Shown: positions 1 through 61,670 of the stretch, piece by piece | Layout of the letters: each line of letters begins with the position of its first letter | Numbering within the stretch: the stretch's first letter is position 1 | DNA from: a virus | Lineage: Duplodnaviria > Caudoviricetes | DNA length: 61,670 bases | Virus record (IMG/VR): IMGVR_UViG_3300042402_004691 | Span: 1 to 61,670 of that record | Direction: 5' to 3' (one strand) | Program-made: the position numbers and the translations under genes | Notes under the pieces: model-generated | Database searches by the model: none | What the model was told of the DNA's origin: nothing | Seen by the model: only the letters and a program-made list of their open reading frames with translations

Positions 1-1
1 T

Positions 2-112
2 GGTATGGCTAAAATAAAGGTTAAGTTTAAGGCTGATGAAAAACCTGAAGCAGTTAGTAGATTGATTGATGAATACATTAAAAATTTGGAAGAACCAAGT
101 ATAACTAAATAA
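2..112 (+). CDS. 3' end of a hypothetical protein (partial, ...GMAKIKVKFKADEKPEAVSRLIDEYIKNLEEPSITK*)
   Basis: Open frame from the window edge to TAA at 110-112, followed by a terminator. Confidence 0.6.
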   Translation, partial: GMAKIKVKFKADEKPEAVSRLIDEYIKNLEEPSITK

Positions 113-115
113 ATT

Positions 116-145
116 AAGGGAGAAGTATTATTTCTCCCTTTTTTT
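116..145 (+). terminator. Intrinsic terminator
   Basis: AAGGGAGAA(116-124)/TTCTCCCTT(132-140) stem followed by a T-run. Confidence 0.8.
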
Positions 146-153
146 ATATTTAT
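146..153 (+). promoter_or_regulatory. ATATTTAT putative late-promoter motif (first of 17 copies)
   Basis: Same 8-mer recurs mostly 13-42 nt upstream of structural gene starts throughout the window. Confidence 0.7.
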
Positions 154-172
154 TATAGTAAATAATAATAAT

Positions 173-811
173 ATGAAAAAATTACTTAAATTAGACTTAA
201 AAACTATACTAATTATAGTTTTACTCGCAGCTGTTATATTCTCTCAATTTTTTAATGGTAGTAAGGAAGAAGTTGGTGATATAGTAAAAGTAGATGGTAA
301 AAAGTATGAATTGTTAAAGCATACAATTGATACTGTTTATCAAGAAATAGAAGTGGAAGTTCCTACTTATGTACCTGAATATATCACAAAGATAGAAACG
401 GTTGAAGTACAAATACCAGCAAATGTAGACTCATTAAAGATTATAAAAGATTATTTTTCAAAGTACGAAGTTAAAGATACTTTGGTATTGGAAGGATTAG
501 GTAAGGGATATATTATTGATGTAATCTCTCAAAATAAAATAGAAAGTAGAAACATTAAGTGGGATTATAAAATACCAACTATATTAGATACTAAAATTGT
601 AAAAGAGCTTCCAAAAAATCAATTGTACTTAGGATTGAATACCAATTTTGATAGAGCTAATGTAGTGAACTCAGTTGGTATCGGTGCTATATTCAAAACT
701 AAAAGAGATAGAATATTTCAGTTGAATACCGGAATTGCTAATTCTATAACAGGTGAAACTCAACCTTTTGTTGGGGGTGGTATATATTGGAAACTTAAAC
801 TTCGTAAGTAA
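173..811 (+). CDS. Membrane-anchored protein, candidate spanin/lysis accessory
   Basis: N-terminal basic plus hydrophobic helix (TILIIVLLAAVIF); C-terminal amphipathic beta strands ending GGGIYWKLKLRK. Confidence 0.45.
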   Translation: MKKLLKLDLKTILIIVLLAAVIFSQFFNGSKEEVGDIVKVDGKKYELLKHTIDTVYQEIEVEVPTYVPEYITKIETVEVQIPANVDSLKIIKDYFSKYEVKDTLVLEGLGKGYIIDVISQNKIESRNIKWDYKIPTILDTKIVKELPKNQLYLGLNTNFDRANVVNSVGIGAIFKTKRDRIFQLNTGIANSITGETQPFVGGGIYWKLKLRK

Positions 812-812
812 T

Positions 813-2237
813 ATGAAGAAATCTTTAAGTATAAAATCACTGATTTCGGAAATTATTATGAAAGAACAAATGAAGGATAAGTATACTCCAACTGTGTTGG
901 TTCTATCATCAATGACTTCTGACTCTAAAGGCACAATCGGTAAACTAAAAAAATCTTGTGAAAAGTTTGGATTGCCGTTTTATGCAATCCGTTCTAAGAG
1001 TGCGTTTATCGATACAACACAAAACTCCAAAAACTCATTAAGAATTGAAAATTATAATGGTAATGGAGATGTTTTGCTTATAAACCCAAGAAAAACTATT
1101 TGTTTTGTTAGGGGAAGTGCAATTAAAACAGAGGTGGGTTCCGCACTTATTCATATAATGGAAAATTATGGTGTATTTGCGGTGAATGATTATAAATCTA
1201 TGCAATTTTGTTCAAACAAGCTTGCTTCTATGATTGAGTTGGAAAGGAGAAATGTACCTATTCCAAGAACTGCGTATGTTCCATCAACAGAAAATATTGA
1301 TGTTGCTCTAAAAAAGATTGGCGGAAAGTTTCCAGTTGTTATAAAAACAATTACAGGCGCTGAAGGTATTGGAGTTTCAATTGTAGACTCATATCAATCG
1401 TTAAAATCTGTTTTACAATCTCTTTGGAAATATGAGGCTGAAGTTCTTATTCAAGAATATTTTGATGTAAAATTTGATGTTCGTACATTAGTACTTGATG
1501 ATAAAATTATAGCGAGTGCAAATAGAGTAAGAGGTTCATCTGATTTTAGAACCAACTTAGCATTGGGTAATAGTGGAGGCCCACATAAACTTACAGATAT
1601 TGAAAAGGAAACGGTATTAAAAGCCGCAAAAACATCTGGAGCTTTTTATGTTGCAGTTGACCACCTTTTAGTAGATGGAAAGCCGTATGTGTTGGAGTTG
1701 AATGGTTCTCCTGGATCCGCAAACATTTATACCAATTATTATAATTCGGAGGGAGATAGTTCAACTGTGAGTGGACAAGAATTGATTGATAATGTTGTAG
1801 AATATATTTCAGATAAATCAAATTGGGAAATAAGTGTAAATGAAGCGGGTGTAATTGAAAATGTAAAAATAGAGGGAACCCATTACGAAGCAAAATTAGA
1901 TACTGGAAATGCAGGTCATTCTTCACTACATGCAACTGATATTAAAATAGAAGAAGTGGATGGTACTAAAATGGTTAACTTTGTAGATAATTCAGGAAAA
2001 AAAATAAGCAAACCATTGATAACTATCGCTAGAGTAAGGTCTTCTCCAATTTATGAAGCCGATTCGAGACCTGTTATCGAAATGGATGTTAGTTTTAGAG
2101 GTCTTGAATTTAAGAGAGTTCAATTCAATTTGGTAGATAGAAGTAATAATACATATCCTGTCCTTTTAGGTGCAAGGTTTCTAAAAAGAGCTAGAGTTTC
2201 AGTAAATCCAAATAAAACATTTGTATTACCTGATTAA
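813..2237 (+). CDS. rimK: RimK-family ATP-grasp glutamate ligase fused to a C-terminal RimB-like retropepsin (DTG) protease
   Basis: NKLAS, VPIPRT, FPVVIKTITGAEGIGV, LIQEY, DFRTNLALG, LELNGSPG ATP-grasp motifs; C-terminal AKLDTG...RPVI...DRS..TYPVLLG.RFL. ATG at 813 follows the upstream stop, preferred over TTG at 753. Confidence 0.88.
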   Translation: MKKSLSIKSLISEIIMKEQMKDKYTPTVLVLSSMTSDSKGTIGKLKKSCEKFGLPFYAIRSKSAFIDTTQNSKNSLRIENYNGNGDVLLINPRKTICFVRGSAIKTEVGSALIHIMENYGVFAVNDYKSMQFCSNKLASMIELERRNVPIPRTAYVPSTENIDVALKKIGGKFPVVIKTITGAEGIGVSIVDSYQSLKSVLQSLWKYEAEVLIQEYFDVKFDVRTLVLDDKIIASANRVRGSSDFRTNLALGNSGGPHKLTDIEKETVLKAAKTSGAFYVAVDHLLVDGKPYVLELNGSPGSANIYTNYYNSEGDSSTVSGQELIDNVVEYISDKSNWEISVNEAGVIENVKIEGTHYEAKLDTGNAGHSSLHATDIKIEEVDGTKMVNFVDNSGKKISKPLITIARVRSSPIYEADSRPVIEMDVSFRGLEFKRVQFNLVDRSNNTYPVLLGARFLKRARVSVNPNKTFVLPD

Positions 2238-2284
2238 CTCACTAAATGGTTACAACATAAAAATAAAAATCAATAAGGGTTAAG

Positions 2285-2383
2285 ATGACTAACAAAGAAA
2301 GGGCAGCGAAAGCCAGAAAGAAAATGGCTAAACAGACTATAAAATCTCAACAGAAGAAGGGAATTTATAAAAAAGTTCAATAA
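2285..2383 (+). CDS. 32-aa highly basic small protein (MTNKERAAKARKKMAKQTIKSQQKKGIYKKVQ)
   Basis: ATG-TAA ORF below the track cutoff, lying between rimK and a terminator. Confidence 0.55.
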   Translation: MTNKERAAKARKKMAKQTIKSQQKKGIYKKVQ

Positions 2384-2407
2384 AACCTCATCCATTTGAG
2401 GTTTTTT
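2382..2407 (+). terminator. Intrinsic terminator
   Basis: AAAACCTCA/TGAGGTTTT stem, 6-nt loop, T-run. Confidence 0.75.
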
Positions 2408-2447
2408 CTTTTTGTATACTTATATATAAACCAATAACTTAAAATAT

Positions 2448-2840
2448 ATGAGTGCAGAATTTGAACTTTTTCCTGGAAAGAATTTAAGTGGTCTTTTTCA
2501 GGATATATATACCAATCAAATCACCAAAAAAGAAAGAATATCTAAGTTTATAGAGGATCTAAAATCCAAAATAAAACACAATGGAGATGTTGCAATAATT
2601 GGACCTATAATTAAAGATTTGATTGATACTTCGGTTAAGAATGATGACCATTTAGTTAAGTTAGCAACTATTGCACAAAGAATAATGTTGGCAAACAATA
2701 AGGGTAGTGGTGATGATGGATTTTTAACAGATGAAGAAAAAGCACAACTTTTGAATGATTTACAAGAAGCTAAAGAGGAAGTTGAAAAAATGGATAATTT
2801 AGCAGTAGAAATTGATGAACTTAAAAAGAAAATAAAATAA
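2448..2840 (+). CDS. Hypothetical helical protein
   Basis: 130-aa ORF behind an ATACTTAT motif, first gene of the baseplate cluster. Confidence 0.75.
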   Translation: MSAEFELFPGKNLSGLFQDIYTNQITKKERISKFIEDLKSKIKHNGDVAIIGPIIKDLIDTSVKNDDHLVKLATIAQRIMLANNKGSGDDGFLTDEEKAQLLNDLQEAKEEVEKMDNLAVEIDELKKKIK

Positions 2841-2842
2841 TT

Positions 2843-4078
2843 ATGAGTATATCATCAGGACGTTCAACAACATCAAATAATTTAGGATATCAGGATAGTA
2901 GAATATCTCAAAAAAAAATTGGAGTAGTATACGATGTTATATTAAATGAAAATAGTGAATATGCCAGAAACAATGGATATGGCTCATTAGCTGTAGGATG
3001 TATATTATACAGAACTAAGGATAATATAATAACATCCACAGATAAACTACCAATGGCTTGGCCACTCGATAAAAATTACAAATCTTTACCTGTTAAAAAT
3101 GAAGAAGTAGAAATTTATGAAATTTCTGAAAAGGAATTTGGATACAGACGAAAAGTAAATGATATAAACCCATCTAGCTCTGGAAATGATGGTGACCTTA
3201 TCCGAAGAAGATTTTCTATTGGTAAAGATGAACAGCAGAATGTAAAAGATTATCAAGAAGCTTCTGCAACTGGCATTACAACTACAAATTTTGATTTAAG
3301 TAGATTATTTGATGGATATGGAAAATATTATCAACCACAATCTGGATTACACAAATTAAAATTATATGAAGGTGATACTTTAATTGAAAGCCGTTTTGGG
3401 CAATCAATTAGGTTTAGTGGCTATAATAATGTAAATAACATATTTTCCCCTACACTAATTTTAAGAAATGGAGAAAGTGAAAGAAGTAGAAAATTAGGAC
3501 AATCTCTTACAACTGAAGAAGATATTAATAGAGATGGTAGTGTTATAGTTTTTGGATCAAATCAATACCAACTACCATTTCAACCTGGAACTGTTAATGA
3601 TAGTGGAACCTCTGATTTTGAGACTAAACCTGAGTCTTTTAGCAATTTTCCAACAAAGTTAATTGGAGATCAAATACTCATTAATTCTGGAAGACTAATT
3701 TTTTCTGCAAAGAACGCCGAAATGATTTTCTATTCAAAAAAGAATTACGGATTTATTTCGGATGGAGCAATGTCAATTGACAATAAGTTGGGAATTAATG
3801 TTAGTGTTAATGATAACATAAACATTGTGACAAACGATAGAGATGTAGTGATGTACACTGGAAATGGTTCAATATTCTTAGGTAACACTGGATTGGAACC
3901 ATTAGTTAAAGGACAACAACTGGTAGATATTTTATCACAACTAATAGATGCCATTGTAGCACAAACATTTCTAACTCCATCAGGCCCAACTGCAGATGGT
4001 CCTGTTAATATTGCAGATTTTGGAGCAATAAAATCTAGATTAAATGATATATTAAGTAAACTAAATCAAACATCATAA
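2843..4078 (+). CDS. Baseplate hub/central spike protein (gp5/VgrG-like)
   Basis: EGDTLIESRFGQSIRF motif, beta-repeat C-terminal half, position upstream of gp25/gp6 homologues. Confidence 0.6.
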   Translation: MSISSGRSTTSNNLGYQDSRISQKKIGVVYDVILNENSEYARNNGYGSLAVGCILYRTKDNIITSTDKLPMAWPLDKNYKSLPVKNEEVEIYEISEKEFGYRRKVNDINPSSSGNDGDLIRRRFSIGKDEQQNVKDYQEASATGITTTNFDLSRLFDGYGKYYQPQSGLHKLKLYEGDTLIESRFGQSIRFSGYNNVNNIFSPTLILRNGESERSRKLGQSLTTEEDINRDGSVIVFGSNQYQLPFQPGTVNDSGTSDFETKPESFSNFPTKLIGDQILINSGRLIFSAKNAEMIFYSKKNYGFISDGAMSIDNKLGINVSVNDNINIVTNDRDVVMYTGNGSIFLGNTGLEPLVKGQQLVDILSQLIDAIVAQTFLTPSGPTADGPVNIADFGAIKSRLNDILSKLNQTS

Positions 4079-4398
4079 TGGCAAACGAGAATGGTGAATA
4101 TGATACAAGTGCAGTTGGAGATGCGGCATCTAATACTGCAAATGCAGCAGCAGATGCAGCTAAAGCGGCATTGGAAGCAGCTGAAGCAGCGATTAAAGAA
4201 AAAATAGAAAAAGCAAAAGCGGCTGCAGAAAAACTAAAAGCATTAAAAGATAGATTAAAAAAGAAAAAGCAAGCTCCTCCTAAATTAGCTCCTGTTCCAA
4301 AATATGAACCTAAAAAATTACCAGATGTTCCAAAATTTGAACCTAAAAAAATACCTGGTATACCAAAATTTCAACCTCCAAAATTACCAACTGGATAA
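4078..4398 (+). CDS. Small Ala/Lys/Pro-rich protein with three PK(Y/F)(E/Q)PxK(L/I)P repeats
   Basis: ORF coupled to the upstream stop (TAATG); repeats visible in the translation. Confidence 0.65.
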   Translation: MANENGEYDTSAVGDAASNTANAAADAAKAALEAAEAAIKEKIEKAKAAAEKLKALKDRLKKKKQAPPKLAPVPKYEPKKLPDVPKFEPKKIPGIPKFQPPKLPTG

Positions 4399-4449
4399 TT
4401 TTTTAATTTTAGTAAAAAAGTAATGGTAAAATAATTATGAAACAATAAT

Positions 4450-5763
4450 ATGTCTTGGGAAACATTTAAACAAAACATTTTAAGAGTAGCAAATAATCCA
4501 CAATCTATAAATGACATAGATATTGTGGCTAAAACTTATGCAACTGAATATGATGCGGCTGTTAAAAGAGGTGGAGATACTATTAATGGAATTCCTATAC
4601 AAAGAGGAAATGTTCAAATTATGGAGCAAATATTCAAATCCGCTTTACAAAAGGGTTTATCATCAACCGAACCATATGATTTAGTTGGTGAAATGGGAAA
4701 AGGTGTTGTAGCGTATTGGACTGGTGCAACATTAGATAGTAATGTTATTCCCGAAATTCCTGCAATAGGAGCTTCACAAAACATTGGAGTTGTTACAAAT
4801 ATTGTAATTAATCCTGGAACTTGGGCACCCGTAGTGGTTTCACCACCGACCGTTTTTCAATTAACGCCTGAAGAAAAATTAGACTACGAAAATAGATTAC
4901 AGATTGAAATTTCTAAATATGAAACTGAAGTAATTACGAGTCCGCCTGACATATTAGAAGCAAGAGAAGATACAGTAAGTAAGTTTACTGGAATAATTGA
5001 AAACAATGAAAATTATAGGGTAGATATACCATTTCCTTCTCCGATTGTAACTGCTGGTAGTAAGATTGTTGATGTTAATGGTAACGAAATTACATCCACA
5101 ACAACTACAACTGCAGCTACTTTTGATGGAACTGAAGAAGAAACAATAGATATTGGAGGAATAAGTGCTCCCGTTAGACCTGTGTACTTTACACCAAGAC
5201 CTCCTACTCCTCCTGAAAATTATCCACCGGGTCAATATTTACAATATACACCGTATTTACCTGCAGGTGCATCTGTAGCCGTAAAAGCAGTTGCAATTGC
5301 ACTAACTGATATTAAAAATGAAGTAAAAGAAATTCCTGACTCAAGTAACACTGGCCATCCTAGACTATTACAAATACAAAGAACTGCTGCTAGGTCAGAA
5401 TGGACTGAGTTTCCTTGGTGTGCTTCAGCGGTATTCACTTGGTGGTATGAAGCAGGATTTCCGTTTGTTACTGATAAAAATGATCCTACTTATCTTGTAA
5501 ATCCCAAACACTGTGTTAGTTGGCAGCAATGGGCAGTAGCAACTGGAAGATGGGTAGAAAAGCGAAACGGTGCAAATCCTAATTTTATTCCTAAAGCTGG
5601 AGATGCTGTTATGTATTCTACGGATAACTCAACATTCGATCATATTGGTATGGTGTATGAATTAAAAGATGGTAAATTAACAAGTATTGATGGTAATTAT
5701 AAAAATTCAGTATCTTATAATATAGCATATACAAAATATATTGCAGGTTATGTGCAAATATAA
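4450..5763 (+). CDS. Baseplate-associated protein with C-terminal CHAP-family amidase/peptidase
   Basis: PWCASAV (Cys), PKAGD, DHIGMV (His), IDGN motifs. Confidence 0.8.
   Translation: MSWETFKQNILRVANNPQSINDIDIVAKTYATEYDAAVKRGGDTINGIPIQRGNVQIMEQIFKSALQKGLSSTEPYDLVGEMGKGVVAYWTGATLDSNVIPEIPAIGASQNIGVVTNIVINPGTWAPVVVSPPTVFQLTPEEKLDYENRLQIEISKYETEVITSPPDILEAREDTVSKFTGIIENNENYRVDIPFPSPIVTAGSKIVDVNGNEITSTTTTTAATFDGTEEETIDIGGISAPVRPVYFTPRPPTPPENYPPGQYLQYTPYLPAGASVAVKAVAIALTDIKNEVKEIPDSSNTGHPRLLQIQRTAARSEWTEFPWCASAVFTWWYEAGFPFVTDKNDPTYLVNPKHCVSWQQWAVATGRWVEKRNGANPNFIPKAGDAVMYSTDNSTFDHIGMVYELKDGKLTSIDGNYKNSVSYNIAYTKYIAGYVQI
5117..5201 (+). repeat. 85-bp direct repeat, copy 1 (TFDGTEEETIDIGGISAPVRPVYFTPRP linker)
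   Basis: 84/85 identical to 6263-6347. Confidence 0.95.
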
Positions 5764-5778
5764 TAAAAATTATTTAAA

Positions 5779-7038
5779 ATGGCAGCAATAAATCCAACCG
5801 ATGTAACAGCATTAATTGTAGATGAATTTATAAGAAATGCAACAGATCATTTAAAAACCGTTAGTGGAATTATAAACACATTATCTTTATATCCTCCAGT
5901 ACCATCTCCTTCTCCAGGTATTATAAATTGGAGAGGATATATTGTACCCCCTGCGGTATATACAAAAGCTGAAGTTAGAGATAGAATAATATTAAACGAA
6001 ATTTTAGCAAAACCAGATGATGGAAGTGTTCAACTCGAAACTGATCCAGAAATAAATAAACAATTTAACGAAAATAAAGGCGGTAATGAGGGATATAGAG
6101 TAGATCCAGAAGCGGGTGGATTTGGAGAAAGTGTTGGAGATTTAGTTGTATCAAATATTGTCGTTCCCTCTATATTACCCGCGAGTTTAGTTTATAATGA
6201 TTTAGTAAATGTTAGTTCTACTACCACTACTACTGAAACTACAACTGCAGCTACTACCGGTACTACTTTTGATGGAACTGAAGAAGAAACAATAGATATT
6301 GGAGGAATAAGTGCTCCAGTTAGACCTGTGTACTTTACACCAAGACCAAGTCCACCATATAATTCAGGTAATGTATATTCTGGTGAAGGGTATGGGGCAA
6401 GCGTTTCTTTTGGAAAGTTATCAGTTTTATCAGGTGGACCTACGATTACTGATGGAAACGTAAAAGATGTTGGACTTACTAGAGAACAATATTTAAAAAG
6501 TTTAAATTTTGCAGATGGTCTCACAATTACAGATGTTGATATGAGTAAAGATTGGGTTACAATTGCAAGACAATATCTTGTAAAAAAAGAAGGATTTACA
6601 GAATTTGCCACAAACGATGAGGGAGATCCGAGATTAGGATATGGTACTAGTCAAATTTTAGATATAGGTGCAACTCAAACTCGTACAGTTAAATACGGTG
6701 ATAGAACTACTAGAGAACAGGCTGCTAAAGTATTAGAACTTCAGGTAAGAACTACATATAAAGATAAAGTAGTTGGAACTGGGGCTGCTCAAATAACAGA
6801 AGCGGACTGGACTGCGTTAAATGATAGACAAAGAGCGGCATGTGTATCTTTTGTTTATAATTGTGGAAGTTTTAAATTTTACCCCCAAATACCTGCAGCA
6901 ATTAAATCTAAAAATTATATAGCAGCAGCAAATGGTATATTGAACGGACCGATAGCTGGTGCTGAATCTGGAAAAGTATATTCGGGTTTGGCTAGAAGAA
7001 GAGCTGAAGAAGCTGGAATGTTTGCGTATGGATTATAA
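5779..7038 (+). CDS. Baseplate-associated protein with C-terminal GH24 (phage lysozyme) domain
   Basis: KEGF...D...LGYG, AACVSFVYNCG, GLARRRAEEA motifs. Confidence 0.82.
   Translation: MAAINPTDVTALIVDEFIRNATDHLKTVSGIINTLSLYPPVPSPSPGIINWRGYIVPPAVYTKAEVRDRIILNEILAKPDDGSVQLETDPEINKQFNENKGGNEGYRVDPEAGGFGESVGDLVVSNIVVPSILPASLVYNDLVNVSSTTTTTETTTAATTGTTFDGTEEETIDIGGISAPVRPVYFTPRPSPPYNSGNVYSGEGYGASVSFGKLSVLSGGPTITDGNVKDVGLTREQYLKSLNFADGLTITDVDMSKDWVTIARQYLVKKEGFTEFATNDEGDPRLGYGTSQILDIGATQTRTVKYGDRTTREQAAKVLELQVRTTYKDKVVGTGAAQITEADWTALNDRQRAACVSFVYNCGSFKFYPQIPAAIKSKNYIAAANGILNGPIAGAESGKVYSGLARRRAEEAGMFAYGL
6263..6347 (+). repeat. 85-bp direct repeat, copy 2
   Basis: 84/85 identical to 5117-5201. Confidence 0.95.
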
Positions 7039-7098
7039 TAATTAAAAAAACCAAAATATTTCATTTGTATATTTATATTGGTATAAACTATAAAAAAA

Positions 7099-7599
7099 AT
7101 GGATACTGATAAATTATTAAAAGCTATTCAAATTTTGGTTGAAGCTGAAGTTAAAAAACAATTACCTAAAATTGTAGCTGAAGTTGTGGGCTCAACTCAA
7201 AAAAGGAGAATGGTTGAAACTACAAAAGAAACTCCAACAACTACTGTAAAGAAAGCTCCATCTATTGCAAAAGCGATATTAGGAGAAACTAAAGTAAGTA
7301 AGGTAAACGATGTTCAATACACTAAAAATCCAGTATTGAACCAGATACTAAATGAAACGAGAGCAAACACTTCGTATGTAGGAGGAACTGAAAGTGGTTA
7401 TGAAGAATGGCCTACTATGAATGCTTCAATACCAACGCCATCAAACGGAATGGATATTAATAGTGTTCGTTCTCAAATGGCATCTAAAATGGGATATGGT
7501 GATATGAACACAGGCGGAGGTTTGGGTGTAAAAACTGGAAACGATGCATTGGATAAAGCATTGAACCGAAATTATAGTGAGTTGGTAAAACGATTTTAA
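7099..7599 (+). CDS. Hypothetical virion-associated protein
   Basis: 166-aa ORF with ATATTTAT at 7069-7076. Confidence 0.75.
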   Translation: MDTDKLLKAIQILVEAEVKKQLPKIVAEVVGSTQKRRMVETTKETPTTTVKKAPSIAKAILGETKVSKVNDVQYTKNPVLNQILNETRANTSYVGGTESGYEEWPTMNASIPTPSNGMDINSVRSQMASKMGYGDMNTGGGLGVKTGNDALDKALNRNYSELVKRF

Positions 7600-7601
7600 T
7601 T

Positions 7602-8030
7602 ATGGCTGTAGTATTAGGTAGTAAAAAAGTTCAAGACTTAGAGCAATTTAATGATACTGCAATTGGTATTACATTACCTTTGCAAATAACTAATACTGCC
7701 TTCAATCAATCATTTCAAACTATAGATCAAGTTAGAACAAATATCAAATCATTACTTTTAACAAAAAGACGAGAAAGAGTAATGCAACCTTTTTTGGGTA
7801 GCGGGCTAACTGAATTATTATTTGAACAAAACGATGAAGAACTAGAAAGTAGAATTGAAAATACTATTTTACAATCTTTACAAAATTGGTTACCCTATGT
7901 TGTTATAGATACTATAATAATAGAACAAAGTAATGAATTAAAAGATAGGAATTCTGTAGAAGTTTCAATTACATTTAGGATAAATGGAAACCCAACTTTA
8001 GAAACTGTTACTTTTAATGTAGAAGAATAA
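7602..8030 (+). CDS. Baseplate wedge subunit, T4 gp25/GPW family
   Basis: NIKSLLLTKRRERVMQPFLGSGLTELLFE and WLPYV motifs. Confidence 0.9.
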   Translation: MAVVLGSKKVQDLEQFNDTAIGITLPLQITNTAFNQSFQTIDQVRTNIKSLLLTKRRERVMQPFLGSGLTELLFEQNDEELESRIENTILQSLQNWLPYVVIDTIIIEQSNELKDRNSVEVSITFRINGNPTLETVTFNVEE

Positions 8031-8035
8031 ATCGA

Positions 8036-10075
8036 ATGGCAACTAATAATACAACAAATAACAATTTTAGGAATAAAGGAAAAGATATTAAATATCTAAA
8101 TACAGATTTTGCTGGATTTAGATCAAATTTAATAGAGTTCTCTAAAACATATTTTCCAAAAACCTATAATGATTTCAATGAAACATCTCCTGGTATGATG
8201 TTTATGGAACTATCATCTTATATTGGTGATGTACTTTCATATTATATAGATGATACATTAAAAGAGTCCTTACTTCCATTTGCTGAAGATGAGAGAAGTG
8301 TTATTGCATTAGCACAATTTTTAGGTTATAAACCAAAAGTAACATCACCCGCTTTAACAACACTTTCTATATATCAATTAGTACCTTCAGTTGGAACGGG
8401 TCAAAATAATGTACCAGATGAAAGATTTTATTTGAGAATAAAAGAAGGAATGCAAGTTGAGTCTACAAACAATGCAACTCAATTTAGAACAACGGATATT
8501 ATTGATTTTGGAGATCCATTTGAAAGAGAAACAACTGTATATAGTAGAGATGTAAATACAGGAGAACCTAATTTTTATTTAGTAAAAAAACAAATTCAAG
8601 CAATCTCATCTACAATAACTGAAAGACAATTTACATTTGGTACATATCAACCATTTAGAACTATTGATTTGCCCGAAACTGATGTTATACAAATTGTAGA
8701 TGTTAGAGATAGTAATGGTGCTAAATATTATGAAGTTCCTTATTTAGGACAAGAAATGGTTTTCATTAACGAAACTAATACTATATCAAATAGTTCAGAT
8801 CTATATCAGTTTAGAAATACCGTTCCTTACTTACTAAAAACATTAAAAACTGCTAGAAGGTTTACACTTAAAATAAATGAGAATAGAACTACTACTATTC
8901 AATTTGGAGCTGGAGACCCATCAGCAAGTGATGAACAATTAATTCCTAATCTTAAAAATGTTGGATTGGGATTGCCTAATTCAATTAGTAGATTGGAAGA
9001 GTCATTTGATCCAACAAACTTCTTAAAAACAAAAACTTATGGTACATCACCATCTAATACAACTATCAATGTAAGATATTTAGTTGGTGGTGGAGTTCAA
9101 ACTAATGTATCGCAAGGATTATTGACTAGAATAAGTGGAGTACAATTTGAGGAGGATTTATTAACATTCACTCCCAGTCAAAGAATAGTATACAATAGAG
9201 TTAAAAACTCATTAGCAGTAGATAACGAAGTTCCTGCAGTAGGTGGTAGGGGTTCGGAAACTTTGGAAGAAATCAGACAAAACGCTTTAGCTAATTTTGG
9301 TTCACAAAATAGAGCAGTGACTGCCAGAGATTATCAAGTTAGAGCGTTATCTCTTCCTTCTAAATATGGAGGTATTGCGAAAGCGTATGCAAGTGCGGAT
9401 GGTACATTGGATAACAATTCTCCATCTTCAATCCTTGCATCTCCAAACGCTCTACAACAATTTACTGATATAGTAATGGATTTTGTGGAAAGAGCGGATA
9501 ATGCTGAACCAACTGAAGGTGAAGTAAAAGAGCAGATTAAAAATTTTCTAATAGGAAAAACTGATAATGTAAATGAAACTAACAACCCATTTGCAATTAA
9601 TTTATATCTTTTGGGGTATAACCAAAATGGAAACTTAACACCTATTAATCAGGCAATAAAACAAAATCTAAAAACATACTTAAATGAATACCGAATGTTA
9701 ACTGATGGTATAAATATTTTAGATGGATTTGTTGTTAACATAGGAGTTGAGTTTGAAATAATTACATTAGAAGGATATAATAAAAGTGAAGTAGTAACTG
9801 ATTGTATAAATGAAATTAGAAATTTTTTCCAAATTGATAATTGGTCATTCAATCAAACTATCAATCTAAGTGAATTGGAATTGGTTATAGCAAATGTGGA
9901 GGGCGTATCATCGGTTCCTAAATTACATATATCAAATAAATGTAAAGGACAATATTCTATAAATTCATATAATATTGATGCGGCTACAAAAGATAAGATT
10001 ATTTATCCATCTTTAGACCCTTGTGTTTTTGAAATTAAGTTTCCGAATTCGGACATTAAAGGAAGAGCAAGATAA
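8036..10075 (+). CDS. Baseplate wedge protein, T4 gp6/baseplate J-like
   Basis: DF..R.NL, YNDFNETSPGMMFMEL.SYIGD, LGYKP, IQFGAG, GGRGSETLEEIR, QNRAVTARDY motifs. Confidence 0.9.
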   Translation: MATNNTTNNNFRNKGKDIKYLNTDFAGFRSNLIEFSKTYFPKTYNDFNETSPGMMFMELSSYIGDVLSYYIDDTLKESLLPFAEDERSVIALAQFLGYKPKVTSPALTTLSIYQLVPSVGTGQNNVPDERFYLRIKEGMQVESTNNATQFRTTDIIDFGDPFERETTVYSRDVNTGEPNFYLVKKQIQAISSTITERQFTFGTYQPFRTIDLPETDVIQIVDVRDSNGAKYYEVPYLGQEMVFINETNTISNSSDLYQFRNTVPYLLKTLKTARRFTLKINENRTTTIQFGAGDPSASDEQLIPNLKNVGLGLPNSISRLEESFDPTNFLKTKTYGTSPSNTTINVRYLVGGGVQTNVSQGLLTRISGVQFEEDLLTFTPSQRIVYNRVKNSLAVDNEVPAVGGRGSETLEEIRQNALANFGSQNRAVTARDYQVRALSLPSKYGGIAKAYASADGTLDNNSPSSILASPNALQQFTDIVMDFVERADNAEPTEGEVKEQIKNFLIGKTDNVNETNNPFAINLYLLGYNQNGNLTPINQAIKQNLKTYLNEYRMLTDGINILDGFVVNIGVEFEIITLEGYNKSEVVTDCINEIRNFFQIDNWSFNQTINLSELELVIANVEGVSSVPKLHISNKCKGQYSINSYNIDAATKDKIIYPSLDPCVFEIKFPNSDIKGRAR

Positions 10076-11151
10076 TGGCATATTATTTTATAACAGCATC
10101 AAAAGATGCGAGTATATACTTACAACAACCTGATCAAAATACAGGTTTGGATGAGATATTGGACATTAGTAAAGTTTATTTTGGAAATATAAAGGATATT
10201 TCTAGAGCATTAATTAAATTTGATTTAGATGCATTGGCACAATCAATATCTAATGGAGATGTTGTAATTGATAGTGTTAAACTTTCATTAAGAGAAACTG
10301 AGAGCCAAGAAATACCATTAAGATATACAATTCTAGCACATCCAATATCTGGAAGTTGGGAAATGGGTAATGGTACTCGATTTGATAAAATATCTACAAC
10401 TGGTGTAAACTGGAAATATAGAGAAGGTGATTCCAAAGTTGATTGGCTACCCAACGAATTAGCAAGTGGTAGTGATAGTAATCCAAACGATGGTACTGGT
10501 GGAACATGGTATACTGCATCAGCAGCATCTCAATCATTTAATTATGAAAGTTCTGACCTAAATATCGATGTTAAAAACACGGTTAATTTGTGGTTAAGTG
10601 GTAGTTTACCAAATGATGGATTTATACTTAAACATACCAATGAATATGAAAACGATACCAACGATTATGGAATACTAAAGTTTTTTGGAAAAGAAACTAA
10701 TACAATATATCAACCTAAATTAGTAATAGGTTGGGATGATCAAATCTTCAATACTGGTTCATTGCAGCCAGTGGATTTGGAAGATGGAGAAGTTGTAATT
10801 AGAGTTAAACCATTAACTAAAGAATATAAATTGAATACAACTAAAATAATTAGATTAGTTGGTAGAGAGAAGTATCCATTAAAAACTTTTACAAATGCGT
10901 TTGCAACTGATGTTGTTAAGTATTTACCATCTACAACTTATTATCAAATAAAAGATTATCAATCAAACGATGTTATTATACCTTTTAGTGAATACTCAAA
11001 AGTAAGTTGTGATAGTAAAGGGAATTACATAAAATTTGATTTTACAAATTGGCAACCAAATAGAGTTTACAAAATAGAATTTAAGGTTGAAAGCGATGGT
11101 GATACTATTCACTTTGATGATAAAATTACGTTTAAAATTGTTGAAAACTAA
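10075..11151 (+). CDS. Putative baseplate/virion structural protein
   Basis: Coupled to gp6-like gene; KDASIY, SRALIKFD, PKLVIGW beta-rich pattern. Confidence 0.7.
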   Translation: MAYYFITASKDASIYLQQPDQNTGLDEILDISKVYFGNIKDISRALIKFDLDALAQSISNGDVVIDSVKLSLRETESQEIPLRYTILAHPISGSWEMGNGTRFDKISTTGVNWKYREGDSKVDWLPNELASGSDSNPNDGTGGTWYTASAASQSFNYESSDLNIDVKNTVNLWLSGSLPNDGFILKHTNEYENDTNDYGILKFFGKETNTIYQPKLVIGWDDQIFNTGSLQPVDLEDGEVVIRVKPLTKEYKLNTTKIIRLVGREKYPLKTFTNAFATDVVKYLPSTTYYQIKDYQSNDVIIPFSEYSKVSCDSKGNYIKFDFTNWQPNRVYKIEFKVESDGDTIHFDDKITFKIVEN

Positions 11152-11156
11152 TAGTA

Positions 11157-12209
11157 ATGAGAAACAACGGATTAAGAAATGAAAGTTTTGTTGATAGGCT
11201 TAATATAAGTGGATCTACCGCCATACGAACAAAAAATGATTTCGGTGTACATATATTTTCAGGTTCAGTTTCAGATGATGGTGTAATCGGTTCAAAGTTA
11301 GTAAAACCAAAATACAATTCAGATGAGATTGAAAAATCCATAGATACTACAATAATTGAACTTATACCAGTAATTCCTCCTGAACTACCTGATACTGTAT
11401 TACGAAGTGTATATAATATAGCTTTAGCTGAGATAGCTAATTTAACCCAAGAGGTTGCAACTTTAAATGGTGTTATATTAAGTTTACAATCAAATATTAC
11501 CGAATTAGAAATTGTAACTCAATCTTTAAGAGTTGAAATTGATGGTAATGATATAACTGTTGCTACTCTTCAAAATCAATCCGAACAATTAGGACTGAGA
11601 ATTCAAAGTAGTATTACGGATTTACAAAACTCAATTCAAAGAGCAACTTCGGAAGCAATTCAAAGAGTATCACTTACCGCAAGAAACGAAGCATTAATTC
11701 AGGAAGCAAATGGATTACGATCAGAACTCGAAGCAACAAGAGAACGATTGGAAACTACCATTAAAGACCTTCAAAAAGAAGCTTCTGTTGGAGCTCAATT
11801 AGCGGATGGTGCCTTTGGTGGTGGTGATTTAACTGCAAACCCAAGTCCTATAAGTGATAGCTCTATATCGGCGATAGCATGGAGAGGAAGACCTCAAGGT
11901 GATTATAGAGATGGTAGATTTATAAACGGAAGTAGTTTAAGTATATTTAATCCAACCGATGCAGATGTTAGAGTTGAATTTACACAAAATGGAATTGATT
12001 TTCTTCAAACTATATCTGCTGTAACTGTAAGAGCTAAGGGATTTGCAAATGTTAATCTTAAAGTTGATGTAAGGAAAGTTGATAAATATAAAAAAGGAAG
12101 TGACTCTCTAAATGTAGGCGAATTATCAGTTAGTTCACCAACTACCACATTCCCTATACCTATGGAATTGCAAATACAAAGAGCAGGAAATTATAGAAGA
12201 CCTTCTTAA
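11157..12209 (+). CDS. Putative structural protein with central coiled coil
   Basis: Heptad-rich segment (about aa 85-210) in the baseplate operon. Confidence 0.7.
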   Translation: MRNNGLRNESFVDRLNISGSTAIRTKNDFGVHIFSGSVSDDGVIGSKLVKPKYNSDEIEKSIDTTIIELIPVIPPELPDTVLRSVYNIALAEIANLTQEVATLNGVILSLQSNITELEIVTQSLRVEIDGNDITVATLQNQSEQLGLRIQSSITDLQNSIQRATSEAIQRVSLTARNEALIQEANGLRSELEATRERLETTIKDLQKEASVGAQLADGAFGGGDLTANPSPISDSSISAIAWRGRPQGDYRDGRFINGSSLSIFNPTDADVRVEFTQNGIDFLQTISAVTVRAKGFANVNLKVDVRKVDKYKKGSDSLNVGELSVSSPTTTFPIPMELQIQRAGNYRRPS

Positions 12210-12224
12210 TAAAATTATTTTAAA

Positions 12225-13472
12225 ATGGCAATACAAAATATTAAAGAAATAATTAATAACAGAGGATATGTAATTAATCCGGATGATAGAAAAATCTTCG
12301 AAGAGGGAGATTTACAATCATTTTTTGGATTTAGTGAAAATGATGCGATTGAGTTTGTAATATATGATGTTAATAACAATCAATTACCACAATTAGATGG
12401 TACATCGGTTAGATATATAAAATTAACAAATGAAAATATAAATGATTATTTTTTAATACCTGAAGGAACTACATTTCAACGATATCAATTACCTAAAGAA
12501 TATTTTATTGATATCGAACGGTTGATGAGTGAAGCTGGATATACTAATGGAATTTTTAAAACTCAAGTAACATTAATTAATAAAAGAGCTGGTAGTGAAA
12601 AGCAGTATGATAAATTGTGGATACAAGAAATATCACCATCTAGAACGGAAGTTAGATTGTTTCCATTAAAAGAGGGTGTAGCGTTAAGTCCTGAATTGAA
12701 AATAAGATTTGATGCATTTATAAACGATAGAGAGTTTAGAGAAGATACTATTGCTTATTTATTTGAGTTTATTGAAAACATAAAACCAATTGAAATATCC
12801 ACATTTTTAAAATCTAAGTATTCAACATTTTGGTTAGATAATTTAGTTAATGAATTTAAAATAGCAAGTTTTGAATTGTTTGTAACTACTATATATGAAA
12901 AGTTTGTTCAATCTTGTTTATATGAGTTTACAAACAGAGTATCGGATTTGACTAATTTAAATTACGGTAAATATAAATCTACAAAACCACCAATTACTTT
13001 ATCTAAAGAGTTGGTAGTTTCCATTTGTAACAAAATTTTGGTAGAAACAATTAATTATTATTTACCAAGACAAGATAATAGAAATCAAACAAATACTATA
13101 GCAGATTTTTCACCATCAGTAGATGAAGTTGGTGAAATTTTACAAAGTAAAACAAGCGATACTGTATATAATGCGAAAACGGTTGAAATTAAATTTGCAG
13201 AAATAACATATCCAGTTATTACAGAAAAACAAGCTACATTAGCAGCCGCTATAAATAACGAAATGGATAACTCAAACACCACCGTTGCAACTGCGGATGG
13301 TGAAGCTGCATACAACCCAACTGATCCACCTACTGAAACTGGTACAACCGGTGGTGCTAGTGGTCCTACTACTACAACTGGAGATGGTGCAGCTGAAGAT
13401 ACTAAAGGACAGACTGGTCAATTTAATTATGGACTAGCTAATGGACCAAAACCAAGAGTTGGATTTCAATAA
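12225..13472 (+). CDS. Putative baseplate protein
   Basis: IQEISPSRTEVRL motif; operon context; Thr/Gly-rich C-tail. Confidence 0.65.
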   Translation: MAIQNIKEIINNRGYVINPDDRKIFEEGDLQSFFGFSENDAIEFVIYDVNNNQLPQLDGTSVRYIKLTNENINDYFLIPEGTTFQRYQLPKEYFIDIERLMSEAGYTNGIFKTQVTLINKRAGSEKQYDKLWIQEISPSRTEVRLFPLKEGVALSPELKIRFDAFINDREFREDTIAYLFEFIENIKPIEISTFLKSKYSTFWLDNLVNEFKIASFELFVTTIYEKFVQSCLYEFTNRVSDLTNLNYGKYKSTKPPITLSKELVVSICNKILVETINYYLPRQDNRNQTNTIADFSPSVDEVGEILQSKTSDTVYNAKTVEIKFAEITYPVITEKQATLAAAINNEMDNSNTTVATADGEAAYNPTDPPTETGTTGGASGPTTTTGDGAAEDTKGQTGQFNYGLANGPKPRVGFQ

Positions 13473-13491
13473 AATATTTTAATAAAAATAG

Positions 13492-16400
13492 ATGACAGAT
13501 TTACAATACATTATTAATTTAAAATCAAATGTATCTGATGCTGAGATATTATTAAATGGTGAGCCCAAAGGAACCTCTCCAAAGAGTATAACTTTAACTA
13601 CAAAGGAAGTACAGGACAACTATAGTGGGCGTGTAAATATAACATTACAAAAAACAAATTATACTCCTAGTACTAGATATGAATTGTTTCTTGATAGAAA
13701 TCCTGCCTATGATAGCTTTGTAGTACAACAAAGTCAGCAGCAAGGACGTGATTTTGATCCCACTCAAGATAACACTGAAGTTTATTCAAATATCCCTCAA
13801 TTTATTTTAAGAGTAAATAAATATGAAAATAATGTTTTAGCACAATATCAACAAGATCTTACTAATCAATTACTTGAGTTAGATTTTAACTTAACTGCTT
13901 CACAAAATAATAATGCAGGTGATGATAGTGGACAGGATGAGGAACTACAGGGATTTAAGGTAGCTGTAAATGGATTATTATCTTCTGCTAAATTTATTGT
14001 TAATAAAACTGAACAAATAGTAATTGACAAAAATGCAGCAGTATATAATTTCAAAACAGGTGATGCTATAGAAATTGTATCTTCAGATATTACTAAATTT
14101 AGAGTAACTCAAATTACGGCTAGAGGAATTGGAATAGACTCTTCTCAAAAAGTTGAAAATGACTTACAAAGTTTAAGATTTGCAGTTGCAGTTACTAGAC
14201 CATTATCAATAACAATTGATACTACCGAAGTCCCTCCAATTCAGACCGAAGTTCCTAATATAAGTTTGGTGAAGCCGGATGAAAATAGAAAATATAATAT
14301 AAATGCTAAGGGGGATTACCCAATAGGAATAAGAAAAAATGGTGTAGTAACTAGATTACGAGTTGTTGTTGGAGAACAAGTTATAACATATAGTGATATT
14401 CCTGCAGTTGAAACGGAATTTGTAATCACAATACCTGAAAAATATTTAACATCAATTGGTGCATATAATATACAAATTATTCCTGCTAATAATCAAGGTG
14501 ATGGTCCTCCTATTAATGTTCTACTAAATGTAGTTAATGAAGTATGGGTTGGTGTGCCTGATATAAAAAATATAAGATTTCCATCTAGAATAGAAGGACC
14601 TGATTATGTTGGATATGATGTAGATTTTGAAATTGGATATGAAAGTGTTAATACCGATTGGGTTAAGATAGCTCTTGCTGCTTCACTTGTGGATGGTCAA
14701 AGCCCTTCTTTTATTAAAGGACCGGCTACTGGAAAAATTACACTAAATATTAAAAAGTTATTAGAATTGCCAGGAGTTCAATTTTCTGAGAATGAAACTG
14801 AAATCGGTATAACTCTTAACTTAATTCCTTATAACGAAAGTGGTATATCTGTTGTAACAGGTAAAACGGAAACTTTACAAATCGCATTTTCTAAAAGTTC
14901 TCTTACGATACCTAGAAATATCGCCGTAAACAGAATTGCTGAAGGATTTGTATCTCAATTTGATGCTAAAATACTAGAAACCGAGTCCTCTAAATATTTA
15001 ACACATGCACTCCATTTAGGTAGTGGTAATAATAAAGTAATTACAACTTGGACAGGTAGTCAAGGTTCTCTTATTTTAAAATTATATGAACCAATACCAA
15101 CATCGGTTCAACCAAATCAACAAGTTTGGATTTCTAAATATCAATCTAATCCAGTAATAGAAACTGTAACTCTTAGTGGATTAGAAATCGAATTTTGCTC
15201 TCCATTAAAAGGACCTAATTTTTCATTAGAGCCTGATAATGGTATTGGATATAGTATATACGATGAATTGATTGCAAGTGGAAGTCAAACTTCTAATGAC
15301 TTGGTTTTAAAGTATTTAAAATCTAGAACTATTGATACTAGTAAGCTAAATATAGAATATGTATCAGGTTCTAATGAATACTTATTTGAAAATTTTGTAA
15401 ATTTCGGTTCGGCTGAAGAAAGAATACATAATTTTTTCTATAAAATAAAATTAATAGAAAATTATCAAGCAAAACTGCAATCATTAACATACGCAATTAG
15501 TGTGACTGATGGAAATCTATTAACAGAAGATTTGTATCTAATGATAACTGAATTTGGTGATTTTAGTATTGACATTGAAAAAATAACATTTTCAAATCCA
15601 TCCGAAGAGGCTGAAGCTAAAAAAATTATTCAACTAATTTATAATATACTTAAATCATTTGATGGGTTTGAAAAATATTTATTAAAAGCATCACCAAATG
15701 ACGTATTGGGATATCCTAAAGATGTGGTAGTTAGTGAATTTCCATTAACAATTACACCTGCCATCGATAGTAGCGCTCCTGTTATTTCATTTAAATTAAA
15801 ACCAACAGATGATGTAGATGTTATAAGTTGGTACGAATTTGCGATTGATACCGCATCTGAATTTGATAAATACAATCCGAATTATATAATAAATAATATA
15901 CCAGAGTTTATATATAAAGATAATGATAATGCAGATTTCCTATTATTTTTAGATATGATAGGTCAGCACTTTGATACAATTTGGGTTCATATAAATGGAT
16001 TAACTCAAATGAAAGTTGTTGATGAAGCTGGTATAAAGGGTATTCCAAAAGATTTTGTATTAAATATGCTTAAATCTTTAGGTTGGAATGGTAGAAGAGC
16101 ATTTGACTCTCAATTCCTTTGGGAATACGCATTAGGACAAAATAAAGATGGTTCACCTAAATACTCAACATCATTAGAAGATGCAAATAATCAAGTTTGG
16201 AGAAGAATACTAAATAACTTACCATACCTATTAAAGCATAAGGGAACTTCTAGAGCTATGAAAGCTATTATGGCGTGTTATGGTGTTCCACAATCTATGT
16301 TGACAATAATGGAATTTGGTGGACCGCAAGACCCAACCGCGGGAGGAGTAACAGAATTTACATTTGATGATAGAACCGCTGCATTAAGATTAGAACCTAG

Positions 16401-18480
16401 TGCATCAGTTGTAATACCTTGGAAAAATATACCATCTACTGGTCTTAAACCTCAAGGAATTGAGTTTCTGGTTAAACCAAATCAAATTAAAACATCTAAA
16501 ATATTACAAAGTGATACATTTGAAATATCTTTCGAACAAACAACAGGTTCATTTGTAAAATTTGATTTTAAGTTAATAGGTTCTGGTAGTATAGTAGGTG
16601 GATATATAGATGAACCATTTATTAGTGCATCTGTTGAAACATATTATTTTGATACTGCTAGTTTCTCACCATATGTTTTGGGTCCTTCCTTTGAAACTTC
16701 TTCTTTAGAATTTCCATTATCAACTCAATATTATAGTAATGTATTATTTAATAAAATACCGGAAATATCAGGTGGCTCTAAATATGAGTTAAGCATTAAA
16801 ACATCAAATGGTGAGCAGATAATAGCCGATGTAAAATTATCCATAGTAACATCTGCCACACCTTGGGAAAGTGGTAGTTATATTTCTATTGGAAATGATT
16901 TTGATGGAAATATAGACGAAATTCGTTTGTGGAGAATACCATTACAAGATAGTAAATTTGAAAACCATACACTATTTCCAGACGCTATAAATGGAAACTC
17001 AATTTCATCTTCAACAGAGGATTTGATGTTCCGTTTGGATTTTGAATATCCAAAAGATAGAATACTGGATCCATACATTAAAAATGTGGCGATAAATCAA
17101 TCGTATGGTGAAAGTTTTGCAACTGCAAGTAATTTTTATTCTGCAAGCAATTACCCATATCAATATTTTCCATACGAAAGAACTGTAACTGCAAAAGTTC
17201 CATCTTTGGGATTTAATGTATCTAATAAAATACGATTTGAAGATCAAGAATTAGTTACTGAGTTATCATATAAGCATCGAGCAACTAAAAAGGCATTCGA
17301 TAGAGCACCAATTGATAGTAACCGTTTAGGATTATTCTTATCTCCTATAAAGGAATTGAATATGGATATAGTTAAAGCATTTGGCGATTTTAACATTGAT
17401 AACTATATAGGTAATCCGGCCGATCAATACAAAAATGGATATAAAGAGTTGGATACTCTTAGAGAATATTACTTTGAGAGACTGAGCTTAAATGTTAGTG
17501 AGTATATTCAGTTAGTTAAATATATTAACAAATCTCTGTTTGATGTTTTAGGTGATTTGGCACCAGCTAGAGCAAAGGTATCAAAAGGTTTGTTAATTGA
17601 ACCACATTACTTGGAAAGAAGTAAAGTACAGTGGAACAAACCTGGTGCAGAAAATATAAGTTATGTTGGTAATATACATATAGAGGATGTAGAAAGTATT
17701 GAAATGGAATACAATACTTTTGAAGCTAATATAGATGAAAAAGATGATACTATTGTAGAAGGTGAATACAGAACATTTTTAGCAGAAATTAATGAAGAAG
17801 ATGAAATCGTATTAACCGCAGAGACTGCATTCTATGTGGGTGAATTTGAATACATAACAGATGATTTTATTGTGGCGGATATACCTACATACGAAGGAGA
17901 TATAACATACGAATTGAGATATGAGTTATTGGGTGAACTAGAAACTTTTGGTAAATACGAAAGTGTTGGTAATCAGGCAAACTCTATGGATAATTTAGGA
18001 TTTGGATTATACGCAGAAGATACTACCACAATTTGGAAGAGATATGATTTTAATTCAAATTATACTGAAAGCAGAGCAAATGTATATTTAGTAGAAAGTG
18101 AGCGGATTAAAAATGTACTTACTCAAGTTTCTGGTTATCCAAGAGCAGGAGCTGCTGCTGATGAGCAAGTTGAGTACGCCTTAGTTCCTACACCTTTTAA
18201 GGAATATGTGGTATCATTATTACCTTATCCAGATACTTTGGGAGCGAGTGGTAATATTACAAATGTTACACCATTAAGAGGATATTTTCCAACTCATTAC
18301 AAATACAAAAATAATTTATACGAAGGGTTACAGAGATCATTCTATAAAGGTTCTGTACAATCTTCTACAACTACACCTGATGGGTTATCAGCTGTTGAAA
18401 CCTTTACAACCAATCCTAATATACTTAGAGTTGCTAATACTGGAAGAGGTAGTGGTGAACCGATATTGATAGTAGATTAA
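13492..18480 (+). CDS. Large baseplate wedge protein (gp7/P2 gpI-like core) with PEGA-like and LamG-like domains
   Basis: N-terminal KSNVSDAEILLNG PEGA-like pattern; LPYLLKHKGT wedge motif; FDGNIDEIRLW LamG-like motif. Confidence 0.65.
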   Translation: MTDLQYIINLKSNVSDAEILLNGEPKGTSPKSITLTTKEVQDNYSGRVNITLQKTNYTPSTRYELFLDRNPAYDSFVVQQSQQQGRDFDPTQDNTEVYSNIPQFILRVNKYENNVLAQYQQDLTNQLLELDFNLTASQNNNAGDDSGQDEELQGFKVAVNGLLSSAKFIVNKTEQIVIDKNAAVYNFKTGDAIEIVSSDITKFRVTQITARGIGIDSSQKVENDLQSLRFAVAVTRPLSITIDTTEVPPIQTEVPNISLVKPDENRKYNINAKGDYPIGIRKNGVVTRLRVVVGEQVITYSDIPAVETEFVITIPEKYLTSIGAYNIQIIPANNQGDGPPINVLLNVVNEVWVGVPDIKNIRFPSRIEGPDYVGYDVDFEIGYESVNTDWVKIALAASLVDGQSPSFIKGPATGKITLNIKKLLELPGVQFSENETEIGITLNLIPYNESGISVVTGKTETLQIAFSKSSLTIPRNIAVNRIAEGFVSQFDAKILETESSKYLTHALHLGSGNNKVITTWTGSQGSLILKLYEPIPTSVQPNQQVWISKYQSNPVIETVTLSGLEIEFCSPLKGPNFSLEPDNGIGYSIYDELIASGSQTSNDLVLKYLKSRTIDTSKLNIEYVSGSNEYLFENFVNFGSAEERIHNFFYKIKLIENYQAKLQSLTYAISVTDGNLLTEDLYLMITEFGDFSIDIEKITFSNPSEEAEAKKIIQLIYNILKSFDGFEKYLLKASPNDVLGYPKDVVVSEFPLTITPAIDSSAPVISFKLKPTDDVDVISWYEFAIDTASEFDKYNPNYIINNIPEFIYKDNDNADFLLFLDMIGQHFDTIWVHINGLTQMKVVDEAGIKGIPKDFVLNMLKSLGWNGRRAFDSQFLWEYALGQNKDGSPKYSTSLEDANNQVWRRILNNLPYLLKHKGTSRAMKAIMACYGVPQSMLTIMEFGGPQDPTAGGVTEFTFDDRTAALRLEPSASVVIPWKNIPSTGLKPQGIEFLVKPNQIKTSKILQSDTFEISFEQTTGSFVKFDFKLIGSGSIVGGYIDEPFISASVETYYFDTASFSPYVLGPSFETSSLEFPLSTQYYSNVLFNKIPEISGGSKYELSIKTSNGEQIIADVKLSIVTSATPWESGSYISIGNDFDGNIDEIRLWRIPLQDSKFENHTLFPDAINGNSISSSTEDLMFRLDFEYPKDRILDPYIKNVAINQSYGESFATASNFYSASNYPYQYFPYERTVTAKVPSLGFNVSNKIRFEDQELVTELSYKHRATKKAFDRAPIDSNRLGLFLSPIKELNMDIVKAFGDFNIDNYIGNPADQYKNGYKELDTLREYYFERLSLNVSEYIQLVKYINKSLFDVLGDLAPARAKVSKGLLIEPHYLERSKVQWNKPGAENISYVGNIHIEDVESIEMEYNTFEANIDEKDDTIVEGEYRTFLAEINEEDEIVLTAETAFYVGEFEYITDDFIVADIPTYEGDITYELRYELLGELETFGKYESVGNQANSMDNLGFGLYAEDTTTIWKRYDFNSNYTESRANVYLVESERIKNVLTQVSGYPRAGAAADEQVEYALVPTPFKEYVVSLLPYPDTLGASGNITNVTPLRGYFPTHYKYKNNLYEGLQRSFYKGSVQSSTTTPDGLSAVETFTTNPNILRVANTGRGSGEPILIVD

Positions 18481-18538
18481 CAACTGAACGAAAAATAAAA
18501 AATAACATATTTATACTATATAAAAGAAACAAAAAATT

Positions 18539-19165
18539 ATGGCATATTTAGATAATACCGCTGGAATTACCGTAGATGCAATCCTTACAAAAAAAGGTAG
18601 ACAAAAATTAGCATCTGGACAGGCATTAAACATTACAAAATTCGCATTAGGTGATGATGAAGTGGATTACACTTTATTCGAACCTGCCCACCCAAAGGGT
18701 TCTGCTTTTTATGACTCTGCTATTAGAGCTCTTCCTGTGACGGAAGCATCTCCTGATGAGACTTTGATATTGAGATATAAAATAGTTACTCTACCAAAAG
18801 GAACTACACAAATTCCGTTGGTTAGATTAGGTATTTCTTCTATTGCAGTAACTCAGCAAGAAGGTGGAGTTGGGTTAACACCTACTACATCTCCATCTGG
18901 AAATACTGCTGCTGGATACACTGTAATATTGGCAGACCAAAGTGCAGGAACATTAACTGTGACTAGAGGAGCTACTGCATCTGGTACTACACCTGTATTC
19001 TTAGGAGAGGAAGTTTCTGCAACCGCACAGGTAGTTAGTGGTTTAGAATTCCGTTTTACACCAAATCCTAATTTAACAGGTGATGTGATTACTACTATTA
19101 CTGTTTATGGTAATGAGACTGGTGGTTCACAAACTATTCCTGTAATTATAACATACAAAGCATAA
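18539..19165 (+). CDS. Baseplate/tail-fibre attachment protein
   Basis: ILTKKGRQKLA...ITKFALGD resembles the N-terminus of P2 gpH/DUF3751 tail-collar proteins. Confidence 0.55.
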   Translation: MAYLDNTAGITVDAILTKKGRQKLASGQALNITKFALGDDEVDYTLFEPAHPKGSAFYDSAIRALPVTEASPDETLILRYKIVTLPKGTTQIPLVRLGISSIAVTQQEGGVGLTPTTSPSGNTAAGYTVILADQSAGTLTVTRGATASGTTPVFLGEEVSATAQVVSGLEFRFTPNPNLTGDVITTITVYGNETGGSQTIPVIITYKA

Positions 19166-19177
19166 AAAACATAAAAA

Positions 19178-20401
19178 ATGGCACTAATAAACGATCCTAA
19201 TGTAACCGCACAAATTAGAGATTTGGCAAACACCGGAACGATTGATACTACTCAAATTTTATCAATCCTTAATTCAGTGTTACCTGCCGGTCAACAAATT
19301 ACAGTCGGTTCTGCAATAACAACTGGAATTTATAAAAGATTTGGAGATTTCGATAAAATAAATGCAAAAGTTGAAGTAGTAACTACTGGTATATGGAGTG
19401 GTGATGCTGGACAATTAACTCAATTTTTCACATCATCTACACAAACTACATCTACTGATGGACAATTCTATTGGAATGTATTTGATAAAAATCCTCTAAC
19501 CGATGAAACTGCTGAAGTTCAATTTGCAGTAGCATACGGACATAAAGATGGAAGTGGTTCAGTATCACTATCAACTAATCCAGATGCATTGTTACCAACC
19601 AAATCAACATACGCACAATATAGAGCTATGTTATTGGATAATCCATCTCTACCATTTCAGTTTGAAAACTCTACTGGAACATTAACCGATACAAACGGAA
19701 TATATGTAATAAACATTGGAAGAGCGAGATATAGAGAAGAAATGGATGCTGGTAACTGGGAATTGACATTGGCTGGTTCTAATGGAACTTTCCGTTTTAT
19801 CGATGATAGTGGTAAGAAGTTTGGAGATACTTTTGGTAAAGCAGGTAGAGTATTTAAGGTAGTATCTGGTTCATTAAACTTAGGTTCTCAAAGTGAAGCA
19901 ACTGTTGTAAATAGTGCAGCTCCCGGTAACGGATTGGGATACGGATTGTTTTATCCAGACAGAGGTATCGTTGTACTTAACGCAGCAGCTTTTGGTAGTG
20001 TTGTAGGTAATGTGACCTTCTCAACTGGATCTGGACATACTCAAACTGCAACTTTGGCAGGTGGTGAAGGAACTACATTCAATGCTTACAACCAAGCTAG
20101 ATTGTTATCAGCAATTCAAGGTGGTGCGGATTTCGATGCTAGAAGAACTGAAAATGTTTCTACACAACATTTCTTTGTAAGAGCAACCAATAGAGAGTTC
20201 AACTACTCAAACAACCCAACTTATGTAGATGTGAATGGTAATTTTACAGAACCAACATTTGAGACAGACCCAAGAACATTTATTACAACAATTGGTTTAT
20301 ACAATGATAGTAATGAGTTAGTTGCGGTGGCTAAAACATCTCAGCCAGTTGCTAAATCGTTTGATAAAGAAGTATTGGTAAAAGTTAAATTATCTTTCTA
20401 A
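19178..20401 (+). CDS. Baseplate/tail structural protein
   Basis: C-terminal FITTIGLYNDSNELVAVAK motif shared with 20490-21395. Confidence 0.6.
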   Translation: MALINDPNVTAQIRDLANTGTIDTTQILSILNSVLPAGQQITVGSAITTGIYKRFGDFDKINAKVEVVTTGIWSGDAGQLTQFFTSSTQTTSTDGQFYWNVFDKNPLTDETAEVQFAVAYGHKDGSGSVSLSTNPDALLPTKSTYAQYRAMLLDNPSLPFQFENSTGTLTDTNGIYVINIGRARYREEMDAGNWELTLAGSNGTFRFIDDSGKKFGDTFGKAGRVFKVVSGSLNLGSQSEATVVNSAAPGNGLGYGLFYPDRGIVVLNAAAFGSVVGNVTFSTGSGHTQTATLAGGEGTTFNAYNQARLLSAIQGGADFDARRTENVSTQHFFVRATNREFNYSNNPTYVDVNGNFTEPTFETDPRTFITTIGLYNDSNELVAVAKTSQPVAKSFDKEVLVKVKLSF

Positions 20402-20431
20402 TACAAAACTTACAATTAGTTAATTTATATC

Positions 20432-20458
20432 AAATCCCCCTCTGTTGGGGGATTTTTT
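20432..20458 (+). terminator. Intrinsic terminator
   Basis: AAATCCCCC/GGGGGATTT stem plus T-run. Confidence 0.85.
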
Positions 20459-20489
20459 ATTTGATGATATTTATACTAAATAATAACAG

Positions 20490-21395
20490 ATGTTTAAGGA
20501 AATACCAAAAAGTGATATAGTAACCCGTCCGTTTAAGGTATATAAAGAATGGATAATAGATGAGGAGGATACTGATATTAGTATACTATATGGAGTTTCA
20601 TCTTCATTTGGTGCATTTGATCCAGATACCGATGATTTGAGTGGTGTTATATATCGTTCTATTCAAGCACAATTTTATAGAGACTCAACAAATGCATCTA
20701 TTCTCACCGAAGTGGGTAAACGAAAGTCATACGCATCTAATGATGAGAGAAATTTAGAAAGTGAATTTGGACTTATATCTATACCACAACATAAGTACGG
20801 AGAGGGTATTAAAGTGGGTACTGTTAAGTTTACTGATAATAATAATGATAAGGTGTACCTTGATGATGGATACTCTAATTTGGTAAGTGGAAGTACTATA
20901 TGTGGAAACATAATGTACGATAGAGGTTTTGTGATATTAACAAAAGATACTCCATCAGGATCATTAACCGATTTTAGAATAGAATATAATTCTACACAGA
21001 CTATATATGAAAATGAAATATTCATTCCTGTTTTAGAAAATGAATTTAATGTTTCACAAAATCCAACATCGTTAGTTAATGTTGATTATGATAGTGGTAG
21101 TATAATAATAAAAAACCAAAATCCAGAGCGTTCACGACCAGGAGGGATTGCAACTACTATAAATTCATATACTCAATCATATACAAACTTACGTTCTGCA
21201 AGAATAAATCCTTTGTTTAATCATTATGATGTTTCAGCATCTTTAGATCCAACAGGTTCTTATTTAGCTCCGTTTATTACAACAATCGGTTTATACGATA
21301 ATGAATTGAATATGGTAGCGGTGGCTAAATTAGCTAGACCTATGAAATCACTTCCAGATTATCCATTAAATTTTATAATTCGATTTGATACTTAA
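20490..21395 (+). CDS. Baseplate/tail structural protein, paralogue of 19178-20401
   Basis: EFNVSQNPT and FITTIGLYDNELNMVAVAKL match EFNYSNNPT and FITTIGLYNDSNELVAVAK. Confidence 0.65.
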   Translation: MFKEIPKSDIVTRPFKVYKEWIIDEEDTDISILYGVSSSFGAFDPDTDDLSGVIYRSIQAQFYRDSTNASILTEVGKRKSYASNDERNLESEFGLISIPQHKYGEGIKVGTVKFTDNNNDKVYLDDGYSNLVSGSTICGNIMYDRGFVILTKDTPSGSLTDFRIEYNSTQTIYENEIFIPVLENEFNVSQNPTSLVNVDYDSGSIIIKNQNPERSRPGGIATTINSYTQSYTNLRSARINPLFNHYDVSASLDPTGSYLAPFITTIGLYDNELNMVAVAKLARPMKSLPDYPLNFIIRFDT

Positions 21396-21423
21396 TTTGA
21401 TATTTATATAAAAGAAAACTAAT

Positions 21424-22032
21424 ATGAAACTTATATCTATATTATCTGAGGATCTTGGAAAGTGGTTTGGTAGTGGAAAGACCGGTGGTTGGGATAGATA
21501 CAATACCAAAGGAGAGAAAGTTGGAAAATGTGGAGATGCTGAAGAAGGGGAACCTTATGTGGCGTGTTTATCTAATGAAAAAGCTGCTAAGTTAGGACCT
21601 AAAGGAAGGGCTTCATTTGTAAGAAGAAAGAGAGAAGCTCAGAAGAAATCAGGTGATGCTAAAAAAGGTGGAGAGCAATCTAAAGGTCAAAAGCCTGTTC
21701 TTGTAAAAACTGGTGCAAGTGAAAATGTAAAAGAAGATTGGAGTCAAAAATATAAAAACTCTATTGATTGTAGTAACCCAAAAGGATTTTCACAAAGAGC
21801 ACATTGTGATGGAAAACAAAAGAATGAAAGTATGAAATTAACATTAGAACAAAAACTAAACCTATTTTTGGAAAAGAATGTTCCAAACGATCCTGAAAAA
21901 TGGTCTTATGCTACATCACAAGCAAAAGAAAAATTTGATATTTACCCATCTGCTTATGCAAATGCTTGGGCAGCAAAAAAATACAAAGAGTTAGGTGGAA
22001 CTTGGAAAACGGAAGAAGGTTACAAAAAATAA
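21424..22032 (+). CDS. Modular basic protein, putative head-packaged polyprotein
   Basis: MKLISILSE leader; three small modules separated by xxE sites. Confidence 0.6.
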   Translation: MKLISILSEDLGKWFGSGKTGGWDRYNTKGEKVGKCGDAEEGEPYVACLSNEKAAKLGPKGRASFVRRKREAQKKSGDAKKGGEQSKGQKPVLVKTGASENVKEDWSQKYKNSIDCSNPKGFSQRAHCDGKQKNESMKLTLEQKLNLFLEKNVPNDPEKWSYATSQAKEKFDIYPSAYANAWAAKKYKELGGTWKTEEGYKK

Positions 22033-22059
22033 TTAACAGATAAATTAAATAAAAAAAAT

Positions 22060-22272
22060 ATGAGCATATTAAGTTTGTACGAAAAAGAAAAACCTATTAC
22101 CGCTAAAGCGGATACAAAAGGTGGAGATAAAACACTTATTGAAGGTGATGGTGGTTTAGACCTATCAAAGGATGAAAAGGCATTAAAGCAGGCAAGAGGT
22201 GGTGAAATAGGAAAGGGAACTCCTAGAGGATACAATCCAAAGTTCAACTATAGTTCCATCCAAAGAGATTAA
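22060..22272 (+). CDS. Hypothetical small protein
   Basis: 70-aa ORF with A-rich upstream context. Confidence 0.65.
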   Translation: MSILSLYEKEKPITAKADTKGGDKTLIEGDGGLDLSKDEKALKQARGGEIGKGTPRGYNPKFNYSSIQRD

Positions 22273-22278
22273 TACTGA

Positions 22279-22737
22279 ATGAATTGGTTACAAAATGGTG
22301 CTGAAGTTACAGAAGATATAATACCAGATGAAGCGATTGGGTTTATCTATATGATAACCCACGTCCCATCTGGAAAATACTATATTGGTAAAAAATCACT
22401 AGAAAGTGTTCGTACTGTTAAAATTGGAAAGAGAGAACTCCAAAAAATAAAAGAGGAACGAAAAGCAGTTGGAATGGGTGGAAGGGCTCCTCTTAAAAAG
22501 AAAGTTCGTAAAGCATCTGATTGGGAAAAATACTATTCATCAAACGAATGGATAAACGAACAAGTTAAAGAAGGTAAAGAGGGCGAATTCAAACGAGAAA
22601 TAATTCAGTTCTGTAATTCCAAAAAATCACTATCTTATTACGAAGTATATTGGATGTTTAAGTACGATGTGCTTTTAGATGATAACTGCTTAAACGGAAA
22701 CATTAGTGGAAAATTTTATCGAAAAGACTTGGTATAA
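22279..22737 (+). CDS. GIY-YIG family nuclease
   Basis: GFIYMITHVPSGKYYIGKK...YYSS...FKREII...E...N motifs. Confidence 0.8.
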   Translation: MNWLQNGAEVTEDIIPDEAIGFIYMITHVPSGKYYIGKKSLESVRTVKIGKRELQKIKEERKAVGMGGRAPLKKKVRKASDWEKYYSSNEWINEQVKEGKEGEFKREIIQFCNSKKSLSYYEVYWMFKYDVLLDDNCLNGNISGKFYRKDLV

Positions 22738-22759
22738 TGTAAAATATTTCGTATATTTG
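22729..22759 (+). promoter_or_regulatory. Bacteroidota housekeeping-sigma promoter (-33/-7)
   Basis: TTGG(22729) N19 TATATTTG(22752-22759), fits TAnnTTTG. Confidence 0.75.
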
Positions 22760-22788
22760 TTTTAAACAAATCTTATAATAGAAAAAAT

Positions 22789-22989
22789 ATGAACTTACAA
22801 CAAATAGGACAGAAGTACAAAGTATCTGACAATTTTTTAAACTCAAAGGATGATGCGTTATCTATAGCAGCTACATCTATTGATGATTTGATATTCAAAC
22901 TGCAGTATAACATTCCAAAAGAGGAGCTTATAAAAAATCTAAAAACTTTATCCTCTTTTTTAAGAGATGTGAAAAAATCTACTTTTTAA
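22789..22989 (+). CDS. Hypothetical small protein
   Basis: 66-aa ORF with its own host-type promoter. Confidence 0.7.
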   Translation: MNLQQIGQKYKVSDNFLNSKDDALSIAATSIDDLIFKLQYNIPKEELIKNLKTLSSFLRDVKKSTF

Positions 22990-23021
22990 TTTGGAATAAC
23001 AAATAATTTTTATTATATTTG
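22990..23021 (+). promoter_or_regulatory. Bacteroidota housekeeping-sigma promoter for primase-SbcDC
   Basis: TTTGG(22990) ... TATATTTG(23014-23021). Confidence 0.8.
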
Positions 23022-23040
23022 TGAATACCAAATTATACCT

Positions 23041-23976
23041 ATGATAAGCGGAAAGAAAAAACTAACCGTAATTACAATACTAAATTCTGCATTAGGAACT
23101 GGTTCATCCTTAAAGGGAAATGAGCAAGCACATCATTGTCCATTTTGTAATCATCATAAAAAGAAACTTCAAATCAACTTAGATACTCAACGATGGCATT
23201 GTTGGGTATGTGACTCAAAGGGTAGAAGTATTCACTCTCTATTACATAAACTCAGTATAGATGTAAAGGACCTTAATAAGATTAGGGAAATCTATGGAGA
23301 TGAACCCGAATATGATGCAAAGGAAGAGTATGTAGCTAAATTACAGTTACCGAAAGAGTTCAAACAACTCTACATTAAACCAAAGGGTATCAATCCTTCA
23401 TATAATCAAGCTCTTCACTATCTAACCAAAAGAGGCATCAAACATGCCGATATAGTAAAGCATAACATTGGGTATTGTGACGATGGCTTATATGGGGGTA
23501 GAGTTATAATACCTTCATACGATGGGAATGGAGAACTGAATTATTTTGTAGCCCGTTCCTTTTATGAAGATGAGCCATACAAATATAAAAATCCACCAAT
23601 CAGTAGAGATGTAATTGTATTTGAGAACCAAATCAATTGGAATGAACCTATTACTTTAGTAGAAGGGGTATTTGACTCGTTCTCTGTAAAACGAAATGTA
23701 ATTCCAATGTTAGGAAAGTTTTTACTTCCAAAACTTAAAAATAAAATAAGGGAAATGGGAGTAAGTGAAATAACAATGTTACTAGATCCAGATGCAATTA
23801 CAGAAAGTATAAACCACAGTCAATATTTTATAAAAAACGGAATACGGGTTAAAAATGTAATGCTCCAAAATACAGATGCTGGTGATTTGGGATTTGAAAA
23901 AACAAATTCTATTATTAAAGAAAGTAAACAAACCCATTGGGATGATTTAATCCTTATGAAAATACAAAATATATGA
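23041..23976 (+). CDS. DNA primase (Zn finger plus TOPRIM)
   Basis: CPFC..H...WHCWVC zinc ribbon; RVIIP, KYKNP, VEGVFD, LDPD, DAGD motifs. Confidence 0.9.
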   Translation: MISGKKKLTVITILNSALGTGSSLKGNEQAHHCPFCNHHKKKLQINLDTQRWHCWVCDSKGRSIHSLLHKLSIDVKDLNKIREIYGDEPEYDAKEEYVAKLQLPKEFKQLYIKPKGINPSYNQALHYLTKRGIKHADIVKHNIGYCDDGLYGGRVIIPSYDGNGELNYFVARSFYEDEPYKYKNPPISRDVIVFENQINWNEPITLVEGVFDSFSVKRNVIPMLGKFLLPKLKNKIREMGVSEITMLLDPDAITESINHSQYFIKNGIRVKNVMLQNTDAGDLGFEKTNSIIKESKQTHWDDLILMKIQNI

Positions 23977-26900
23977 GTGAAACTAAAATAACACACATTT
24001 ATCATCTTGCTGATTTACACATAAGAAACTTAAAAAGACATAGTGAATACAGATTAGTATTTCAAAGTTTTTTAGATAAGGTTAGACAAGATGGTATCCA
24101 AACCTCAATCATTTATTTAGCGGGAGATATTGCCCATGCTAAAACTGAAATGAGTCCGGAATTGGTAAGAGAGATAAGTTGGTTCCTTGCAGAATGTGCT
24201 TCGTTAAGAGAAACCATACTTATAACTGGAAATCACGATTGTAACTTAAATAACAATAACAGATTAGATGTTTTAACCCCAATAATTGAAAACTTAAATA
24301 ATGAGCGAATTCACTATCTTAGAGATACTGGCACTTATGTTATCCACAATCTTACCTTTGTTGTATATTCCATATTGGATAAAAGGGAAAATTGGACAAA
24401 AGGAAACCTGGTAAATGGAGAAAACAAAATCTGTCTTTTCCACGGTCCTGTAAATAAATCACAAACTGATATTGGATATGTAGTATCATCTAATTCATTC
24501 ACTACAGAAATGTTTGATGGATTTGATATGGTGATGATGGGTGATATTCACAAAAGACAAGTATTGCAGGAGTATGACCCTATAAACCAAAAACCAATAG
24601 TAGTTTATGCGGGTTCTATGATACAACAGAACCACGGTGAAATGTTGGAAGGACATGGTTACCTACTATGGGATGTTGAAAGTAGAACATTTGAAGAGTT
24701 TGATTTACATAATGATTATGGATACCTCACAGTTGATATAGATAAGGGTAAGGTTCCTACATGGGTGTATGATGAAATAAATACCAAACTTCCAAAATAT
24801 CCAAGACTTAGATTGAGATTTAACGAAACGGATGCTACAACTACTAAAGAATGCATCACAGAGTTTAATCGCCTATTTAAGAATAGTGAAATAACTGTGA
24901 GTAGATTGGATGCTATGAGTAGGTTACGCTCTAATCATGGTTTGAATAAAAACATAGTTGGTAATACTAAAGATGAGACATTCCAAAATCAACTAATTAG
25001 AGATTACTTAGATAGGAGATATCTTTTAGATGAGGATATTTTAGATGAAATCGTAGAGCTAAACAAATTGACCTCACAGAAAGTTGATAAAAGTGAAGAG
25101 GTTGAAAATATATTATGGATACCTAAAAAGTTAGAGTATTCAAATATGTTTTCCTATGGAGATGGCAATTGTGTAAAGTTTGATAACGCTAAAGGTATTG
25201 TTGGTATTTTTGCACCAAATGCAAGTGGTAAATCCTCTCTATTTGATATTCTTTCGTTTTGTATCTTTGATAGAACGTCTCGAACAAATTCGGCTAAAAA
25301 TATAATGAATAATCAAAAAGATACTTTTCATTGTAAGTTTGAATTTGAGATTGATGGTATTCCGTATTTTGTAGAACGAATTGGAAAAGCAAACAAACAA
25401 CAAACGGCAGTTAAAGTAGATGTTAATTTTTGGAGAGAAGTTGATGGTATAACCGAGTCACTAAACGGTGAGCAACGAAGGGATACCAATCGAATGATTG
25501 AAAAGTATTTAGGTAAGTTTGATGATTTTATCCTAACCACATTATCTTTACAGGGAAATAATGCTCTATTCATTGATAAATCACAGAGTGAGCGGAAGGA
25601 AGTTCTATCCCAATTATTGGGAGTGGATATTTTTGATAAACTATATCAAATTGCAGCAGAGGATAACAAAGAAACTGCAACCCTAATTAAAAAGTTTAAG
25701 CAAGATGATTTCCCCCAAAAGTTATCGGTAATTGAAAGTGATTTGGATGTATATGGGAAAAAGTTAAAAACTCTAAACGAAGAGTTAGGAAACTATACAA
25801 CTCAAAAGGAAACTATAAATGAGGAAGTAATTCAACTGAAATCAAATATTGCAGATACTGGAAGTTTTGAGTATGATATAAAGGAGTTGGAAACTTCATC
25901 TGTAAAGCATACTAACACACTCACAACCATAGATAGTGAAAGGGAAGAGTTGGATGATAGATACGATAAGTTATTGAAATTGGAAGTAACTTTGACAAAT
26001 CTTATGGATGAATATAATGTAGTGGAAATAAAGGAATACATAAGTGAGTTAAATAAAACTACAGATAAAATTAAGGATACCAAAAACACAATAGATAAAT
26101 TAGGTATAAAGAAAAGTTCATTAGATGATAAATTACAACATTTAGAGTCACATAAGTATAATCCACAATGTGATGTGTGTATCGAAAACTCTAAATCTAT
26201 AATAACTTCAAAGGAAGATGTTGAAATTCAGTTACAAACCTTAAACGATGAATTGGTGCAATCTAATGTATTGTTATTGGAATTGGAAGGTAGTAAAAAT
26301 AATCTTACACAATATACCAAACTATTAGAAGAGTATTCTACTTTAGAAGTTAAACATAACAAAGTTGATAAAGATATCTACAATGTAAAATCTCAAATAT
26401 CTTCTTTGGAGACTAAACATCTAACTACCACTTCTAGTTTAGAAAAGGCAACATTGTTAATTGAGGAATACTATAAAAACGAAGAGCAGATAAAAATAAA
26501 CCAGTCAATTAAAGCCGAACTAAAGATTGCCGAAAAGGGATTGAAGGATATAGTTTCCACTATTGATACAAAAAATAAAGAACTGATGGAAGTGTTTAAG
26601 AAACAAACTACATTGGAGTCTCAAAAGGAAACCATAGAGGAACGGATTGATGAGGTTAAGGAATTGGAAGATAAGAATAAACTATATGAGTATTATCTTA
26701 ATTCGTTAGGAAAAGATGGGGTATCGTTAGAACTAATCGAAAAGGCAATTCCAATGCTTGAAGGTGAAATAAATAACATCCTTTCTCAAATAGTTGAGTT
26801 TGGAATGGAGTTGGAATTGGAAGGTAAGAACATAAATGCAAATTTGGTATACGGAGACCAAAAGTGGAGTTTAGAACTATGTAGTGGAATGGAAAGATTT

Positions 26901-27152
26901 ATATCAGGTCTTGCAATTCGTATCGCTTTAATAAATGTATCAAATCTACCTAGACCAAATTTCTTAGTAATCGATGAAGGATTTGGGACATTGGATAATG
27001 AAAATCTCACATCTCTGTATATGTTATTCGCTTATCTTAAAACTCAATTTGATTTCGTAATGATTATATCCCATATAGACTCGATGCGAGATGTAGTGGA
27101 TATGCTTATGGAGATTAAAAAAGAAAACGGATTTAGTAAAGTTAAATTTTAG
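23973..27152 (+). CDS. Fused SbcD/Mre11 nuclease and SbcC/Rad50 ATPase (T4 gp47-gp46-like)
   Basis: ADLH, AGD, GNHD, FHG, GDIH phosphoesterase motifs; Walker A APNASGKSS, coiled coils, CDVC hook, CSGME signature, IDEGFG Walker B, ISH. Confidence 0.92.
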   Translation: MSETKITHIYHLADLHIRNLKRHSEYRLVFQSFLDKVRQDGIQTSIIYLAGDIAHAKTEMSPELVREISWFLAECASLRETILITGNHDCNLNNNNRLDVLTPIIENLNNERIHYLRDTGTYVIHNLTFVVYSILDKRENWTKGNLVNGENKICLFHGPVNKSQTDIGYVVSSNSFTTEMFDGFDMVMMGDIHKRQVLQEYDPINQKPIVVYAGSMIQQNHGEMLEGHGYLLWDVESRTFEEFDLHNDYGYLTVDIDKGKVPTWVYDEINTKLPKYPRLRLRFNETDATTTKECITEFNRLFKNSEITVSRLDAMSRLRSNHGLNKNIVGNTKDETFQNQLIRDYLDRRYLLDEDILDEIVELNKLTSQKVDKSEEVENILWIPKKLEYSNMFSYGDGNCVKFDNAKGIVGIFAPNASGKSSLFDILSFCIFDRTSRTNSAKNIMNNQKDTFHCKFEFEIDGIPYFVERIGKANKQQTAVKVDVNFWREVDGITESLNGEQRRDTNRMIEKYLGKFDDFILTTLSLQGNNALFIDKSQSERKEVLSQLLGVDIFDKLYQIAAEDNKETATLIKKFKQDDFPQKLSVIESDLDVYGKKLKTLNEELGNYTTQKETINEEVIQLKSNIADTGSFEYDIKELETSSVKHTNTLTTIDSEREELDDRYDKLLKLEVTLTNLMDEYNVVEIKEYISELNKTTDKIKDTKNTIDKLGIKKSSLDDKLQHLESHKYNPQCDVCIENSKSIITSKEDVEIQLQTLNDELVQSNVLLLELEGSKNNLTQYTKLLEEYSTLEVKHNKVDKDIYNVKSQISSLETKHLTTTSSLEKATLLIEEYYKNEEQIKINQSIKAELKIAEKGLKDIVSTIDTKNKELMEVFKKQTTLESQKETIEERIDEVKELEDKNKLYEYYLNSLGKDGVSLELIEKAIPMLEGEINNILSQIVEFGMELELEGKNINANLVYGDQKWSLELCSGMERFISGLAIRIALINVSNLPRPNFLVIDEGFGTLDNENLTSLYMLFAYLKTQFDFVMIISHIDSMRDVVDMLMEIKKENGFSKVKF

Positions 27153-27312
27153 CAGATAGTATTTTTTTTGGTAGAGGGTTTTTGGAAGTTTCTATTTTAT
27201 CTTTTATTAAACTCTCTACCAATCCACTTATTTTGTAACCCCTTTGATTGCAAAATTCTTTTAGAGATGAGTGTAACTCGGCATCAATTTGTATCATTGA
27301 ATATTTTTTCAT
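27142..27312 (-). CDS. Small ribbon-helix-helix-type DNA-binding protein
   Basis: MIQIDAELHSSLKEFCNQRGYKISGLVESLIKD pattern; ATG at 27312 avoids overlap with the upstream gene. Confidence 0.65.
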   Translation of the reverse strand: MKKYSMIQIDAELHSSLKEFCNQRGYKISGLVESLIKDKIETSKNPLPKKILSAKI

Positions 27313-27323
27313 AAATTTTTTAT

Positions 27324-27995
27324 TTAAGGGTTCATGCAATAATCTATTTCATTTACCAACACCCCTCTTAATTTTAGAGGTATGGTAGTTCTCATTAATC
27401 CAAACTTTAATCCATCTAAATGATATTTTAGCAATCTTTCAGGATGAATGAGCTCACCCTCTGTAATATAATCTACTAATTTATTAAAAAGAGAACTATA
27501 ATAATTCATAGTATCACTTTTTCCATACGCAAATAAATCATTATATCCACCTCTGTGATCTGATCCAATGGGTATGAATATACTATTATTTATATTTTTT
27601 AATTTTACTGGATTTAATATATGTGTATCAAATCTACACCTAACAACTAAATCATACTGAAATGAATTATCATTTTCGTATTTTATTTTTAATTCATTTG
27701 CTTTCATTATTCCGTACCACATATAAAATATTGATGTAGTGTTACTTTCTTCAGCTTTAGGAAAATCCTTTACACTATTTACAAATTCATTTATTTTATC
27801 CGGATACTTTTCAAATTCTATGTGTATTGGATTATATAAATCAATCAAATCTTTTTCCTTTATATCTAACTCACCATTATGTGTGTAACATATGAATACA
27901 TCTGCGTTATACAAATCTATTAAATTTTTTTTAATTGTTTCATATTGTTCATAACTATTCCTAAATTGACCAGATAATAACACCGCAATCTTCAT
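27324..27995 (-). CDS. Putative glycosyltransferase-like protein
   Basis: MKIAVLLSGQFR, YDLVVRCRFD, NDLFAYG, HPE motifs typical of viral GT-A-like proteins. Confidence 0.55.
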   Translation of the reverse strand: MKIAVLLSGQFRNSYEQYETIKKNLIDLYNADVFICYTHNGELDIKEKDLIDLYNPIHIEFEKYPDKINEFVNSVKDFPKAEESNTTSIFYMWYGIMKANELKIKYENDNSFQYDLVVRCRFDTHILNPVKLKNINNSIFIPIGSDHRGGYNDLFAYGKSDTMNYYSSLFNKLVDYITEGELIHPERLLKYHLDGLKFGLMRTTIPLKLRGVLVNEIDYCMNP

Positions 27996-28024
27996 AAAGT
28001 TTTATATTTCTTTAGTATTCTAAA

Positions 28025-28061
28025 ATAAATATCAAAGAAATTATTTTTTAATTATATTTAT
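28025..28061. promoter_or_regulatory. Divergent pair of ATATTTAT motifs
   Basis: ATAAATAT at 28025-28032 (minus-strand copy facing the 27995 start) and ATATTTAT at 28054-28061 facing 28084. Confidence 0.7.
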
Positions 28062-28083
28062 AGTCAAATTGTAATTTTTACAT

Positions 28084-31000
28084 ATGGCTAGAATAAAAAA
28101 ATTTGGGGATACCCGATCGGAAAAATTATCAACATTTCAAACTTTTTTAGTAGATGATAATCCAAATTCTACTTATTTTAGAATTAGTGAATTCAAAGAC
28201 ACTTTTTCAGGTGGTAAAAATGGATTTCTTATAGAAGGATCTGAATTTCTAAAAGAAACTACTGAAATTAAAATTGAAATACTTGATGTTGAAGGTAACC
28301 CAATTTACTTTGAACCAGGAGATGGTATACCTGAATATTACGAAGGTGTATCCAAATTACTATCAGTTCACATATATGAGGATGTTCCGATAGGTATAGG
28401 TAAAATAACCATATTAGGTGAATTAAAAAATTATTTAGATAGCGGAGATGTTATTAGACCAATTCCTGATGATTGGAAAGGCTTGTATAATGTAAAGTGG
28501 GAAAGGGATTTCAAAATAAACCGATTACTATCTAACGAAGATAAAGTTAGGTTTTATAGAAGACCTGTAATTGAGATTGATGAAATTACTAGACCTATAT
28601 TTACTGCAACTCCTACAGAAATCCAACAGAGTGGAATTGTTAATGGATTACCAATAGTTCCAAATGCTGGAACTAGATTGACAGATTTTTCATTACCAAC
28701 ATCTTACTTACTTACAATTGCAGATAATTCAAATTGGACGGCATCGGTAGTTGGAAATCCAGTAGTGCTACCTAATTTGGGAGTTCAACTACAAAGTAGT
28801 GATGTTATTACAAATAAACAACTTACAGTAACAACTCCATATACTGTAAATGGAATTGTACAACCATTTTTTAATCAGCCATATACCGCGAGTTTTAATT
28901 ATTTAGAATTAGACTCTACATTGGGAACTGCGTTGAGTGGATCATTTGCTAAAATAAACATTACAGAATTAACTACTTTTGTTGGAGATGTAGCTAGGGT
29001 GAAGGTATTTAGAAAATCTCAATCCGAAGTATCCGATTTCCAATTTGTACAAGAAATACCATTGGAGTCTAATGAAATACTAATTGATTTAGAGTCATCA
29101 CAACGAAATCAGGAGTTATATGGATTATTCACTCCGTTTGTATTACAAAATTATTGGGTTACATCTTCTAACAATTTGACAATTGATTTTAATCAAGATT
29201 TTTTATATAACTCCGTAGAACTAAATAGTGTTGGTACTAATAGATTTTCTAGTGTAAAAGATGTTCCTATAAATTTGGGAATAGAATATACATTTGGATT
29301 TAATATTAGATTAGAAGAAAACATATCATCGCAAAATTCTTTGATAGTTTATTTAGAGGGTATTCGAAATGGTTTAACCACACGACAACCAATCGTAACA
29401 CTTCAGTCATCAAACGCTATTTTACAGAAATCAAATATAACTGCAAATTTTATAGCAGAAGGATTGGATAACGCTAAACTAATTTTTGAAGTAAGTGGTA
29501 ATGGTTGGTATATATCCGATGTTAGTTTAAGAGCATCTCAAGAAAGTTCATTTTCACCTGATGAGATTACATTTATACAACCTGTCCCTAGAACATTAGA
29601 AACTGAAACATTTGATTTCCGTTTTGAGTTTTATGACATAAACAACAACTACATACCTGTACTGGTAGAAAAAACAAAAACCTTTGATGGTGGTAACCTA
29701 AACCGAATAGCTAAACGATTGGAATTAGTACCATCTTCTTTATATTTTCAATTTGACTCTGGATCTGGAACGGGTAACCCGTTACCACCAAGTGCAATCT
29801 TTATAGATGTTGTTAAGGAGTTTTTGACAGGTTCAACTAATTTTACATCCCGTTCATTTGATTTGGATAATAATGAGTTATCTGCCTCCGTTTATATTGG
29901 AGAACAATATCCAGGTCTTTTAATAGATGAAGGAGATGACAGGTATAGATTGACAGTCCAAAACTTTACGGGTTCAAAAATTGATACCATAGTTCAATAT
30001 ATAGAATATGTTGCAGAATGTGAGGGTGTAAGTGATACTATTGTTATAACTAGAGTTAGTGATGGTAAGGGTGGAGTTAATTTTGAGATAAGACCTTATA
30101 GAGGAACTGTAATTAGAAACAGTGATGAATTCGCTACATTGGAAGTTCAAGCGGTTAGAATTGATGGTATAAATGAAACCAATTTAGTTAGTGGATTACC
30201 ATTAAATCAGTCTGATACTAAACTATTCGTACAATCGGGTTCTAATTATCTAACAATTACTGAAGCAAGTAGTTCTGGATTTTTATTAGGAGTTACCGCC
30301 GGAACAACAGGTTCTACTGAACTTGATTACAATCCAGTATTTAATAGAGATAGTATAGTTGGGCAATTAGTGCTTTACTTAATACCATCATCTTCCGTAA
30401 ATAGAGAAGAAAATATTGTATCAACACTAACCTTAACTGATATTTTGGATGGTTTGGATGCCGGATTTATTGAGTATGATATAGATGTGTTTACTATTAA
30501 CCCTCGTACTGAAACGATATTCACACCTGTATCCGCTAGTGTAACTGCATCTTATTATAGAAGAGGAACTAGTGAAAATCCAATATCAGCATCCGTTATT
30601 GTATATCCATCCATGTCCATAAACGAAGATTTTATACCTGAATTTTGGATGAACTATTTTACTGGAAGTATAAACTCTGATATTATTGTAAGTGGGTTTG
30701 ATGAATTAGGAAATTTAATGACTCCTGTATTACCTTCGAACTTTGTTGGAGATCCATTATTTCAAAACAAACAATTAACTTTAAGTTTTAATTACATAGA
30801 ACCATATACTTCGGAGAGTGTATTGGTGGAGCATACATTTAACATTATTCCAGAAGGAGTACCTGGACAAGATGCAATTATTTATGAAATAATACCTTCT
30901 AATGTGACATTAAATGCGAATGAAAGTGGAATTGTAACTAATTTCAATCCATCCGCAACCGAAATAAAAGTTAAGCAAGGATTTGATTATCTTGCATTTA

Positions 31001-34000
31001 CTGGAAGTGGAAAACCTGGAACTTTCTTCATATCATCCGCATCTGTTATCGGTAATAATGTAACTCCAGGTGAGGTTTATTTTGATAATACATATACACA
31101 ATCACTTTTGGTATCTGCTTCAACTGCGTTTGATGTACTTGCATTAAGTGGTAGTGTAGAATACCTAATAGAAGTTCATCCATTTTTCACATCTTCATTC
31201 TTTACACAAAGTTTAGTTCAACCATATATTAAAACATTTGATGGTGAAACTGCAAGGAGTGTTACACTACAGGCATCATCTAATATAGTTAACTTTGATG
31301 GGAACGGTATAGTGATATCACCAGAAGGAGATATTGTACTAACTGCTACCGCCTTTGGAGCAACTGGTTCTGTATTTTATCAATTCTATAGAAATGATAT
31401 ACCATATTCAACAGTTCAATCATCTAATATATTTGAGGTAGGATCAGGTGATGCTGCTCTAATAGGTGAAACCGCATTGTGGAGTGTAGAAATTAGAGAT
31501 GGTGGTGCGACATCGGTGGTAAGAGCGGAAGGTAGTGTAACTATTGCGGGTGTGCAAGGTGGTGCAGATGCATACAATGTTCAATTAACTAATGAAAACT
31601 CATCCGTAGTATCTAGTGTATTTGATGTCCTAACATTAAGTGGTAGTGGTACTGATATATTAGCTACAAAAGGAGATGTGGCGTTGCAAGCAGTAACTTC
31701 GTTTTCTTCACCAACATTTGATCAATTAGGAAGTGAGATACCAAATGGAGAATACAGAGTTAAAATTGCATCCAAACCTTCGTATATAACATTAGCAGGT
31801 GGATTGGTAAGTGGTAGTACAGTTCCAGTAGTAAGTGGTATAGCTAGAATTGGTGATATAACTGCATGGAGTACTCCTAGAGAAAATACAACTGCTCAAA
31901 TTGTGTATGAGGTTAATTTAGAAAACGGAAGAAGAACAACATTTAAGACACAATCCCTATCAGTTCAGTTCGAAGGAGCAATCGGTCCGGGTCTAATTAT
32001 GAGAGGAGTTTGGACTGGCTCTTTACAATACATATTTGATACTCCTAGTAAAAGAAGAGATAGTGTAATCTATCCAGGAGGTATAAATGAAACTTATTAT
32101 TGGGCATCATTGACATCTTCACTAAACCAACCACCTCCAACTATTGTGGGTGAGCCGAGTGAAGATCCGAGAGATGCGAATGAGTATTGGGAATACTTGG
32201 GTAAGGAAGAGTTTTTTGTTGCTGCTAAATTGGCAATTTTTGAGGAGTCCTTTGTTAAGAACACTATAAATGTTGGAAACAATCCTGGTAGTGCATTTGC
32301 TAATATCGTAATCGCTGGAGGTAGAATTGATCCTTATTTTGCAATAGGACAAAACGGAACTGTTGGATTGGATGGAGACCAGACTGGGAGTGGTATAATT
32401 GGTTATGACCGACCTGGTATTTTTATGGGTACATTTGATAGTGGTGGAACTAAAACTGCACGTTTCTCATTAAAAAATGGAGCCGGTGATAGATACATGC
32501 GTTGGAATGGTTCTGACTTAGAATTAAGTGGAGTATTGAATGCGGGTGGTATGAAATTAGGACCTGATGTAAGTGGGTCTAATGATGGATTATTCATTGG
32601 AGATACTAACTACTGGTATGACAATGGTAATTTTAAGGTAGGTGCTAGTAATAACTATATGGAATGGGATGGTTCTGCTTTAATAATAAAAGGTAGTATC
32701 AGGCAAACCGCAGCAGGGCAGCCAGAAGGAAGGGCATTGGGTGCGTGGAGTGCTAGCTTTGCATATTTAGTAAATGATATAGTATCACACAATGGTAGAA
32801 CTTGGTATTGTAAAGTAGCACATAATTCTGGAACTACACCTGATGATGAACCTTTAGTTGGTTCTAATTACACAACTTATTGGGAAATTGCAGCTGATGC
32901 GGGTACTTCGGGAACTGCCGGTGCGTCTGGAACAAGTGGTACAAATGGAGCGGCTGGGGCAGCTGGAGATCCTGGTCCAGGTGTAGTTTTTAGAGGTCCA
33001 TATTCTGCAAGTGAAAACTATTTTTATACTACAGCTAGAAGAGATATTGTAAGAGGAAGTGATGGTGCTTTTTATTTAGCAAATAATTTAGCAAAAAATG
33101 GATTAAATACTTGGCTTGACCCAACAACAACACCTGCCGATTGGACTGCATTTGGAGCACAATTTAGTTCTGTTGCAACTGATGTTTTATTAGCACAAGA
33201 TGCTACTATAACTAGGGGATTGGTTATGGGTGCAGGTGACGGTGGTTCATCGTTTATTAGAAGTTCTGGAGCAACTTCATTAACTACTGGCACTGGATTT
33301 TTTATGAGTAGTAGCGGAAATTTTAGATTTGGTGAAAGTATAAGTGATAGTGGTAATTTTGTTTATTGGGATGGCTCTCAATTGGAAGTAGGTGGTACAC
33401 TTAAAACACGAGGTGGGAATAGTGAATTAGGTAATTGGTTAGTAGATGATCTGGGAAGATTTAGAGACTCTGGTTCTAAACTTATATTAGATGCGGAACA
33501 AAAATCAATAAAAATAGCAAACTCCGCGGGAGAACTGAAACTGAGCGTTAGAACAGGTGCATTACAATCTTTGACGGGTGGTGCGGTTACCAACACACCA
33601 AATACAATAAGTAATTCCGCATTAACATATTCAACTAATCAAAGTTTTACACAAACATTTACAACAACTGCATTTAGTACAACATTAAATGCAGGACAAT
33701 ATAGCTATAATATAAATTCAACTTCAATGGCGGGTAGTATAACCCACTCATCTCCTACATCTGGATTTTTTACTATCAGCTATTTTTATCAAGTATTGAA
33801 TGCTTCAAACGAAAGTGTATCAACTATATCACTAGCATCCGGTACGAGTTTCGGAACAGGTGGTAGTATATTTGGTCAAAGTGGATTGAATGTAATAACT
33901 ATACCAGTAACTGGAACATATACAATAAGACCAGTATATGTTGTAACTGTAAGTTTTAGTTCTCCTGGTAATGTAACTTTTCCTATCCAAAGCTTTTCAC

Positions 34001-34734
34001 CTGGAACTGTTACATTTTCTCCTTCAACTAATTTTGCAGAATTAACTGACAGCGGACTTCAGGTTGTGAGTAGCAATAATAGATTTGTAAAATTAGAAAG
34101 AGGCGATGGTACTAGTGGATACGAAATTACAGCAAAAGGATTGTGTTATTTTGAGCAGTCTAATGTTAATAGTAGTACTACGGTTATTGCTATTGATGGG
34201 GATATAGTTCCTAATAATGTCATAACATCTTCATTGGGAAAGATTGGAAACCGATGGGAACAACTTCATATAAATGAAATATTTTCCCCATCATTACCAA
34301 CAACTGCAACTGCAGCTAATCTTAATATAGATACCACAGCTGGTACTACATTAGGAAGATTTAGACGTTCTACTTCATCCGAGCGGTATAAATTAAATAT
34401 TGAAGATTTGGACAAACCATTAGTTGATAATTCAATAATGAATTTGAGACCTGTTTGGTATAGAAGTAATCCAGATACTACTGTTGATAGACCTGATTGG
34501 AGTTATATTGGATTAATCGCCGAAGAAGTTGCTGAAATTGAACCTAGATTAGTTCAATATAATATAACAACTGGTTCAAACGGTCAGGAAGTTTTGATAC
34601 CAGAGAGTGTTCAATATGATAGAATTGGAGTATTGTTATTATCGCATATACAATCTCAAACAAAAATAATAGATGAACTTTCTAAAAAAGTAAATGATTT
34701 AGAATTGTCGATAAGTAGTTCAAATAATTTATAA
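28084..34734 (+). CDS. Long tail fibre / receptor-binding protein with C-terminal S74 intramolecular chaperone
   Basis: GxxGxx collagen-like stretch; CBM5/12-like WSASFAYLVNDIVSHNGRTWYC; SSERYKLNIEDL and GLIAEEV S74 motifs; terminal coiled coil. Confidence 0.85.
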   Translation: MARIKKFGDTRSEKLSTFQTFLVDDNPNSTYFRISEFKDTFSGGKNGFLIEGSEFLKETTEIKIEILDVEGNPIYFEPGDGIPEYYEGVSKLLSVHIYEDVPIGIGKITILGELKNYLDSGDVIRPIPDDWKGLYNVKWERDFKINRLLSNEDKVRFYRRPVIEIDEITRPIFTATPTEIQQSGIVNGLPIVPNAGTRLTDFSLPTSYLLTIADNSNWTASVVGNPVVLPNLGVQLQSSDVITNKQLTVTTPYTVNGIVQPFFNQPYTASFNYLELDSTLGTALSGSFAKINITELTTFVGDVARVKVFRKSQSEVSDFQFVQEIPLESNEILIDLESSQRNQELYGLFTPFVLQNYWVTSSNNLTIDFNQDFLYNSVELNSVGTNRFSSVKDVPINLGIEYTFGFNIRLEENISSQNSLIVYLEGIRNGLTTRQPIVTLQSSNAILQKSNITANFIAEGLDNAKLIFEVSGNGWYISDVSLRASQESSFSPDEITFIQPVPRTLETETFDFRFEFYDINNNYIPVLVEKTKTFDGGNLNRIAKRLELVPSSLYFQFDSGSGTGNPLPPSAIFIDVVKEFLTGSTNFTSRSFDLDNNELSASVYIGEQYPGLLIDEGDDRYRLTVQNFTGSKIDTIVQYIEYVAECEGVSDTIVITRVSDGKGGVNFEIRPYRGTVIRNSDEFATLEVQAVRIDGINETNLVSGLPLNQSDTKLFVQSGSNYLTITEASSSGFLLGVTAGTTGSTELDYNPVFNRDSIVGQLVLYLIPSSSVNREENIVSTLTLTDILDGLDAGFIEYDIDVFTINPRTETIFTPVSASVTASYYRRGTSENPISASVIVYPSMSINEDFIPEFWMNYFTGSINSDIIVSGFDELGNLMTPVLPSNFVGDPLFQNKQLTLSFNYIEPYTSESVLVEHTFNIIPEGVPGQDAIIYEIIPSNVTLNANESGIVTNFNPSATEIKVKQGFDYLAFTGSGKPGTFFISSASVIGNNVTPGEVYFDNTYTQSLLVSASTAFDVLALSGSVEYLIEVHPFFTSSFFTQSLVQPYIKTFDGETARSVTLQASSNIVNFDGNGIVISPEGDIVLTATAFGATGSVFYQFYRNDIPYSTVQSSNIFEVGSGDAALIGETALWSVEIRDGGATSVVRAEGSVTIAGVQGGADAYNVQLTNENSSVVSSVFDVLTLSGSGTDILATKGDVALQAVTSFSSPTFDQLGSEIPNGEYRVKIASKPSYITLAGGLVSGSTVPVVSGIARIGDITAWSTPRENTTAQIVYEVNLENGRRTTFKTQSLSVQFEGAIGPGLIMRGVWTGSLQYIFDTPSKRRDSVIYPGGINETYYWASLTSSLNQPPPTIVGEPSEDPRDANEYWEYLGKEEFFVAAKLAIFEESFVKNTINVGNNPGSAFANIVIAGGRIDPYFAIGQNGTVGLDGDQTGSGIIGYDRPGIFMGTFDSGGTKTARFSLKNGAGDRYMRWNGSDLELSGVLNAGGMKLGPDVSGSNDGLFIGDTNYWYDNGNFKVGASNNYMEWDGSALIIKGSIRQTAAGQPEGRALGAWSASFAYLVNDIVSHNGRTWYCKVAHNSGTTPDDEPLVGSNYTTYWEIAADAGTSGTAGASGTSGTNGAAGAAGDPGPGVVFRGPYSASENYFYTTARRDIVRGSDGAFYLANNLAKNGLNTWLDPTTTPADWTAFGAQFSSVATDVLLAQDATITRGLVMGAGDGGSSFIRSSGATSLTTGTGFFMSSSGNFRFGESISDSGNFVYWDGSQLEVGGTLKTRGGNSELGNWLVDDLGRFRDSGSKLILDAEQKSIKIANSAGELKLSVRTGALQSLTGGAVTNTPNTISNSALTYSTNQSFTQTFTTTAFSTTLNAGQYSYNINSTSMAGSITHSSPTSGFFTISYFYQVLNASNESVSTISLASGTSFGTGGSIFGQSGLNVITIPVTGTYTIRPVYVVTVSFSSPGNVTFPIQSFSPGTVTFSPSTNFAELTDSGLQVVSSNNRFVKLERGDGTSGYEITAKGLCYFEQSNVNSSTTVIAIDGDIVPNNVITSSLGKIGNRWEQLHINEIFSPSLPTTATAANLNIDTTAGTTLGRFRRSTSSERYKLNIEDLDKPLVDNSIMNLRPVWYRSNPDTTVDRPDWSYIGLIAEEVAEIEPRLVQYNITTGSNGQEVLIPESVQYDRIGVLLLSHIQSQTKIIDELSKKVNDLELSISSSNNL

Positions 34735-34782
34735 CAATTAAAATAATATATATTTATATATACAAATAAAACAAAAAAGTTT

Positions 34783-35064
34783 ATGACACAAATTAAAGAA
34801 GTATTACAAACTGAAGTAATTGAAAAATTAAAATTCAACCAAGCTCAAGCAAACGAAGCGGTGGTAAATTTAGGACAAATTGAATTGAGAATTATTGATT
34901 TGAAAGATGAGTTAGATGCAGTTCAACAATTTAAAGAAGATGTTCTAAAATCTTATAGAACCGCAGTTGATACAATCAATACCGAACTTAAAGTATTGGA
35001 AGAAAAATATCCAAACGGTGAAGTTGATTTGAATGAAGGGGTTGTCATTTTCGAAAAAGAATAA
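34783..35064 (+). CDS. Small coiled-coil protein, paralogue of 39817-40143
   Basis: LGQIELR...EKYPNGEVDLNEG vs LGELHVR...EKYPGGRINLQEG. Confidence 0.75.
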   Translation: MTQIKEVLQTEVIEKLKFNQAQANEAVVNLGQIELRIIDLKDELDAVQQFKEDVLKSYRTAVDTINTELKVLEEKYPNGEVDLNEGVVIFEKE

Positions 35065-35073
35065 ATAAATAAC

Positions 35074-35104
35074 TAGGAATTGTAACAAATTTTTACTATA
35101 TTTG
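35074..35104 (+). promoter_or_regulatory. Bacteroidota-type promoter for the glycosylation operon
   Basis: TAGG(35074) N19 TATATTTG(35097-35104). Confidence 0.65.
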
Positions 35105-35119
35105 TTACAAAGTATTTTT

Positions 35120-36763
35120 ATGAAAAAAAGGTTACTATACATCTGCCCACACTTATCCACTGGTGGGCAACCACAATATGTTTACAAACAAATAGAAAGT
35201 TTCAAAGATGAATTTGAAATCCAAGTTGTAGAAATACATAATAGTGGAGGAACTGCATTTGTGGTTCAAAAAAATAGAATAAAAAACACAGTACCACTTC
35301 ATACATTGGGTGAAGATAAAAATGATGTGTTAAAGGTAATAGAAAACTTTTCACCTCATATTATTCACTTTCACGAAATTCCACAATTCGATTTATCGCA
35401 CGAAACATTAGATGTTATATTCAGTGAGAATAGAAATTATCACATAGTAGTAACAACACATGGTTCATTGACTAATCCAGATGAGATAATTTATCAACCT
35501 GATAGATATGTTTTAGTTAGTGAGTGGAGTAAAAGAAAGTTTGAAGGATTGGGTATCGAAACTGATGTGTGGCAATATCCAATTGAAAACTATGCATTTG
35601 ATAAAGCCGAAGCTAGAAAAAAGCTGGGGTTTGAAGATGATTGGAAACACGTCTTAAATGTAGGTTTATTCGCTCCTGGTAAAAATCAAAAAGAAATATT
35701 TGATATAGCTAGAGAATTAGAACAATACAAAATAAAGTTTCACTTCGTAGGAAATCAGGCAATGAACTTTGAACATTATTGGAAACCACTATTGGATACA
35801 AAGCCTGATAATTGTATAGTGTGGGGGGAGCGAAACGATGTTGATACTTTCTACGCGGCATCCGATATCTTTTATTTTTCATCTATATTGGAATTAAACC
35901 CATTATCCATAAAAGAAGCATTATCATATAAACTACCATCACTATTCCGTAGATTACACACTTATTTAGATACCTACGATAACAACCGATTAGTACACTA
36001 TATTACTAACGATTTGGGTGATACTAAAAATAGATTGTTGAAATTGTTAGGATTGGAAACTACAAAGAGTGTAAAACCTAAAATACAGATAAAGCATCTA
36101 TTGACGAGACCTGATGATGAAAGGGAAATGTTGAGTATGAAATCCATAAGCACTTTACAGAGATATGGGATAAATTATCAACCAATCGTTAATCAAGTAT
36201 ATGAGGGATTGGCTCCTGCTGAAAATTGTAGAAGACCTGAGCATATTAGTAAAGATAATAAACCAGGAGAATTATATCCTGGCGCTGGGTTAGGTTGGAT
36301 GACAGGTAGACATTACGGGTGCTATCTTGCACATAGAGGAGCATTGGAAACAATCGACAGTGAATATGATTACACGCTAATCTTTGAGGCAGATGCGTAT
36401 GTACATTCAACAATGGATGAGTTTGTGGATATTATATACAAAGGGTGTGAAATTATGGAAAGAGATGATGTTTATTTCCTATCCTTTGCGGATAATCCAT
36501 CTAGATACAAAGAGAGGATTAATGAATACTTTTCTAAAACAGGTTCTAATCAAGACCTTGCCCACGCTTATATTGTGAGAAATAAAGATAAAGAATGGTG
36601 GATGGAACGATTAAAAGATTGTGGATGGGATGTGGGAGACCTTTGGTACAATCATGTATTTGCAAATCATCCTAAACCTCGATACACAACAAATAAAGTT
36701 TATTCTAATCAGGGTGCTGGGTATTCTTTGTTAGATGAGACTATAAAAAAATGGGAGTTATGA
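35120..36763 (+). CDS. Two-domain glycosyltransferase (N-terminal GT4/GT-B, C-terminal GT25-like)
   Basis: HLSTGGQPQ, NVGLFAPGKNQ, ELNPLSIKEALS GT4 motifs; YGCYLAH...LIFEAD...AHAYIV GT25-like motifs; ATG at 35120. Confidence 0.8.
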   Translation: MKKRLLYICPHLSTGGQPQYVYKQIESFKDEFEIQVVEIHNSGGTAFVVQKNRIKNTVPLHTLGEDKNDVLKVIENFSPHIIHFHEIPQFDLSHETLDVIFSENRNYHIVVTTHGSLTNPDEIIYQPDRYVLVSEWSKRKFEGLGIETDVWQYPIENYAFDKAEARKKLGFEDDWKHVLNVGLFAPGKNQKEIFDIARELEQYKIKFHFVGNQAMNFEHYWKPLLDTKPDNCIVWGERNDVDTFYAASDIFYFSSILELNPLSIKEALSYKLPSLFRRLHTYLDTYDNNRLVHYITNDLGDTKNRLLKLLGLETTKSVKPKIQIKHLLTRPDDEREMLSMKSISTLQRYGINYQPIVNQVYEGLAPAENCRRPEHISKDNKPGELYPGAGLGWMTGRHYGCYLAHRGALETIDSEYDYTLIFEADAYVHSTMDEFVDIIYKGCEIMERDDVYFLSFADNPSRYKERINEYFSKTGSNQDLAHAYIVRNKDKEWWMERLKDCGWDVGDLWYNHVFANHPKPRYTTNKVYSNQGAGYSLLDETIKKWEL

Positions 36764-37899
36764 TATACGATAATTTAGTTAAAAACGAAAACAATAAAGT
36801 AGTACCTAAAAATACTATAAACATAAACTTTGTAAAGGGTGCGTTTGTTGAAGTTAAAGGTTCTAAGGAAGCAAATTATAGGATACGATTTGTAAATAAC
36901 ATAACTGGTGAGATGCCTTACGAAACTACTATTAGAAATAATATGTGGACTAGATGTACCATTGAATATTTTATAGAGTGGAGAATTGAGGTATATGAAA
37001 ACGAAGAGAGAATACATACCCATATTTACAATGCAGCTGATAAAAGAGTTTATATAGCATTTGACTCTAAAGCGTTAGGTGATACGATGGCATGGATACC
37101 TTATGTTGATGAGTTTAGAAAACAACATAAGTGTGAGGTTATATGCTCTACCTTTATGAACGAATTGTTTGTGGATACCTATCCTGAAATAGAGTTCGTA
37201 AAACCAGGTGTGGGAGTAAATAATCTCTATGCTATGTATTCATTGGGATTGTTCTATACTGAAGATGGTAGTATCAACAAACAAAAGAACCCAACCGATC
37301 CAAAATATCAACCAATGCAAAAAATGGCAACCGATATATTGGGAGTACAATACGAAGAGATAAGACCTAAGTTAAAGTACAATAAGTTAGATAGAAAAAA
37401 ACAAATCGCTATTGGTATACATGGAACTGCTCAATCTAAGTATTGGAATAACCCTACTGGATGGCAAGATGTTGTAGACTGGTTAAATCGTAAAGGGTAT
37501 AATGTAAAACTTATATCCAGAGAAGGAGATGGGTATATGGGTAATCGTCATCCAAAAGGAATTACTAGATTACAATCGGGTTCCATAGAGGGTGTTATAG
37601 ATGAATTAAAGAGTTCTGAGATGTTTATAGGTATCGGTAGTGGGTTGAGTTGGTTGAGTTGGGGATTGGGTGTTAAAACCGTTCTTATTAGTGGATTTTC
37701 GTATGACTGGGCAGAGATGCGGGACTGTATTCGTATATCTCCACCAAAAGGAAAATGTGAAGGTTGCTTTAACCGATTGAGATTAGATGCGGGTGATTGG
37801 AATTGGTGTCCCGATCACAAAGGAACTCAAAGACAATTTGAGTGTACTAAATCCATAACCTCTGAGATGATAATAAAAGAATTGGAAAAGGTACTATGA
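36760..37899 (+). CDS. TibC/Aah (BAHT)-family protein O-heptosyltransferase
   Basis: YFIEWRIEV, ALGDTMAWIPY, AQSKYWNNPTGW, FIGIGSGLSWLSW...VLISGF and iron-finger C-x2-C...WCP.H......FEC motifs; ATGA overlap at 36760. Confidence 0.85.
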   Translation: MIYDNLVKNENNKVVPKNTININFVKGAFVEVKGSKEANYRIRFVNNITGEMPYETTIRNNMWTRCTIEYFIEWRIEVYENEERIHTHIYNAADKRVYIAFDSKALGDTMAWIPYVDEFRKQHKCEVICSTFMNELFVDTYPEIEFVKPGVGVNNLYAMYSLGLFYTEDGSINKQKNPTDPKYQPMQKMATDILGVQYEEIRPKLKYNKLDRKKQIAIGIHGTAQSKYWNNPTGWQDVVDWLNRKGYNVKLISREGDGYMGNRHPKGITRLQSGSIEGVIDELKSSEMFIGIGSGLSWLSWGLGVKTVLISGFSYDWAEMRDCIRISPPKGKCEGCFNRLRLDAGDWNWCPDHKGTQRQFECTKSITSEMIIKELEKVL

Positions 37900-38279
37900 G
37901 GATTTGGATAAATGGTTGTTTTGATGTTCTTCACTATGGTCATTTTCGTATGATAGAATATGCTGCATCTTTAGGTGAGATGCTGGTAATCGGAATTGAC
38001 TCGGATGAAAGGGTTAAAAAAATGAAAGGAGAGGATAGACCATTCCATACAGAAACACAGCGTAAGTTTAATTTAATGCAACTCAAAGGGGTTAGTAATG
38101 TTGTGATATTTGATAGTGATGAGATGTTAAGAAGTCAAATTGAATTATACAAACCAAACATATTCGTAATCGGAAGCGATTATACAAACAAACCTATTAT
38201 TGGAGGAAACCACGCAGATGAAATTCGTTTTTTCGATAGGATAAAAGATTTTAGTACAACAAAAATATTAAAAAAATGA
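37896..38279 (+). CDS. rfaE2: Heptose-1-phosphate nucleotidyltransferase (HldC / RfaE domain II)
   Basis: NGCFDVLHYGH, GIDSD..VKKMKG.DRP, GSDY, STT motifs. Confidence 0.85.
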   Translation: MRIWINGCFDVLHYGHFRMIEYAASLGEMLVIGIDSDERVKKMKGEDRPFHTETQRKFNLMQLKGVSNVVIFDSDEMLRSQIELYKPNIFVIGSDYTNKPIIGGNHADEIRFFDRIKDFSTTKILKK

Positions 38280-38872
38280 TTGATGAAATTGTAGTAATTG
38301 ATAATGTTATACCGTCTTCTATGCAAAATCAAATAGAAGATTTATTTACATCGGGTAGATTAGCTTGGATTTTCTTTAAGGATATTGCGGTATCTCCGGA
38401 AGATATAAAAAGATTGAATATAAAAAAATTAACACCTGGAATTGCTTGTTATATAAAGCAAGATAATCCTAATTTTCTAAATGGGCAGTTGTATAATCTT
38501 GTAAAGATGATACCTGAAGCAGCGTGTAAACAAATAGATAAGCAATGTCTTGAAATCCATAATGCGAGAAGTTTTATGCATTTTCCGTTAAACGATGAGA
38601 TGCGGAAAGAATACGATAATGTGCATATCGATGTTCATTATCCACATTTAGTAGTTCTGTATTATGTAAACGATACGGATGGTGATACATTTATTTTTGA
38701 TAAAACTACTGTTGATTGTAAATACATAACAAAAGATACGAAACTCAATGTACTCAAAAAGGTGAGTCCTAAAAAGGGTAGAGTAGTTATGTTTAATGGT
38801 AATAGGTATCACTCTAGTTCTGGACCAACTAAGGATGTTAGATGTATTATAAACTTTAATGTTAAAATATGA
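38276..38872 (+). CDS. 2OG-Fe(II) oxygenase family protein
   Basis: HID...LYYVND.DGDT...PKKGRVVMFNG..YHSS...R. Confidence 0.8.
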   Translation: MIDEIVVIDNVIPSSMQNQIEDLFTSGRLAWIFFKDIAVSPEDIKRLNIKKLTPGIACYIKQDNPNFLNGQLYNLVKMIPEAACKQIDKQCLEIHNARSFMHFPLNDEMRKEYDNVHIDVHYPHLVVLYYVNDTDGDTFIFDKTTVDCKYITKDTKLNVLKKVSPKKGRVVMFNGNRYHSSSGPTKDVRCIINFNVKI

Positions 38873-39603
38873 GTAAAGTATTAATAATAGGGGAAAATTG
38901 TATAGATGTATTTGTTTATGGACATTCAAAAAGAAAATCACCAGAGGGAGCAGGACCAGTCTTTACTCCAATTGAAGAAGTATATGCAGATGGAATGGCA
39001 TATAATACGGCTAACAACATTGTTGCAATGGGGTTGGATGTAGATATCATAACTAACGCTGAAGAAATGATAAAGCGTAGATATTTGGATATGGATACCA
39101 ATCATTTATTTTTAAGAGTGGATGAAAACGATAAAGTATCTCAATATGATATCAACGAACTGCCAGATTTATCAAACTATTCTGCGGTTTTAATATCGGA
39201 CTACCACAAAGGTTTCTTAACCGAAGATGATATTAGTTATATAGCAGAAAGACATCCGTTGGTGATAGTTGATACTAAAAAAATATTGGGTGATTGGTGT
39301 AAGGAAATTAACTTTATAAAAATAAACCGAACCGAATACTTAAATAATGCAGAAGTTATTAACAACAACCAATGGTTGGTGGATAAACTACTAATTACAT
39401 TTGATAAGGATGGTACAATCCATAAAGGCGTTAGGTATCCTGCCGAAAATGTAGAAGTGGTGGATATATGTGGTGCAGGTGATACCTTTGTAGCAGGATT
39501 TACCAAAGAATACATCGAAACTGAAGATGTTGATAAATCCATAGTTTTTGCAAATAAAGCCGCATCCGTTGTTATACAAAAAAGAGGAGTAGGGATTTAT
39601 TAA
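38869..39603 (+). CDS. rfaE1: Heptose-7-phosphate kinase (HldA / RfaE domain I, PfkB family)
   Basis: VLIIGE.CID.F.YG...R.SPE, LRVD, ISDYHKG, KIN..E, DICGAGDTF motifs. Confidence 0.85.
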   Translation: MSKVLIIGENCIDVFVYGHSKRKSPEGAGPVFTPIEEVYADGMAYNTANNIVAMGLDVDIITNAEEMIKRRYLDMDTNHLFLRVDENDKVSQYDINELPDLSNYSAVLISDYHKGFLTEDDISYIAERHPLVIVDTKKILGDWCKEINFIKINRTEYLNNAEVINNNQWLVDKLLITFDKDGTIHKGVRYPAENVEVVDICGAGDTFVAGFTKEYIETEDVDKSIVFANKAASVVIQKRGVGIY

Positions 39604-39621
39604 AAAAAAAGTAAAAAAGAC

Positions 39622-39652
39622 TTGGAATTACAAAAATACTTTCGTATATTTG
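39622..39652 (+). promoter_or_regulatory. Bacteroidota-type promoter driving a non-coding region
   Basis: TTGG(39622) N19 TATATTTG(39645-39652). Confidence 0.75.
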
Positions 39653-39660
39653 TTCTAAGA

Positions 39661-39768
39661 AAATGAGAAAAGGTAGTTGAAGCCAACAACTAATAAAACC
39701 GATTGTGTGATGCCCAGTCATATTTAAGTATGACACGCTAAAAAGCCGGATACTACCGCCTCTCATTT
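39661..39768 (+). ncRNA. Candidate structured small RNA (6S-like rod with central bubble)
   Basis: AAATGAGA/TCTCATTT and GGTAGT/ACTACC closing helices, GTCATA/TATGAC apical hairpin, A-rich internal loop; starts just after the -7 element; no + strand ORF. Confidence 0.6.
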
Positions 39769-39816
39769 GAAAAATTAAAAAATTATATATTTATATACAA
39801 ACTAAAAAAAAATAAT

Positions 39817-40143
39817 ATGTCACTAGAAAATGTACCTGTAAAAAATTCAATTGAAATCGAAACTGTTAAGTTGGACGAAAATATTTTGAATGAACTTAAA
39901 GAATTCAACCAATCAATTGCTAACACTTTAACTGGATTGGGTGAGCTTCATGTAAGAAAGCAAGAACTGCACGAGGAACTTACCAGATTGGAAACTCTAA
40001 GAGGTGAATTGGAGCAAGAGTTCAAAGATAACAATAATTCTTTGAAGAAGAAAATTGATAAGCTTCAAGAAAAGTATCCAGGTGGTAGAATTAACCTACA
40101 AGAAGGAACTATCCAATATCAGCCTGAAGCAAATCAGCGATAA
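39817..40143 (+). CDS. Small coiled-coil protein, paralogue of 34783-35064
   Basis: Shared EKYPxG..L.EG C-terminus; ATATTTAT at 39787. Confidence 0.75.
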   Translation: MSLENVPVKNSIEIETVKLDENILNELKEFNQSIANTLTGLGELHVRKQELHEELTRLETLRGELEQEFKDNNNSLKKKIDKLQEKYPGGRINLQEGTIQYQPEANQR

Positions 40144-40165
40144 TAAATAGTTAGCACTAAAATCT

Positions 40166-40202
40166 AAAAGAATTGGAAAAATCATAAATTCCAATTCTTT
40201 TT
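40166..40202 (+). terminator. Intrinsic terminator
   Basis: AAAAGAATTGGAA/TTCCAATTCTTTT 13-bp stem. Confidence 0.75.
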
Positions 40203-40238
40203 ATATTTATAGGGTATAGAGACATACTCATTCAATAA

Positions 40239-43200
40239 ATGAATAATTTAGGAAAATACTTAGTTGAAGAATTATTAAAAGAAATTGAAAATATTACAAA
40301 TTATGTTGTAGTATATTCAGGTAGATTTCAACCATTTCATAAAGGGCATTACGCAACTTACGAACATTTAGTTAAAAAGTTCGGAAAAGATAATGTTTAT
40401 ATTGGAACCTCCGATAAAACAGATAATCAAAAATCTCCATTTAATTTTAAGGAAAAGAAAACCATTATGACTAAAATGTTTGGAATATCTCCAAATAAAA
40501 TAGTTTTGGTTAAAAATCCTTATGCTCCAATGGAAATCCTAAAAAACTATGATGAAACTACAACTGCATTTATTACTGTAGTTGGTGAAAAGGATGAGCA
40601 GAGATTAGGTGGTAAGTATTTTACTCCATACAAAGGAGATTTGGATAGTGGATATAAAGATAAGGGATATGTGTACGCTTCACCTGCACAACCAAACGCA
40701 ATTAGTGGAACTGATGTAAGAAATTGGTTAGGAAAGGGTGAGATGGAAGATAGAAAACAACTTTTTAATAAAGCGTATCCAAAGTTTGATAAAAATATAT
40801 TTGATTTAATAACTAAAAAGTTAGATACCTTAAATGAGTCTAGTTCAATTGACTCGGGTGAACCTGACGTGGGATATTATGCGGATGGTACTAAACGAAT
40901 ACTGAATGGAGCTAAGCCAGAAATATGGTTTAAGCAAGGTGGATACATTCAGTTAGATAAACCTAAATCCGATTACATGAGAGGAAAGGGTAAGAATAAA
41001 GATACTGAGTCTCAATTCCGTAAAGTTACTTATGCGTTAAAGGGAGTTACCGCTCCAAAAACTGCTAAAGATAGTAAATCCAAAGTTGCACCATATCAAG
41101 TTGATAAATGGAAAAATGTAACATCTAAAAATGTAAAGAAAAAAGAAGATAGGTATTGGGATTTGGATAAAGTTAATGAAAGGATTTTTATACCAAAAGA
41201 GTTTATCGAAGAATGGGTTACTGAAAACTTAAATAGGATTTTAAGTGAAATATCAACATCAACTGCGGGACCTGCTACTAATAATGGGAAGATAGTAGAT
41301 GATGGACCTAATTTATTTTTTCCAAACTATGATACATTTAATGCTGTATCAAAAGTAAGAGCGGAGCAGATTGGATACACAATTTTCCAACAGATAATGG
41401 ATAAAAAGTATGAGGATTATTACGAACATCCAATATATCCAAAAGGACCACCATCAGTAGTTTCACCATTTCCTGCCGGAGTTATCGATGATGCATCCAA
41501 TGAAAAAGATTTAGCGGGTATTGAAGCATACGATGAATGGTATACTCACATCACTCGTTCTATGGCATTAGTGGGATATGAATTAGTTAAAGATTTTGAT
41601 AAATCATTTAAGGATTTGGCAATTAAAGATGCTGATAATATGAAGAAAGATGCTGGTGTAGAAAAAATAAAAAATACTGTTGTGGAAAGTGGTATGGGTT
41701 TGGCAATGGGTTACCCATCAAAAGAGCAACTCCTTCAAAAGAAAAAGGAAAGAGATGAGTTGAGAAAGAAAATGGATAAGGAAAGTGAATACTACCAAGC
41801 AGTAGAAGAAGATATTACTATACCATTGAATGTGGGTGATACGGTTTTAGGTGGCAAGTTTAAGAATAAAAAAATTGTGGTTAAGGATATAAGTAAAAAC
41901 GAAAAGGGAGAAGTGACAGTAAATGGAAAATCCCTATTAAAATACAGATTGATTGATGAAGCATACGATGAAGTAATTGCTGAATTGATGAAAGACCCAC
42001 AATTTGAAGGATTGTTGAGTGAAATACCAATGGCTGATTTACAACAACTTGATAAATTTGCAGATAAACAATTAGACCCTATTGATGTTGTATTAACCGG
42101 AAGACACTTTTTAGAAAGATTAGTTGATCCACGAAATAGTAAACCAATATCAGCTGCAGAACTTACTGGATTTTTTAAGAGATTGGCAAGAAAAAAGAAT
42201 GAGTTTGTGGAATTTCTTAAAAAATATGGTGAAATAGTTGCAAAGGATAACAGAACTAAAATCAACATTCCATTTATGCAACAGGCTAATAAGGCGATTG
42301 CAAAAACAATAATGAGAAAGGATGATTTTAAGACTCCATCACCTGAATTAAAGTTTGAAGTCATAACTGAAGATACTATAAAATACTTATCCAAATCATT
42401 GGGTATGAGTAGAAAAGATATGCCACAAATTAGTTCCAAACACATAGGAGATTTTGTGAAGTATCTAAACGATAAAGGAGTATCAGTATCACCATCAGTA
42501 ATAGATGTATCTAAAATTGGAATGACCCAAAAGGATATAAATGTGGATAAGGTAAAGGATTTATTGGGAGTGGAAAAATCCAACTTAGCAAAACCTGTTA
42601 TCATATCAAACGATGGATATATTTTGGATGGTCACCACAGAGTTGCAGCATTGTATAATGTGGATAAAAACTTTAAGTTAAAAACTATAAAAGTAGATCT
42701 AGGAATTAAGGATTTATTGAAAGCTGCGGGTGAGTTTCCAAAGGTATCATATAAGGGGATAGAAGAATATGCTGGATTTAAGACAAGTCATATTCAACCT
42801 GCTCCACCTATGAAAGGATTGGATGATCCTGATGATAATTGGAAAGATGTAAAAGAAGGATTGATTACAGAAGGTGGAGCGTATGGTCATATGAACCATC
42901 CGTTTGATACCGATATTAACTTAACTTTTGGGCAACTAAAGGATATTGTTAAAAAGGCATTGAATGGTGAATTGGAATTGACGAGAGAAAAAACCGATGG
43001 ACAGGCATTAGCAGTTAGTTGGGTAAATGGTAGATTGGTAGCAGCTAGGAACAAATCACACTTAAAGGATAAAGGTAAAGGTGCGATGGATATAAACGCA
43101 GTTGCTGCTAAGTTTGGTGGTAGAGGTGGATTAACCGATGCATACAACTTTGCAATGAAAGACCTTTCTGTTGCGGTTGATAAATTATCACAAAAGCAAA

Positions 43201-44069
43201 AAGATAAGATATTCGGTGGTGGTTCTAAGTTTATGAACTTGGAAGTTATATACCCATCATCAGTAAATGTTATACCATACGGACAGGCATTATTAGTATT
43301 TCACGGTACATTTGAGTACGATGAGGCTGGTAATATCATAGGTGAAGACCAGAATGCGGGTAAGATATTAGCGGGTATGATTAAACAGATAAATCAAAAT
43401 GTTCAATCCAAATATACTATACAAGGACCTCCTGTTGTAAAACTACCAAAGAACAAAGAGTTGAGTAAATCCCAACCTAAGTACTTTGCTATGATTTCTA
43501 AATTACAAAGTGAGTTTGGATTGAACGATAATCAAGGAGTAGCTGAATATCACCAAAAATGGTGGGAACAATTTATAGATAAAAATGCAAAAGGATTAGA
43601 TGCTCAACAAAAAATTGGATTAGTTAAGAGATGGGCATTTGGGGATAAAGGATTTAGATTAAAAGATATCGAAGATGAAACTATCCGTAATTGGGCAGAA
43701 GGAATTGATAAAACTGATCACTCAAAAATAAGTAAAGATAACTTAATGAAGTTTGAGAGAATATTTTTAGGAGTGGGAGCAGAAGTTCTATCATTTATGA
43801 GTTCAGTTCTAACTGTAAATCCGGATAAAGCAAAAAGAGCAATGGTTGATAGGTTAGAAGCCGCTATAAAGGATGTTGAAGCTAAAGGTGATGAAAAGCA
43901 GATACAAAAATTGAAATTGGAATTGCAAAGATTGCAAGATTTGGGAGGAGTTGATAAGATTGTTCCTAATGAAGGTATTGTATTTGTTTATGGTGGAAAT
44001 ACGATGAAACTAACTGGAGCATTCGCTCCTCTTAATCAACTATTGGGGATATTTTTTGATGGTAAGTAA
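40239..44069 (+). CDS. Multi-domain protein: HxGH nucleotidyltransferase, KOW-like, ParB/Srx-like and ligase-like domains
   Basis: GRFQPFHKGH...SGTDVR; VGDTVLGGKFK; PVIISNDGYILDGHHR; EKTDG; domains separated by xxE sites. Confidence 0.7.
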   Translation: MNNLGKYLVEELLKEIENITNYVVVYSGRFQPFHKGHYATYEHLVKKFGKDNVYIGTSDKTDNQKSPFNFKEKKTIMTKMFGISPNKIVLVKNPYAPMEILKNYDETTTAFITVVGEKDEQRLGGKYFTPYKGDLDSGYKDKGYVYASPAQPNAISGTDVRNWLGKGEMEDRKQLFNKAYPKFDKNIFDLITKKLDTLNESSSIDSGEPDVGYYADGTKRILNGAKPEIWFKQGGYIQLDKPKSDYMRGKGKNKDTESQFRKVTYALKGVTAPKTAKDSKSKVAPYQVDKWKNVTSKNVKKKEDRYWDLDKVNERIFIPKEFIEEWVTENLNRILSEISTSTAGPATNNGKIVDDGPNLFFPNYDTFNAVSKVRAEQIGYTIFQQIMDKKYEDYYEHPIYPKGPPSVVSPFPAGVIDDASNEKDLAGIEAYDEWYTHITRSMALVGYELVKDFDKSFKDLAIKDADNMKKDAGVEKIKNTVVESGMGLAMGYPSKEQLLQKKKERDELRKKMDKESEYYQAVEEDITIPLNVGDTVLGGKFKNKKIVVKDISKNEKGEVTVNGKSLLKYRLIDEAYDEVIAELMKDPQFEGLLSEIPMADLQQLDKFADKQLDPIDVVLTGRHFLERLVDPRNSKPISAAELTGFFKRLARKKNEFVEFLKKYGEIVAKDNRTKINIPFMQQANKAIAKTIMRKDDFKTPSPELKFEVITEDTIKYLSKSLGMSRKDMPQISSKHIGDFVKYLNDKGVSVSPSVIDVSKIGMTQKDINVDKVKDLLGVEKSNLAKPVIISNDGYILDGHHRVAALYNVDKNFKLKTIKVDLGIKDLLKAAGEFPKVSYKGIEEYAGFKTSHIQPAPPMKGLDDPDDNWKDVKEGLITEGGAYGHMNHPFDTDINLTFGQLKDIVKKALNGELELTREKTDGQALAVSWVNGRLVAARNKSHLKDKGKGAMDINAVAAKFGGRGGLTDAYNFAMKDLSVAVDKLSQKQKDKIFGGGSKFMNLEVIYPSSVNVIPYGQALLVFHGTFEYDEAGNIIGEDQNAGKILAGMIKQINQNVQSKYTIQGPPVVKLPKNKELSKSQPKYFAMISKLQSEFGLNDNQGVAEYHQKWWEQFIDKNAKGLDAQQKIGLVKRWAFGDKGFRLKDIEDETIRNWAEGIDKTDHSKISKDNLMKFERIFLGVGAEVLSFMSSVLTVNPDKAKRAMVDRLEAAIKDVEAKGDEKQIQKLKLELQRLQDLGGVDKIVPNEGIVFVYGGNTMKLTGAFAPLNQLLGIFFDGK

Positions 44070-44118
44070 AATATCTAAAATCTAATTTATATATATTTAT
44101 ATATAAACGGAAAAGTTT

Positions 44119-44796
44119 ATGGCAAAAGAGTTTAACAAAAAGTTCATGCACCCAACTCGTAGAAAGTTGGTAGATATGGTTTTGTATGGTAAAGAATATG
44201 ATACTGATGCTAGAATTGGATATGAGGGTGAGAGTTCTAAAAAAAGAGAAGTTGGCGAAGTTTGGACAGATGGTGATGGTGTAACTTGGGAGCAACACTC
44301 ATATGGAAGAGTTCAGCAATCAGACCTAACCGATACAATGAAGGAAGTCCGAAGTTGGTTGCAGAAACAGAAGGAGTGTAAAAATGAAACCTGTTCTAAA
44401 ACTGAGTTTGGTTATACTGATAAGAAGTTAATTAAAAAGACTGGATATTGTGTTGATTGCCTCGTTGATAAAGAAGCTATAATTAAAGGAGATGGATTGT
44501 GGATAGAGTATTCACAATACAGAATGGCTCAAAATATGATTTCACATGGAAACGAAGTCCTATTACAATTAGATCAAGCATTAAGAGATGTAAAAGAAGA
44601 ATACGAAATTGTAAATGAGGATGGTAGTATTGAGAAATGGAAAATGGAAAAAAGTGTGGATGAAATTAAAGGTGAAATAAATGCCGATATAAGTAAAATA
44701 CACGATGAGTTAAAAGATATTATTTCAATTAGGGATGCAGCTTGGGAAAAGCTAAAGGATAAGAATTACGATTTAGTATCTCCTCCAATTGTGTAA
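44119..44796 (+). CDS. Hypothetical protein with Cys motifs, directly upstream of terminase
   Basis: C-x4-C...CVDC; ATATTTAT at 44093; possible small terminase by position only. Confidence 0.65.
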   Translation: MAKEFNKKFMHPTRRKLVDMVLYGKEYDTDARIGYEGESSKKREVGEVWTDGDGVTWEQHSYGRVQQSDLTDTMKEVRSWLQKQKECKNETCSKTEFGYTDKKLIKKTGYCVDCLVDKEAIIKGDGLWIEYSQYRMAQNMISHGNEVLLQLDQALRDVKEEYEIVNEDGSIEKWKMEKSVDEIKGEINADISKIHDELKDIISIRDAAWEKLKDKNYDLVSPPIV

Positions 44797-44799
44797 AGT

Positions 44800-46389
44800 A
44801 TGAGTATTCAAAAAAAATCATTAAAGGAAATTGTAGCGGATGAATATGTAAGGTGTTCAAAAGATCCTATACATTTTATGCGAAAGTATTGCATGATACA
44901 ACATCCTGTTAGAGGAAAAGTTCCATTTCACTTATATGAATTTCAAGAAAAAACTTTAACTGAATTATCAAACAATAGATTTAACATTATTCTAAAATCT
45001 AGACAGACTGGTATATCAACTCTTTCTGCTGGATTTTCTTTGTGGAAAATGTTATTCAACTCAGACTTTAATGTGTTGGTTATTGCTACAAAGCAGGAAG
45101 TTGCTAAAAACCTAGTAACCAAAGTAAGGGTAATGCATGAACTTCTACCTACCTGGTTAAAGGGTGGGAGTTTAGAAGATAATAAACTTTCCCTACGATT
45201 AAAAAATGGTTCCCAAATTAAAGCAATTGCTTCTTCACCAGATGCTGGGCGTTCTGAAGCACTCTCCCTACTAATTTTTGACGAAGCGGCATTCATTGAT
45301 GATATTGATGAAATATGGGCATCTGCTCAATCTACCCTTTCAACTGGTGGTAGTTGTATTGCGTTATCTACTCCTAATGGTGTGGGTAATTGGTTTCACA
45401 AAACTTGGGTAGGTGCTGAAGAAATGACAAATCCGTTTGTTCCAATTTCACTTCATTGGACATTACATCCGGAGAGAGATCAAAAATGGAGAGATGAGCA
45501 AAGTAAATTGTTGGGGGTTAAAATTGCAGCACAAGAATGTGATTGCTCATTTATTTCATCTGGTGATACTGTAATTGATCCTGATACATTGTTATTCTAT
45601 AAAGAAACATATTGTAAGGAGCCTGTTGAAAAGGGATACATAGATGGAAACTTATGGAAGTGGGAATATCCAGACTTCCAAAAATCATATATGGTTGTAG
45701 CTGACGTTGCAAGAGGTGATGGAGCTGACTTTTCAACTGCTCATGTCATTGATGTAGATACTGCAACTCAGGTAGCAGAATACAGAGGTAAGTTGGAAAC
45801 GAGAGATTTTGGAAACTTTTTAGTATCAATATCCACAGAATACAATGATGCTCTCCTAATAATTGAAAACGCAAACATTGGTTGGGCAGTAATTCAACAG
45901 GTGATAGATAGGGGATATAAAAACTTATTCTATATGAGTAAGGACTTGAAGTATGTAGATGTTGAGCATCAAATAACTAATAAATACAGAGCAGAAGAAA
46001 GGGGATTGGTTGCAGGATTTTCAACTACATCTAAAACACGTCCTTTAATTATATCCAAATTAGATGAATACTTTAGAGAAAGGACTGTTATAATTCGTTC
46101 TATACGATTGATAGATGAACTATTTACATTTATATTCATAAATGGTAGAGCAGAAGCAATGAGAGGATATAATGATGACTTGGTAATGGCGTTTGGAATT
46201 GGATTGTGGGTTAGGGATACCGCATTGAGATTGAGACAGCAGGGTATAAATCTAACTAAACACGCATTAGGTGGTATAGGATCGAACACTTCAATATACG
46301 ATGGAATGTATGGTGGAGTTGAGATGGATGAGAACCCTTGGAAAATGAAAGTGGGTGATAGTATTGAAGATTTAACAAAATGGTTGTAG
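44800..46389 (+). CDS. terL: Terminase large subunit (T4 gp17-like)
   Basis: LYEFQ, KSRQTGIS Walker A, LIFDEAAF Walker B, STPNG, ADVARG, ENAN, NDDLVMA nuclease motifs. Confidence 0.95.
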   Translation: MSIQKKSLKEIVADEYVRCSKDPIHFMRKYCMIQHPVRGKVPFHLYEFQEKTLTELSNNRFNIILKSRQTGISTLSAGFSLWKMLFNSDFNVLVIATKQEVAKNLVTKVRVMHELLPTWLKGGSLEDNKLSLRLKNGSQIKAIASSPDAGRSEALSLLIFDEAAFIDDIDEIWASAQSTLSTGGSCIALSTPNGVGNWFHKTWVGAEEMTNPFVPISLHWTLHPERDQKWRDEQSKLLGVKIAAQECDCSFISSGDTVIDPDTLLFYKETYCKEPVEKGYIDGNLWKWEYPDFQKSYMVVADVARGDGADFSTAHVIDVDTATQVAEYRGKLETRDFGNFLVSISTEYNDALLIIENANIGWAVIQQVIDRGYKNLFYMSKDLKYVDVEHQITNKYRAEERGLVAGFSTTSKTRPLIISKLDEYFRERTVIIRSIRLIDELFTFIFINGRAEAMRGYNDDLVMAFGIGLWVRDTALRLRQQGINLTKHALGGIGSNTSIYDGMYGGVEMDENPWKMKVGDSIEDLTKWL

Positions 46390-46429
46390 TTTTAAGTTTT
46401 TTTATATTTATAGTATAACCTAAATAACT

Positions 46430-46993
46430 ATGAGATTACTTACTGAAAATAAAAGGGTTCGTATAAGTGAAGGATTGAATTGGCATATAACTAATAAAAC
46501 TCCTTTGTATGAGAATGTATATAGATTTGGTAGTAAAAACTATTTTCGTCTTTTCAATGAAGCGAGAAAATTATATAATAAGGGGTTGTTAGAAATAAGT
46601 TCTTCAACTGATAGATGGTTAATGAAAACCGATATTGGAAAATTGGGTTTATATGAAGGTAAGTTGGTAATGTTGGATATACCAATACAGATAAACGAAG
46701 CTGAATATCAAGGTAAAGATGTTGAACTCAATAAACCAAAAAGAAGTTCGGGTCCAAAGAAATACAAAGTGTATGTAAACAACGATAAGGGAAATGTAGT
46801 AAAAGTAAACTTTGGGGATGTTAAAGGCGGATTAAGTGCAAAGATAGATGACCCGGAAGCGAGAAAGGAATTTGCAAATAGACACGATTGTAAAAGTAAA
46901 AAAGATAAAACTAAAGCAGGTTATTGGAGTTGTAATCTCCCACGCTATTGGAAAGCACTGGGTGGTAGTGATAATATGAATACTTATTGGTAA
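46430..46993 (+). CDS. Hypothetical two-module protein, putative head protein
   Basis: MRLLTE leader; INE|AEYQG junction; KKYKVYV...VKVNFG...F..RH.C...AGYWSC module. Confidence 0.65.
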   Translation: MRLLTENKRVRISEGLNWHITNKTPLYENVYRFGSKNYFRLFNEARKLYNKGLLEISSSTDRWLMKTDIGKLGLYEGKLVMLDIPIQINEAEYQGKDVELNKPKRSSGPKKYKVYVNNDKGNVVKVNFGDVKGGLSAKIDDPEARKEFANRHDCKSKKDKTKAGYWSCNLPRYWKALGGSDNMNTYW

Positions 46994-47253
46994 TGAAAGC
47001 GTATACTGAAAGTATAAAGAGTGAATATATAATAAGAGAGTTTGATGCTAATATAGATGTTAGTGAATTAGTTTGGCATAGAGATAAAAAGGATAGAGTA
47101 GTTGAAGTGGTAAGTGGAAATGGTTGGAAGTTTCAAATGGATAATCATTTACCATTAGAATTGAAAGAGGGAATGGTGTTACAGATACCTAAAGAAACTT
47201 TCCATAGAATAGGTAAGGGGGATACGAAATTGGTTATAAAAATTAAAGAATAA
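46993..47253 (+). CDS. Small cupin-fold protein
   Basis: WHRD...IPKETFHRI cupin His motifs; TAATG coupling at 46991-46995. Confidence 0.65.
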   Translation: MKAYTESIKSEYIIREFDANIDVSELVWHRDKKDRVVEVVSGNGWKFQMDNHLPLELKEGMVLQIPKETFHRIGKGDTKLVIKIKE

Positions 47254-47258
47254 AAAAA

Positions 47259-49037
47259 ATGGCAGAAGAAACTGATAGAAACTTTTTTGGTAGATTAAAG
47301 AAATTATTTTCAACAACTGCAATCGTAAGGATTGATAAGGAAGGTAACCGAAAGGTTGTAGATGTTGAGGAACGTCAAACAAACACAAACCTTTTACAAC
47401 TAAAAGATAGATATACCAAACTACAACGCTCTTTTTACGAAACGCATGCAGGTGCTCAATCGATGGCGTATCATCAGGTTCGTAAAGAACTATTTAGAGA
47501 TTATGATGCAATGGATAATGACCCAATCATTTCTTCTGCATTGGATATATATGCGGATGAGAGTACAACTAAAAATGAGTTTGGTGATGTATTACAAATC
47601 CGCTCATCAAATGAAAATGTAAGAGAAATACTACATAACCTATTCTATGATATTATAAATATTGAATTTAATCTCTGGCCTTGGACAAGAAACATGGTAA
47701 AGTATGGTGACTTCTTTTTAGGACTGGAAATTGCAGAAGGTAAGGGAGTTATAAATGTAATACCACAATCGGTATATTATAGTGAAAGAGTTGAGGGAGG
47801 AGACCCTAACAATGCAAACTCTGTAAAGTTTAAGGTAGAGCAGGATAGAACTGGTAAACTTGAATGGGAGAACTATGAAATGGCTCACTTCCGTTTATTA
47901 TCGGACACTAACTTTCTCCCATACGGTAAATCTATGATTGAAGGTGGTAGAAGGATTTGGAAGCAATTATCCCTAATGGAAGATGCGATGCTAATCCATA
48001 GAATTATGAGAGCACCTGAAAAGAGGGTATTTAAGATTGATATAGGTAATATACCACCGCAAGAAGTGGATAACTATATGCAGAAGATTGTGAATAAAAT
48101 GAAGAAGGTTCCCTTTGTAAATAAAGATACCGGCGATTATAACTTAAAATATAATATGCAAAATCTAACGGAGGACTTTTATTTACCGGTTAGAGGGGGT
48201 GATAGTGGAACATCTATTGAAAACCTAACAGGATTAGAATATGCTGCAACAGAGGATATTGAATTTTTACAGAAGAAATTATTTGCAGCACTTAGAGTTC
48301 CAAAAGCGTATTTATCTTATGATGAAAATATAAATGGTAAGGCTACCCTAGCGGCAGAAGATGTAAGATTTGCAAGAACGATTGAAAGAATACAGAGAAC
48401 CATCGTAAGTGAGTTGACGAAAATTGCAATAGTTCACTTAGCAGCTCAAGGGATTGATGATGCTGAAATGGTAAATTTTGATTTATCATTAACAAATGCA
48501 TCTACTATATATGAGCAAGAAAAAGTAAATCTTTGGTCTGAAAAGGTAAGATTGGCAACCGATATGGCGGCATTAAAGATGTTATCTAAAGAGTGGGTTT
48601 ACTCCAATGTATTTGGTATGAGTAACGATGAAATGGATGATGAGAGAGGTAAAATAGTAAATGACTTGAAGGATACATTCCGTTACAACTCTATAGAGAA
48701 TGACGGTAACGATCCAGCAGCTCAACCAGAACCAACAAAAGTGGAGGAAGAGTTGGAAGAATTAAAAAGAGAAATCTCAAACAGAGGATCTGGTGGAGCT
48801 GAAGGTGGTAGACCTAGAGAAGGTAACACCTATGGTAAGGATAAACATCCGTATGGTAGAGACCCATTGGGTGATAAAGAAAACCATACAGAAAGGAAGA
48901 GAGAAAACTACAATGGAGTAAGTAATAAAAAAATAGCACGTGAATATATAAATGGAATTTCATCAAAAAAGAAAATAATTATAGAAAAAAGTAACCTTTT
49001 AGATGAAAAAAATTTGTTAGATGATGATAAAATTTAA
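47259..49037 (+). CDS. Portal protein (T4 gp20-like)
   Basis: LMEDAMLIHRIMRAPEKRVFKIDIGN, EDFYLPVRGG, L.AALRVPK motifs. Confidence 0.95.
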   Translation: MAEETDRNFFGRLKKLFSTTAIVRIDKEGNRKVVDVEERQTNTNLLQLKDRYTKLQRSFYETHAGAQSMAYHQVRKELFRDYDAMDNDPIISSALDIYADESTTKNEFGDVLQIRSSNENVREILHNLFYDIINIEFNLWPWTRNMVKYGDFFLGLEIAEGKGVINVIPQSVYYSERVEGGDPNNANSVKFKVEQDRTGKLEWENYEMAHFRLLSDTNFLPYGKSMIEGGRRIWKQLSLMEDAMLIHRIMRAPEKRVFKIDIGNIPPQEVDNYMQKIVNKMKKVPFVNKDTGDYNLKYNMQNLTEDFYLPVRGGDSGTSIENLTGLEYAATEDIEFLQKKLFAALRVPKAYLSYDENINGKATLAAEDVRFARTIERIQRTIVSELTKIAIVHLAAQGIDDAEMVNFDLSLTNASTIYEQEKVNLWSEKVRLATDMAALKMLSKEWVYSNVFGMSNDEMDDERGKIVNDLKDTFRYNSIENDGNDPAAQPEPTKVEEELEELKREISNRGSGGAEGGRPREGNTYGKDKHPYGRDPLGDKENHTERKRENYNGVSNKKIAREYINGISSKKKIIIEKSNLLDEKNLLDDDKI

Positions 49038-49104
49038 CAAACATAAAAATTATTATATTTATATGTGTTATATAGAATTCTAAAACAAAATATAGGGTAA
49101 TTAA

Positions 49105-49980
49105 ATGAAAAGAATTAAGCACTCAAAAGTGAAGAACACTGGGGTGTTATTTGAATTATTAGTAAGACAGATAACATTGGAGGTTCTAAACGGAGATAAA
49201 ACGGAAAATGCAAAGAAGATTGTTAAAGAATTCTTTGCACCAGGAAAAGAGTTAAATAACGAATTACGTCTTTATGAATTATTATTAAAGGAAAAGTATA
49301 GCTCTGAAGTTAGAGCTGAAAAGTTTGTTGATACTGTATGTGAAGCATATAATAAGTTAAATCCCAATAAACTAAACAAAGAAAAATACAATTTAATAAA
49401 ATCAATTAAAGAGAATTTTGACGTAGAACAATTTCTTTCTTCCCCTATAAGTAATTACAAAGTTCTTGCTTCAATATATAAAGTATTTGAGTCAAAGAAA
49501 TTACAAAATTACGATGTAAAAGATGTATTTAATTCTAAAATTAGTATTATAGAAAATATAACATCAAAGCCATCTATTAAAAAATCTAATGAGAGTGATG
49601 AAGCGGCTGAATTGGTTGAAATGTATAAGAAGCAAGATAAGGATATTCGTTTATTGACTTACAAAATCCTTATAGAAACTTTTAATGAGAAGTACACCAA
49701 TTTAGATGTAAAACAAAAAGAAATATTAAGAGAGTATATAAATAATATCAGTAACACTTCTAAATTTAAGGATTATTTTTCAGTAGAATTGAAAAAATCC
49801 ATAAATGAACTAACTGATTTGAATAAGAAAATCTGCGATGCCGTTACTAATATAAAATTAAACGAAACCATTTCAGTACTAAAATCTCAAAAAATTGGAA
49901 AAAGTGTAAGTGATGAACAAGTTTCAGTACTAATGCTATCTAAAGAGTTAGTTAAAGAACTAAAATCAAAACTAAAATGA
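49105..49980 (+). CDS. Hypothetical head-module protein
   Basis: 291-aa ORF after the portal, KHSKVKNTGVLFELL start. Confidence 0.75.
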   Translation: MKRIKHSKVKNTGVLFELLVRQITLEVLNGDKTENAKKIVKEFFAPGKELNNELRLYELLLKEKYSSEVRAEKFVDTVCEAYNKLNPNKLNKEKYNLIKSIKENFDVEQFLSSPISNYKVLASIYKVFESKKLQNYDVKDVFNSKISIIENITSKPSIKKSNESDEAAELVEMYKKQDKDIRLLTYKILIETFNEKYTNLDVKQKEILREYINNISNTSKFKDYFSVELKKSINELTDLNKKICDAVTNIKLNETISVLKSQKIGKSVSDEQVSVLMLSKELVKELKSKLK

Positions 49981-50417
49981 ATTCAGCTAAGTTAAAGGAA
50001 ATCATACGAACTATTATTGGTGAAATCCAGAGTGAAGAAGAAATTGAAGAGGTTTCAACTACCGGCAGTGTATCTGGATATAATACTCCAAAAGCATTCG
50101 GTAAGGCTGGTGATGAAAAGGAAAAGGCTAAACGAATGGCTAAATCTGCTGGATACTCTGTAGTACATGAAGTAACTAATAGATATCATCAACTACGAAA
50201 GGAAGATGCAACTCCAAATCAAAAAATTGGTGTTGGTATTCGTAATATGAGAACTCAATTGGAAGAAATTGAAAAGTTTGTTGAATGGTATTCTAAAATA
50301 AAAACAGAAAGTGACTTGAACGGGTCCGATTATTGGAAACGAACTCAAAAACACTTAAATGTTATTAGAGAAAGATTAAATAAAATCTCACAAAAAATAC
50401 AAAACTTATCAGTATAA
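49977..50417 (+). CDS. Putative prohead core / internal protein
   Basis: LKEIIR..I.E leader, EEIEE|VSTTG.V.GY.TP.AF module. Confidence 0.65.
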   Translation: MNSAKLKEIIRTIIGEIQSEEEIEEVSTTGSVSGYNTPKAFGKAGDEKEKAKRMAKSAGYSVVHEVTNRYHQLRKEDATPNQKIGVGIRNMRTQLEEIEKFVEWYSKIKTESDLNGSDYWKRTQKHLNVIRERLNKISQKIQNLSV

Positions 50418-50959
50418 TGAAATTATCTCAATTAAAAGAAGAAATACGAAATATAATTAGAGAAGTAAAATTAGAAGAAGGTTTTACCAATCCTAAAGTA
50501 TCCAATCCAACTGAATTAGCTAAAATTGTGTTGGGTTGGTTTGATTTTTATACTGATTACATTGATGATGGTGGGCAGAGAAGACGAGCAATACAAAAGA
50601 ATGATAATACGCTAGAATGGTTCGGTTCTCATCCAGTAGATGTTAAGGAGAAAGCTTACAAGATAATCTTAGCACAAGCTAAAGGAGATAAATCTAAAAT
50701 TGAAAGAACTTTTGGTAAACATCTAAAAGAAGTAGTAACCGAAGAAAAGAAATACGACATCGGTTCTGGTTGGATGGGTAATGGTTTAACTATTTGGAAT
50801 AGAGCTGAAGAAAAAAATGGTGAATATAAAATAATTGCTCATATCAGTAAAGATGGAACACTAAAGATTTACGATAAGGCGTTGCCAAACGATATTAAGA
50901 AGATGTTTCAAATGTGGGCAGATACTATGAAAAAAGGTGATAGACCTGGTACATACTAA
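50417..50959 (+). CDS. Putative internal head protein (two modules)
   Basis: MKLSQLKEEIRNIIRE leader; LEE and VTEE junctions. Confidence 0.65.
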   Translation: MKLSQLKEEIRNIIREVKLEEGFTNPKVSNPTELAKIVLGWFDFYTDYIDDGGQRRRAIQKNDNTLEWFGSHPVDVKEKAYKIILAQAKGDKSKIERTFGKHLKEVVTEEKKYDIGSGWMGNGLTIWNRAEEKNGEYKIIAHISKDGTLKIYDKALPNDIKKMFQMWADTMKKGDRPGTY

Positions 50960-50983
50960 CAATAAAATAAAAACAATACAGAA

Positions 50984-53317
50984 ATGAATAAAGAAACTTT
51001 GAAAGAGCTGGTAAAAAACATTTTGGGCGAAGAGTCTGAATATAAAGAATTTTTCAAAAAAGCATTAGATAAGGCTGGAAAATCTATACCTGATATGAGT
51101 GATGACGAGAAAAAAGCATTCTTCACTAAAATTGATGCCGCATGGGATGGTAAGGGTGAGAAGAAAACTGAAGGAAATACTTTCGGTGCAGAAAGAGCTA
51201 AAGCTATTGCCAGTGGTGATGACTCATTTAAGGTTGATGGAAAACCTTTCAAAGTAACTGGAGTTGATGCTGAAGATAAAGAAAATGCTGAAAAGTTTGC
51301 AAACGAAAGTGAATTACCCGCAGCAACATTACCAGCTTCAATCAAAGCAAAGTTAAGTATGGCTGTTGATAAAATTAAAGACTCTAAATTATCCTATAAC
51401 CAAAAAGTTCAAGTAGTTGGACAGGTAATGGATGGTTTGGGTATTGATAAGAGTGAGTTCACTAAAATGAGTTCAAAGTTAAAAGGTGCTATGGATGCTT
51501 CAAACGAAGGAAATACTTTTGGTGCAGAAAGAGCTAAGGCAATTGCTAAAGGTGATGACTCGTTTAAGGTTGATGGTAAACCTTTCAAAGTGACTGGAGT
51601 TGATGCTGAAGATAAAGAAAACGCTGAAAAGTTTTCTAACGAAAGTATTGTAAAAGAAGCTTCAGAGCCATTAAAGTTAAAAGGTATTAAAATTAACAAA
51701 AAGAGTGATATTACTTTTATTTTAGAAATTAGTTTCCTTATTGGTGAAGAAGTTGTTATTAGTTATTTAACTACTGGAACACAACAGGATGCACAAAAAC
51801 TAAAAAGTAAAATTGAAAAAGCATTCAATGCTGGAAAAATAGTTTCTCCATCAGGTATCGGTTATTACGCATACAATGAGTCAGTAATGAACGAAGAAAA
51901 ATATACTGTAATTGACCCAAATGGTAATCAAATGGGAGCTAGTGATAAAATGCAAGCTACAATGATTGCTAAGAAAAAGGGTGGTGAGAAAGCTGGATAC
52001 TTTGTAGTTTCTAATAAAAACGCATTGAAGGCTAGAAGAGCATTGGAAAAGTTTAAGGGAGATTTCACAAATCCAAAACTTAAAGATATGATGGCTGACC
52101 TTTTCTATGAGTCCGTAAACGAAGATTACGATGGACCTGCTATATTAAAAACTGGTGATAAAAACGCACTTAAAGTAGGTGAAACAATAACTATGAATAC
52201 AGGCGGTAAGAAAAAAGAATATAAAGTAGTAAAATCAAATGGTAATGGTGATTTTGTTCTACATTTAGTAGAGTCAGTAGAAGAAGCAACCACATCATCT
52301 GCACCTGGAGAATGGGTAGCATATTTATCAATGACAAGAGGTAAAAAGTTATTAAACACTTTTGATACCGCTAGAGGTGCTAAGCAGTTTTTAAGTAAAA
52401 ATGTGGATAAATTATTGGGTGGTGCTAATGTTGAGAGTGTAGGTATAATGACCAAACAACAATGGGATGAGAGAGAAGCCAAATACGCAGTAGAAGGTGT
52501 AAACGAAGCTGTTGATGTTAAAGCTGGGGGATATCGTCTTGTATCAAAACCTGATGAAGGAGTTAAACTATATTATGGTGGTAAAGTAATTGCAACCGGA
52601 TTTTATGATATGGATGATTGGTATTTTTGGATGAAGCATTCTAATTGGAAAGGAAGTGATATGGGATTTAATAATCCTAAAGAGATAATCAACTATTTTA
52701 GAGCAAAAAAGATTACAACCGAGTCAGTAAACGAAGCAGCAAAACCAACTATTAAAGTTGTAAATAAACTTAAAAATGAAGAAGGTATCCAGATAGTAGT
52801 AACTAAAACTACTGATGGTGATACAATGTATGGTGGGTTTGTAGTTCGTGGTAAACTTCAAAAAGTTATTCCAGTTGGTGCAAATAGTTCTAAAGAAGGT
52901 GTTAAAAAGAGAGCATTACAGATTTGGGACGAATTTGGAAAACAATTGGGTGAGAAGATAAACGAGGATAAAATTGACTGGGCAGATTTTTACAAAATGG
53001 CTAAAGATACTTCAGGATACAATCCTAATTTTGAAAAAAAATATGGAAAGGTATTGAGTAGACCTCATGTTGCAGATGCAGTAAAAACAGCAAAAGATTT
53101 CAAATCATTTATGCAATTTATACAAAAATTTGAAAACATAAACGAAGGAAATGCTTTTGGAATGGCGGTAACTGCGGCTAAAAAAGAAGGATTGAAAGAG
53201 TTTGAGTTTAACGGAAAAATGTATAAAGTTAAGCAAGGTTCTTATGAGAAAAACGAAGCCGCTAAAAAGCCAGTAGTTTTATCTGGATTTACTTTAGTGC
53301 CTGAAAAGAAAAAATAA
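50984..53317 (+). CDS. Modular polyprotein with ESVNE-type linkers and an internal 47-aa duplication
   Basis: About ten modules separated by ESVNE/ESVEE/EGVNE/EKINE/ENINE. Confidence 0.75.
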   Translation: MNKETLKELVKNILGEESEYKEFFKKALDKAGKSIPDMSDDEKKAFFTKIDAAWDGKGEKKTEGNTFGAERAKAIASGDDSFKVDGKPFKVTGVDAEDKENAEKFANESELPAATLPASIKAKLSMAVDKIKDSKLSYNQKVQVVGQVMDGLGIDKSEFTKMSSKLKGAMDASNEGNTFGAERAKAIAKGDDSFKVDGKPFKVTGVDAEDKENAEKFSNESIVKEASEPLKLKGIKINKKSDITFILEISFLIGEEVVISYLTTGTQQDAQKLKSKIEKAFNAGKIVSPSGIGYYAYNESVMNEEKYTVIDPNGNQMGASDKMQATMIAKKKGGEKAGYFVVSNKNALKARRALEKFKGDFTNPKLKDMMADLFYESVNEDYDGPAILKTGDKNALKVGETITMNTGGKKKEYKVVKSNGNGDFVLHLVESVEEATTSSAPGEWVAYLSMTRGKKLLNTFDTARGAKQFLSKNVDKLLGGANVESVGIMTKQQWDEREAKYAVEGVNEAVDVKAGGYRLVSKPDEGVKLYYGGKVIATGFYDMDDWYFWMKHSNWKGSDMGFNNPKEIINYFRAKKITTESVNEAAKPTIKVVNKLKNEEGIQIVVTKTTDGDTMYGGFVVRGKLQKVIPVGANSSKEGVKKRALQIWDEFGKQLGEKINEDKIDWADFYKMAKDTSGYNPNFEKKYGKVLSRPHVADAVKTAKDFKSFMQFIQKFENINEGNAFGMAVTAAKKEGLKEFEFNGKMYKVKQGSYEKNEAAKKPVVLSGFTLVPEKKK
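51170..51646 (+). repeat. 141-bp direct repeat pair (51170-51310 and 51506-51646)
   Basis: Both encode EGNTFGAERAKAIAxGDDSFKVDGKPFKVTGVDAEDKENAEKFxNES; differences mostly synonymous. Confidence 0.95.
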
Positions 53318-53352
53318 GTTATAGCTAAATAATATTTATTTATTATGTGTAA

Positions 53353-53577
53353 TTGGAAACTTCACCATATAACTATCTAGCATTTAAGTTAGTATTAACT
53401 AATTCTATAATAGAAAACTTTATTATAGATAACAATATTGACATTTTAGCTTTTGTAGCCTATATTAGGAAAACAAATGATGTAGAGACCAGATTTATAA
53501 AAAATACAATAAACAATAAAAATGATATTTATTATAAAGAAATTTTGATAAGTAGATTTAGAAAACTAAATAAATAA
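53353..53577 (+). CDS. Possible small hypothetical protein
   Basis: TTG-start 74-aa ORF filling the gap, ATATTTAT at 53332; very AT-rich. Confidence 0.4.
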   Translation: METSPYNYLAFKLVLTNSIIENFIIDNNIDILAFVAYIRKTNDVETRFIKNTINNKNDIYYKEILISRFRKLNK

Positions 53578-53579
53578 AA

Positions 53580-54176
53580 ATGAATAAGGGATTATTAATA
53601 GAAACTCAATTATTTGAAGGCAAAGTTCAAGAAGATGCTAGTGGTAGAGTCTTGGTAAACGGAGTTTTACAGAGAGCTGGTGCAGAAAACCAAAATGGTA
53701 GAGTGTATCCTAAATCCATTCTTGAAAGAGAAGCTAAAAAGTATGAGCAACTAATTAAAGAGAGAAGAGCATTGGGGGAATTAGACCATCCAGACTCTTC
53801 AGTAATCAACTTAAAAAATGTATCACACAACATTAGAGAAATACATTGGGAAGGTGATGATTTAGTTGGAACTGTTGAAATACTCCCTACTCCATCTGGT
53901 AACATTCTAAAAGAGTTATTGAACGCTGGAATACTTTTGGGTATATCATCTAGAGGTATGGGTTCAACTAAACCTGTTGGAGGTAATAAGGTGGAGGTTC
54001 AAGAAGACTTTGAATTAGTTGGTTGGGATTTCGTATCTAACCCTTCAACTCATGGTGCATTTATGAGACCTATGAATGAGAGTGTGAGTAAAAAACTGCA
54101 AGAGCAGACGAATGTATGTGGAGATTATTGCAGAGCGCAAGACCTTATGAGAGAAATAATAACTGAAATTGGATAA
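53580..54176 (+). CDS. Prohead maturation protease (T4 gp21-like)
   Basis: NQNGRVYP, ALGELDHP, NVSH, TPSG, GISSRGMG, DFVSNPS motifs. Confidence 0.95.
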   Translation: MNKGLLIETQLFEGKVQEDASGRVLVNGVLQRAGAENQNGRVYPKSILEREAKKYEQLIKERRALGELDHPDSSVINLKNVSHNIREIHWEGDDLVGTVEILPTPSGNILKELLNAGILLGISSRGMGSTKPVGGNKVEVQEDFELVGWDFVSNPSTHGAFMRPMNESVSKKLQEQTNVCGDYCRAQDLMREIITEIG

Positions 54177-54180
54177 CAAA

Positions 54181-54915
54181 ATGGCAAGAGAAGAATTTGA
54201 TATATATAATTATGTTCATAAGAACAAATTTAACTTAAAAGTTGAAGAACCTGCTCATGCAACTAAAGTTGCTAAAGCGTATAATGATATTCGTAAAACC
54301 AACATCAATGAAATTAAAATTGTTGATGGTAAGTTTTCATTATCAGAGTCATTAAGTTCTAATACAGATAGACCATTTGCAACTGAAGTTAAAAAGCACT
54401 TTTTGGAAATCATTTCTACATACACATCATTCCACGAACAAATGAAGAGAAACTCTGACATTGTGGAAACTGCTGATACATTAGGTGGTGTAATTGAGGC
54501 TGCTAAAACTCTCACATTGAAAGAAGCTGGTGATTGGTTTGATAAAGTAACGGTGAAGCGTAACATGAAAGAATTGGATAGGCTGGATACATCATTTGAT
54601 AAGGTAGCAAAAGAAGCCAGAGCATTAGACCAAAGATTACACGCACTTTACGAAGATATGGGTAACATTTTGGGAAGATACTACGAAATCTCAGACTTAG
54701 ATCCTAATGTAATGAGAGAGAGATTGGGATTAAAAGAAAAAGTTGAAGAGTCTGTATATAGTGTAGTTGTATCACAGAATGGTAAAAAGATTGGCAAGAA
54801 AACTGCATCTAAATCTCAATTAAAAGAAACTGTTTCTAGATTAAAATCAAAATATACTAACTCTACCATTTCTATATTAAATGAGAGTGGTAAGGTTGTA
54901 AAGATTGTAAAATAA
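54181..54915 (+). CDS. Hypothetical head-module protein
   Basis: ATG at 54181 after the protease stop; LYEDMGNILGRYYEI; appended module after VEE|S. Confidence 0.7.
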   Translation: MAREEFDIYNYVHKNKFNLKVEEPAHATKVAKAYNDIRKTNINEIKIVDGKFSLSESLSSNTDRPFATEVKKHFLEIISTYTSFHEQMKRNSDIVETADTLGGVIEAAKTLTLKEAGDWFDKVTVKRNMKELDRLDTSFDKVAKEARALDQRLHALYEDMGNILGRYYEISDLDPNVMRERLGLKEKVEESVYSVVVSQNGKKIGKKTASKSQLKETVSRLKSKYTNSTISILNESGKVVKIVK

Positions 54916-54922
54916 TATACCG

Positions 54923-55732
54923 ATGATAAAATTAGGTGGTTTAATTAAAGAAGCATTGGGAAAGCCAGGACAACTAATCCCAAATCCTTATGCTCGAGCA
55001 TTTGCTCCTATAAAAGAAGCAGATGAGGATCATGAAGTTAAAATGGCTCAAGGGCAGTTGGATTACATTATAAAAACCGCTAATGAATTAAAACAAAAGC
55101 TGGGAAATGCTGAAAAGAATATTCCAGGTTGGATACAAGACCATATAAGTAAAGCACATAGTTATTTACACCAATCCAATTCAGGTTATCACGAATACAA
55201 TGGTGGTATGAACGAAGAGGCACCGTGTTGGAAAGGATATAAGCAAGTTGGTATGAAAGATAAGGGTGGTAGACAAGTTCCAAATTGTGTACCTAATGAG
55301 TCTGTAGTGAATGAGAGTGATTATAACTTCGGTTCTACGGAGTACACACTTAAAAATATGACTCCATCTCAAATACAGGATTTGGCATTAGCGTATCAAC
55401 AAGCAAATATTACTAGAATAACTGGAAAAACTATGGATGGTAGAATTAGAGCTTCTAGGGATTTGGCTAGGTTAGTTGGTAAAAACCCAATAAAACCTGA
55501 TGAAAAATCTAAAGAACCCGCTTTATTACTACAACTATATAAATCAAAACTTATTAGTTTGGATGATTATAAAAAATTATATAATGAATTATTGACTAAG
55601 TTGAAAAGCGTAAATGCAAAATATATATTAAAGTATGATCCAGCTGGTAGAAATGATAAAACACTTGATAAAGTGTTGGCAAAAGCAGCCGCTAAAGCAG
55701 ATATGAGGCAAGATTTTAATTATAGGAGATAA
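54923..55732 (+). CDS. Modular putative internal head protein
   Basis: MIKLGGLIKE leader; modules DHEVKMAQ..., APCWKGYKQVGMK...VPNCVP and a third after ESVVNE. Confidence 0.7.
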   Translation: MIKLGGLIKEALGKPGQLIPNPYARAFAPIKEADEDHEVKMAQGQLDYIIKTANELKQKLGNAEKNIPGWIQDHISKAHSYLHQSNSGYHEYNGGMNEEAPCWKGYKQVGMKDKGGRQVPNCVPNESVVNESDYNFGSTEYTLKNMTPSQIQDLALAYQQANITRITGKTMDGRIRASRDLARLVGKNPIKPDEKSKEPALLLQLYKSKLISLDDYKKLYNELLTKLKSVNAKYILKYDPAGRNDKTLDKVLAKAAAKADMRQDFNYRR

Positions 55733-55744
55733 ATTAAAAAATTG

Positions 55745-55772
55745 AAAAGGTTTGGAAATCCAAACCTTTTTT
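55745..55772 (+). terminator. Intrinsic terminator overlapping a -33 element
   Basis: AAAAGGTTTGG AAAT CCAAACCTTTT plus T-run. Confidence 0.75.
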
Positions 55773-55782
55773 CGTATATTTG
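55751..55782 (+). promoter_or_regulatory. Bacteroidota-type promoter, probably leaderless transcript
   Basis: TTTGG(55751) ... TATATTTG(55775-55782), ATG at 55788. Confidence 0.75.
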
Positions 55783-55787
55783 TGGGT

Positions 55788-57128
55788 ATGAATATAAAAC
55801 CATTTTCCATATTAGATACGAGAACTAAAGAGTGGCAGGATAGAAAGCGGTGGTGGATACGAACCCATAACATCCAGTCCGAATTAGGTAGAGAGGAGAC
55901 TCAATCCAATAGTAAGTTTTGGGAAACTGATGAAGTATCTGTATCCATATTTGATGCTACTCTATGTGAGTTGATGTATAAGTGGTTTGTTCCAAAGGGT
56001 GGTAAGGTATTGGACCCATTTGCGGGTGGTAGTGTTAGAGGTATAGTTGCGGAGGAAAGTGGATACGAATACATCGGCATAGATATATCCACAACACAGA
56101 TAGAAGCGAATAAATTACAATCTTCTAAACCAACCTATTTCGAAGGTGATAGTGAGGTTCTGTTGCAAACCCATATACCGAATGGTTCTGTTGATTTTGT
56201 CTTCACCTGCCCCCCTTATTATGATTTAGAGGTATACTCCAATAATCCCAACGATTTATCCAATTTATCCGTAGAAGATTTTGATAAAAAATATCGTTCC
56301 ATACTCAAAAAATCTGCGGATAAGTTAAAAGATAACCGATTTTTTAGTGTAGTGGTAAGTGAAGTGAGGGAGCAATCCGTAACTGGAAATTACAAAATTG
56401 GAAAGTACAAAGGGTTAGTTTGGAAAACGATACAATTTTTAGAGGAGTGTGGATTATCATTCTATAACGATATGGTACTCTTTAATTCACAACATCAAGC
56501 ATCTAGAGTAGTGGATACTTATTTTGAGAGAAACCGAAAGGTGGCATCGGTGCATCAAAACATATTGGTATTTGTGAAAGGTAATCCTGATATAGCAACC
56601 GAAGTCATAAAAAATGGTGATAACTTTGTGTGTAGAGTAAACGGAACTCCATATCGTTCATTTAGAGAAGCTGCAATCCATATAAATCCAAATGAGTTGG
56701 TAGCAACTGAAGTCCAAAGAAGGTGTCTCTCTACCAAATCCAAATACAAAGAGTGGCAGATAATTGGTGAAGAAACCAAACCCGTAATACGATATGAGAT
56801 TGATGGGATACCATTTGAGTCACCATTACAAATGACGGATTTAATTGGAGGTGATATTACAGAAGGTCAAATAAGAGGTTGGATAAACTCAAACAATCCA
56901 CAATGGAGACATTGGAAAGTGGTAGATGATGGGAAGTGGGATATTACCTATGATGAAATGGAAACCCTATGGGGAGAAGATATTCGGTTTGAGTTACCTA
57001 TTATAGAATGTGATGGTAGAGAGTTCATTTCACAAAAAGATGCGGCAGAATACTTTGGTATAAGTGTTGAAAGGGTTAGACAAAAACTGAAATCGGACAA
57101 ACATACCGATTGGAAATATCTTTTTTAG
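55788..57128 (+). CDS. Amino (N6A/N4C) DNA methyltransferase with three C-terminal NUMOD1/IENR1-like repeats
   Basis: VLDPFAGG motif I, TCPPYY motif IV; three (V/I/C)(N/D)G..(Y/F).S...helix...W repeats. Confidence 0.8.
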   Translation: MNIKPFSILDTRTKEWQDRKRWWIRTHNIQSELGREETQSNSKFWETDEVSVSIFDATLCELMYKWFVPKGGKVLDPFAGGSVRGIVAEESGYEYIGIDISTTQIEANKLQSSKPTYFEGDSEVLLQTHIPNGSVDFVFTCPPYYDLEVYSNNPNDLSNLSVEDFDKKYRSILKKSADKLKDNRFFSVVVSEVREQSVTGNYKIGKYKGLVWKTIQFLEECGLSFYNDMVLFNSQHQASRVVDTYFERNRKVASVHQNILVFVKGNPDIATEVIKNGDNFVCRVNGTPYRSFREAAIHINPNELVATEVQRRCLSTKSKYKEWQIIGEETKPVIRYEIDGIPFESPLQMTDLIGGDITEGQIRGWINSNNPQWRHWKVVDDGKWDITYDEMETLWGEDIRFELPIIECDGREFISQKDAAEYFGISVERVRQKLKSDKHTDWKYLF

Positions 57129-57169
57129 AAACTAATATATTTATATCTATAAAATAAACAGATATAAGT

Positions 57170-58291
57170 ATGCCAGCAACATCACAACAACAACAAAAAC
57201 TTTTTGGATTAGCACTATCGGTGAAAAGGGGTGAAACTCCACGAAGTGAAGCCAGTGATGAGGTATTGAATATAGTAGATACTATGAGTGAAAAAGATAT
57301 TGAAGATTTTGCAGCAACATCTTATAGTGGATTACCTACAAAAGTAGAAAGTTTAATACGAAACTTGGTAAGAGAAACTTTTAGAAACGAAATCCTAAAC
57401 GAAGAAGAAGAGCAGTTAGATGAAAAACTAATTACATTCTCAAATCGTTCACCTTATGGGCAGATTGTGTTTATAGCAGGTGGAGCTGGTAGTGGTAAAG
57501 GATTTGCAGTATCAAACTTTTTGGACTCATCTGGATTTAAGGTGAGAGATGTGGATGAGATGAAAAAGCAAATCCAAAAGTTAAACGCTATTGGTAAAAT
57601 CTCAATTCAGCAGATATTAGACAAATTTAGCAGAAATATCGCACCAAAGGATATCGATATTATAAAGAAAATACAGGCAGATGGGTTTGAGTTAAAAACA
57701 ATGAACTTAAAAAACCCAGATCATGTGTACGCATTACATATTCTCGTAGATGCTATGGGTATCAAAGATAAAACTTTGGAAAATATGTTAGCTGCAAAAT
57801 CTAATCCAGAAACATTACCAAATATTATTTTTGATATTACTGCTAAAAAAGTCACTTCAATAACTGAAGTATTACCAGCATTGGAAAGTGTAGGATACAA
57901 AGCTGAAAATATACATTTAGTTTGGGTTCTTACTGATTACAACATTGCAATCAAACAAAATGCGGATAGAGAAAGAGTTGTTCCTGCTGATATTATGTTA
58001 CAGACTCATGTTGGAGCTGGAAACACAATTTGGGGAATTGTAACTTCTGCATTACCAAAAGGTATGAATGGTAGAGTTGATGTGATACTAAACAATCAAG
58101 AAAACACTATATTCTACATCCAAAGAACAACTGATAAAAAGACTGGAAAGAAAAAACCTGTTGTATCTGGGTTCTTATCCTTACCTGTTAAAAAGCAGGG
58201 TGGTGGAATACTTCCAGAAAAAGTATGGAGAGATATACTCTATAAGTGGATTAAAGATAACGGTCCAGAAGAATTAACATCTAATATGTAA
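57170..58291 (+). CDS. P-loop kinase-like protein with N-terminal PATSQQQQK module
   Basis: GGAGSGKG Walker A, DVD, IIFDIT, NADRER lid (zeta-toxin/PNK-like); LDE junction before the kinase. Confidence 0.7.
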   Translation: MPATSQQQQKLFGLALSVKRGETPRSEASDEVLNIVDTMSEKDIEDFAATSYSGLPTKVESLIRNLVRETFRNEILNEEEEQLDEKLITFSNRSPYGQIVFIAGGAGSGKGFAVSNFLDSSGFKVRDVDEMKKQIQKLNAIGKISIQQILDKFSRNIAPKDIDIIKKIQADGFELKTMNLKNPDHVYALHILVDAMGIKDKTLENMLAAKSNPETLPNIIFDITAKKVTSITEVLPALESVGYKAENIHLVWVLTDYNIAIKQNADRERVVPADIMLQTHVGAGNTIWGIVTSALPKGMNGRVDVILNNQENTIFYIQRTTDKKTGKKKPVVSGFLSLPVKKQGGGILPEKVWRDILYKWIKDNGPEELTSNM

Positions 58292-58298
58292 TCAAACT

Positions 58299-58326
58299 AA
58301 AGAGGTCCAAATAGACCTCTTTTTTT
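58299..58326 (+). terminator. Intrinsic terminator
   Basis: AAAGAGGTC/GACCTCTTT stem plus T-run. Confidence 0.85.
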
Positions 58327-58527
58327 ATTTCTAAAGAAAAAATTATATTTTTTATTGTTTTATAAAAAAGTATATACTTATTATTATAATAATCCATTAT
58401 CATATGGGTTTATTGGTTAATGAATACCCACCAATTTTTTATGTGAGGTCACCGAACAACCAATCCTTAACAATTTTTATTGTGGTTTTTTAATAACCAT
58501 AGAAGAGACAAAACAAAGGATTAAACA

Positions 58528-59652
58528 ATGTCTAAAAGTAAATTATTGAAAGAAGCTATTGCTGATGCCAAAGCGGTAAGAGAAACTGCTATTGCAAACG
58601 CTAAAATAGCATTGGAAGAAGCATTTACTCCACGATTACAAGCAGTCTTATCTAGAAAACTCCAAGCAGAAATGGAAGGAGAAGAAGAAGAGGCTGATTT
58701 GGGCGAAGAGTATGGTGCAGAAGATGTAGAAGCTACTGACTCATCTGAGTTAGGAGCAGGTGAGGGTGGTACAGGAAGTGGAACAACTGGAGCAGAGCCT
58801 GAAGGTGACGCAACAGATGCTCATACTGAATTAGACCCTGAAACTGATGCGGAAACCGCAGCTGCTGGTGAAGAAGATGAAAATATGCCAGTTGCTGAAG
58901 GTGAAGATGAATTCGATTTCGAAGATGAAATGGGTGGAGAAGAAGACGAAGATGAGATGGATTTGGAAGCTATCATTAGAGAATTAGAAGGTGAAATGGA
59001 CGGTGAAGAAGAAATGCACGAAGAGGAGGAAGAATTCGCTGGTGCTGATGCAGCCGTAGCTCCTGAAGTGGACGAAAAAGAAGCTGAAATTGCCGAACTA
59101 AAAGCTAGATTAGCTGAATTAGAAGGTGAAGATGCTGAAGAAGTTCCTGCTGGAGAAGAAGAAATGGATTTCGATCAAGAAATCGATTTGGATGAAATCC
59201 TAAGAGAAATGGGATATGGTGATGACGAGGAAGTTACCGAAGAAGAAGAAGCAGATGCAGCTCATACAGCTGAATTGGAAGCTGATTTGGAAGAGGCTTA
59301 TAAGACTATCAAATCATTAAGAAGTACAATCAATGAAGTAAATCTTCTAAATGCAAAATTACTTTACACTAACAAATTGTTCAGAGGTTACAACCTTACA
59401 AATGAGCAAAAAGTAAAAGTAGTTGAGAACTTAGACAGAACTTCATCTGTAAGAGAAGTAAAATTGGTTTACGCTACACTTGCTGAAAGTATGAAATTCA
59501 CAGGTACAGAGAAGAAAGCATCTATTAAGAAAAGCATAACCGAAGGTTTAGCTTCTAAGAAAACTGCTTCAACTGCACCTAAGAAGGAAATTATCACAGA
59601 AAGTGCCGATACAATGGCTAACAGATTTAAGAAATTAGCTGGTATCATTTAA
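58528..59652 (+). CDS. Prohead core scaffolding protein (gp22-like)
   Basis: Extremely acidic centre, coiled-coil ends, immediately upstream of the major capsid gene. Confidence 0.8.
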   Translation: MSKSKLLKEAIADAKAVRETAIANAKIALEEAFTPRLQAVLSRKLQAEMEGEEEEADLGEEYGAEDVEATDSSELGAGEGGTGSGTTGAEPEGDATDAHTELDPETDAETAAAGEEDENMPVAEGEDEFDFEDEMGGEEDEDEMDLEAIIRELEGEMDGEEEMHEEEEEFAGADAAVAPEVDEKEAEIAELKARLAELEGEDAEEVPAGEEEMDFDQEIDLDEILREMGYGDDEEVTEEEEADAAHTAELEADLEEAYKTIKSLRSTINEVNLLNAKLLYTNKLFRGYNLTNEQKVKVVENLDRTSSVREVKLVYATLAESMKFTGTEKKASIKKSITEGLASKKTASTAPKKEIITESADTMANRFKKLAGII

Positions 59653-59679
59653 TATTAAATAAAAAACAAAAAAAATAAA

Positions 59680-61299
59680 ATGGCAAATTTTGATTTAACT
59701 AAATTAATGGAGGGTAAAAACCCACAGTCCGTAATGTTGGAACAAACAAGAGGATTGAAAAGTAAATGGACCAAAACTGGTCTATTAGAAGGCTTGAAAG
59801 AAAGAGATCAGCATGCAATGTCTGTTCTTCTTGAAAACCAAGCTAAGCAATTATTGGATGAGGCAACTCAAACTGGTACTGCTGCTGGTTCTGAAGAGTG
59901 GAGTGGTGTTGCTCTACCTTTGGTAAGACGTATCTTTGGTGATATTGCATCAAAAGAATTCGTTTCTGTACAACCTATGAACTTACCATCTGGTCTTATT
60001 TTCTATCTAGACTTCAAATATGGTAACGCTGTAGCTGGAAGAACTGATACTGAATCACTTTTCGGTGGTGATGCTAACGCTAAATTGGGATCTACTAACG
60101 TAGCTGCTAACGGTCTTTATGGTGAAGGACGATATGGTTATTCAGTAAACGAAGACTCTGATAGTGGAGTAACTTTCACTTCTGCTTCTGCAACTTGGAG
60201 TGAAGTTGGATATGATGGAGCACTTTCTGCATCTATTGTAGCTGGACAAATCTTCAAAGTAACTGTAGCTTCTACTCAATTGACTCCAACTTTGGCTGGT
60301 TCAACTGTTGATGCTGAAGCTGTTCGTTCATTCGTAGTTTCTGGTTCTAATGTTATTTCTAACATTTCTCAGTTCCACGCTAAAGCTGGTTCTAACTTCG
60401 TATTCTTTGTTTCTGGTTCTGCTTCTGCAGCTATTGCAGGTGTTAAGGTAACTTACTCTGTAGTTCCTGCTGATTACAACAGAGGTGATTTCGAAGATAA
60501 AGACCCTATCAATGGAACTGGTACTTCTGGTTTGAATGATGGAACTGACCTTCAGATCCCAGAAATCGATTTGGAACTTCGTTCTGAAGCCATCGTTGCT
60601 AAGACTCGTAAGTTGAAGGCAGTATGGACTCCTGAATTGGCACAAGATTTGAATGCTTACCATTCAATCGATGCTGAAGCTGAATTGACTTCTATGTTAT
60701 CTGATTACATCTCTTTGGAAATCGATTTGGAAATCCTTGATATGTTGAAGGCTAACGCTTTGACAACTGATTACTGGTCCGCAACCGTTGGTGAGGAATT
60801 GGTAAATGGTACTTGGGTAGCTGGAACAAACGCTTTGGCTTACCAGAAGAACACTTGGTTCCAAACTTTGGGTGTTAAATTGAACAAAGTATCTAACAAA
60901 ATCCATCAGTTAACTCTTAGAGGTGGTGCTAACTTTATCGTAGCTTCTCCAGATGTATGTACTATTTTGGAATCAATTCCTGGTTTCGTAGTAACTTCTG
61001 AGAAGGATAGCATGAAGTTCGCTGCTGGTGTAACTCAAGTAGGTGCACTTTCTAACAGATACACTGTATATAAGAACCCTTATATGACTTCTAACGAAAT
61101 CTTATTGGGTTACAGAGGAAATAACTTCTTGGAGACTGGTGCGGTTTACGCTCCTTATGTACCGTTGATTATGACTCCTTTGGTGTACGATCCTCAAAAT
61201 TTCACCCCAAGACGTGGTGTGATGACAAGATACGCTAAGAAATTAGTTCGTCCTGAGTACTATGGTAAGATCTACATCAAAGATTTGAATTCTTTGTAA
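59680..61299 (+). CDS. Major capsid protein (T4 gp23-like)
   Basis: LLENQ, LVRR, VQPM..P.GL.F, AKTRKLKA.WT.E.AQDL...H.IDAE.EL, YAPYVPL, DP..F.P..G..TRY. Confidence 0.97.
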   Translation: MANFDLTKLMEGKNPQSVMLEQTRGLKSKWTKTGLLEGLKERDQHAMSVLLENQAKQLLDEATQTGTAAGSEEWSGVALPLVRRIFGDIASKEFVSVQPMNLPSGLIFYLDFKYGNAVAGRTDTESLFGGDANAKLGSTNVAANGLYGEGRYGYSVNEDSDSGVTFTSASATWSEVGYDGALSASIVAGQIFKVTVASTQLTPTLAGSTVDAEAVRSFVVSGSNVISNISQFHAKAGSNFVFFVSGSASAAIAGVKVTYSVVPADYNRGDFEDKDPINGTGTSGLNDGTDLQIPEIDLELRSEAIVAKTRKLKAVWTPELAQDLNAYHSIDAEAELTSMLSDYISLEIDLEILDMLKANALTTDYWSATVGEELVNGTWVAGTNALAYQKNTWFQTLGVKLNKVSNKIHQLTLRGGANFIVASPDVCTILESIPGFVVTSEKDSMKFAAGVTQVGALSNRYTVYKNPYMTSNEILLGYRGNNFLETGAVYAPYVPLIMTPLVYDPQNFTPRRGVMTRYAKKLVRPEYYGKIYIKDLNSL

Positions 61300-61316
61300 G
61301 ATTTGAATAAATAATT

Positions 61317-61346
61317 AAAAGGGGGGTTTTTAACTCCCCTTTTTTT
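61317..61346. terminator. Bidirectional intrinsic terminator between convergent genes
   Basis: AAAAGGGGGGTT/AACTCCCCTTTT stem with T-run on + and A-run upstream. Confidence 0.85.
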
Positions 61347-61354
61347 ATGTCCAA

Positions 61355-61645
61355 TTATTTCTTAAAAACTGATACTTTCCACGCTTCATTCAATTCCTCT
61401 TTACTAAATCCATGTTCCAAAAAGAAAGGGAATAGTTTAGTTTTTTTCCATTCCGTCAATTCTTTATTGTAATTCGTATTGGGTACAGTCACTTGTCCTG
61501 CGGGTGTGTAGGTATTACCCATATTAGTCCGAAGCCGTTCTTTGGGTGCGGGACTGATAAGAGATGAATAATACATCATCGCTTTTCGTAATCCTTCTTC
61601 AGTTACACTCCTCAAAACTTTGGAAACTCTTTCGGTACTAGTCAT
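61355..61645 (-). CDS. Hypothetical protein
   Basis: 96-aa ORF convergent on the capsid terminator. Confidence 0.6.
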   Translation of the reverse strand: MTSTERVSKVLRSVTEEGLRKAMMYYSSLISPAPKERLRTNMGNTYTPAGQVTVPNTNYNKELTEWKKTKLFPFFLEHGFSKEELNEAWKVSVFKK

Positions 61646-61670
61646 AATATAGGGGTTTGGGGGTTGTACT

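Follow-up and report, generated by a model that had tools for sequence, protein, structure and literature searches.

A small non-coding RNA of a lake phage belongs to a large phage RNA family without an Rfam entry and folds as a three-way junction

The DNA analysed here (the window) is a stretch of 61,670 nucleotides from a lake phage. Positions 39661-39768 of its + strand form a real gene for a small non-coding RNA, which is preceded by a host-type promoter and followed by a protein gene with a promoter-like motif of its own (Table 1). The RNA is ~108 nt long here and about 70-125 nt in its relatives, and it is a member of a large family of phage RNAs that has no Rfam entry and whose folded core is near-constant.

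Table 1. Parts of the RNA and adjoining features in the window
Feature	Position	Strand	Description
Host-type (Bacteroidota-style) promoter	39619-39652	+	GACTTGG with TTG at 39622-39624; -7 box TATATTTG at 39645-39652
P1, 5' strand	39661-39677	+	outer part 39661-39668, 3-nt internal loop 39669-39671, inner part 39672-39677
J1/2	39678-39685	+	UGAAGCCA; identical in 141/142 members
P2	39686-39689 ACAA / 39703-39706 TTGT	+	13-nt loop CUAAUAAAACCGA at 39690-39702
J2/3	39707-39709	+	GUG in 137/142 members, GUA in 5
P3 arm	39710-39742	+	hairpin 39717-39722/39729-39734, A-rich linker
J3/1	39743-39751	+	AAGCCGGAU; family form AAGCCGGAY
P1, 3' strand	39752-39768	+	inner part 39752-39757, loop 39758-39760, outer part 39761-39768, UUU at end
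Phage promoter-like motif of next gene	39786-39799	+	TATATTTATATACA; outside the RNA
108-aa coiled-coil-like gene	39817-40143	+	downstream neighbour, outside the RNA

The + strand of region 39655-39775 folds with -26.0 kcal/mol, compared to -15.07 +/- 2.84 kcal/mol for 200 dinucleotide shuffles (z -3.85), none of which folded as well, while the signal on the minus strand of the locus was weaker (z -3.12, 3/200 shuffles). Reading of the sequence confirmed the helices described in the first-pass annotation. These are an outer closing stem of AAATGAGA (39661-39668) with TCTCATTT (39761-39768), an inner one of GGTAGT (39672-39677) with ACTACC (39752-39757), and an apical stem of GTCATA (39717-39722) with TATGAC (39729-39734). 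Covariation, which had been named there as a check, was analysed on family members. Changes on both sides are seen at all 15 pairs of P1 and P2. Pairing extends to 91.8% of 1435 cells, compared to 29-53% in slid controls, and the covariation score was reached by 0/500 shuffles. P1, the long closing helix formed by both ends of the RNA, contributes 11/11 pairs changing on both sides, with 89% of its cells paired versus 29-56% when the partner was slid, and its G-U pairs are consistent with an RNA transcribed from the + strand. The 4-bp helix P2 is Watson-Crick at all four pairs in 142/142 members, which display 13 versions of it (by the tool count, 4/4 pairs change on both sides and 100% are paired). 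This altered the picture of the interior of the molecule: what had been described as a large A-rich bubble turned out by covariation to consist of helix 39686-39689/39703-39706 and its A-rich loop cap. Because the covarying P2 occupies the supposed bubble, the fold is a three-way junction and not a rod with a bubble.

The conserved bases of the family have to be read against the way its 142 distinct members were collected, namely from matches of pattern scans. The "invariance" of UGAAGCC, AAUAAAACCG and AAGCCGGA derives largely from the exact search patterns, and the unbiased conservation is that of the junction A, GUG and the P2 flanks. Thus, UGAAGCC of J1/2 was imposed by the patterns, whereas its final A was left free and is nevertheless constant in 142/142 members. 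GUG of J2/3 was left free in the last pattern, and AAGCCGGA of J3/1 was imposed by three of the five patterns; the last base of this strand is C, U and G in 80, 59 and 3 members, respectively. The loop of P2 is conserved with a length of 12-13 nt and the form (N)U-AAUAAAACCG-A. Both the CCG of this loop and the CGG of J3/1 are invariant, and the two could pair to form a pseudoknot. The P3 arm, in contrast, is freely swapped: the 142 members contain 96 distinct segments of 13-49 nt, which fold with at least 3 pairs in 133/142 members and with 2-4 bp in some, and a contig 97% related to the window has an unrelated hairpin in its place. The minimal version of the RNA consists of P1, P2 and the junctions, and P3 is dispensable. 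Weak second matches to the family model were also seen (28 bits in genome G002, 19 and 18.7 bits elsewhere); these may be decayed paralogues.

None of the possible coding sequences at the locus was retained. The short ORF reported earlier is present (ATG at 39663, then four codons, then TGA), and lies within P1, whose sequence differs among family members. The 64-aa ORF on the minus strand (39572-39766) overlaps the same variable helix and was judged spurious. A tmRNA-tag-like end, consisting of in-frame UAA UAA after GCC AAC AAC, is broken by variants with one-base deletions. ARAGORN found 0 tRNA genes in the window.

A host-type promoter had been proposed at the 5' end of the structure, and this proposal holds: the -7 box ends ~8 nt ahead of the closing stem, and transcription would start at about 39658-39661. 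The box TTTCGTATATTT recurs exactly at + strand positions 22747 and 55770, each time behind GACTTGG or TTTGG. The complete arrangement GACTTGG...TTTCGTATATTTG is also present at 22726-22759, ahead of a small ORF, and the version TTTGG...TTTCGTATATTTG at 55751-55782. The generic pattern TTTG-N17-21-TANNTTTG occurs 4 times in the window where 3.6 occurrences are expected and thus shows no enrichment, so that the promoter call rests on these exact copies and on conservation in the family. A comparable promoter is located directly ahead of the closing stem in 54/142 members according to a rough script classification, with its -7 box ending 14-27 nt ahead of the junction, i.e. just before P1. At the other end, a generic terminator scan gave no site at the RNA, whose stem in the window is followed only by UUU; a run of at least three T residues is found after P1, 7-20 nt past the junction, in 91/142 members. 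In the 3' flanks printed, a next promoter-like TTTGG was often seen by eye ~10-30 nt beyond P1.

The gene at 39817, for which only weak, sub-threshold Pfam matches were obtained, has a motif of its own, as noted previously. TATAYTTATATAYA is present in 6 copies in the window where 0.97 are expected, a number reached by 0/100 shuffles, and the five + strand copies, including the one at 39786-39799, are each positioned 30-40 nt ahead of a listed ORF start. Homologues of this gene occur in 12 related loci that do not contain the RNA, with a gap of ~60 nt according to tblastn coordinates, and all seven intergenic sequences inspected among these RNA-less relatives contain the phage motif ahead of the homologue. 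Hence the RNA and its promoter are a lineage-specific insertion of ~170 bp in the present phage; it is shared with one close relative and is located between a sugar-kinase gene and the 39817 gene. The retention of the gene without the RNA in 12 loci, together with the promoter before the stem in 54/142 members, shows that we are dealing with a discrete RNA gene and not merely with the 5' UTR of 39817, which had been named as one outcome that would undo the original proposal. The sole match in RNA libraries is a metatranscriptome contig of 231 nt, 96% alike, that extends from 39685, inside the RNA, to 39914 in the next gene. No ends are visible on this contig, which could equally come from read-through, from DNA in the library or from a discrete RNA. 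The four sequencing runs compared with the window were all in the form of contigs, and stretches left uncovered carry no meaning.

The counts from exact-pattern scans were 18, 18, 36 and at least 119 for viral stretches, including chance matches in coding sequence, and at least 120 for metagenome stretches, likewise with some chance matches. In prokaryotes there was one matching stretch in 185,579 species genomes, which we read as a chance match inside a gene. Searches with nhmmer using the RNA region returned the close relative only, the closing-stem pattern was found on that contig only, and searches with the neighbouring PfkB-kinase retrieved no related viral loci. In lake DNA runs the summed contig depth was 235-390 over the core compared to ~4 in the flanks, which implies that many genomes there share the RNA core. 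The window record contains a single copy of the RNA. Likewise, five jumbo phage genomes that are 95-100% complete each contain one strong copy, scoring 70-82 bits with our covariance model R1. In the complete relative G001 the RNA, located at 158,996-159,092, and the homologue of the neighbouring 1276-aa gene are ~94 kb apart.

No laboratory phage carrying the RNA was found. Blastn of the 901-nt region against 50,697 cultured-phage records gave no match, and with the 86-nt RNA 13 short partial matches were obtained, all with E values of at least 3 and at most 38% covered; inspection of the best of them, LR745208.1, showed that it is not a family member. A marine-type member gave no BLAST match to cultured phages either, and the cultured relatives Flavobacterium phage immuto and Microcystis phage Mel-JY01 reached E values of only 0.16 and 0.42. 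The RNA has no match in E. coli genomes, a weak argument against sequence mimicry of, or antisense action on, conserved E. coli RNAs. The RecA protein of those RNA-bearing phages that have Shine-Dalgarno sites is closest to that of phage Mel-JY01 (56.5%), which is also near the terminase of the window (55.1%). Because Mel-JY01 is near both, the family may owe its constancy to descent within a single broad clade of phages and not to a universal partner.

The RNA keeps characteristic company. In related loci it is situated in an island of RNA genes, after tmRNA and an initiator-type tRNA-Met and before GOLLD RNA and a tRNA array, in the same orientation as the tRNA and tmRNA genes. A tRNA-Met(CAU) is located on the same strand at most 300 nt upstream in 56/141 loci, a tmRNA at most 1.5 kb upstream in 31/141 loci, and GOLLD ~570-660 nt downstream in 7 of the 22 loci scanned; in one locus manA RNA is directly upstream. 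A rough classification of the upstream context (n=142) gave 54 members with their own promoter, 14 directly behind a tRNA, at least 21 behind a gp32-like gene and 52 others. The 14 members behind a tRNA begin 5-7 nt past tRNA-Met and have no promoter, and the at least 21 members between a gp32-like gene and the RecA gene have no promoter of their own. In these two promoterless groups the RNA belongs to a longer transcript, where it could work in cis or serve as a processing signal. The downstream neighbours vary, being RecA, a coiled-coil gene, GOLLD RNA or nothing.

The RNA does not correspond to a catalogued family. No Rfam model reached its gathering score in the window, and the cmscan search that had been suggested as a check yielded nothing credible in region 39500-39900 at E values up to 10. 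When 18 diverse family loci were compared with Rfam at E values up to 5, none of the 23 matches fell on the RNA. The Rfam tRNA model matched the neighbouring tRNAs and never the RNA, so that a tRNA or tRNA-like identity was rejected. The small self-cleavers (hammerhead, twister, twister-sister, pistol, hatchet, HDV-like, hairpin) were absent among the Rfam matches. By eye, the hammerhead core is not matched by junction strands of 8, 3 and 9-10 nt. None of the HDV-like, twister, hairpin-ribozyme, preQ1, K-turn, SRP and L11-binding rRNA motifs, likewise compared by eye, fitted, and these comparisons were given no weight as evidence. In the portions of the literature available to our search, including those of PMC10690425, PMC5737381 and bioRxiv 10.64898/2026.10.21.760802, no description of the core strings of the family was found; from what is accessible of PMC10690425, the family may stand unnamed among its 10,006 candidate structures. 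The novelty lies at the level of the RNA family, for which neither an Rfam model nor a printed sequence gives a match.

Several known RNAs nevertheless offer instructive likenesses. The small stable RNAs species 1 and 2 of phage T4 (rnaC and rnaD), which have no known function, are likewise short (~120-140 nt), and their genes immediately follow a tRNA gene where a phage tRNA cluster ends. However, they have no sequence similarity to the present family, rnaC has a tRNA-like GGGUUCGAAUCCC arm that this family does not have, and the best score of model R1 in the T4 tRNA region, with filters off, was 12 bits, outside rnaC and rnaD. The family resembles GOLLD (RF02032), ROOL and manA RNA in being phage-borne, adjoining tRNA genes, known mainly from lake and other environmental sequence, and without a known function. 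Compared to full-size GOLLD, however, the RNA is about ten times smaller. It also stands as a unit of its own, since a promoter-like element was seen by eye between the two, and R1 gave no match to GOLLD. Architecturally it is close to riboswitch aptamers of the three-way-junction type, some of which are known to have a loop-to-junction pseudoknot: P1 is formed by both ends, the junction core is conserved, the stems vary by compensation, and a loop-junction pseudoknot is possible. Unlike riboswitches, it has no fixed class of downstream gene, no expression platform and no Rfam riboswitch match, and many copies stand alone.

Taking these data together, we lean, with little more than even confidence, towards the view that this member of an uncatalogued family is a folded RNA which is free-standing, acts in trans and binds a conserved partner. 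Host RNA polymerase would transcribe it from the host-type promoter, its paired ends would protect the free-standing molecule, and it would act in trans. The invariant junction and loop would fold together into a single, defined surface or pocket in three dimensions, with the CCG:CGG pseudoknot between loop and junction as its probable closure. This surface would bind a putative partner that is constant across all hosts concerned; because of the neighbouring RNA genes, the partner would most likely come from the apparatus of translation or RNA metabolism, or be a small molecule. As regards an antisense partner, reverse complements of the conserved strands were not enriched on the strand of the RNA in 189 loci and had no constant offset. 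In a variant that we consider unlikely, the phage would make the RNA in quantity as a free-standing aptamer, or as a catalytic RNA acting in trans, and the RNA would capture or alter one conserved host molecule. One candidate target would then be a nucleotide signal of anti-phage defence or of the stringent response, with the RNA as a "sponge"; the other candidate would be a part of the translation-initiation machinery served by the adjoining initiator tRNA.

There are two further explanations, each of which we consider quite improbable. According to the first, it is a self-cleaving ribozyme or processing module that cuts polycistronic transcripts, such as those of tRNA-Met plus RNA or the gp32-recA message. 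This would agree with the concentration of conserved bases in the junctions and compensatory variation in the stems, with the lack of a fixed gene association, and with the promoterless members close behind tRNA-Met or between two cistrons; small ribozymes do occur beside phage tRNAs. Yet the 54/142 members that are promoter-to-stem units leave nothing to process, no Rfam ribozyme matches, each genome has one strong-scoring copy, and the number of conserved positions (>30) exceeds that of known small self-cleavers. According to the second, it acts in cis, either as a riboswitch-like leader of the downstream gene or as an element that terminates the upstream operon or stabilises its 3' end. The metatranscriptome contig that joins the RNA to gene 39817 speaks for this, as do the T runs after P1 in 91/142 members and the position of at least 21 members just past the stop codon of a gp32-like gene, ~10-20 nt ahead of the RecA ribosome-binding site. 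On the other hand, the downstream genes differ, the closest relatives express the homologue of gene 39817 without the RNA, the 3' strand of P1 does not overlap the ribosome-binding site in the examples inspected, and a terminator has no need of >30 conserved unpaired bases.

The first-pass annotation had regarded the RNA as a possible 6S mimic, i.e. a decoy resembling an open promoter that binds the housekeeping RNA polymerase holoenzyme of the host and shuts off host-sigma transcription. There are likenesses to 6S-type RNAs: the RNA is small, free-standing and driven by its own host-type promoter, its ends are paired in a long stem, its length here equals the 108 positions of the 6S-Flavo model, and the interval between P1 and P3 is mostly unpaired in the single-sequence fold. 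Nevertheless, the 6S model (RF00013) had no match in the record at E values up to 10, and the best that 6S-Flavo (RF01685) reached, with a cut-off of 85, was 14 bits at 54297 and 12.4 bits at 12885. What the covariation defines is a three-way junction with P2 in the place where 6S RNAs, as rods of two long irregular helices, would have a large central bubble. The apical arm is sometimes almost absent; at the 2-4 bp seen in some members, P3 would be too short to imitate open promoter DNA, and whole RNAs may be as short as ~70 nt. 6S RNAs conserve shape rather than sequence, the opposite of what the junction and P2 loop display here. Moreover, the same junction and loop are found in phages that have strong Shine-Dalgarno sites nearby and no Bacteroidota-type promoter, whose hosts and sigma factors would thus differ. 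The decoy has therefore become highly improbable in our view.

The chance is equally slender that the locus is a DNA-level element, whether a miniature transposon with inverted ends, a recombination site or a replication origin: the ~170-bp lineage-specific insertion does have inverted terminal sequences, and its position differs between related phages, but it occurs in single copy in the window record and as one strong copy per complete genome, its ends vary in sequence while they keep pairing, including G-U pairs workable only in + strand RNA, it is co-oriented with tRNA and tmRNA genes, and no target duplication was seen by eye. A miniature inverted-repeat transposable element in particular was rejected on the single copies and on ends that covary instead of staying fixed.

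If this picture of the family is correct, it would be among the more widespread and most tightly conserved unnamed phage RNAs, present on hundreds of environmental phage contigs and, by the pattern tested, absent from cellular genomes. If, alternatively, the RNA is an aptamer or catalyst, it would represent a functional class of viral RNA not described before, with an invariant three-way-junction pocket as its hallmark. The neighbouring GOLLD RNA forms cages, and its function has reportedly been an open question since its description in 2009. With its size of 70-125 nt and its minimal version, the present RNA is directly usable for probing, pull-downs, cleavage tests and structure work. Identification of its partner could reveal by what means large phages seize control of translation or RNA metabolism in the host, and could offer a first starting point for understanding what the RNA islands of jumbo phages are for.

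The small RNA encoded at 39661-39768 (+) of the window is a three-way junction, built of a closing helix (P1), a 4-bp helix (P2) and a variable apical arm (P3). The stems described in the first-pass annotation (39661-39668/39761-39768, 39672-39677/39752-39757 and 39717-39722/39729-39734) could be read directly from the sequence, as could the ATG at 39663 that is closed after five codons. The folding energy of the + strand between 39655 and 39775 was -26.0 kcal/mol compared with -15.07 +/- 2.84 for shuffled sequences (z -3.85; 0/200 as good), and the minus strand at the same place gave z -3.12 (3/200 shuffles as good). The G-U pairs in P1, the promoters and the co-orientation with tRNA and tmRNA genes establish the + strand as the RNA strand.

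The family set comprised 142 distinct members. Across 59 of them, all 11 pairs of P1 had changed on both sides; 89.2% of the cells were paired compared with 32-56% when the partner was slid, and none of 500 shuffles reached the score. When P1 and P2 were taken together in 98 diverse members, all 15 pairs had changed on both sides, 91.8% of 1435 cells were paired compared with 29-53% for slid partners, and the covariation score was again reached by 0/500 shuffles. P2 is formed by the four bases following UGAAGCC-A and the four bases located one position past AAUAAAACCG. Each of its four pairs is Watson-Crick in 142/142 members, in 13 helix versions that include ACAA/UUGU, ACAC/GUGU, UCAA/UUGA, AUAG/CUAU and GUAG/CUAC. 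It is flanked by an invariant A opposite G (142/142) and by GUG (137/142) or GUA (5/142), positions that were not fixed by the last search pattern. P3 is present as 96 distinct sequences of 13-49 nt, with at least three pairs in 133 of the 142 members. The same P3 types are recognisable again in otherwise unlike members (the replacement hairpin of L002, a contig related to the window, resembles that of member locus L214), and P3 modules therefore appear to have been exchanged between copies. The order of elements is P1, UGAAGCCA, P2 with loop (N)U-AAUAAAACCG-A, GUG, P3, an A-rich linker, AAGCCGGAY and P1'. The invariance of the three core segments was partly imposed by the exact-pattern searches; P1 and P2 covariation, and the constancy of positions left free, are independent of them. 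We infer a pseudoknot between the loop CCG and the CGG of J3/1, the junction strand between P3 and P1', both being invariant partly through the search patterns.

An 18-mer from the core retrieved 18 viral stretches, of which, in our own reading, 13 were true and five were one chance coding sequence. In the 13 true matches GUUGAAGCCAACAACUAAUAAAACCGAUUGUGUG is followed by a variable hairpin and AAAGCCGGAYAC, within closing stems that differ in sequence. Other exact-pattern searches yielded 18 viral stretches, 36 viral stretches (many by chance) and at least 120 metagenome stretches (chance coding matches among them), and a pattern in which two segments, later recognised as P2, were left free gave at least 119 viral stretches. 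A three-anchor pattern, fitting only the commonest P2 version (~45% of viral members), had a single match in 185,579 prokaryote species genomes, in an ORF-like stretch without stems. BLAST against 50,697 cultured-phage records and against E. coli genomes gave nothing real, and no cultured phage carrying the small RNA was found. Over 39674-39707 the contigs of three lake DNA runs add up to a depth of 23.5-390, compared with ~4 in the flanks; contigs breaking here are expected of a segment common to many genomes. A single strong copy (70-82 bits) is present in each of five jumbo phage genomes with completeness estimates of 95-100%; a few weak extra model matches (up to 28 bits) also occur. One of these genomes belongs to a relative of the window phage; in it, ~94 kb separate the RNA from the homologue of the window's 1276-aa neighbour gene. 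The divergent second copy (28 bits) in the complete 274-kb phage G002 carries UGAAGCUA, UAUUAAAACCGA and AAGCCGGAA, and could be a paralogue that is decaying or has specialised.

The small RNA matches no Rfam 15 family. At the gathering score the whole window gave 0 matches, and at E up to 10 the region 39500-39900 gave two only, both meaningless; ARAGORN found nothing on the window. The earlier proposal that the RNA mimics 6S RNA was not borne out: RF00013 had no match in the record, and the only scores for 6S-Flavo (RF01685; 14 and 12.4 bits, cut-off 85) were obtained away from the small RNA. No description of the family was found in the literature, and nothing resembling it is described in passages from PMC10690425, PMC5737381 and a 2026 preprint. 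The family may be among the 10,006 unnamed candidate structures out of IMG/VR that PMC10690425 lists. In placement its nearest analogy is with rnaC and rnaD of T4, which are however unrelated to it.

In agreement with the first-pass annotation, the small RNA is preceded by a host-type promoter, GACTTGG (39619-39625) plus TTTCGTATATTTG (39640-39652). The 12-mer TTTCGTATATTT is also found exactly at + strand positions 22747 and 55770, with a TTGG element ahead of each. The window shows no enrichment of the bare consensus TTTG-N17-21-TANNTTTG (4 found, 3.6 expected). The next gene, 39817-40143, indeed has its own motif, a TATAYTTATATAYA copy at 39786 (+). This motif occurs six times in the window compared with 0.97 expected (0/100 shuffles reach six), and its five + strand copies are each located 30-40 nt ahead of a listed ORF start; it is probably the phage's own promoter, middle or late. 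The coiled-coil-like 93-aa (34783-35064) and 108-aa (39817-40143) proteins are distant paralogues (~27% identity, tblastn E ~1e-8), and both genes are preceded by a TATATTTATATA motif.

The promoter and the small RNA are an insertion in the window lineage. Among 42 related viral loci collected via the 1276-aa neighbour protein, 12 (L007-L014, L034, L039-L041) retain the 108-aa gene, and the gene ahead of it ends ~60 nt upstream (tblastn); in the seven of these whose intergenic sequence was read, a TATA(C/T)TTATATATA motif is present and the small RNA is absent. A covariance model run on 57 sources detected the small RNA in the window and L003 only. Promoter and RNA occupy this place in just one other contig, IMGVR_UViG_3300037189_009343 (L002, L003 and L045 being one and the same). 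Its 1276-aa protein is 97% identical to that of the window, and flanks, P1 and core are nearly identical, whereas the apical arm is an unrelated longer hairpin.

The window is an entire IMG/VR virus record of 61,670 bases (completeness estimate 34%), has a G+C content of ~31% and carries nearly all its long ORFs on the + strand. Its large terminase shares 55.3% identity with that of Flavobacterium phage vB_FspM_immuto and 55.1% with that of Microcystis phage Mel-JY01, its closest matches, and many lake-water metagenome runs contain its DNA. We read it as a piece of a large myovirus with a freshwater Bacteroidota-type host. Just upstream of the small RNA, four genes together look like a phage-borne set for nucleotide-heptose synthesis and transfer. 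The 1276-aa protein (40239-44069) has a cytidylyltransferase-like domain at its N-terminus (Pfam) and a central part whose length varies strongly across 42 relatives; the DGHHR and K-x-DG motifs seen by eye might mark putative ParB-like nuclease and ligase-like domains.

A rough script classification of upstream contexts assigned 54 of the 142 members to a Bacteroidota-type promoter of their own (14-27 nt between the end of the -7 box and the junction), 14 to a tRNA directly upstream and at least 21 to the stop codon of an upstream gp32-like gene; one member lies at a contig end and 52 were unclassified. ARAGORN placed a tRNA-Met(CAU) gene no more than 300 nt upstream, in the same orientation, in at least 56 of the 141 loci, and a tmRNA up to 1.5 kb upstream in at least 31, both lower bounds since the loci are cut. 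The commonest of these tRNA-Met genes have C at their start and GCAAC at their end, which we take, by the bacterial rule, to be the C1-A72 mismatch typical of initiator tRNA; a GGG/CCC anticodon stem is present in 9/56. GOLLD RNA is located ~570-660 nt downstream in 7 of 22 loci scanned (Rfam). In lake jumbo phages with the small RNA, GOLLD scores 183-307 bits and the gene order is tmRNA, initiator-type tRNA-Met, small RNA, GOLLD and an array of 15-26 tRNA genes; the window itself is without tmRNA, tRNA-Met, GOLLD or tRNA array. In one uncultured phage contig a manA RNA motif is found directly upstream of a member. Away from RNA islands the small RNA is most often flanked by a gp32-like single-strand-binding gene (26 loci) on one side and by a RecA gene (23 loci) on the other, and a Shine-Dalgarno site follows it. 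This RecA is closest to that of Mel-JY01 (56.5%), and these phages may share a broad clade with the window phage.

Coordinates of features in the window and in loci carrying the small RNA
Feature	Source	Position	Remark
Host-type promoter copy (TTGG ... TTTCGTATATTTG)	window	22726-22759	precedes 66-codon ORF 22790-22987
Host-type promoter copy (TTGG ... TTTCGTATATTTG)	window	55751-55782	
TATAYTTATATAYA copies	window	2415, 34749, 39786, 44092, 57136 (+); 15909 (-)	
First gene of four-gene run	window	within 36751-39603	heptosyltransferase families (GT9, TibC N-terminal domain), sub-threshold Pfam matches
Second gene of run	window	within 36751-39603	cytidylyltransferase-like protein (Pfam)
Third gene of run	window	within 36751-39603	2OG-Fe(II) oxygenase, sub-threshold match
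Fourth gene of run	window	within 36751-39603	PfkB-type sugar kinase
P3 swap	L002 / window	1040-1075 / 39710-39742	contigs ~97% identical around
Divergent second copy	G002:C1 = L322	24348-24430 (-) = 1501-1583	
manA motif (RF01745)	L291	2426-2627 (+)	68.4 bits; member at 2632-2746
GOLLD	L068	5924-6337 (-)	
GOLLD	L056	3190-3603 (+)	
GOLLD	L067	3204-3616 (+)	
GOLLD	L063	2014-2427 (+)	
GOLLD	L310	346-754 (-)	
GOLLD	L165	13-423 (-)	
GOLLD	L312	1-308 (-)	

Together, the small RNA is conserved and compactly folded, has its own promoter in many phages, and is present as one strong-scoring copy per genome among translation-related RNA genes, belonging to no known family. We lean, with some reserve, towards a free-standing RNA that acts in trans and whose invariant junction and loop would provide a surface or pocket for binding a partner common to the hosts. 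Counting against this, no transcript ends were seen, one metatranscriptome contig continues past the RNA to the gene that follows, and a sizeable minority of members lie within longer transcripts. A self-cleaving or processing module would suit the tRNA-linked and intercistronic copies but not the units that run from promoter to stem, and we regard it as unlikely; an equally doubtful possibility is a cis-regulatory element, for which the neighbours are too varied. Very improbable are both a 6S mimic, which fails on the covariance model and on architecture, and a DNA element, which fails on copy number and because only pairing is conserved.

Follow-up and report, generated by a model that had tools for sequence, protein, structure and literature searches.

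A shuffled array of small modules beside the prohead protease gene of a T4-like lake phage, and its probable role as cargo of the head

The window studied here, i.e. the whole stretch of 61,670 nucleotides in an IMG/VR record of an uncultured virus, contains a reading frame in which a constant N-terminal domain is followed by a series of short modules joined by peptides resembling E-S-V-N-E. What use has a phage for so many small modules in a single frame, and what do the joints do? The answer that we prefer, and to which we give a probability of about two in three, is that the product is a polyprotein of a distant T4-like phage of lake water, loaded into the head as cargo and cut into mini-proteins.

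Layout of the reading frame

The reading frame and all seven of the linkers described earlier in a sequence-only reading are real, and the DNA strings quoted for the linkers lie at the positions given for them. Beyond these seven, four boundaries are weaker, with x-[NT]-E or N-E-S, and follow residues 62, 109, 174 and 221 (Table 1). The modules had been described as unrelated in sequence, and BLASTP comparison of the modules with each other agrees: A1 and A2 are identical at 45 of 47 residues, both match A3 at 37% over 41 residues (E about 1e-5), and all remaining pairs have E values of at least 0.12. A3, a diverged relative of A1 and A2 and the usual last module in close relatives, corresponds to the degenerate third copy that had been noticed near the C-terminus. 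The duplication of a 141-bp module had been taken as exact, but the two copies (51170-51310 and 51506-51646) are only 91% identical. The polyprotein thus consists of 12 segments, 10 of them mutually unrelated, and resembles in this the multi-domain, shuffled architectures of polyvalent proteins.

Table 1 Features of the polyprotein reading frame and of the neighbouring head genes. The order of the segments in the polyprotein is N, A1, B, A2, C, D, E, F, G, H, I, A3. A slash in a motif marks a likely cut
Feature	Position	Strand	Remarks
Two small upstream ORFs	49977..50959	+	146 and 180 aa; N-termini with the K-L-K-E-hydrophobic helix of the N-terminal domain
Polyprotein ORF	50984..53317	+	777 aa, 85 kDa; N-terminal domain and 11 modules
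Constant N-terminal domain	50984..51169	+	residues 1-62; ends G-K-G-E-K-K-T
Module A1	51170..51310	+	G-N-T-F-G type, 47 aa
Module B	51311..51505	+	65 aa, helical
Module A2	51506..51646	+	copy of A1: 91% nt, 45/47 aa
Module C	51647..51895	+	83 aa; terminal linker ESVMNE 51878-51895
Module D	51896..52123	+	76 aa; terminal linker ESVNE 52109-52123
Module E	52124..52285	+	54 aa; terminal linker ESVEE 52271-52285
Module F	52286..52507	+	74 aa; terminal linker EGVNE 52493-52507
Module G	52508..52735	+	76 aa; terminal linker ESVNE 52721-52735
Module H	52736..52966	+	77 aa; terminal linker EKINE 52952-52966
Module I	52967..53146	+	60 aa, helical; terminal linker ENINE 53132-53146
Module A3	53147..53317	+	G-N-A-F-G type; basic C-terminal tail and stop codon included
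T4 gp21-type prohead protease (Peptidase_S77)	53580..54176	+	PF03420 3e-28; phrog_207 8.6e-52
Two downstream ORFs, same variable class	54169..55732	+	248 and 269 aa
Gp23-type major capsid protein	59680..61299	+	likely propeptide site Q-L-L-D-E/A near residue 61

The AlphaFold2 model of the polyprotein, which is of low confidence overall (pTM 0.21, mean pLDDT 56), suggests no single fold for the whole chain. All 11 module boundaries lie within segments of pLDDT below 50, and the modules themselves reach values of 60-78. The polyprotein had no match in Pfam (E at most 0.01) or PHROGs, no match among PDB sequences at E at most 1, and none by tblastn against 50,697 phage records; the signature effector and peptidase domains of polyvalent proteins (zincin-like MPTase, ART, kinases, nucleases) were absent from it by Pfam. 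When 27-28 homologues were searched against Pfam and PHROGs, nothing appeared but weak dockerin or EF-hand matches and DUF3008 (PF11450). The latter is present in a neighbouring ORF (57170-58291) and ahead of the N-terminal domain in some relatives; its profile has no match in the polyprotein ORF. For module G the highest feature score in the ESM Atlas was 0.75, with TM values of 0.5-0.6 to unnamed clusters, which are leads only and assign no function. As the modules have no Pfam, PHROG or PDB match, an effector role, as suggested earlier, is conjectural.

Modules are gained, lost, reordered and exchanged at the linkers

The linker is far more frequent than chance would provide. The pattern E-[SGKN]-[VI]-x(0,1)-[NE]-E occurs seven times in the polyprotein, compared to a mean of 0.064 in 5000 residue shuffles of the same protein, none of which reached seven. 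The 47 other ORFs of the window (18,659 aa) contain three matches, two of them in neighbouring head genes. In the whole family 324 copies of ESVNE were counted in 73,827 aa, where composition predicts 0.135, and at 296 of 359 ES[VI]NE sites the next residue is one of A, G, E and S. In the loci examined ES[VI]NE is confined to the variable genes around the protease; there was none in the TerL (26,593 aa), portal (39,842 aa), protease, 374-aa acidic protein or capsid ORFs. A ribosome-skipping peptide of the 2A-like type, for which N-P-G-P is the signature, was considered and rejected, since the linker does not have this signature.

That the linkers are conserved as DNA, as had been claimed from the one genome, holds also across relatives. 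A single 15-mer, GAATCAGTAAACGAA, accounts for 38 of the 74 ESVNE linkers with unique context (51%), whereas from codon usage a share of 4% is expected for this 15-mer, and of no more than 7.4% for any other. Third-position identity is 0.80 for the linkers and 0.56-0.89 for 11 orthologous control motifs, so that conservation of the DNA is in itself no proof of a function at the nucleotide level.

The sequence-only reading had named invariant module content among relatives as a result that would speak against it; it withstands this test, as the content varies greatly. Segmentation of 121 proteins gave 179 module families in 112 architectures, with arrays from 0 to more than 10 modules, and 83 of 454 family pairs were found in both orders. 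The families nevertheless have tight length distributions, e.g. 75-81 aa. In seven close relatives the gap rows whose flanks match, 16 in number and representing eight distinct events, all begin and finish in linkers, as judged by reading the alignment output: module E is missing linker-to-linker in P0001-P0006, and module I in P0001, P0005 and P0006.

For the family as a whole, 396 unique clean indels were obtained from global pairwise alignments of 7260 pairs of the 121 proteins. Both ends could be placed just after Glu (within 2 residues) in 280 of them, compared to 5.6% at random, and in 88 both ends coincided exactly with [VI]-x(0,1)-N-E, compared to 0.47% at random. Clean indels at linkers were 20-50 times more frequent than by random placement, and the profile of the junctions is E-S-V-N-E. 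The remaining 116, among them many replaced modules and small alignment shifts, could not be placed after Glu at both ends. The global alignments replaced an analysis of BLAST HSP ends (query against 120 homologues, gapped; all-against-all, ungapped), in which the signal was blurred because HSPs halt at small indels and extend into the conserved linkers.

Exchange between phages is visible in the DNA. Between 64 pairs of loci with portals less than 82% identical, 82 blocks of at least 120 nt and at least 92% identity were found, most frequently 234-235 nt long; some of them begin at nucleotide 1 of an ORF and may be conserved N-terminal parts instead of moved modules. The module-sized blocks are 92-97% identical. 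Module C lies in a 231-nt block that is 94.4% identical in L013 (portal 78.8% identical), and module E in a 171-nt block that is 93.6% identical in L037 and L039 (portals 72.9% identical). Module G has 93-96% nucleotide identity to L005 and L006, whose portal and TerL genes are only about 75% identical; this block starts at the upstream linker, and its other end lies at the start of the downstream linker in L006, whereas in L005 the similarity fades a little beyond that linker.

Contigs assembled from four lake metagenome runs branch at the same places. Among the loose ends listed, 10 of 18 sit at five linker places (51650, in three runs, and 52115, 52286, 52499 and 52958), at the V/I codon in four linkers and just after a fifth, and at three places the loose part ends in GAATCA. 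A joint of 52950 to 51650 in run X9 indicates that module H is followed by module C in another genome; a second joint of the same run, 51084 to 52115 (side 27), was weak and was set aside. Two RNA runs contain 5-6% of the words, from which nothing is concluded on expression.

Indels, module-sized shared DNA blocks and contig branches fall at the linkers, as the sequence-only reading had anticipated, and because exchange takes place at a stereotyped linker, the array behaves as an in-frame cassette system. Whether the linker also guides the exchange is a separate matter. Tentatively, we consider it possible that the linker serves two purposes, being both the cut site of the head protease and the 15-nt recombination site of an integron-like, in-frame cassette system, through which lake phages with backbones about 25% apart would trade capsid-delivered mini-proteins, many of them for counter-defence, loaded by one carrier domain. 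The linkers had been suggested earlier to act as microhomologies, and the data are compatible with this but do not separate it from selection for in-frame junctions. In the alternative explanation, which we find somewhat unlikely, the linkers are protease sites only, their DNA is alike by descent, recombination is random and illegitimate, and selection retains those junctions that fall in linkers, the motif having no guiding part. A third-position identity no higher than that of some conserved-gene motifs would agree with descent, as would the stretch shared at the junctions, which is merely 9-16 nt (e.g. GAGTC-GTA at the deletion of module E). However, the linkers compared separate unrelated modules, and still half of them are one and the same 15-mer; moreover, four of the five contig branch places lie at the V/I codon within the linker, with the GAATCA ends at three of them. 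Recombination of the T4 type is described as needing only small (<50 bp) patches of homology, and conserved short elements have been shown to guide cassette exchange (PMC2839356).

Cargo, carrier domain and protease

The order of the head genes is TerL, portal (Gp20), three small ORFs, polyprotein, Peptidase_S77, several ORFs and the Gp23 capsid protein, with a 374-aa acidic (scaffold-like) protein among the ORFs between protease and capsid gene. The protease gene lies 262 nt downstream of the polyprotein gene. In the T4 record genes 67 and 68, which encode prohead core proteins, are located between portal and protease, i.e. at the place that the polyprotein gene has here.

The T4 gp21 protease is reported to cut after L/I-X-E, a rule first defined at a Glu-Ala bond (PMC9026906). 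The [V/I]-N-E of the linker fits this [L/I]-x-E rule, Val at P3 being a variant of it, and the polyprotein shows features expected of a gp21-type substrate: hydrophobic-x-Glu sites, a small next residue and boundaries of low pLDDT. The protease of the window carries P-M-N-E/S-V behind its catalytic domain, and in 34 of 37 unique proteases [VILM]-N-E is found within the C-terminal 55 residues, likely as a self-cleavage site. An ESVVNE linker is also located in the second of the downstream ORFs (269 aa), at about 55298-55315, and other clades use different linkers. In the capsid protein L-D-E/A is conserved at the position of L-T-E/A in T4 gp23; the capsid site, L-L-D-E, differs from the linker, and the specificity of the protease is thus only inferred. 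The earlier proposal that the linkers are protease sites has consequently gained strong circumstantial support from the adjoining S77 gene, the fit to the rule, the motif of the protease itself and the confinement of the linkers to genes around the protease, the cleavage as such being predicted.

We propose the N-terminal domain as the candidate head-loading (core-binding) part. It stands first in most architectures, either alone or behind a DUF3008 leader, and among 50 unique relatives with complete ORFs (63 to 699 aa) it forms a stand-alone ORF of 63-69 aa in seven. In 36 of 38 loci of at least 9 kb the ORF with this domain is upstream of the protease, one small unassigned ORF intervening in two of the 36. 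The first helix of the domain ends in I-L-G-E, an L-x-E type site, and the N-termini of three consecutive ORFs have in common a K-L-K-E-hydrophobic helix that ends in I/L-x-E. Relatives of the two small upstream ORFs contain module arrays or form a fusion with the polyprotein. Direct comparison with T4 proteins covered gp67 and gp68; the N-terminal domain gave no alignment with gp67, and with gp68 an E value of 0.011 over 20 residues only, which is not significant.

The following course of events can be envisaged, in which both packaging and cleavage are inferred. The 62-residue N-terminal domain would act as a small prohead-core protein and bring the cargo fused to it into the assembling prohead, where the gp21-type protease encoded alongside would cut after the Glu of each E-S-[V/I]-N-E linker. 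The products would be about a dozen mini-proteins of 47-83 residues, each folded on its own and most of them basic if the acidic linker tail is not counted. They would remain in the head with the DNA and would probably be ejected into the host. The rapid turnover and lateral exchange of the modules point to roles in host interaction or counter-defence, which is at this stage speculative.

It could also be argued that the polyprotein is cut at its linkers but that the modules are expendable filler of the prohead core or scaffold, or basic proteins serving as counter-ions of the DNA, with sequences free to drift and to shuffle. The pI of the polyprotein is 9.0 and that of eight of the 11 modules (B, C, D, F, G, H, I and A3) is above 8, and T4 internal proteins are described as touching DNA phosphates through lysines (PMC3012670). 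The lack of any recognisable enzymatic or inhibitor family in the modules suits such a role, and arrays that range from 0 to more than 10 modules imply that no single module is essential. Free drift is, however, difficult to reconcile with modules retained at 92-97% nucleotide identity across backbones of 73-82% and with their tight lengths, both of which argue for selected, folded units, and three modules (A1, A2 and E) are acidic. We therefore regard filler as an unlikely role.

Least probable, in our opinion, is an uncleaved, beads-on-a-string protein of the virion (a decoration, fibre or inner body protein) with E-S-V-N-E as flexible, soluble hinges inherited with the modules: it would accommodate the cleavage being so far only predicted, the low pLDDT of the linkers, which suits hinges as well as cut sites, and the example of T4-type capsids that bear modular repeat proteins, such as Hoc, whose annotation in the T4 record is that of a head decoration protein, but a hinge needs neither an invariant last Glu nor a small next residue, V/M-N-E also occurs behind the catalytic domain of the proteases (34/37), the linkers are limited to genes between portal and capsid protein beside the protease, and the gene takes the place of T4 genes 67 and 68.

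Relation to known systems

The preferred reading, a head-loaded polyprotein that is cut into mini-proteins, is best understood as a variant on both the T4 internal proteins and the polyvalent proteins. T4 IPI, IPII, IPIII and Alt are described as having an N-terminal targeting part that directs them to the prohead core, being cut by the gp21-type protease after [L/I]-x-Glu and being kept in the head; their set is highly diverse among T4-type relatives, the targeting part alone being conserved (PMC3012670, PMC9026906). They are products of separate genes, each with a tag of roughly 10 residues and usually one cut, whereas here a single frame comprises one 62-residue carrier and, behind it, as many as a dozen or so modules, with 7-11 internal sites. 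Neither Pfam and PHROGs nor the direct comparison with gp67 and gp68 revealed sequence similarity of the polyprotein to T4 proteins, and the likeness in packaging and cleavage is a predicted one.

Polyvalent proteins, as described by Iyer et al. (2017), have 2-15 domains and are encoded by mobile elements, namely phages and conjugative elements. Their entry into the host together with the DNA is predicted, and their domains are extensively shuffled and are released by peptidases (PMC5512222). They differ from the present array in having recognisable enzymatic and DNA-binding domains and, mostly, a zincin-like metallopeptidase of their own; the array has orphan modules of 47-83 residues, a separate prohead protease and one uniform junction peptide. 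In the giant phages phiKZ, 201phi2-1 and SPN3US a diverged gp21-type protease is reported to cut many head proteins after Glu (S/A-X-E or A-X-E), with several sites possible in one protein (PMC9026906, PMC10052503). There the additional sites are in propeptides that are removed and one mature product results, whereas here every piece between two sites resembles a product, and shuffling moves such pieces from phage to phage.

For the exchange, a close counterpart is provided by the PeSLs of T4-type phages (Arbiol et al. 2010), short conserved and repeated DNA elements that flank small orphan cassettes and are described as preferred recombination sites, with cassettes inserted, deleted and exchanged without harm to their neighbours (PMC2839356). 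PeSLs lie between separate early genes and are promoter-terminator elements about 100 bp long, whereas the linker is a 15-nt coding element, in frame within a late head gene and likely also a protease site. Polymorphic toxins (the VENN motif of CdiA, the core ends of Rhs) similarly consist of a constant delivery part and variable cargo that meet at a short conserved peptide, which is conserved also in DNA and marks the point of exchange. In these a single C-terminal tip is exchanged and the cargo is a toxin accompanied by an immunity gene; in the present family a many-module array without toxin signature is exchanged, and delivery would be by the phage head. A full-text search of open-access papers and bioRxiv did not find a paper on such arrays.

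If the proposed reading is true, one short element solves two problems, the loading of several cargoes by a single targeting domain and their frame-safe exchange between genomes. It would also mean that small folded proteins, forming a large unannotated reservoir, are at hand from the very start of an infection, the stage at which T4 IPI and other counter-defence factors act: just 121 proteins yielded the 179 module families, all of them absent from Pfam and PHROGs. A design rule for T4-type capsids with several cargoes would follow, namely carrier domain, linker and cargo, repeated.

The cultured relative Flavobacterium phage immuto was considered as a stand-in for the array. It has the same gene order but does not have the ESVNE array, and cannot for this reason replace it in experiments. 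A scan of genome contigs gave one relative among 498 pattern matches, located on a 314-kb MAG contig.

Linkers, modules and their turnover

The polyprotein contains seven matches to the linker pattern E-[SGKN]-[VI]-x(0,1)-[NE]-E, a number reached in none of 5000 residue shuffles of the protein (shuffled mean 0.064), compared to three matches in all 47 remaining ORFs (18,659 aa), two of these being in adjacent head genes. The pattern of linkers and modules is a real, non-chance feature. Divided at the seven linkers and at four weaker boundaries (x-[NT]-E or N-E-S), the protein falls into an N-terminal domain followed by 11 modules, each 47-83 aa long. An earlier sequence-only reading had described unrelated modules joined by such linkers, and all the DNA strings it quoted lie where it placed them. 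The modules are indeed mutually unrelated, apart from three that carry G-N-[TA]-F-G; the remaining pairs gave BLASTP E values of at least 0.12. The exact 141-bp duplicate it reported has to be corrected: the copies are only 91% identical as DNA and 45/47 identical as protein.

Features of the window and branch places of lake contigs
Feature	Position	Strand	Remark
Long ORF	13492-18480	+	1662 aa
Long ORF	28084-34734	+	2216 aa
Long ORF	40239-44069	+	1276 aa
Large terminase	44800-46389		head block
Gp20 portal	47259-49037		head block
Three small ORFs			head block, between portal and 777-aa ORF
180-aa ORF	50417-50959		upstream of polyprotein
Polyprotein, single ORF	50984-53317	+	777 aa
Linker ESVMNE	51878	+	
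Linker ESVNE	52109	+	
Linker ESVEE	52271	+	
Linker EGVNE	52493	+	
Linker ESVNE	52721	+	
Linker EKINE	52952	+	
Linker ENINE	53132	+	
74-aa ORF	53353-53577	+	TTG start
Peptidase_S77 (gp21-type) prohead protease	53580-54176		head block, after 777-aa ORF
248-aa ORF	54169-54915	+	head block, after protease
269-aa ORF	54923-55732	+	head block, after protease
DNA methyltransferase	55752-57128	+	head block, after 269-aa ORF
DUF3008 + P-loop protein	57170-58291	+	head block, after methyltransferase; 373 aa
Acidic protein			head block, before capsid gene; 374 aa, very acidic, scaffold-like
Gp23 capsid protein	59680-61299		head block
Contig branch place	51650		3 runs
Contig branch place	52115		2 runs
Contig branch place	52286		2 runs
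Contig branch place	52499		
Contig branch place	52958		

When 8000 candidates from a protein search with the polyprotein were scored, 428 reached E ≤ 0.001. The top 120, which with the window's protein make a set of 121, are 427-1180 aa long with very patchy query coverage, and on inspection have a common N-terminal domain followed by differing strings of modules joined by ESVNE-type peptides. In the alignment output for seven close relatives, all 16 gap rows with matching flanks begin and finish in linkers, representing eight distinct events of 54-191 aa. The 7260 pairs of the 121 proteins yielded 540 clean indels of at least 20 aa and 430 unique inserted segments, or 396 after removal of 34 proline-rich ones. 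As had been anticipated from the sequence alone, indels among relatives break at the linkers: for 280 of the 396 (71%) a placement exists in which both ends directly follow a Glu (within 2 residues), compared to 5.6% with random placement, and 88 have both ends exactly at [VI]-x(0,1)-N-E (0.47% with random placement). In profile the junctions read E (39%), S (38%), V (52%), N (57%), E. The other 116 indels do not fit Glu placement, many being replacements of one module by another. Segmentation and clustering of the 121 proteins gave 948 segments in 179 families, of which 93 are singletons. Invariant module content, which the earlier reading had named as evidence against itself, was not found: the 121 proteins show 112 distinct architectures, a module family can have up to 20 different neighbours, and both orders are seen for 83 of 454 family pairs. 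The junction-motif logic is akin to that of polymorphic toxins, e.g. CdiA with its VENN motif.

Some module families of the relatives (P0024, P0028, P0032, P0033, P0035 and other homologues) have features of their own. One (206-356 aa) is a long proline-rich repeat P-P-P-G-V-K/R-P-K..., and another starts with the membrane-helix-like stretch G-I-G-T-I-A-L-G-V-A-G-G-L-L-L-L. The third, which is widespread, is a Ca-binding loop of dockerin/EF-hand-like type (best Pfam E 9.9e-8, homologue P0100).

Linker DNA and exchange between phages

A single 15-mer, GAATCAGTAAACGAA, encodes 38 of the 74 ESVNE linkers with unique context (51%), while the frequency expected from codon usage is 4%, and no 15-mer would exceed 7.4%. 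Compared to the rest of the same ORFs, the linkers favour TCA (70% vs 34%), GTA (95% vs 46%) and AAC (78% vs 36%). Third-position identity among linkers (0.80) is within the range of 11 invariant orthologous motifs of conserved genes (0.56-0.89); thus the linkers, though they lie between unrelated modules, are as alike as orthologous sites. This likeness fits copying or recombination and by itself does not prove a DNA-level function. The linkers might be protease sites only, with selection and not homology placing the junctions; set beside the shared 15-mer this is doubtful, and it concerns the DNA-level claim only.

In two related loci, L005 and L006, portal and TerL are ~75% identical to those of the window, while module G is 93-96% identical. 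The shared block starts at the upstream linker and in L005 thins out shortly beyond the downstream linker; in L006 it ends where that linker starts. Altogether 82 blocks (at least 120 nt, at least 92% identity; commonest length 234-235 nt) join 64 pairs of loci with portals less than 82% identical; some of the blocks begin at nt 1 of an ORF and may be conserved N-terminal parts, not moved modules. Lateral module exchange between phages is here seen directly, and both shuffling and exchange occur at the linkers.

Near-identical DNA is also contained in lake-water metagenomes: at least half of the sampled words are present in 18 runs, each belonging to a study with its own code. Contigs from four lake runs have 18 listed loose ends, of which 10 fall at five places; four of these places are at the V/I codon of a linker and one is at the first base past a linker. 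One joint leads from 52950 to 51650 with AGAATCA between, putting module H ahead of module C; these contigs are short assemblies of mixed communities and show that such junctions exist, not their frequency. At the DNA level, T4-type phages offer a precedent in the cassette shuffling mediated by PeSLs, although the PeSL element, as described in excerpts of PMC2839356, is intergenic, unlike the polyprotein linker.

The N-domain, predicted cleavage and proposed role

The window (an IMG/VR virus record of 61,670 bases, 33% GC, ~34% complete by CheckV) carries the polyprotein gene in a T4-type head block, and the T4 counterpart of the portal-protease interval contains prohead-core genes 67 and 68 (T4 record). 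The capsid protein shares ~51-53% identity with its counterparts in Flavobacterium phage immuto and Microcystis phage Mel-JY01. Scanning viral contigs with the N-domain gave at least 312 confirmed relatives among at least 594 pattern matches, of which 80 were kept. Of 38 loci of at least 9 kb, 36 have an N-domain ORF placed after the 146-aa ORF homologue and ahead of the protease, and in two of these one small unassigned ORF comes before the protease. Unique complete N-domain ORFs number 50 and range from 63 to 699 aa in length (median 182); seven consist of the N-domain alone (63-69 aa). Since its position is kept and it sometimes stands alone, the N-domain is a conserved gene and the array an add-on. 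Length is likewise variable in the 146-, 248- and 269-aa ORF classes, whose homologues span 61-746 aa, and the N-termini of the 146-, 180- and 777-aa ORFs and of the acidic protein have a K-L-K-E-hydrophobic helix in common.

Linkers are confined to genes around the protease. ES[VI]NE occurs only in the variable ORF classes (N-domain, 146-, 248-, 269-aa) and in unassigned ORFs of the block; none was found in the TerL (26,593 aa), portal (39,842 aa), 291-aa ORF class, protease, 374-aa acidic protein class, capsid protein or methyltransferase of the loci. In the 121 proteins ESVNE occurs 324 times, compared to 0.135 expected by composition. Of 359 ES[VI]NE sites, 296 are followed by A (133), G (74), E (49) or S (40). 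According to sections of PMC9026906 and PMC10052503, cleavage by T4 gp21 follows L/I-X-E and was first defined at a Glu-Ala bond, that by the proteases of phiKZ and SPN3US follows S/A-X-E and A-X-E, and gp21-type proteases are known for removing their own C-terminal piece. The polyprotein linker ends in [V/I]-N-E. Within the C-terminal 55 residues, 34 of the 37 unique proteases of the loci have [VILM]-N-E, and in nearly all of the sequences listed the motif is P-[V/M]-N-E↓S (arrow, putative cut), directly behind the catalytic domain and before a tail of 25-30 residues. In the capsid protein a Q-L-L-D-E↓A is conserved, 19 residues ahead of the segment aligning with T4 gp23 residues 98-152; T4 gp23 itself has L-T-E↓A at residues 63-66. 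The E-S-[V/I]-N-E linker is probably a head-protease site.

AlphaFold2 modelling of the full-length polyprotein with 28 collinear homologues gave a mean pLDDT of 56.3 and pTM of 0.21; every one of the 11 module boundaries lies in a segment of pLDDT below 50, and the modules reach 60-78 with their own helices and sheets. The pTM of the ESM Atlas model was 0.19. The models predict beads on a string, independent small domains on flexible linkers, and argue against one compact fold, with low overall confidence.

We propose, with a probability of about 0.65, that the N-domain, as a small prohead-core protein, would bring the array into the prohead, where the S77 protease would cleave at every linker; the released mini-proteins, mostly basic, would remain with the DNA and probably be ejected, and the linkers would double as places of module exchange. 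Cleavage, packaging and ejection are inferred steps, and the counter-defence function suggested earlier for the modules is speculative. An alternative that shares the cleavage step takes the modules as generic filler or DNA counter-ions, which their mostly basic character would suit; we consider it unlikely. An uncleaved hinge protein would agree with the flexible linkers of the models and poorly with their likeness to protease sites, and is more improbable still.

The proposed targeting part, gp21-type cut and hypervariable set, put forward here from sequence, resemble those of the T4 internal proteins as outlined in parts of PMC3012670; Pfam, PHROGs and comparison of the N-domain with T4 gp67 and gp68 revealed no homology of the polyprotein to that class. 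It also fits the broad idea of polyvalent proteins as given in portions of PMC5512222, and their signature domains were not found with Pfam or PHROGs. A full-text search of open-access papers and bioRxiv returned no description of in-frame mini-protein arrays joined by head-protease sites.

Other genes of the head block

The core K-E-A-G-D-W-F-D-K-V-T-V of the 248-aa ORF resembles, by eye, module family 38 of the relatives' polyproteins; if the likeness is true, one unit may be either a free-standing gene or a module. The 269-aa ORF has a short Cys-bearing unit, C-W-K-G-Y ... N-C-V-P, between M-N-E-E and E-S-V-V-N-E (~55298-55315), which also occurs inside the polyproteins of two relatives (P0026, P0040) and matches seven PHROGs of unknown function. 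In three other relatives (P0008, P0010, P0012) the polyprotein is an in-frame fusion with the counterpart of the 180-aa upstream ORF, which makes the N-domain internal.

The methyltransferase is an N6/N4 enzyme whose C-terminal part is a DNA-binding domain of I-TevI type (5e-7). Its gene sits as an insertion between head genes, and some relatives have it while others lack it. The 373-aa ORF has an N-terminal DUF3008 (1.5e-11). Behind it come the sites I-L-N-E and Q-L-D-E and a P-loop region that gave a weak match of zeta-toxin/CoaE-like type, and the ORF may be a packaged enzyme. In relatives, DUF3008 comes before the polyprotein N-domain, and it may therefore be a second head-associated leader. 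The AT-rich 74-aa ORF in the 262-nt gap between the polyprotein and protease genes gave no family match and may be a non-coding spacer. Upstream of the head block are three very long ORFs. Among 185,579 species genomes the one match is the polyprotein relative L094, found on a contig of 314 kb that had been assigned to a Candidatus Obscuribacterales MAG; this contig is probably from a large phage and mis-binned.
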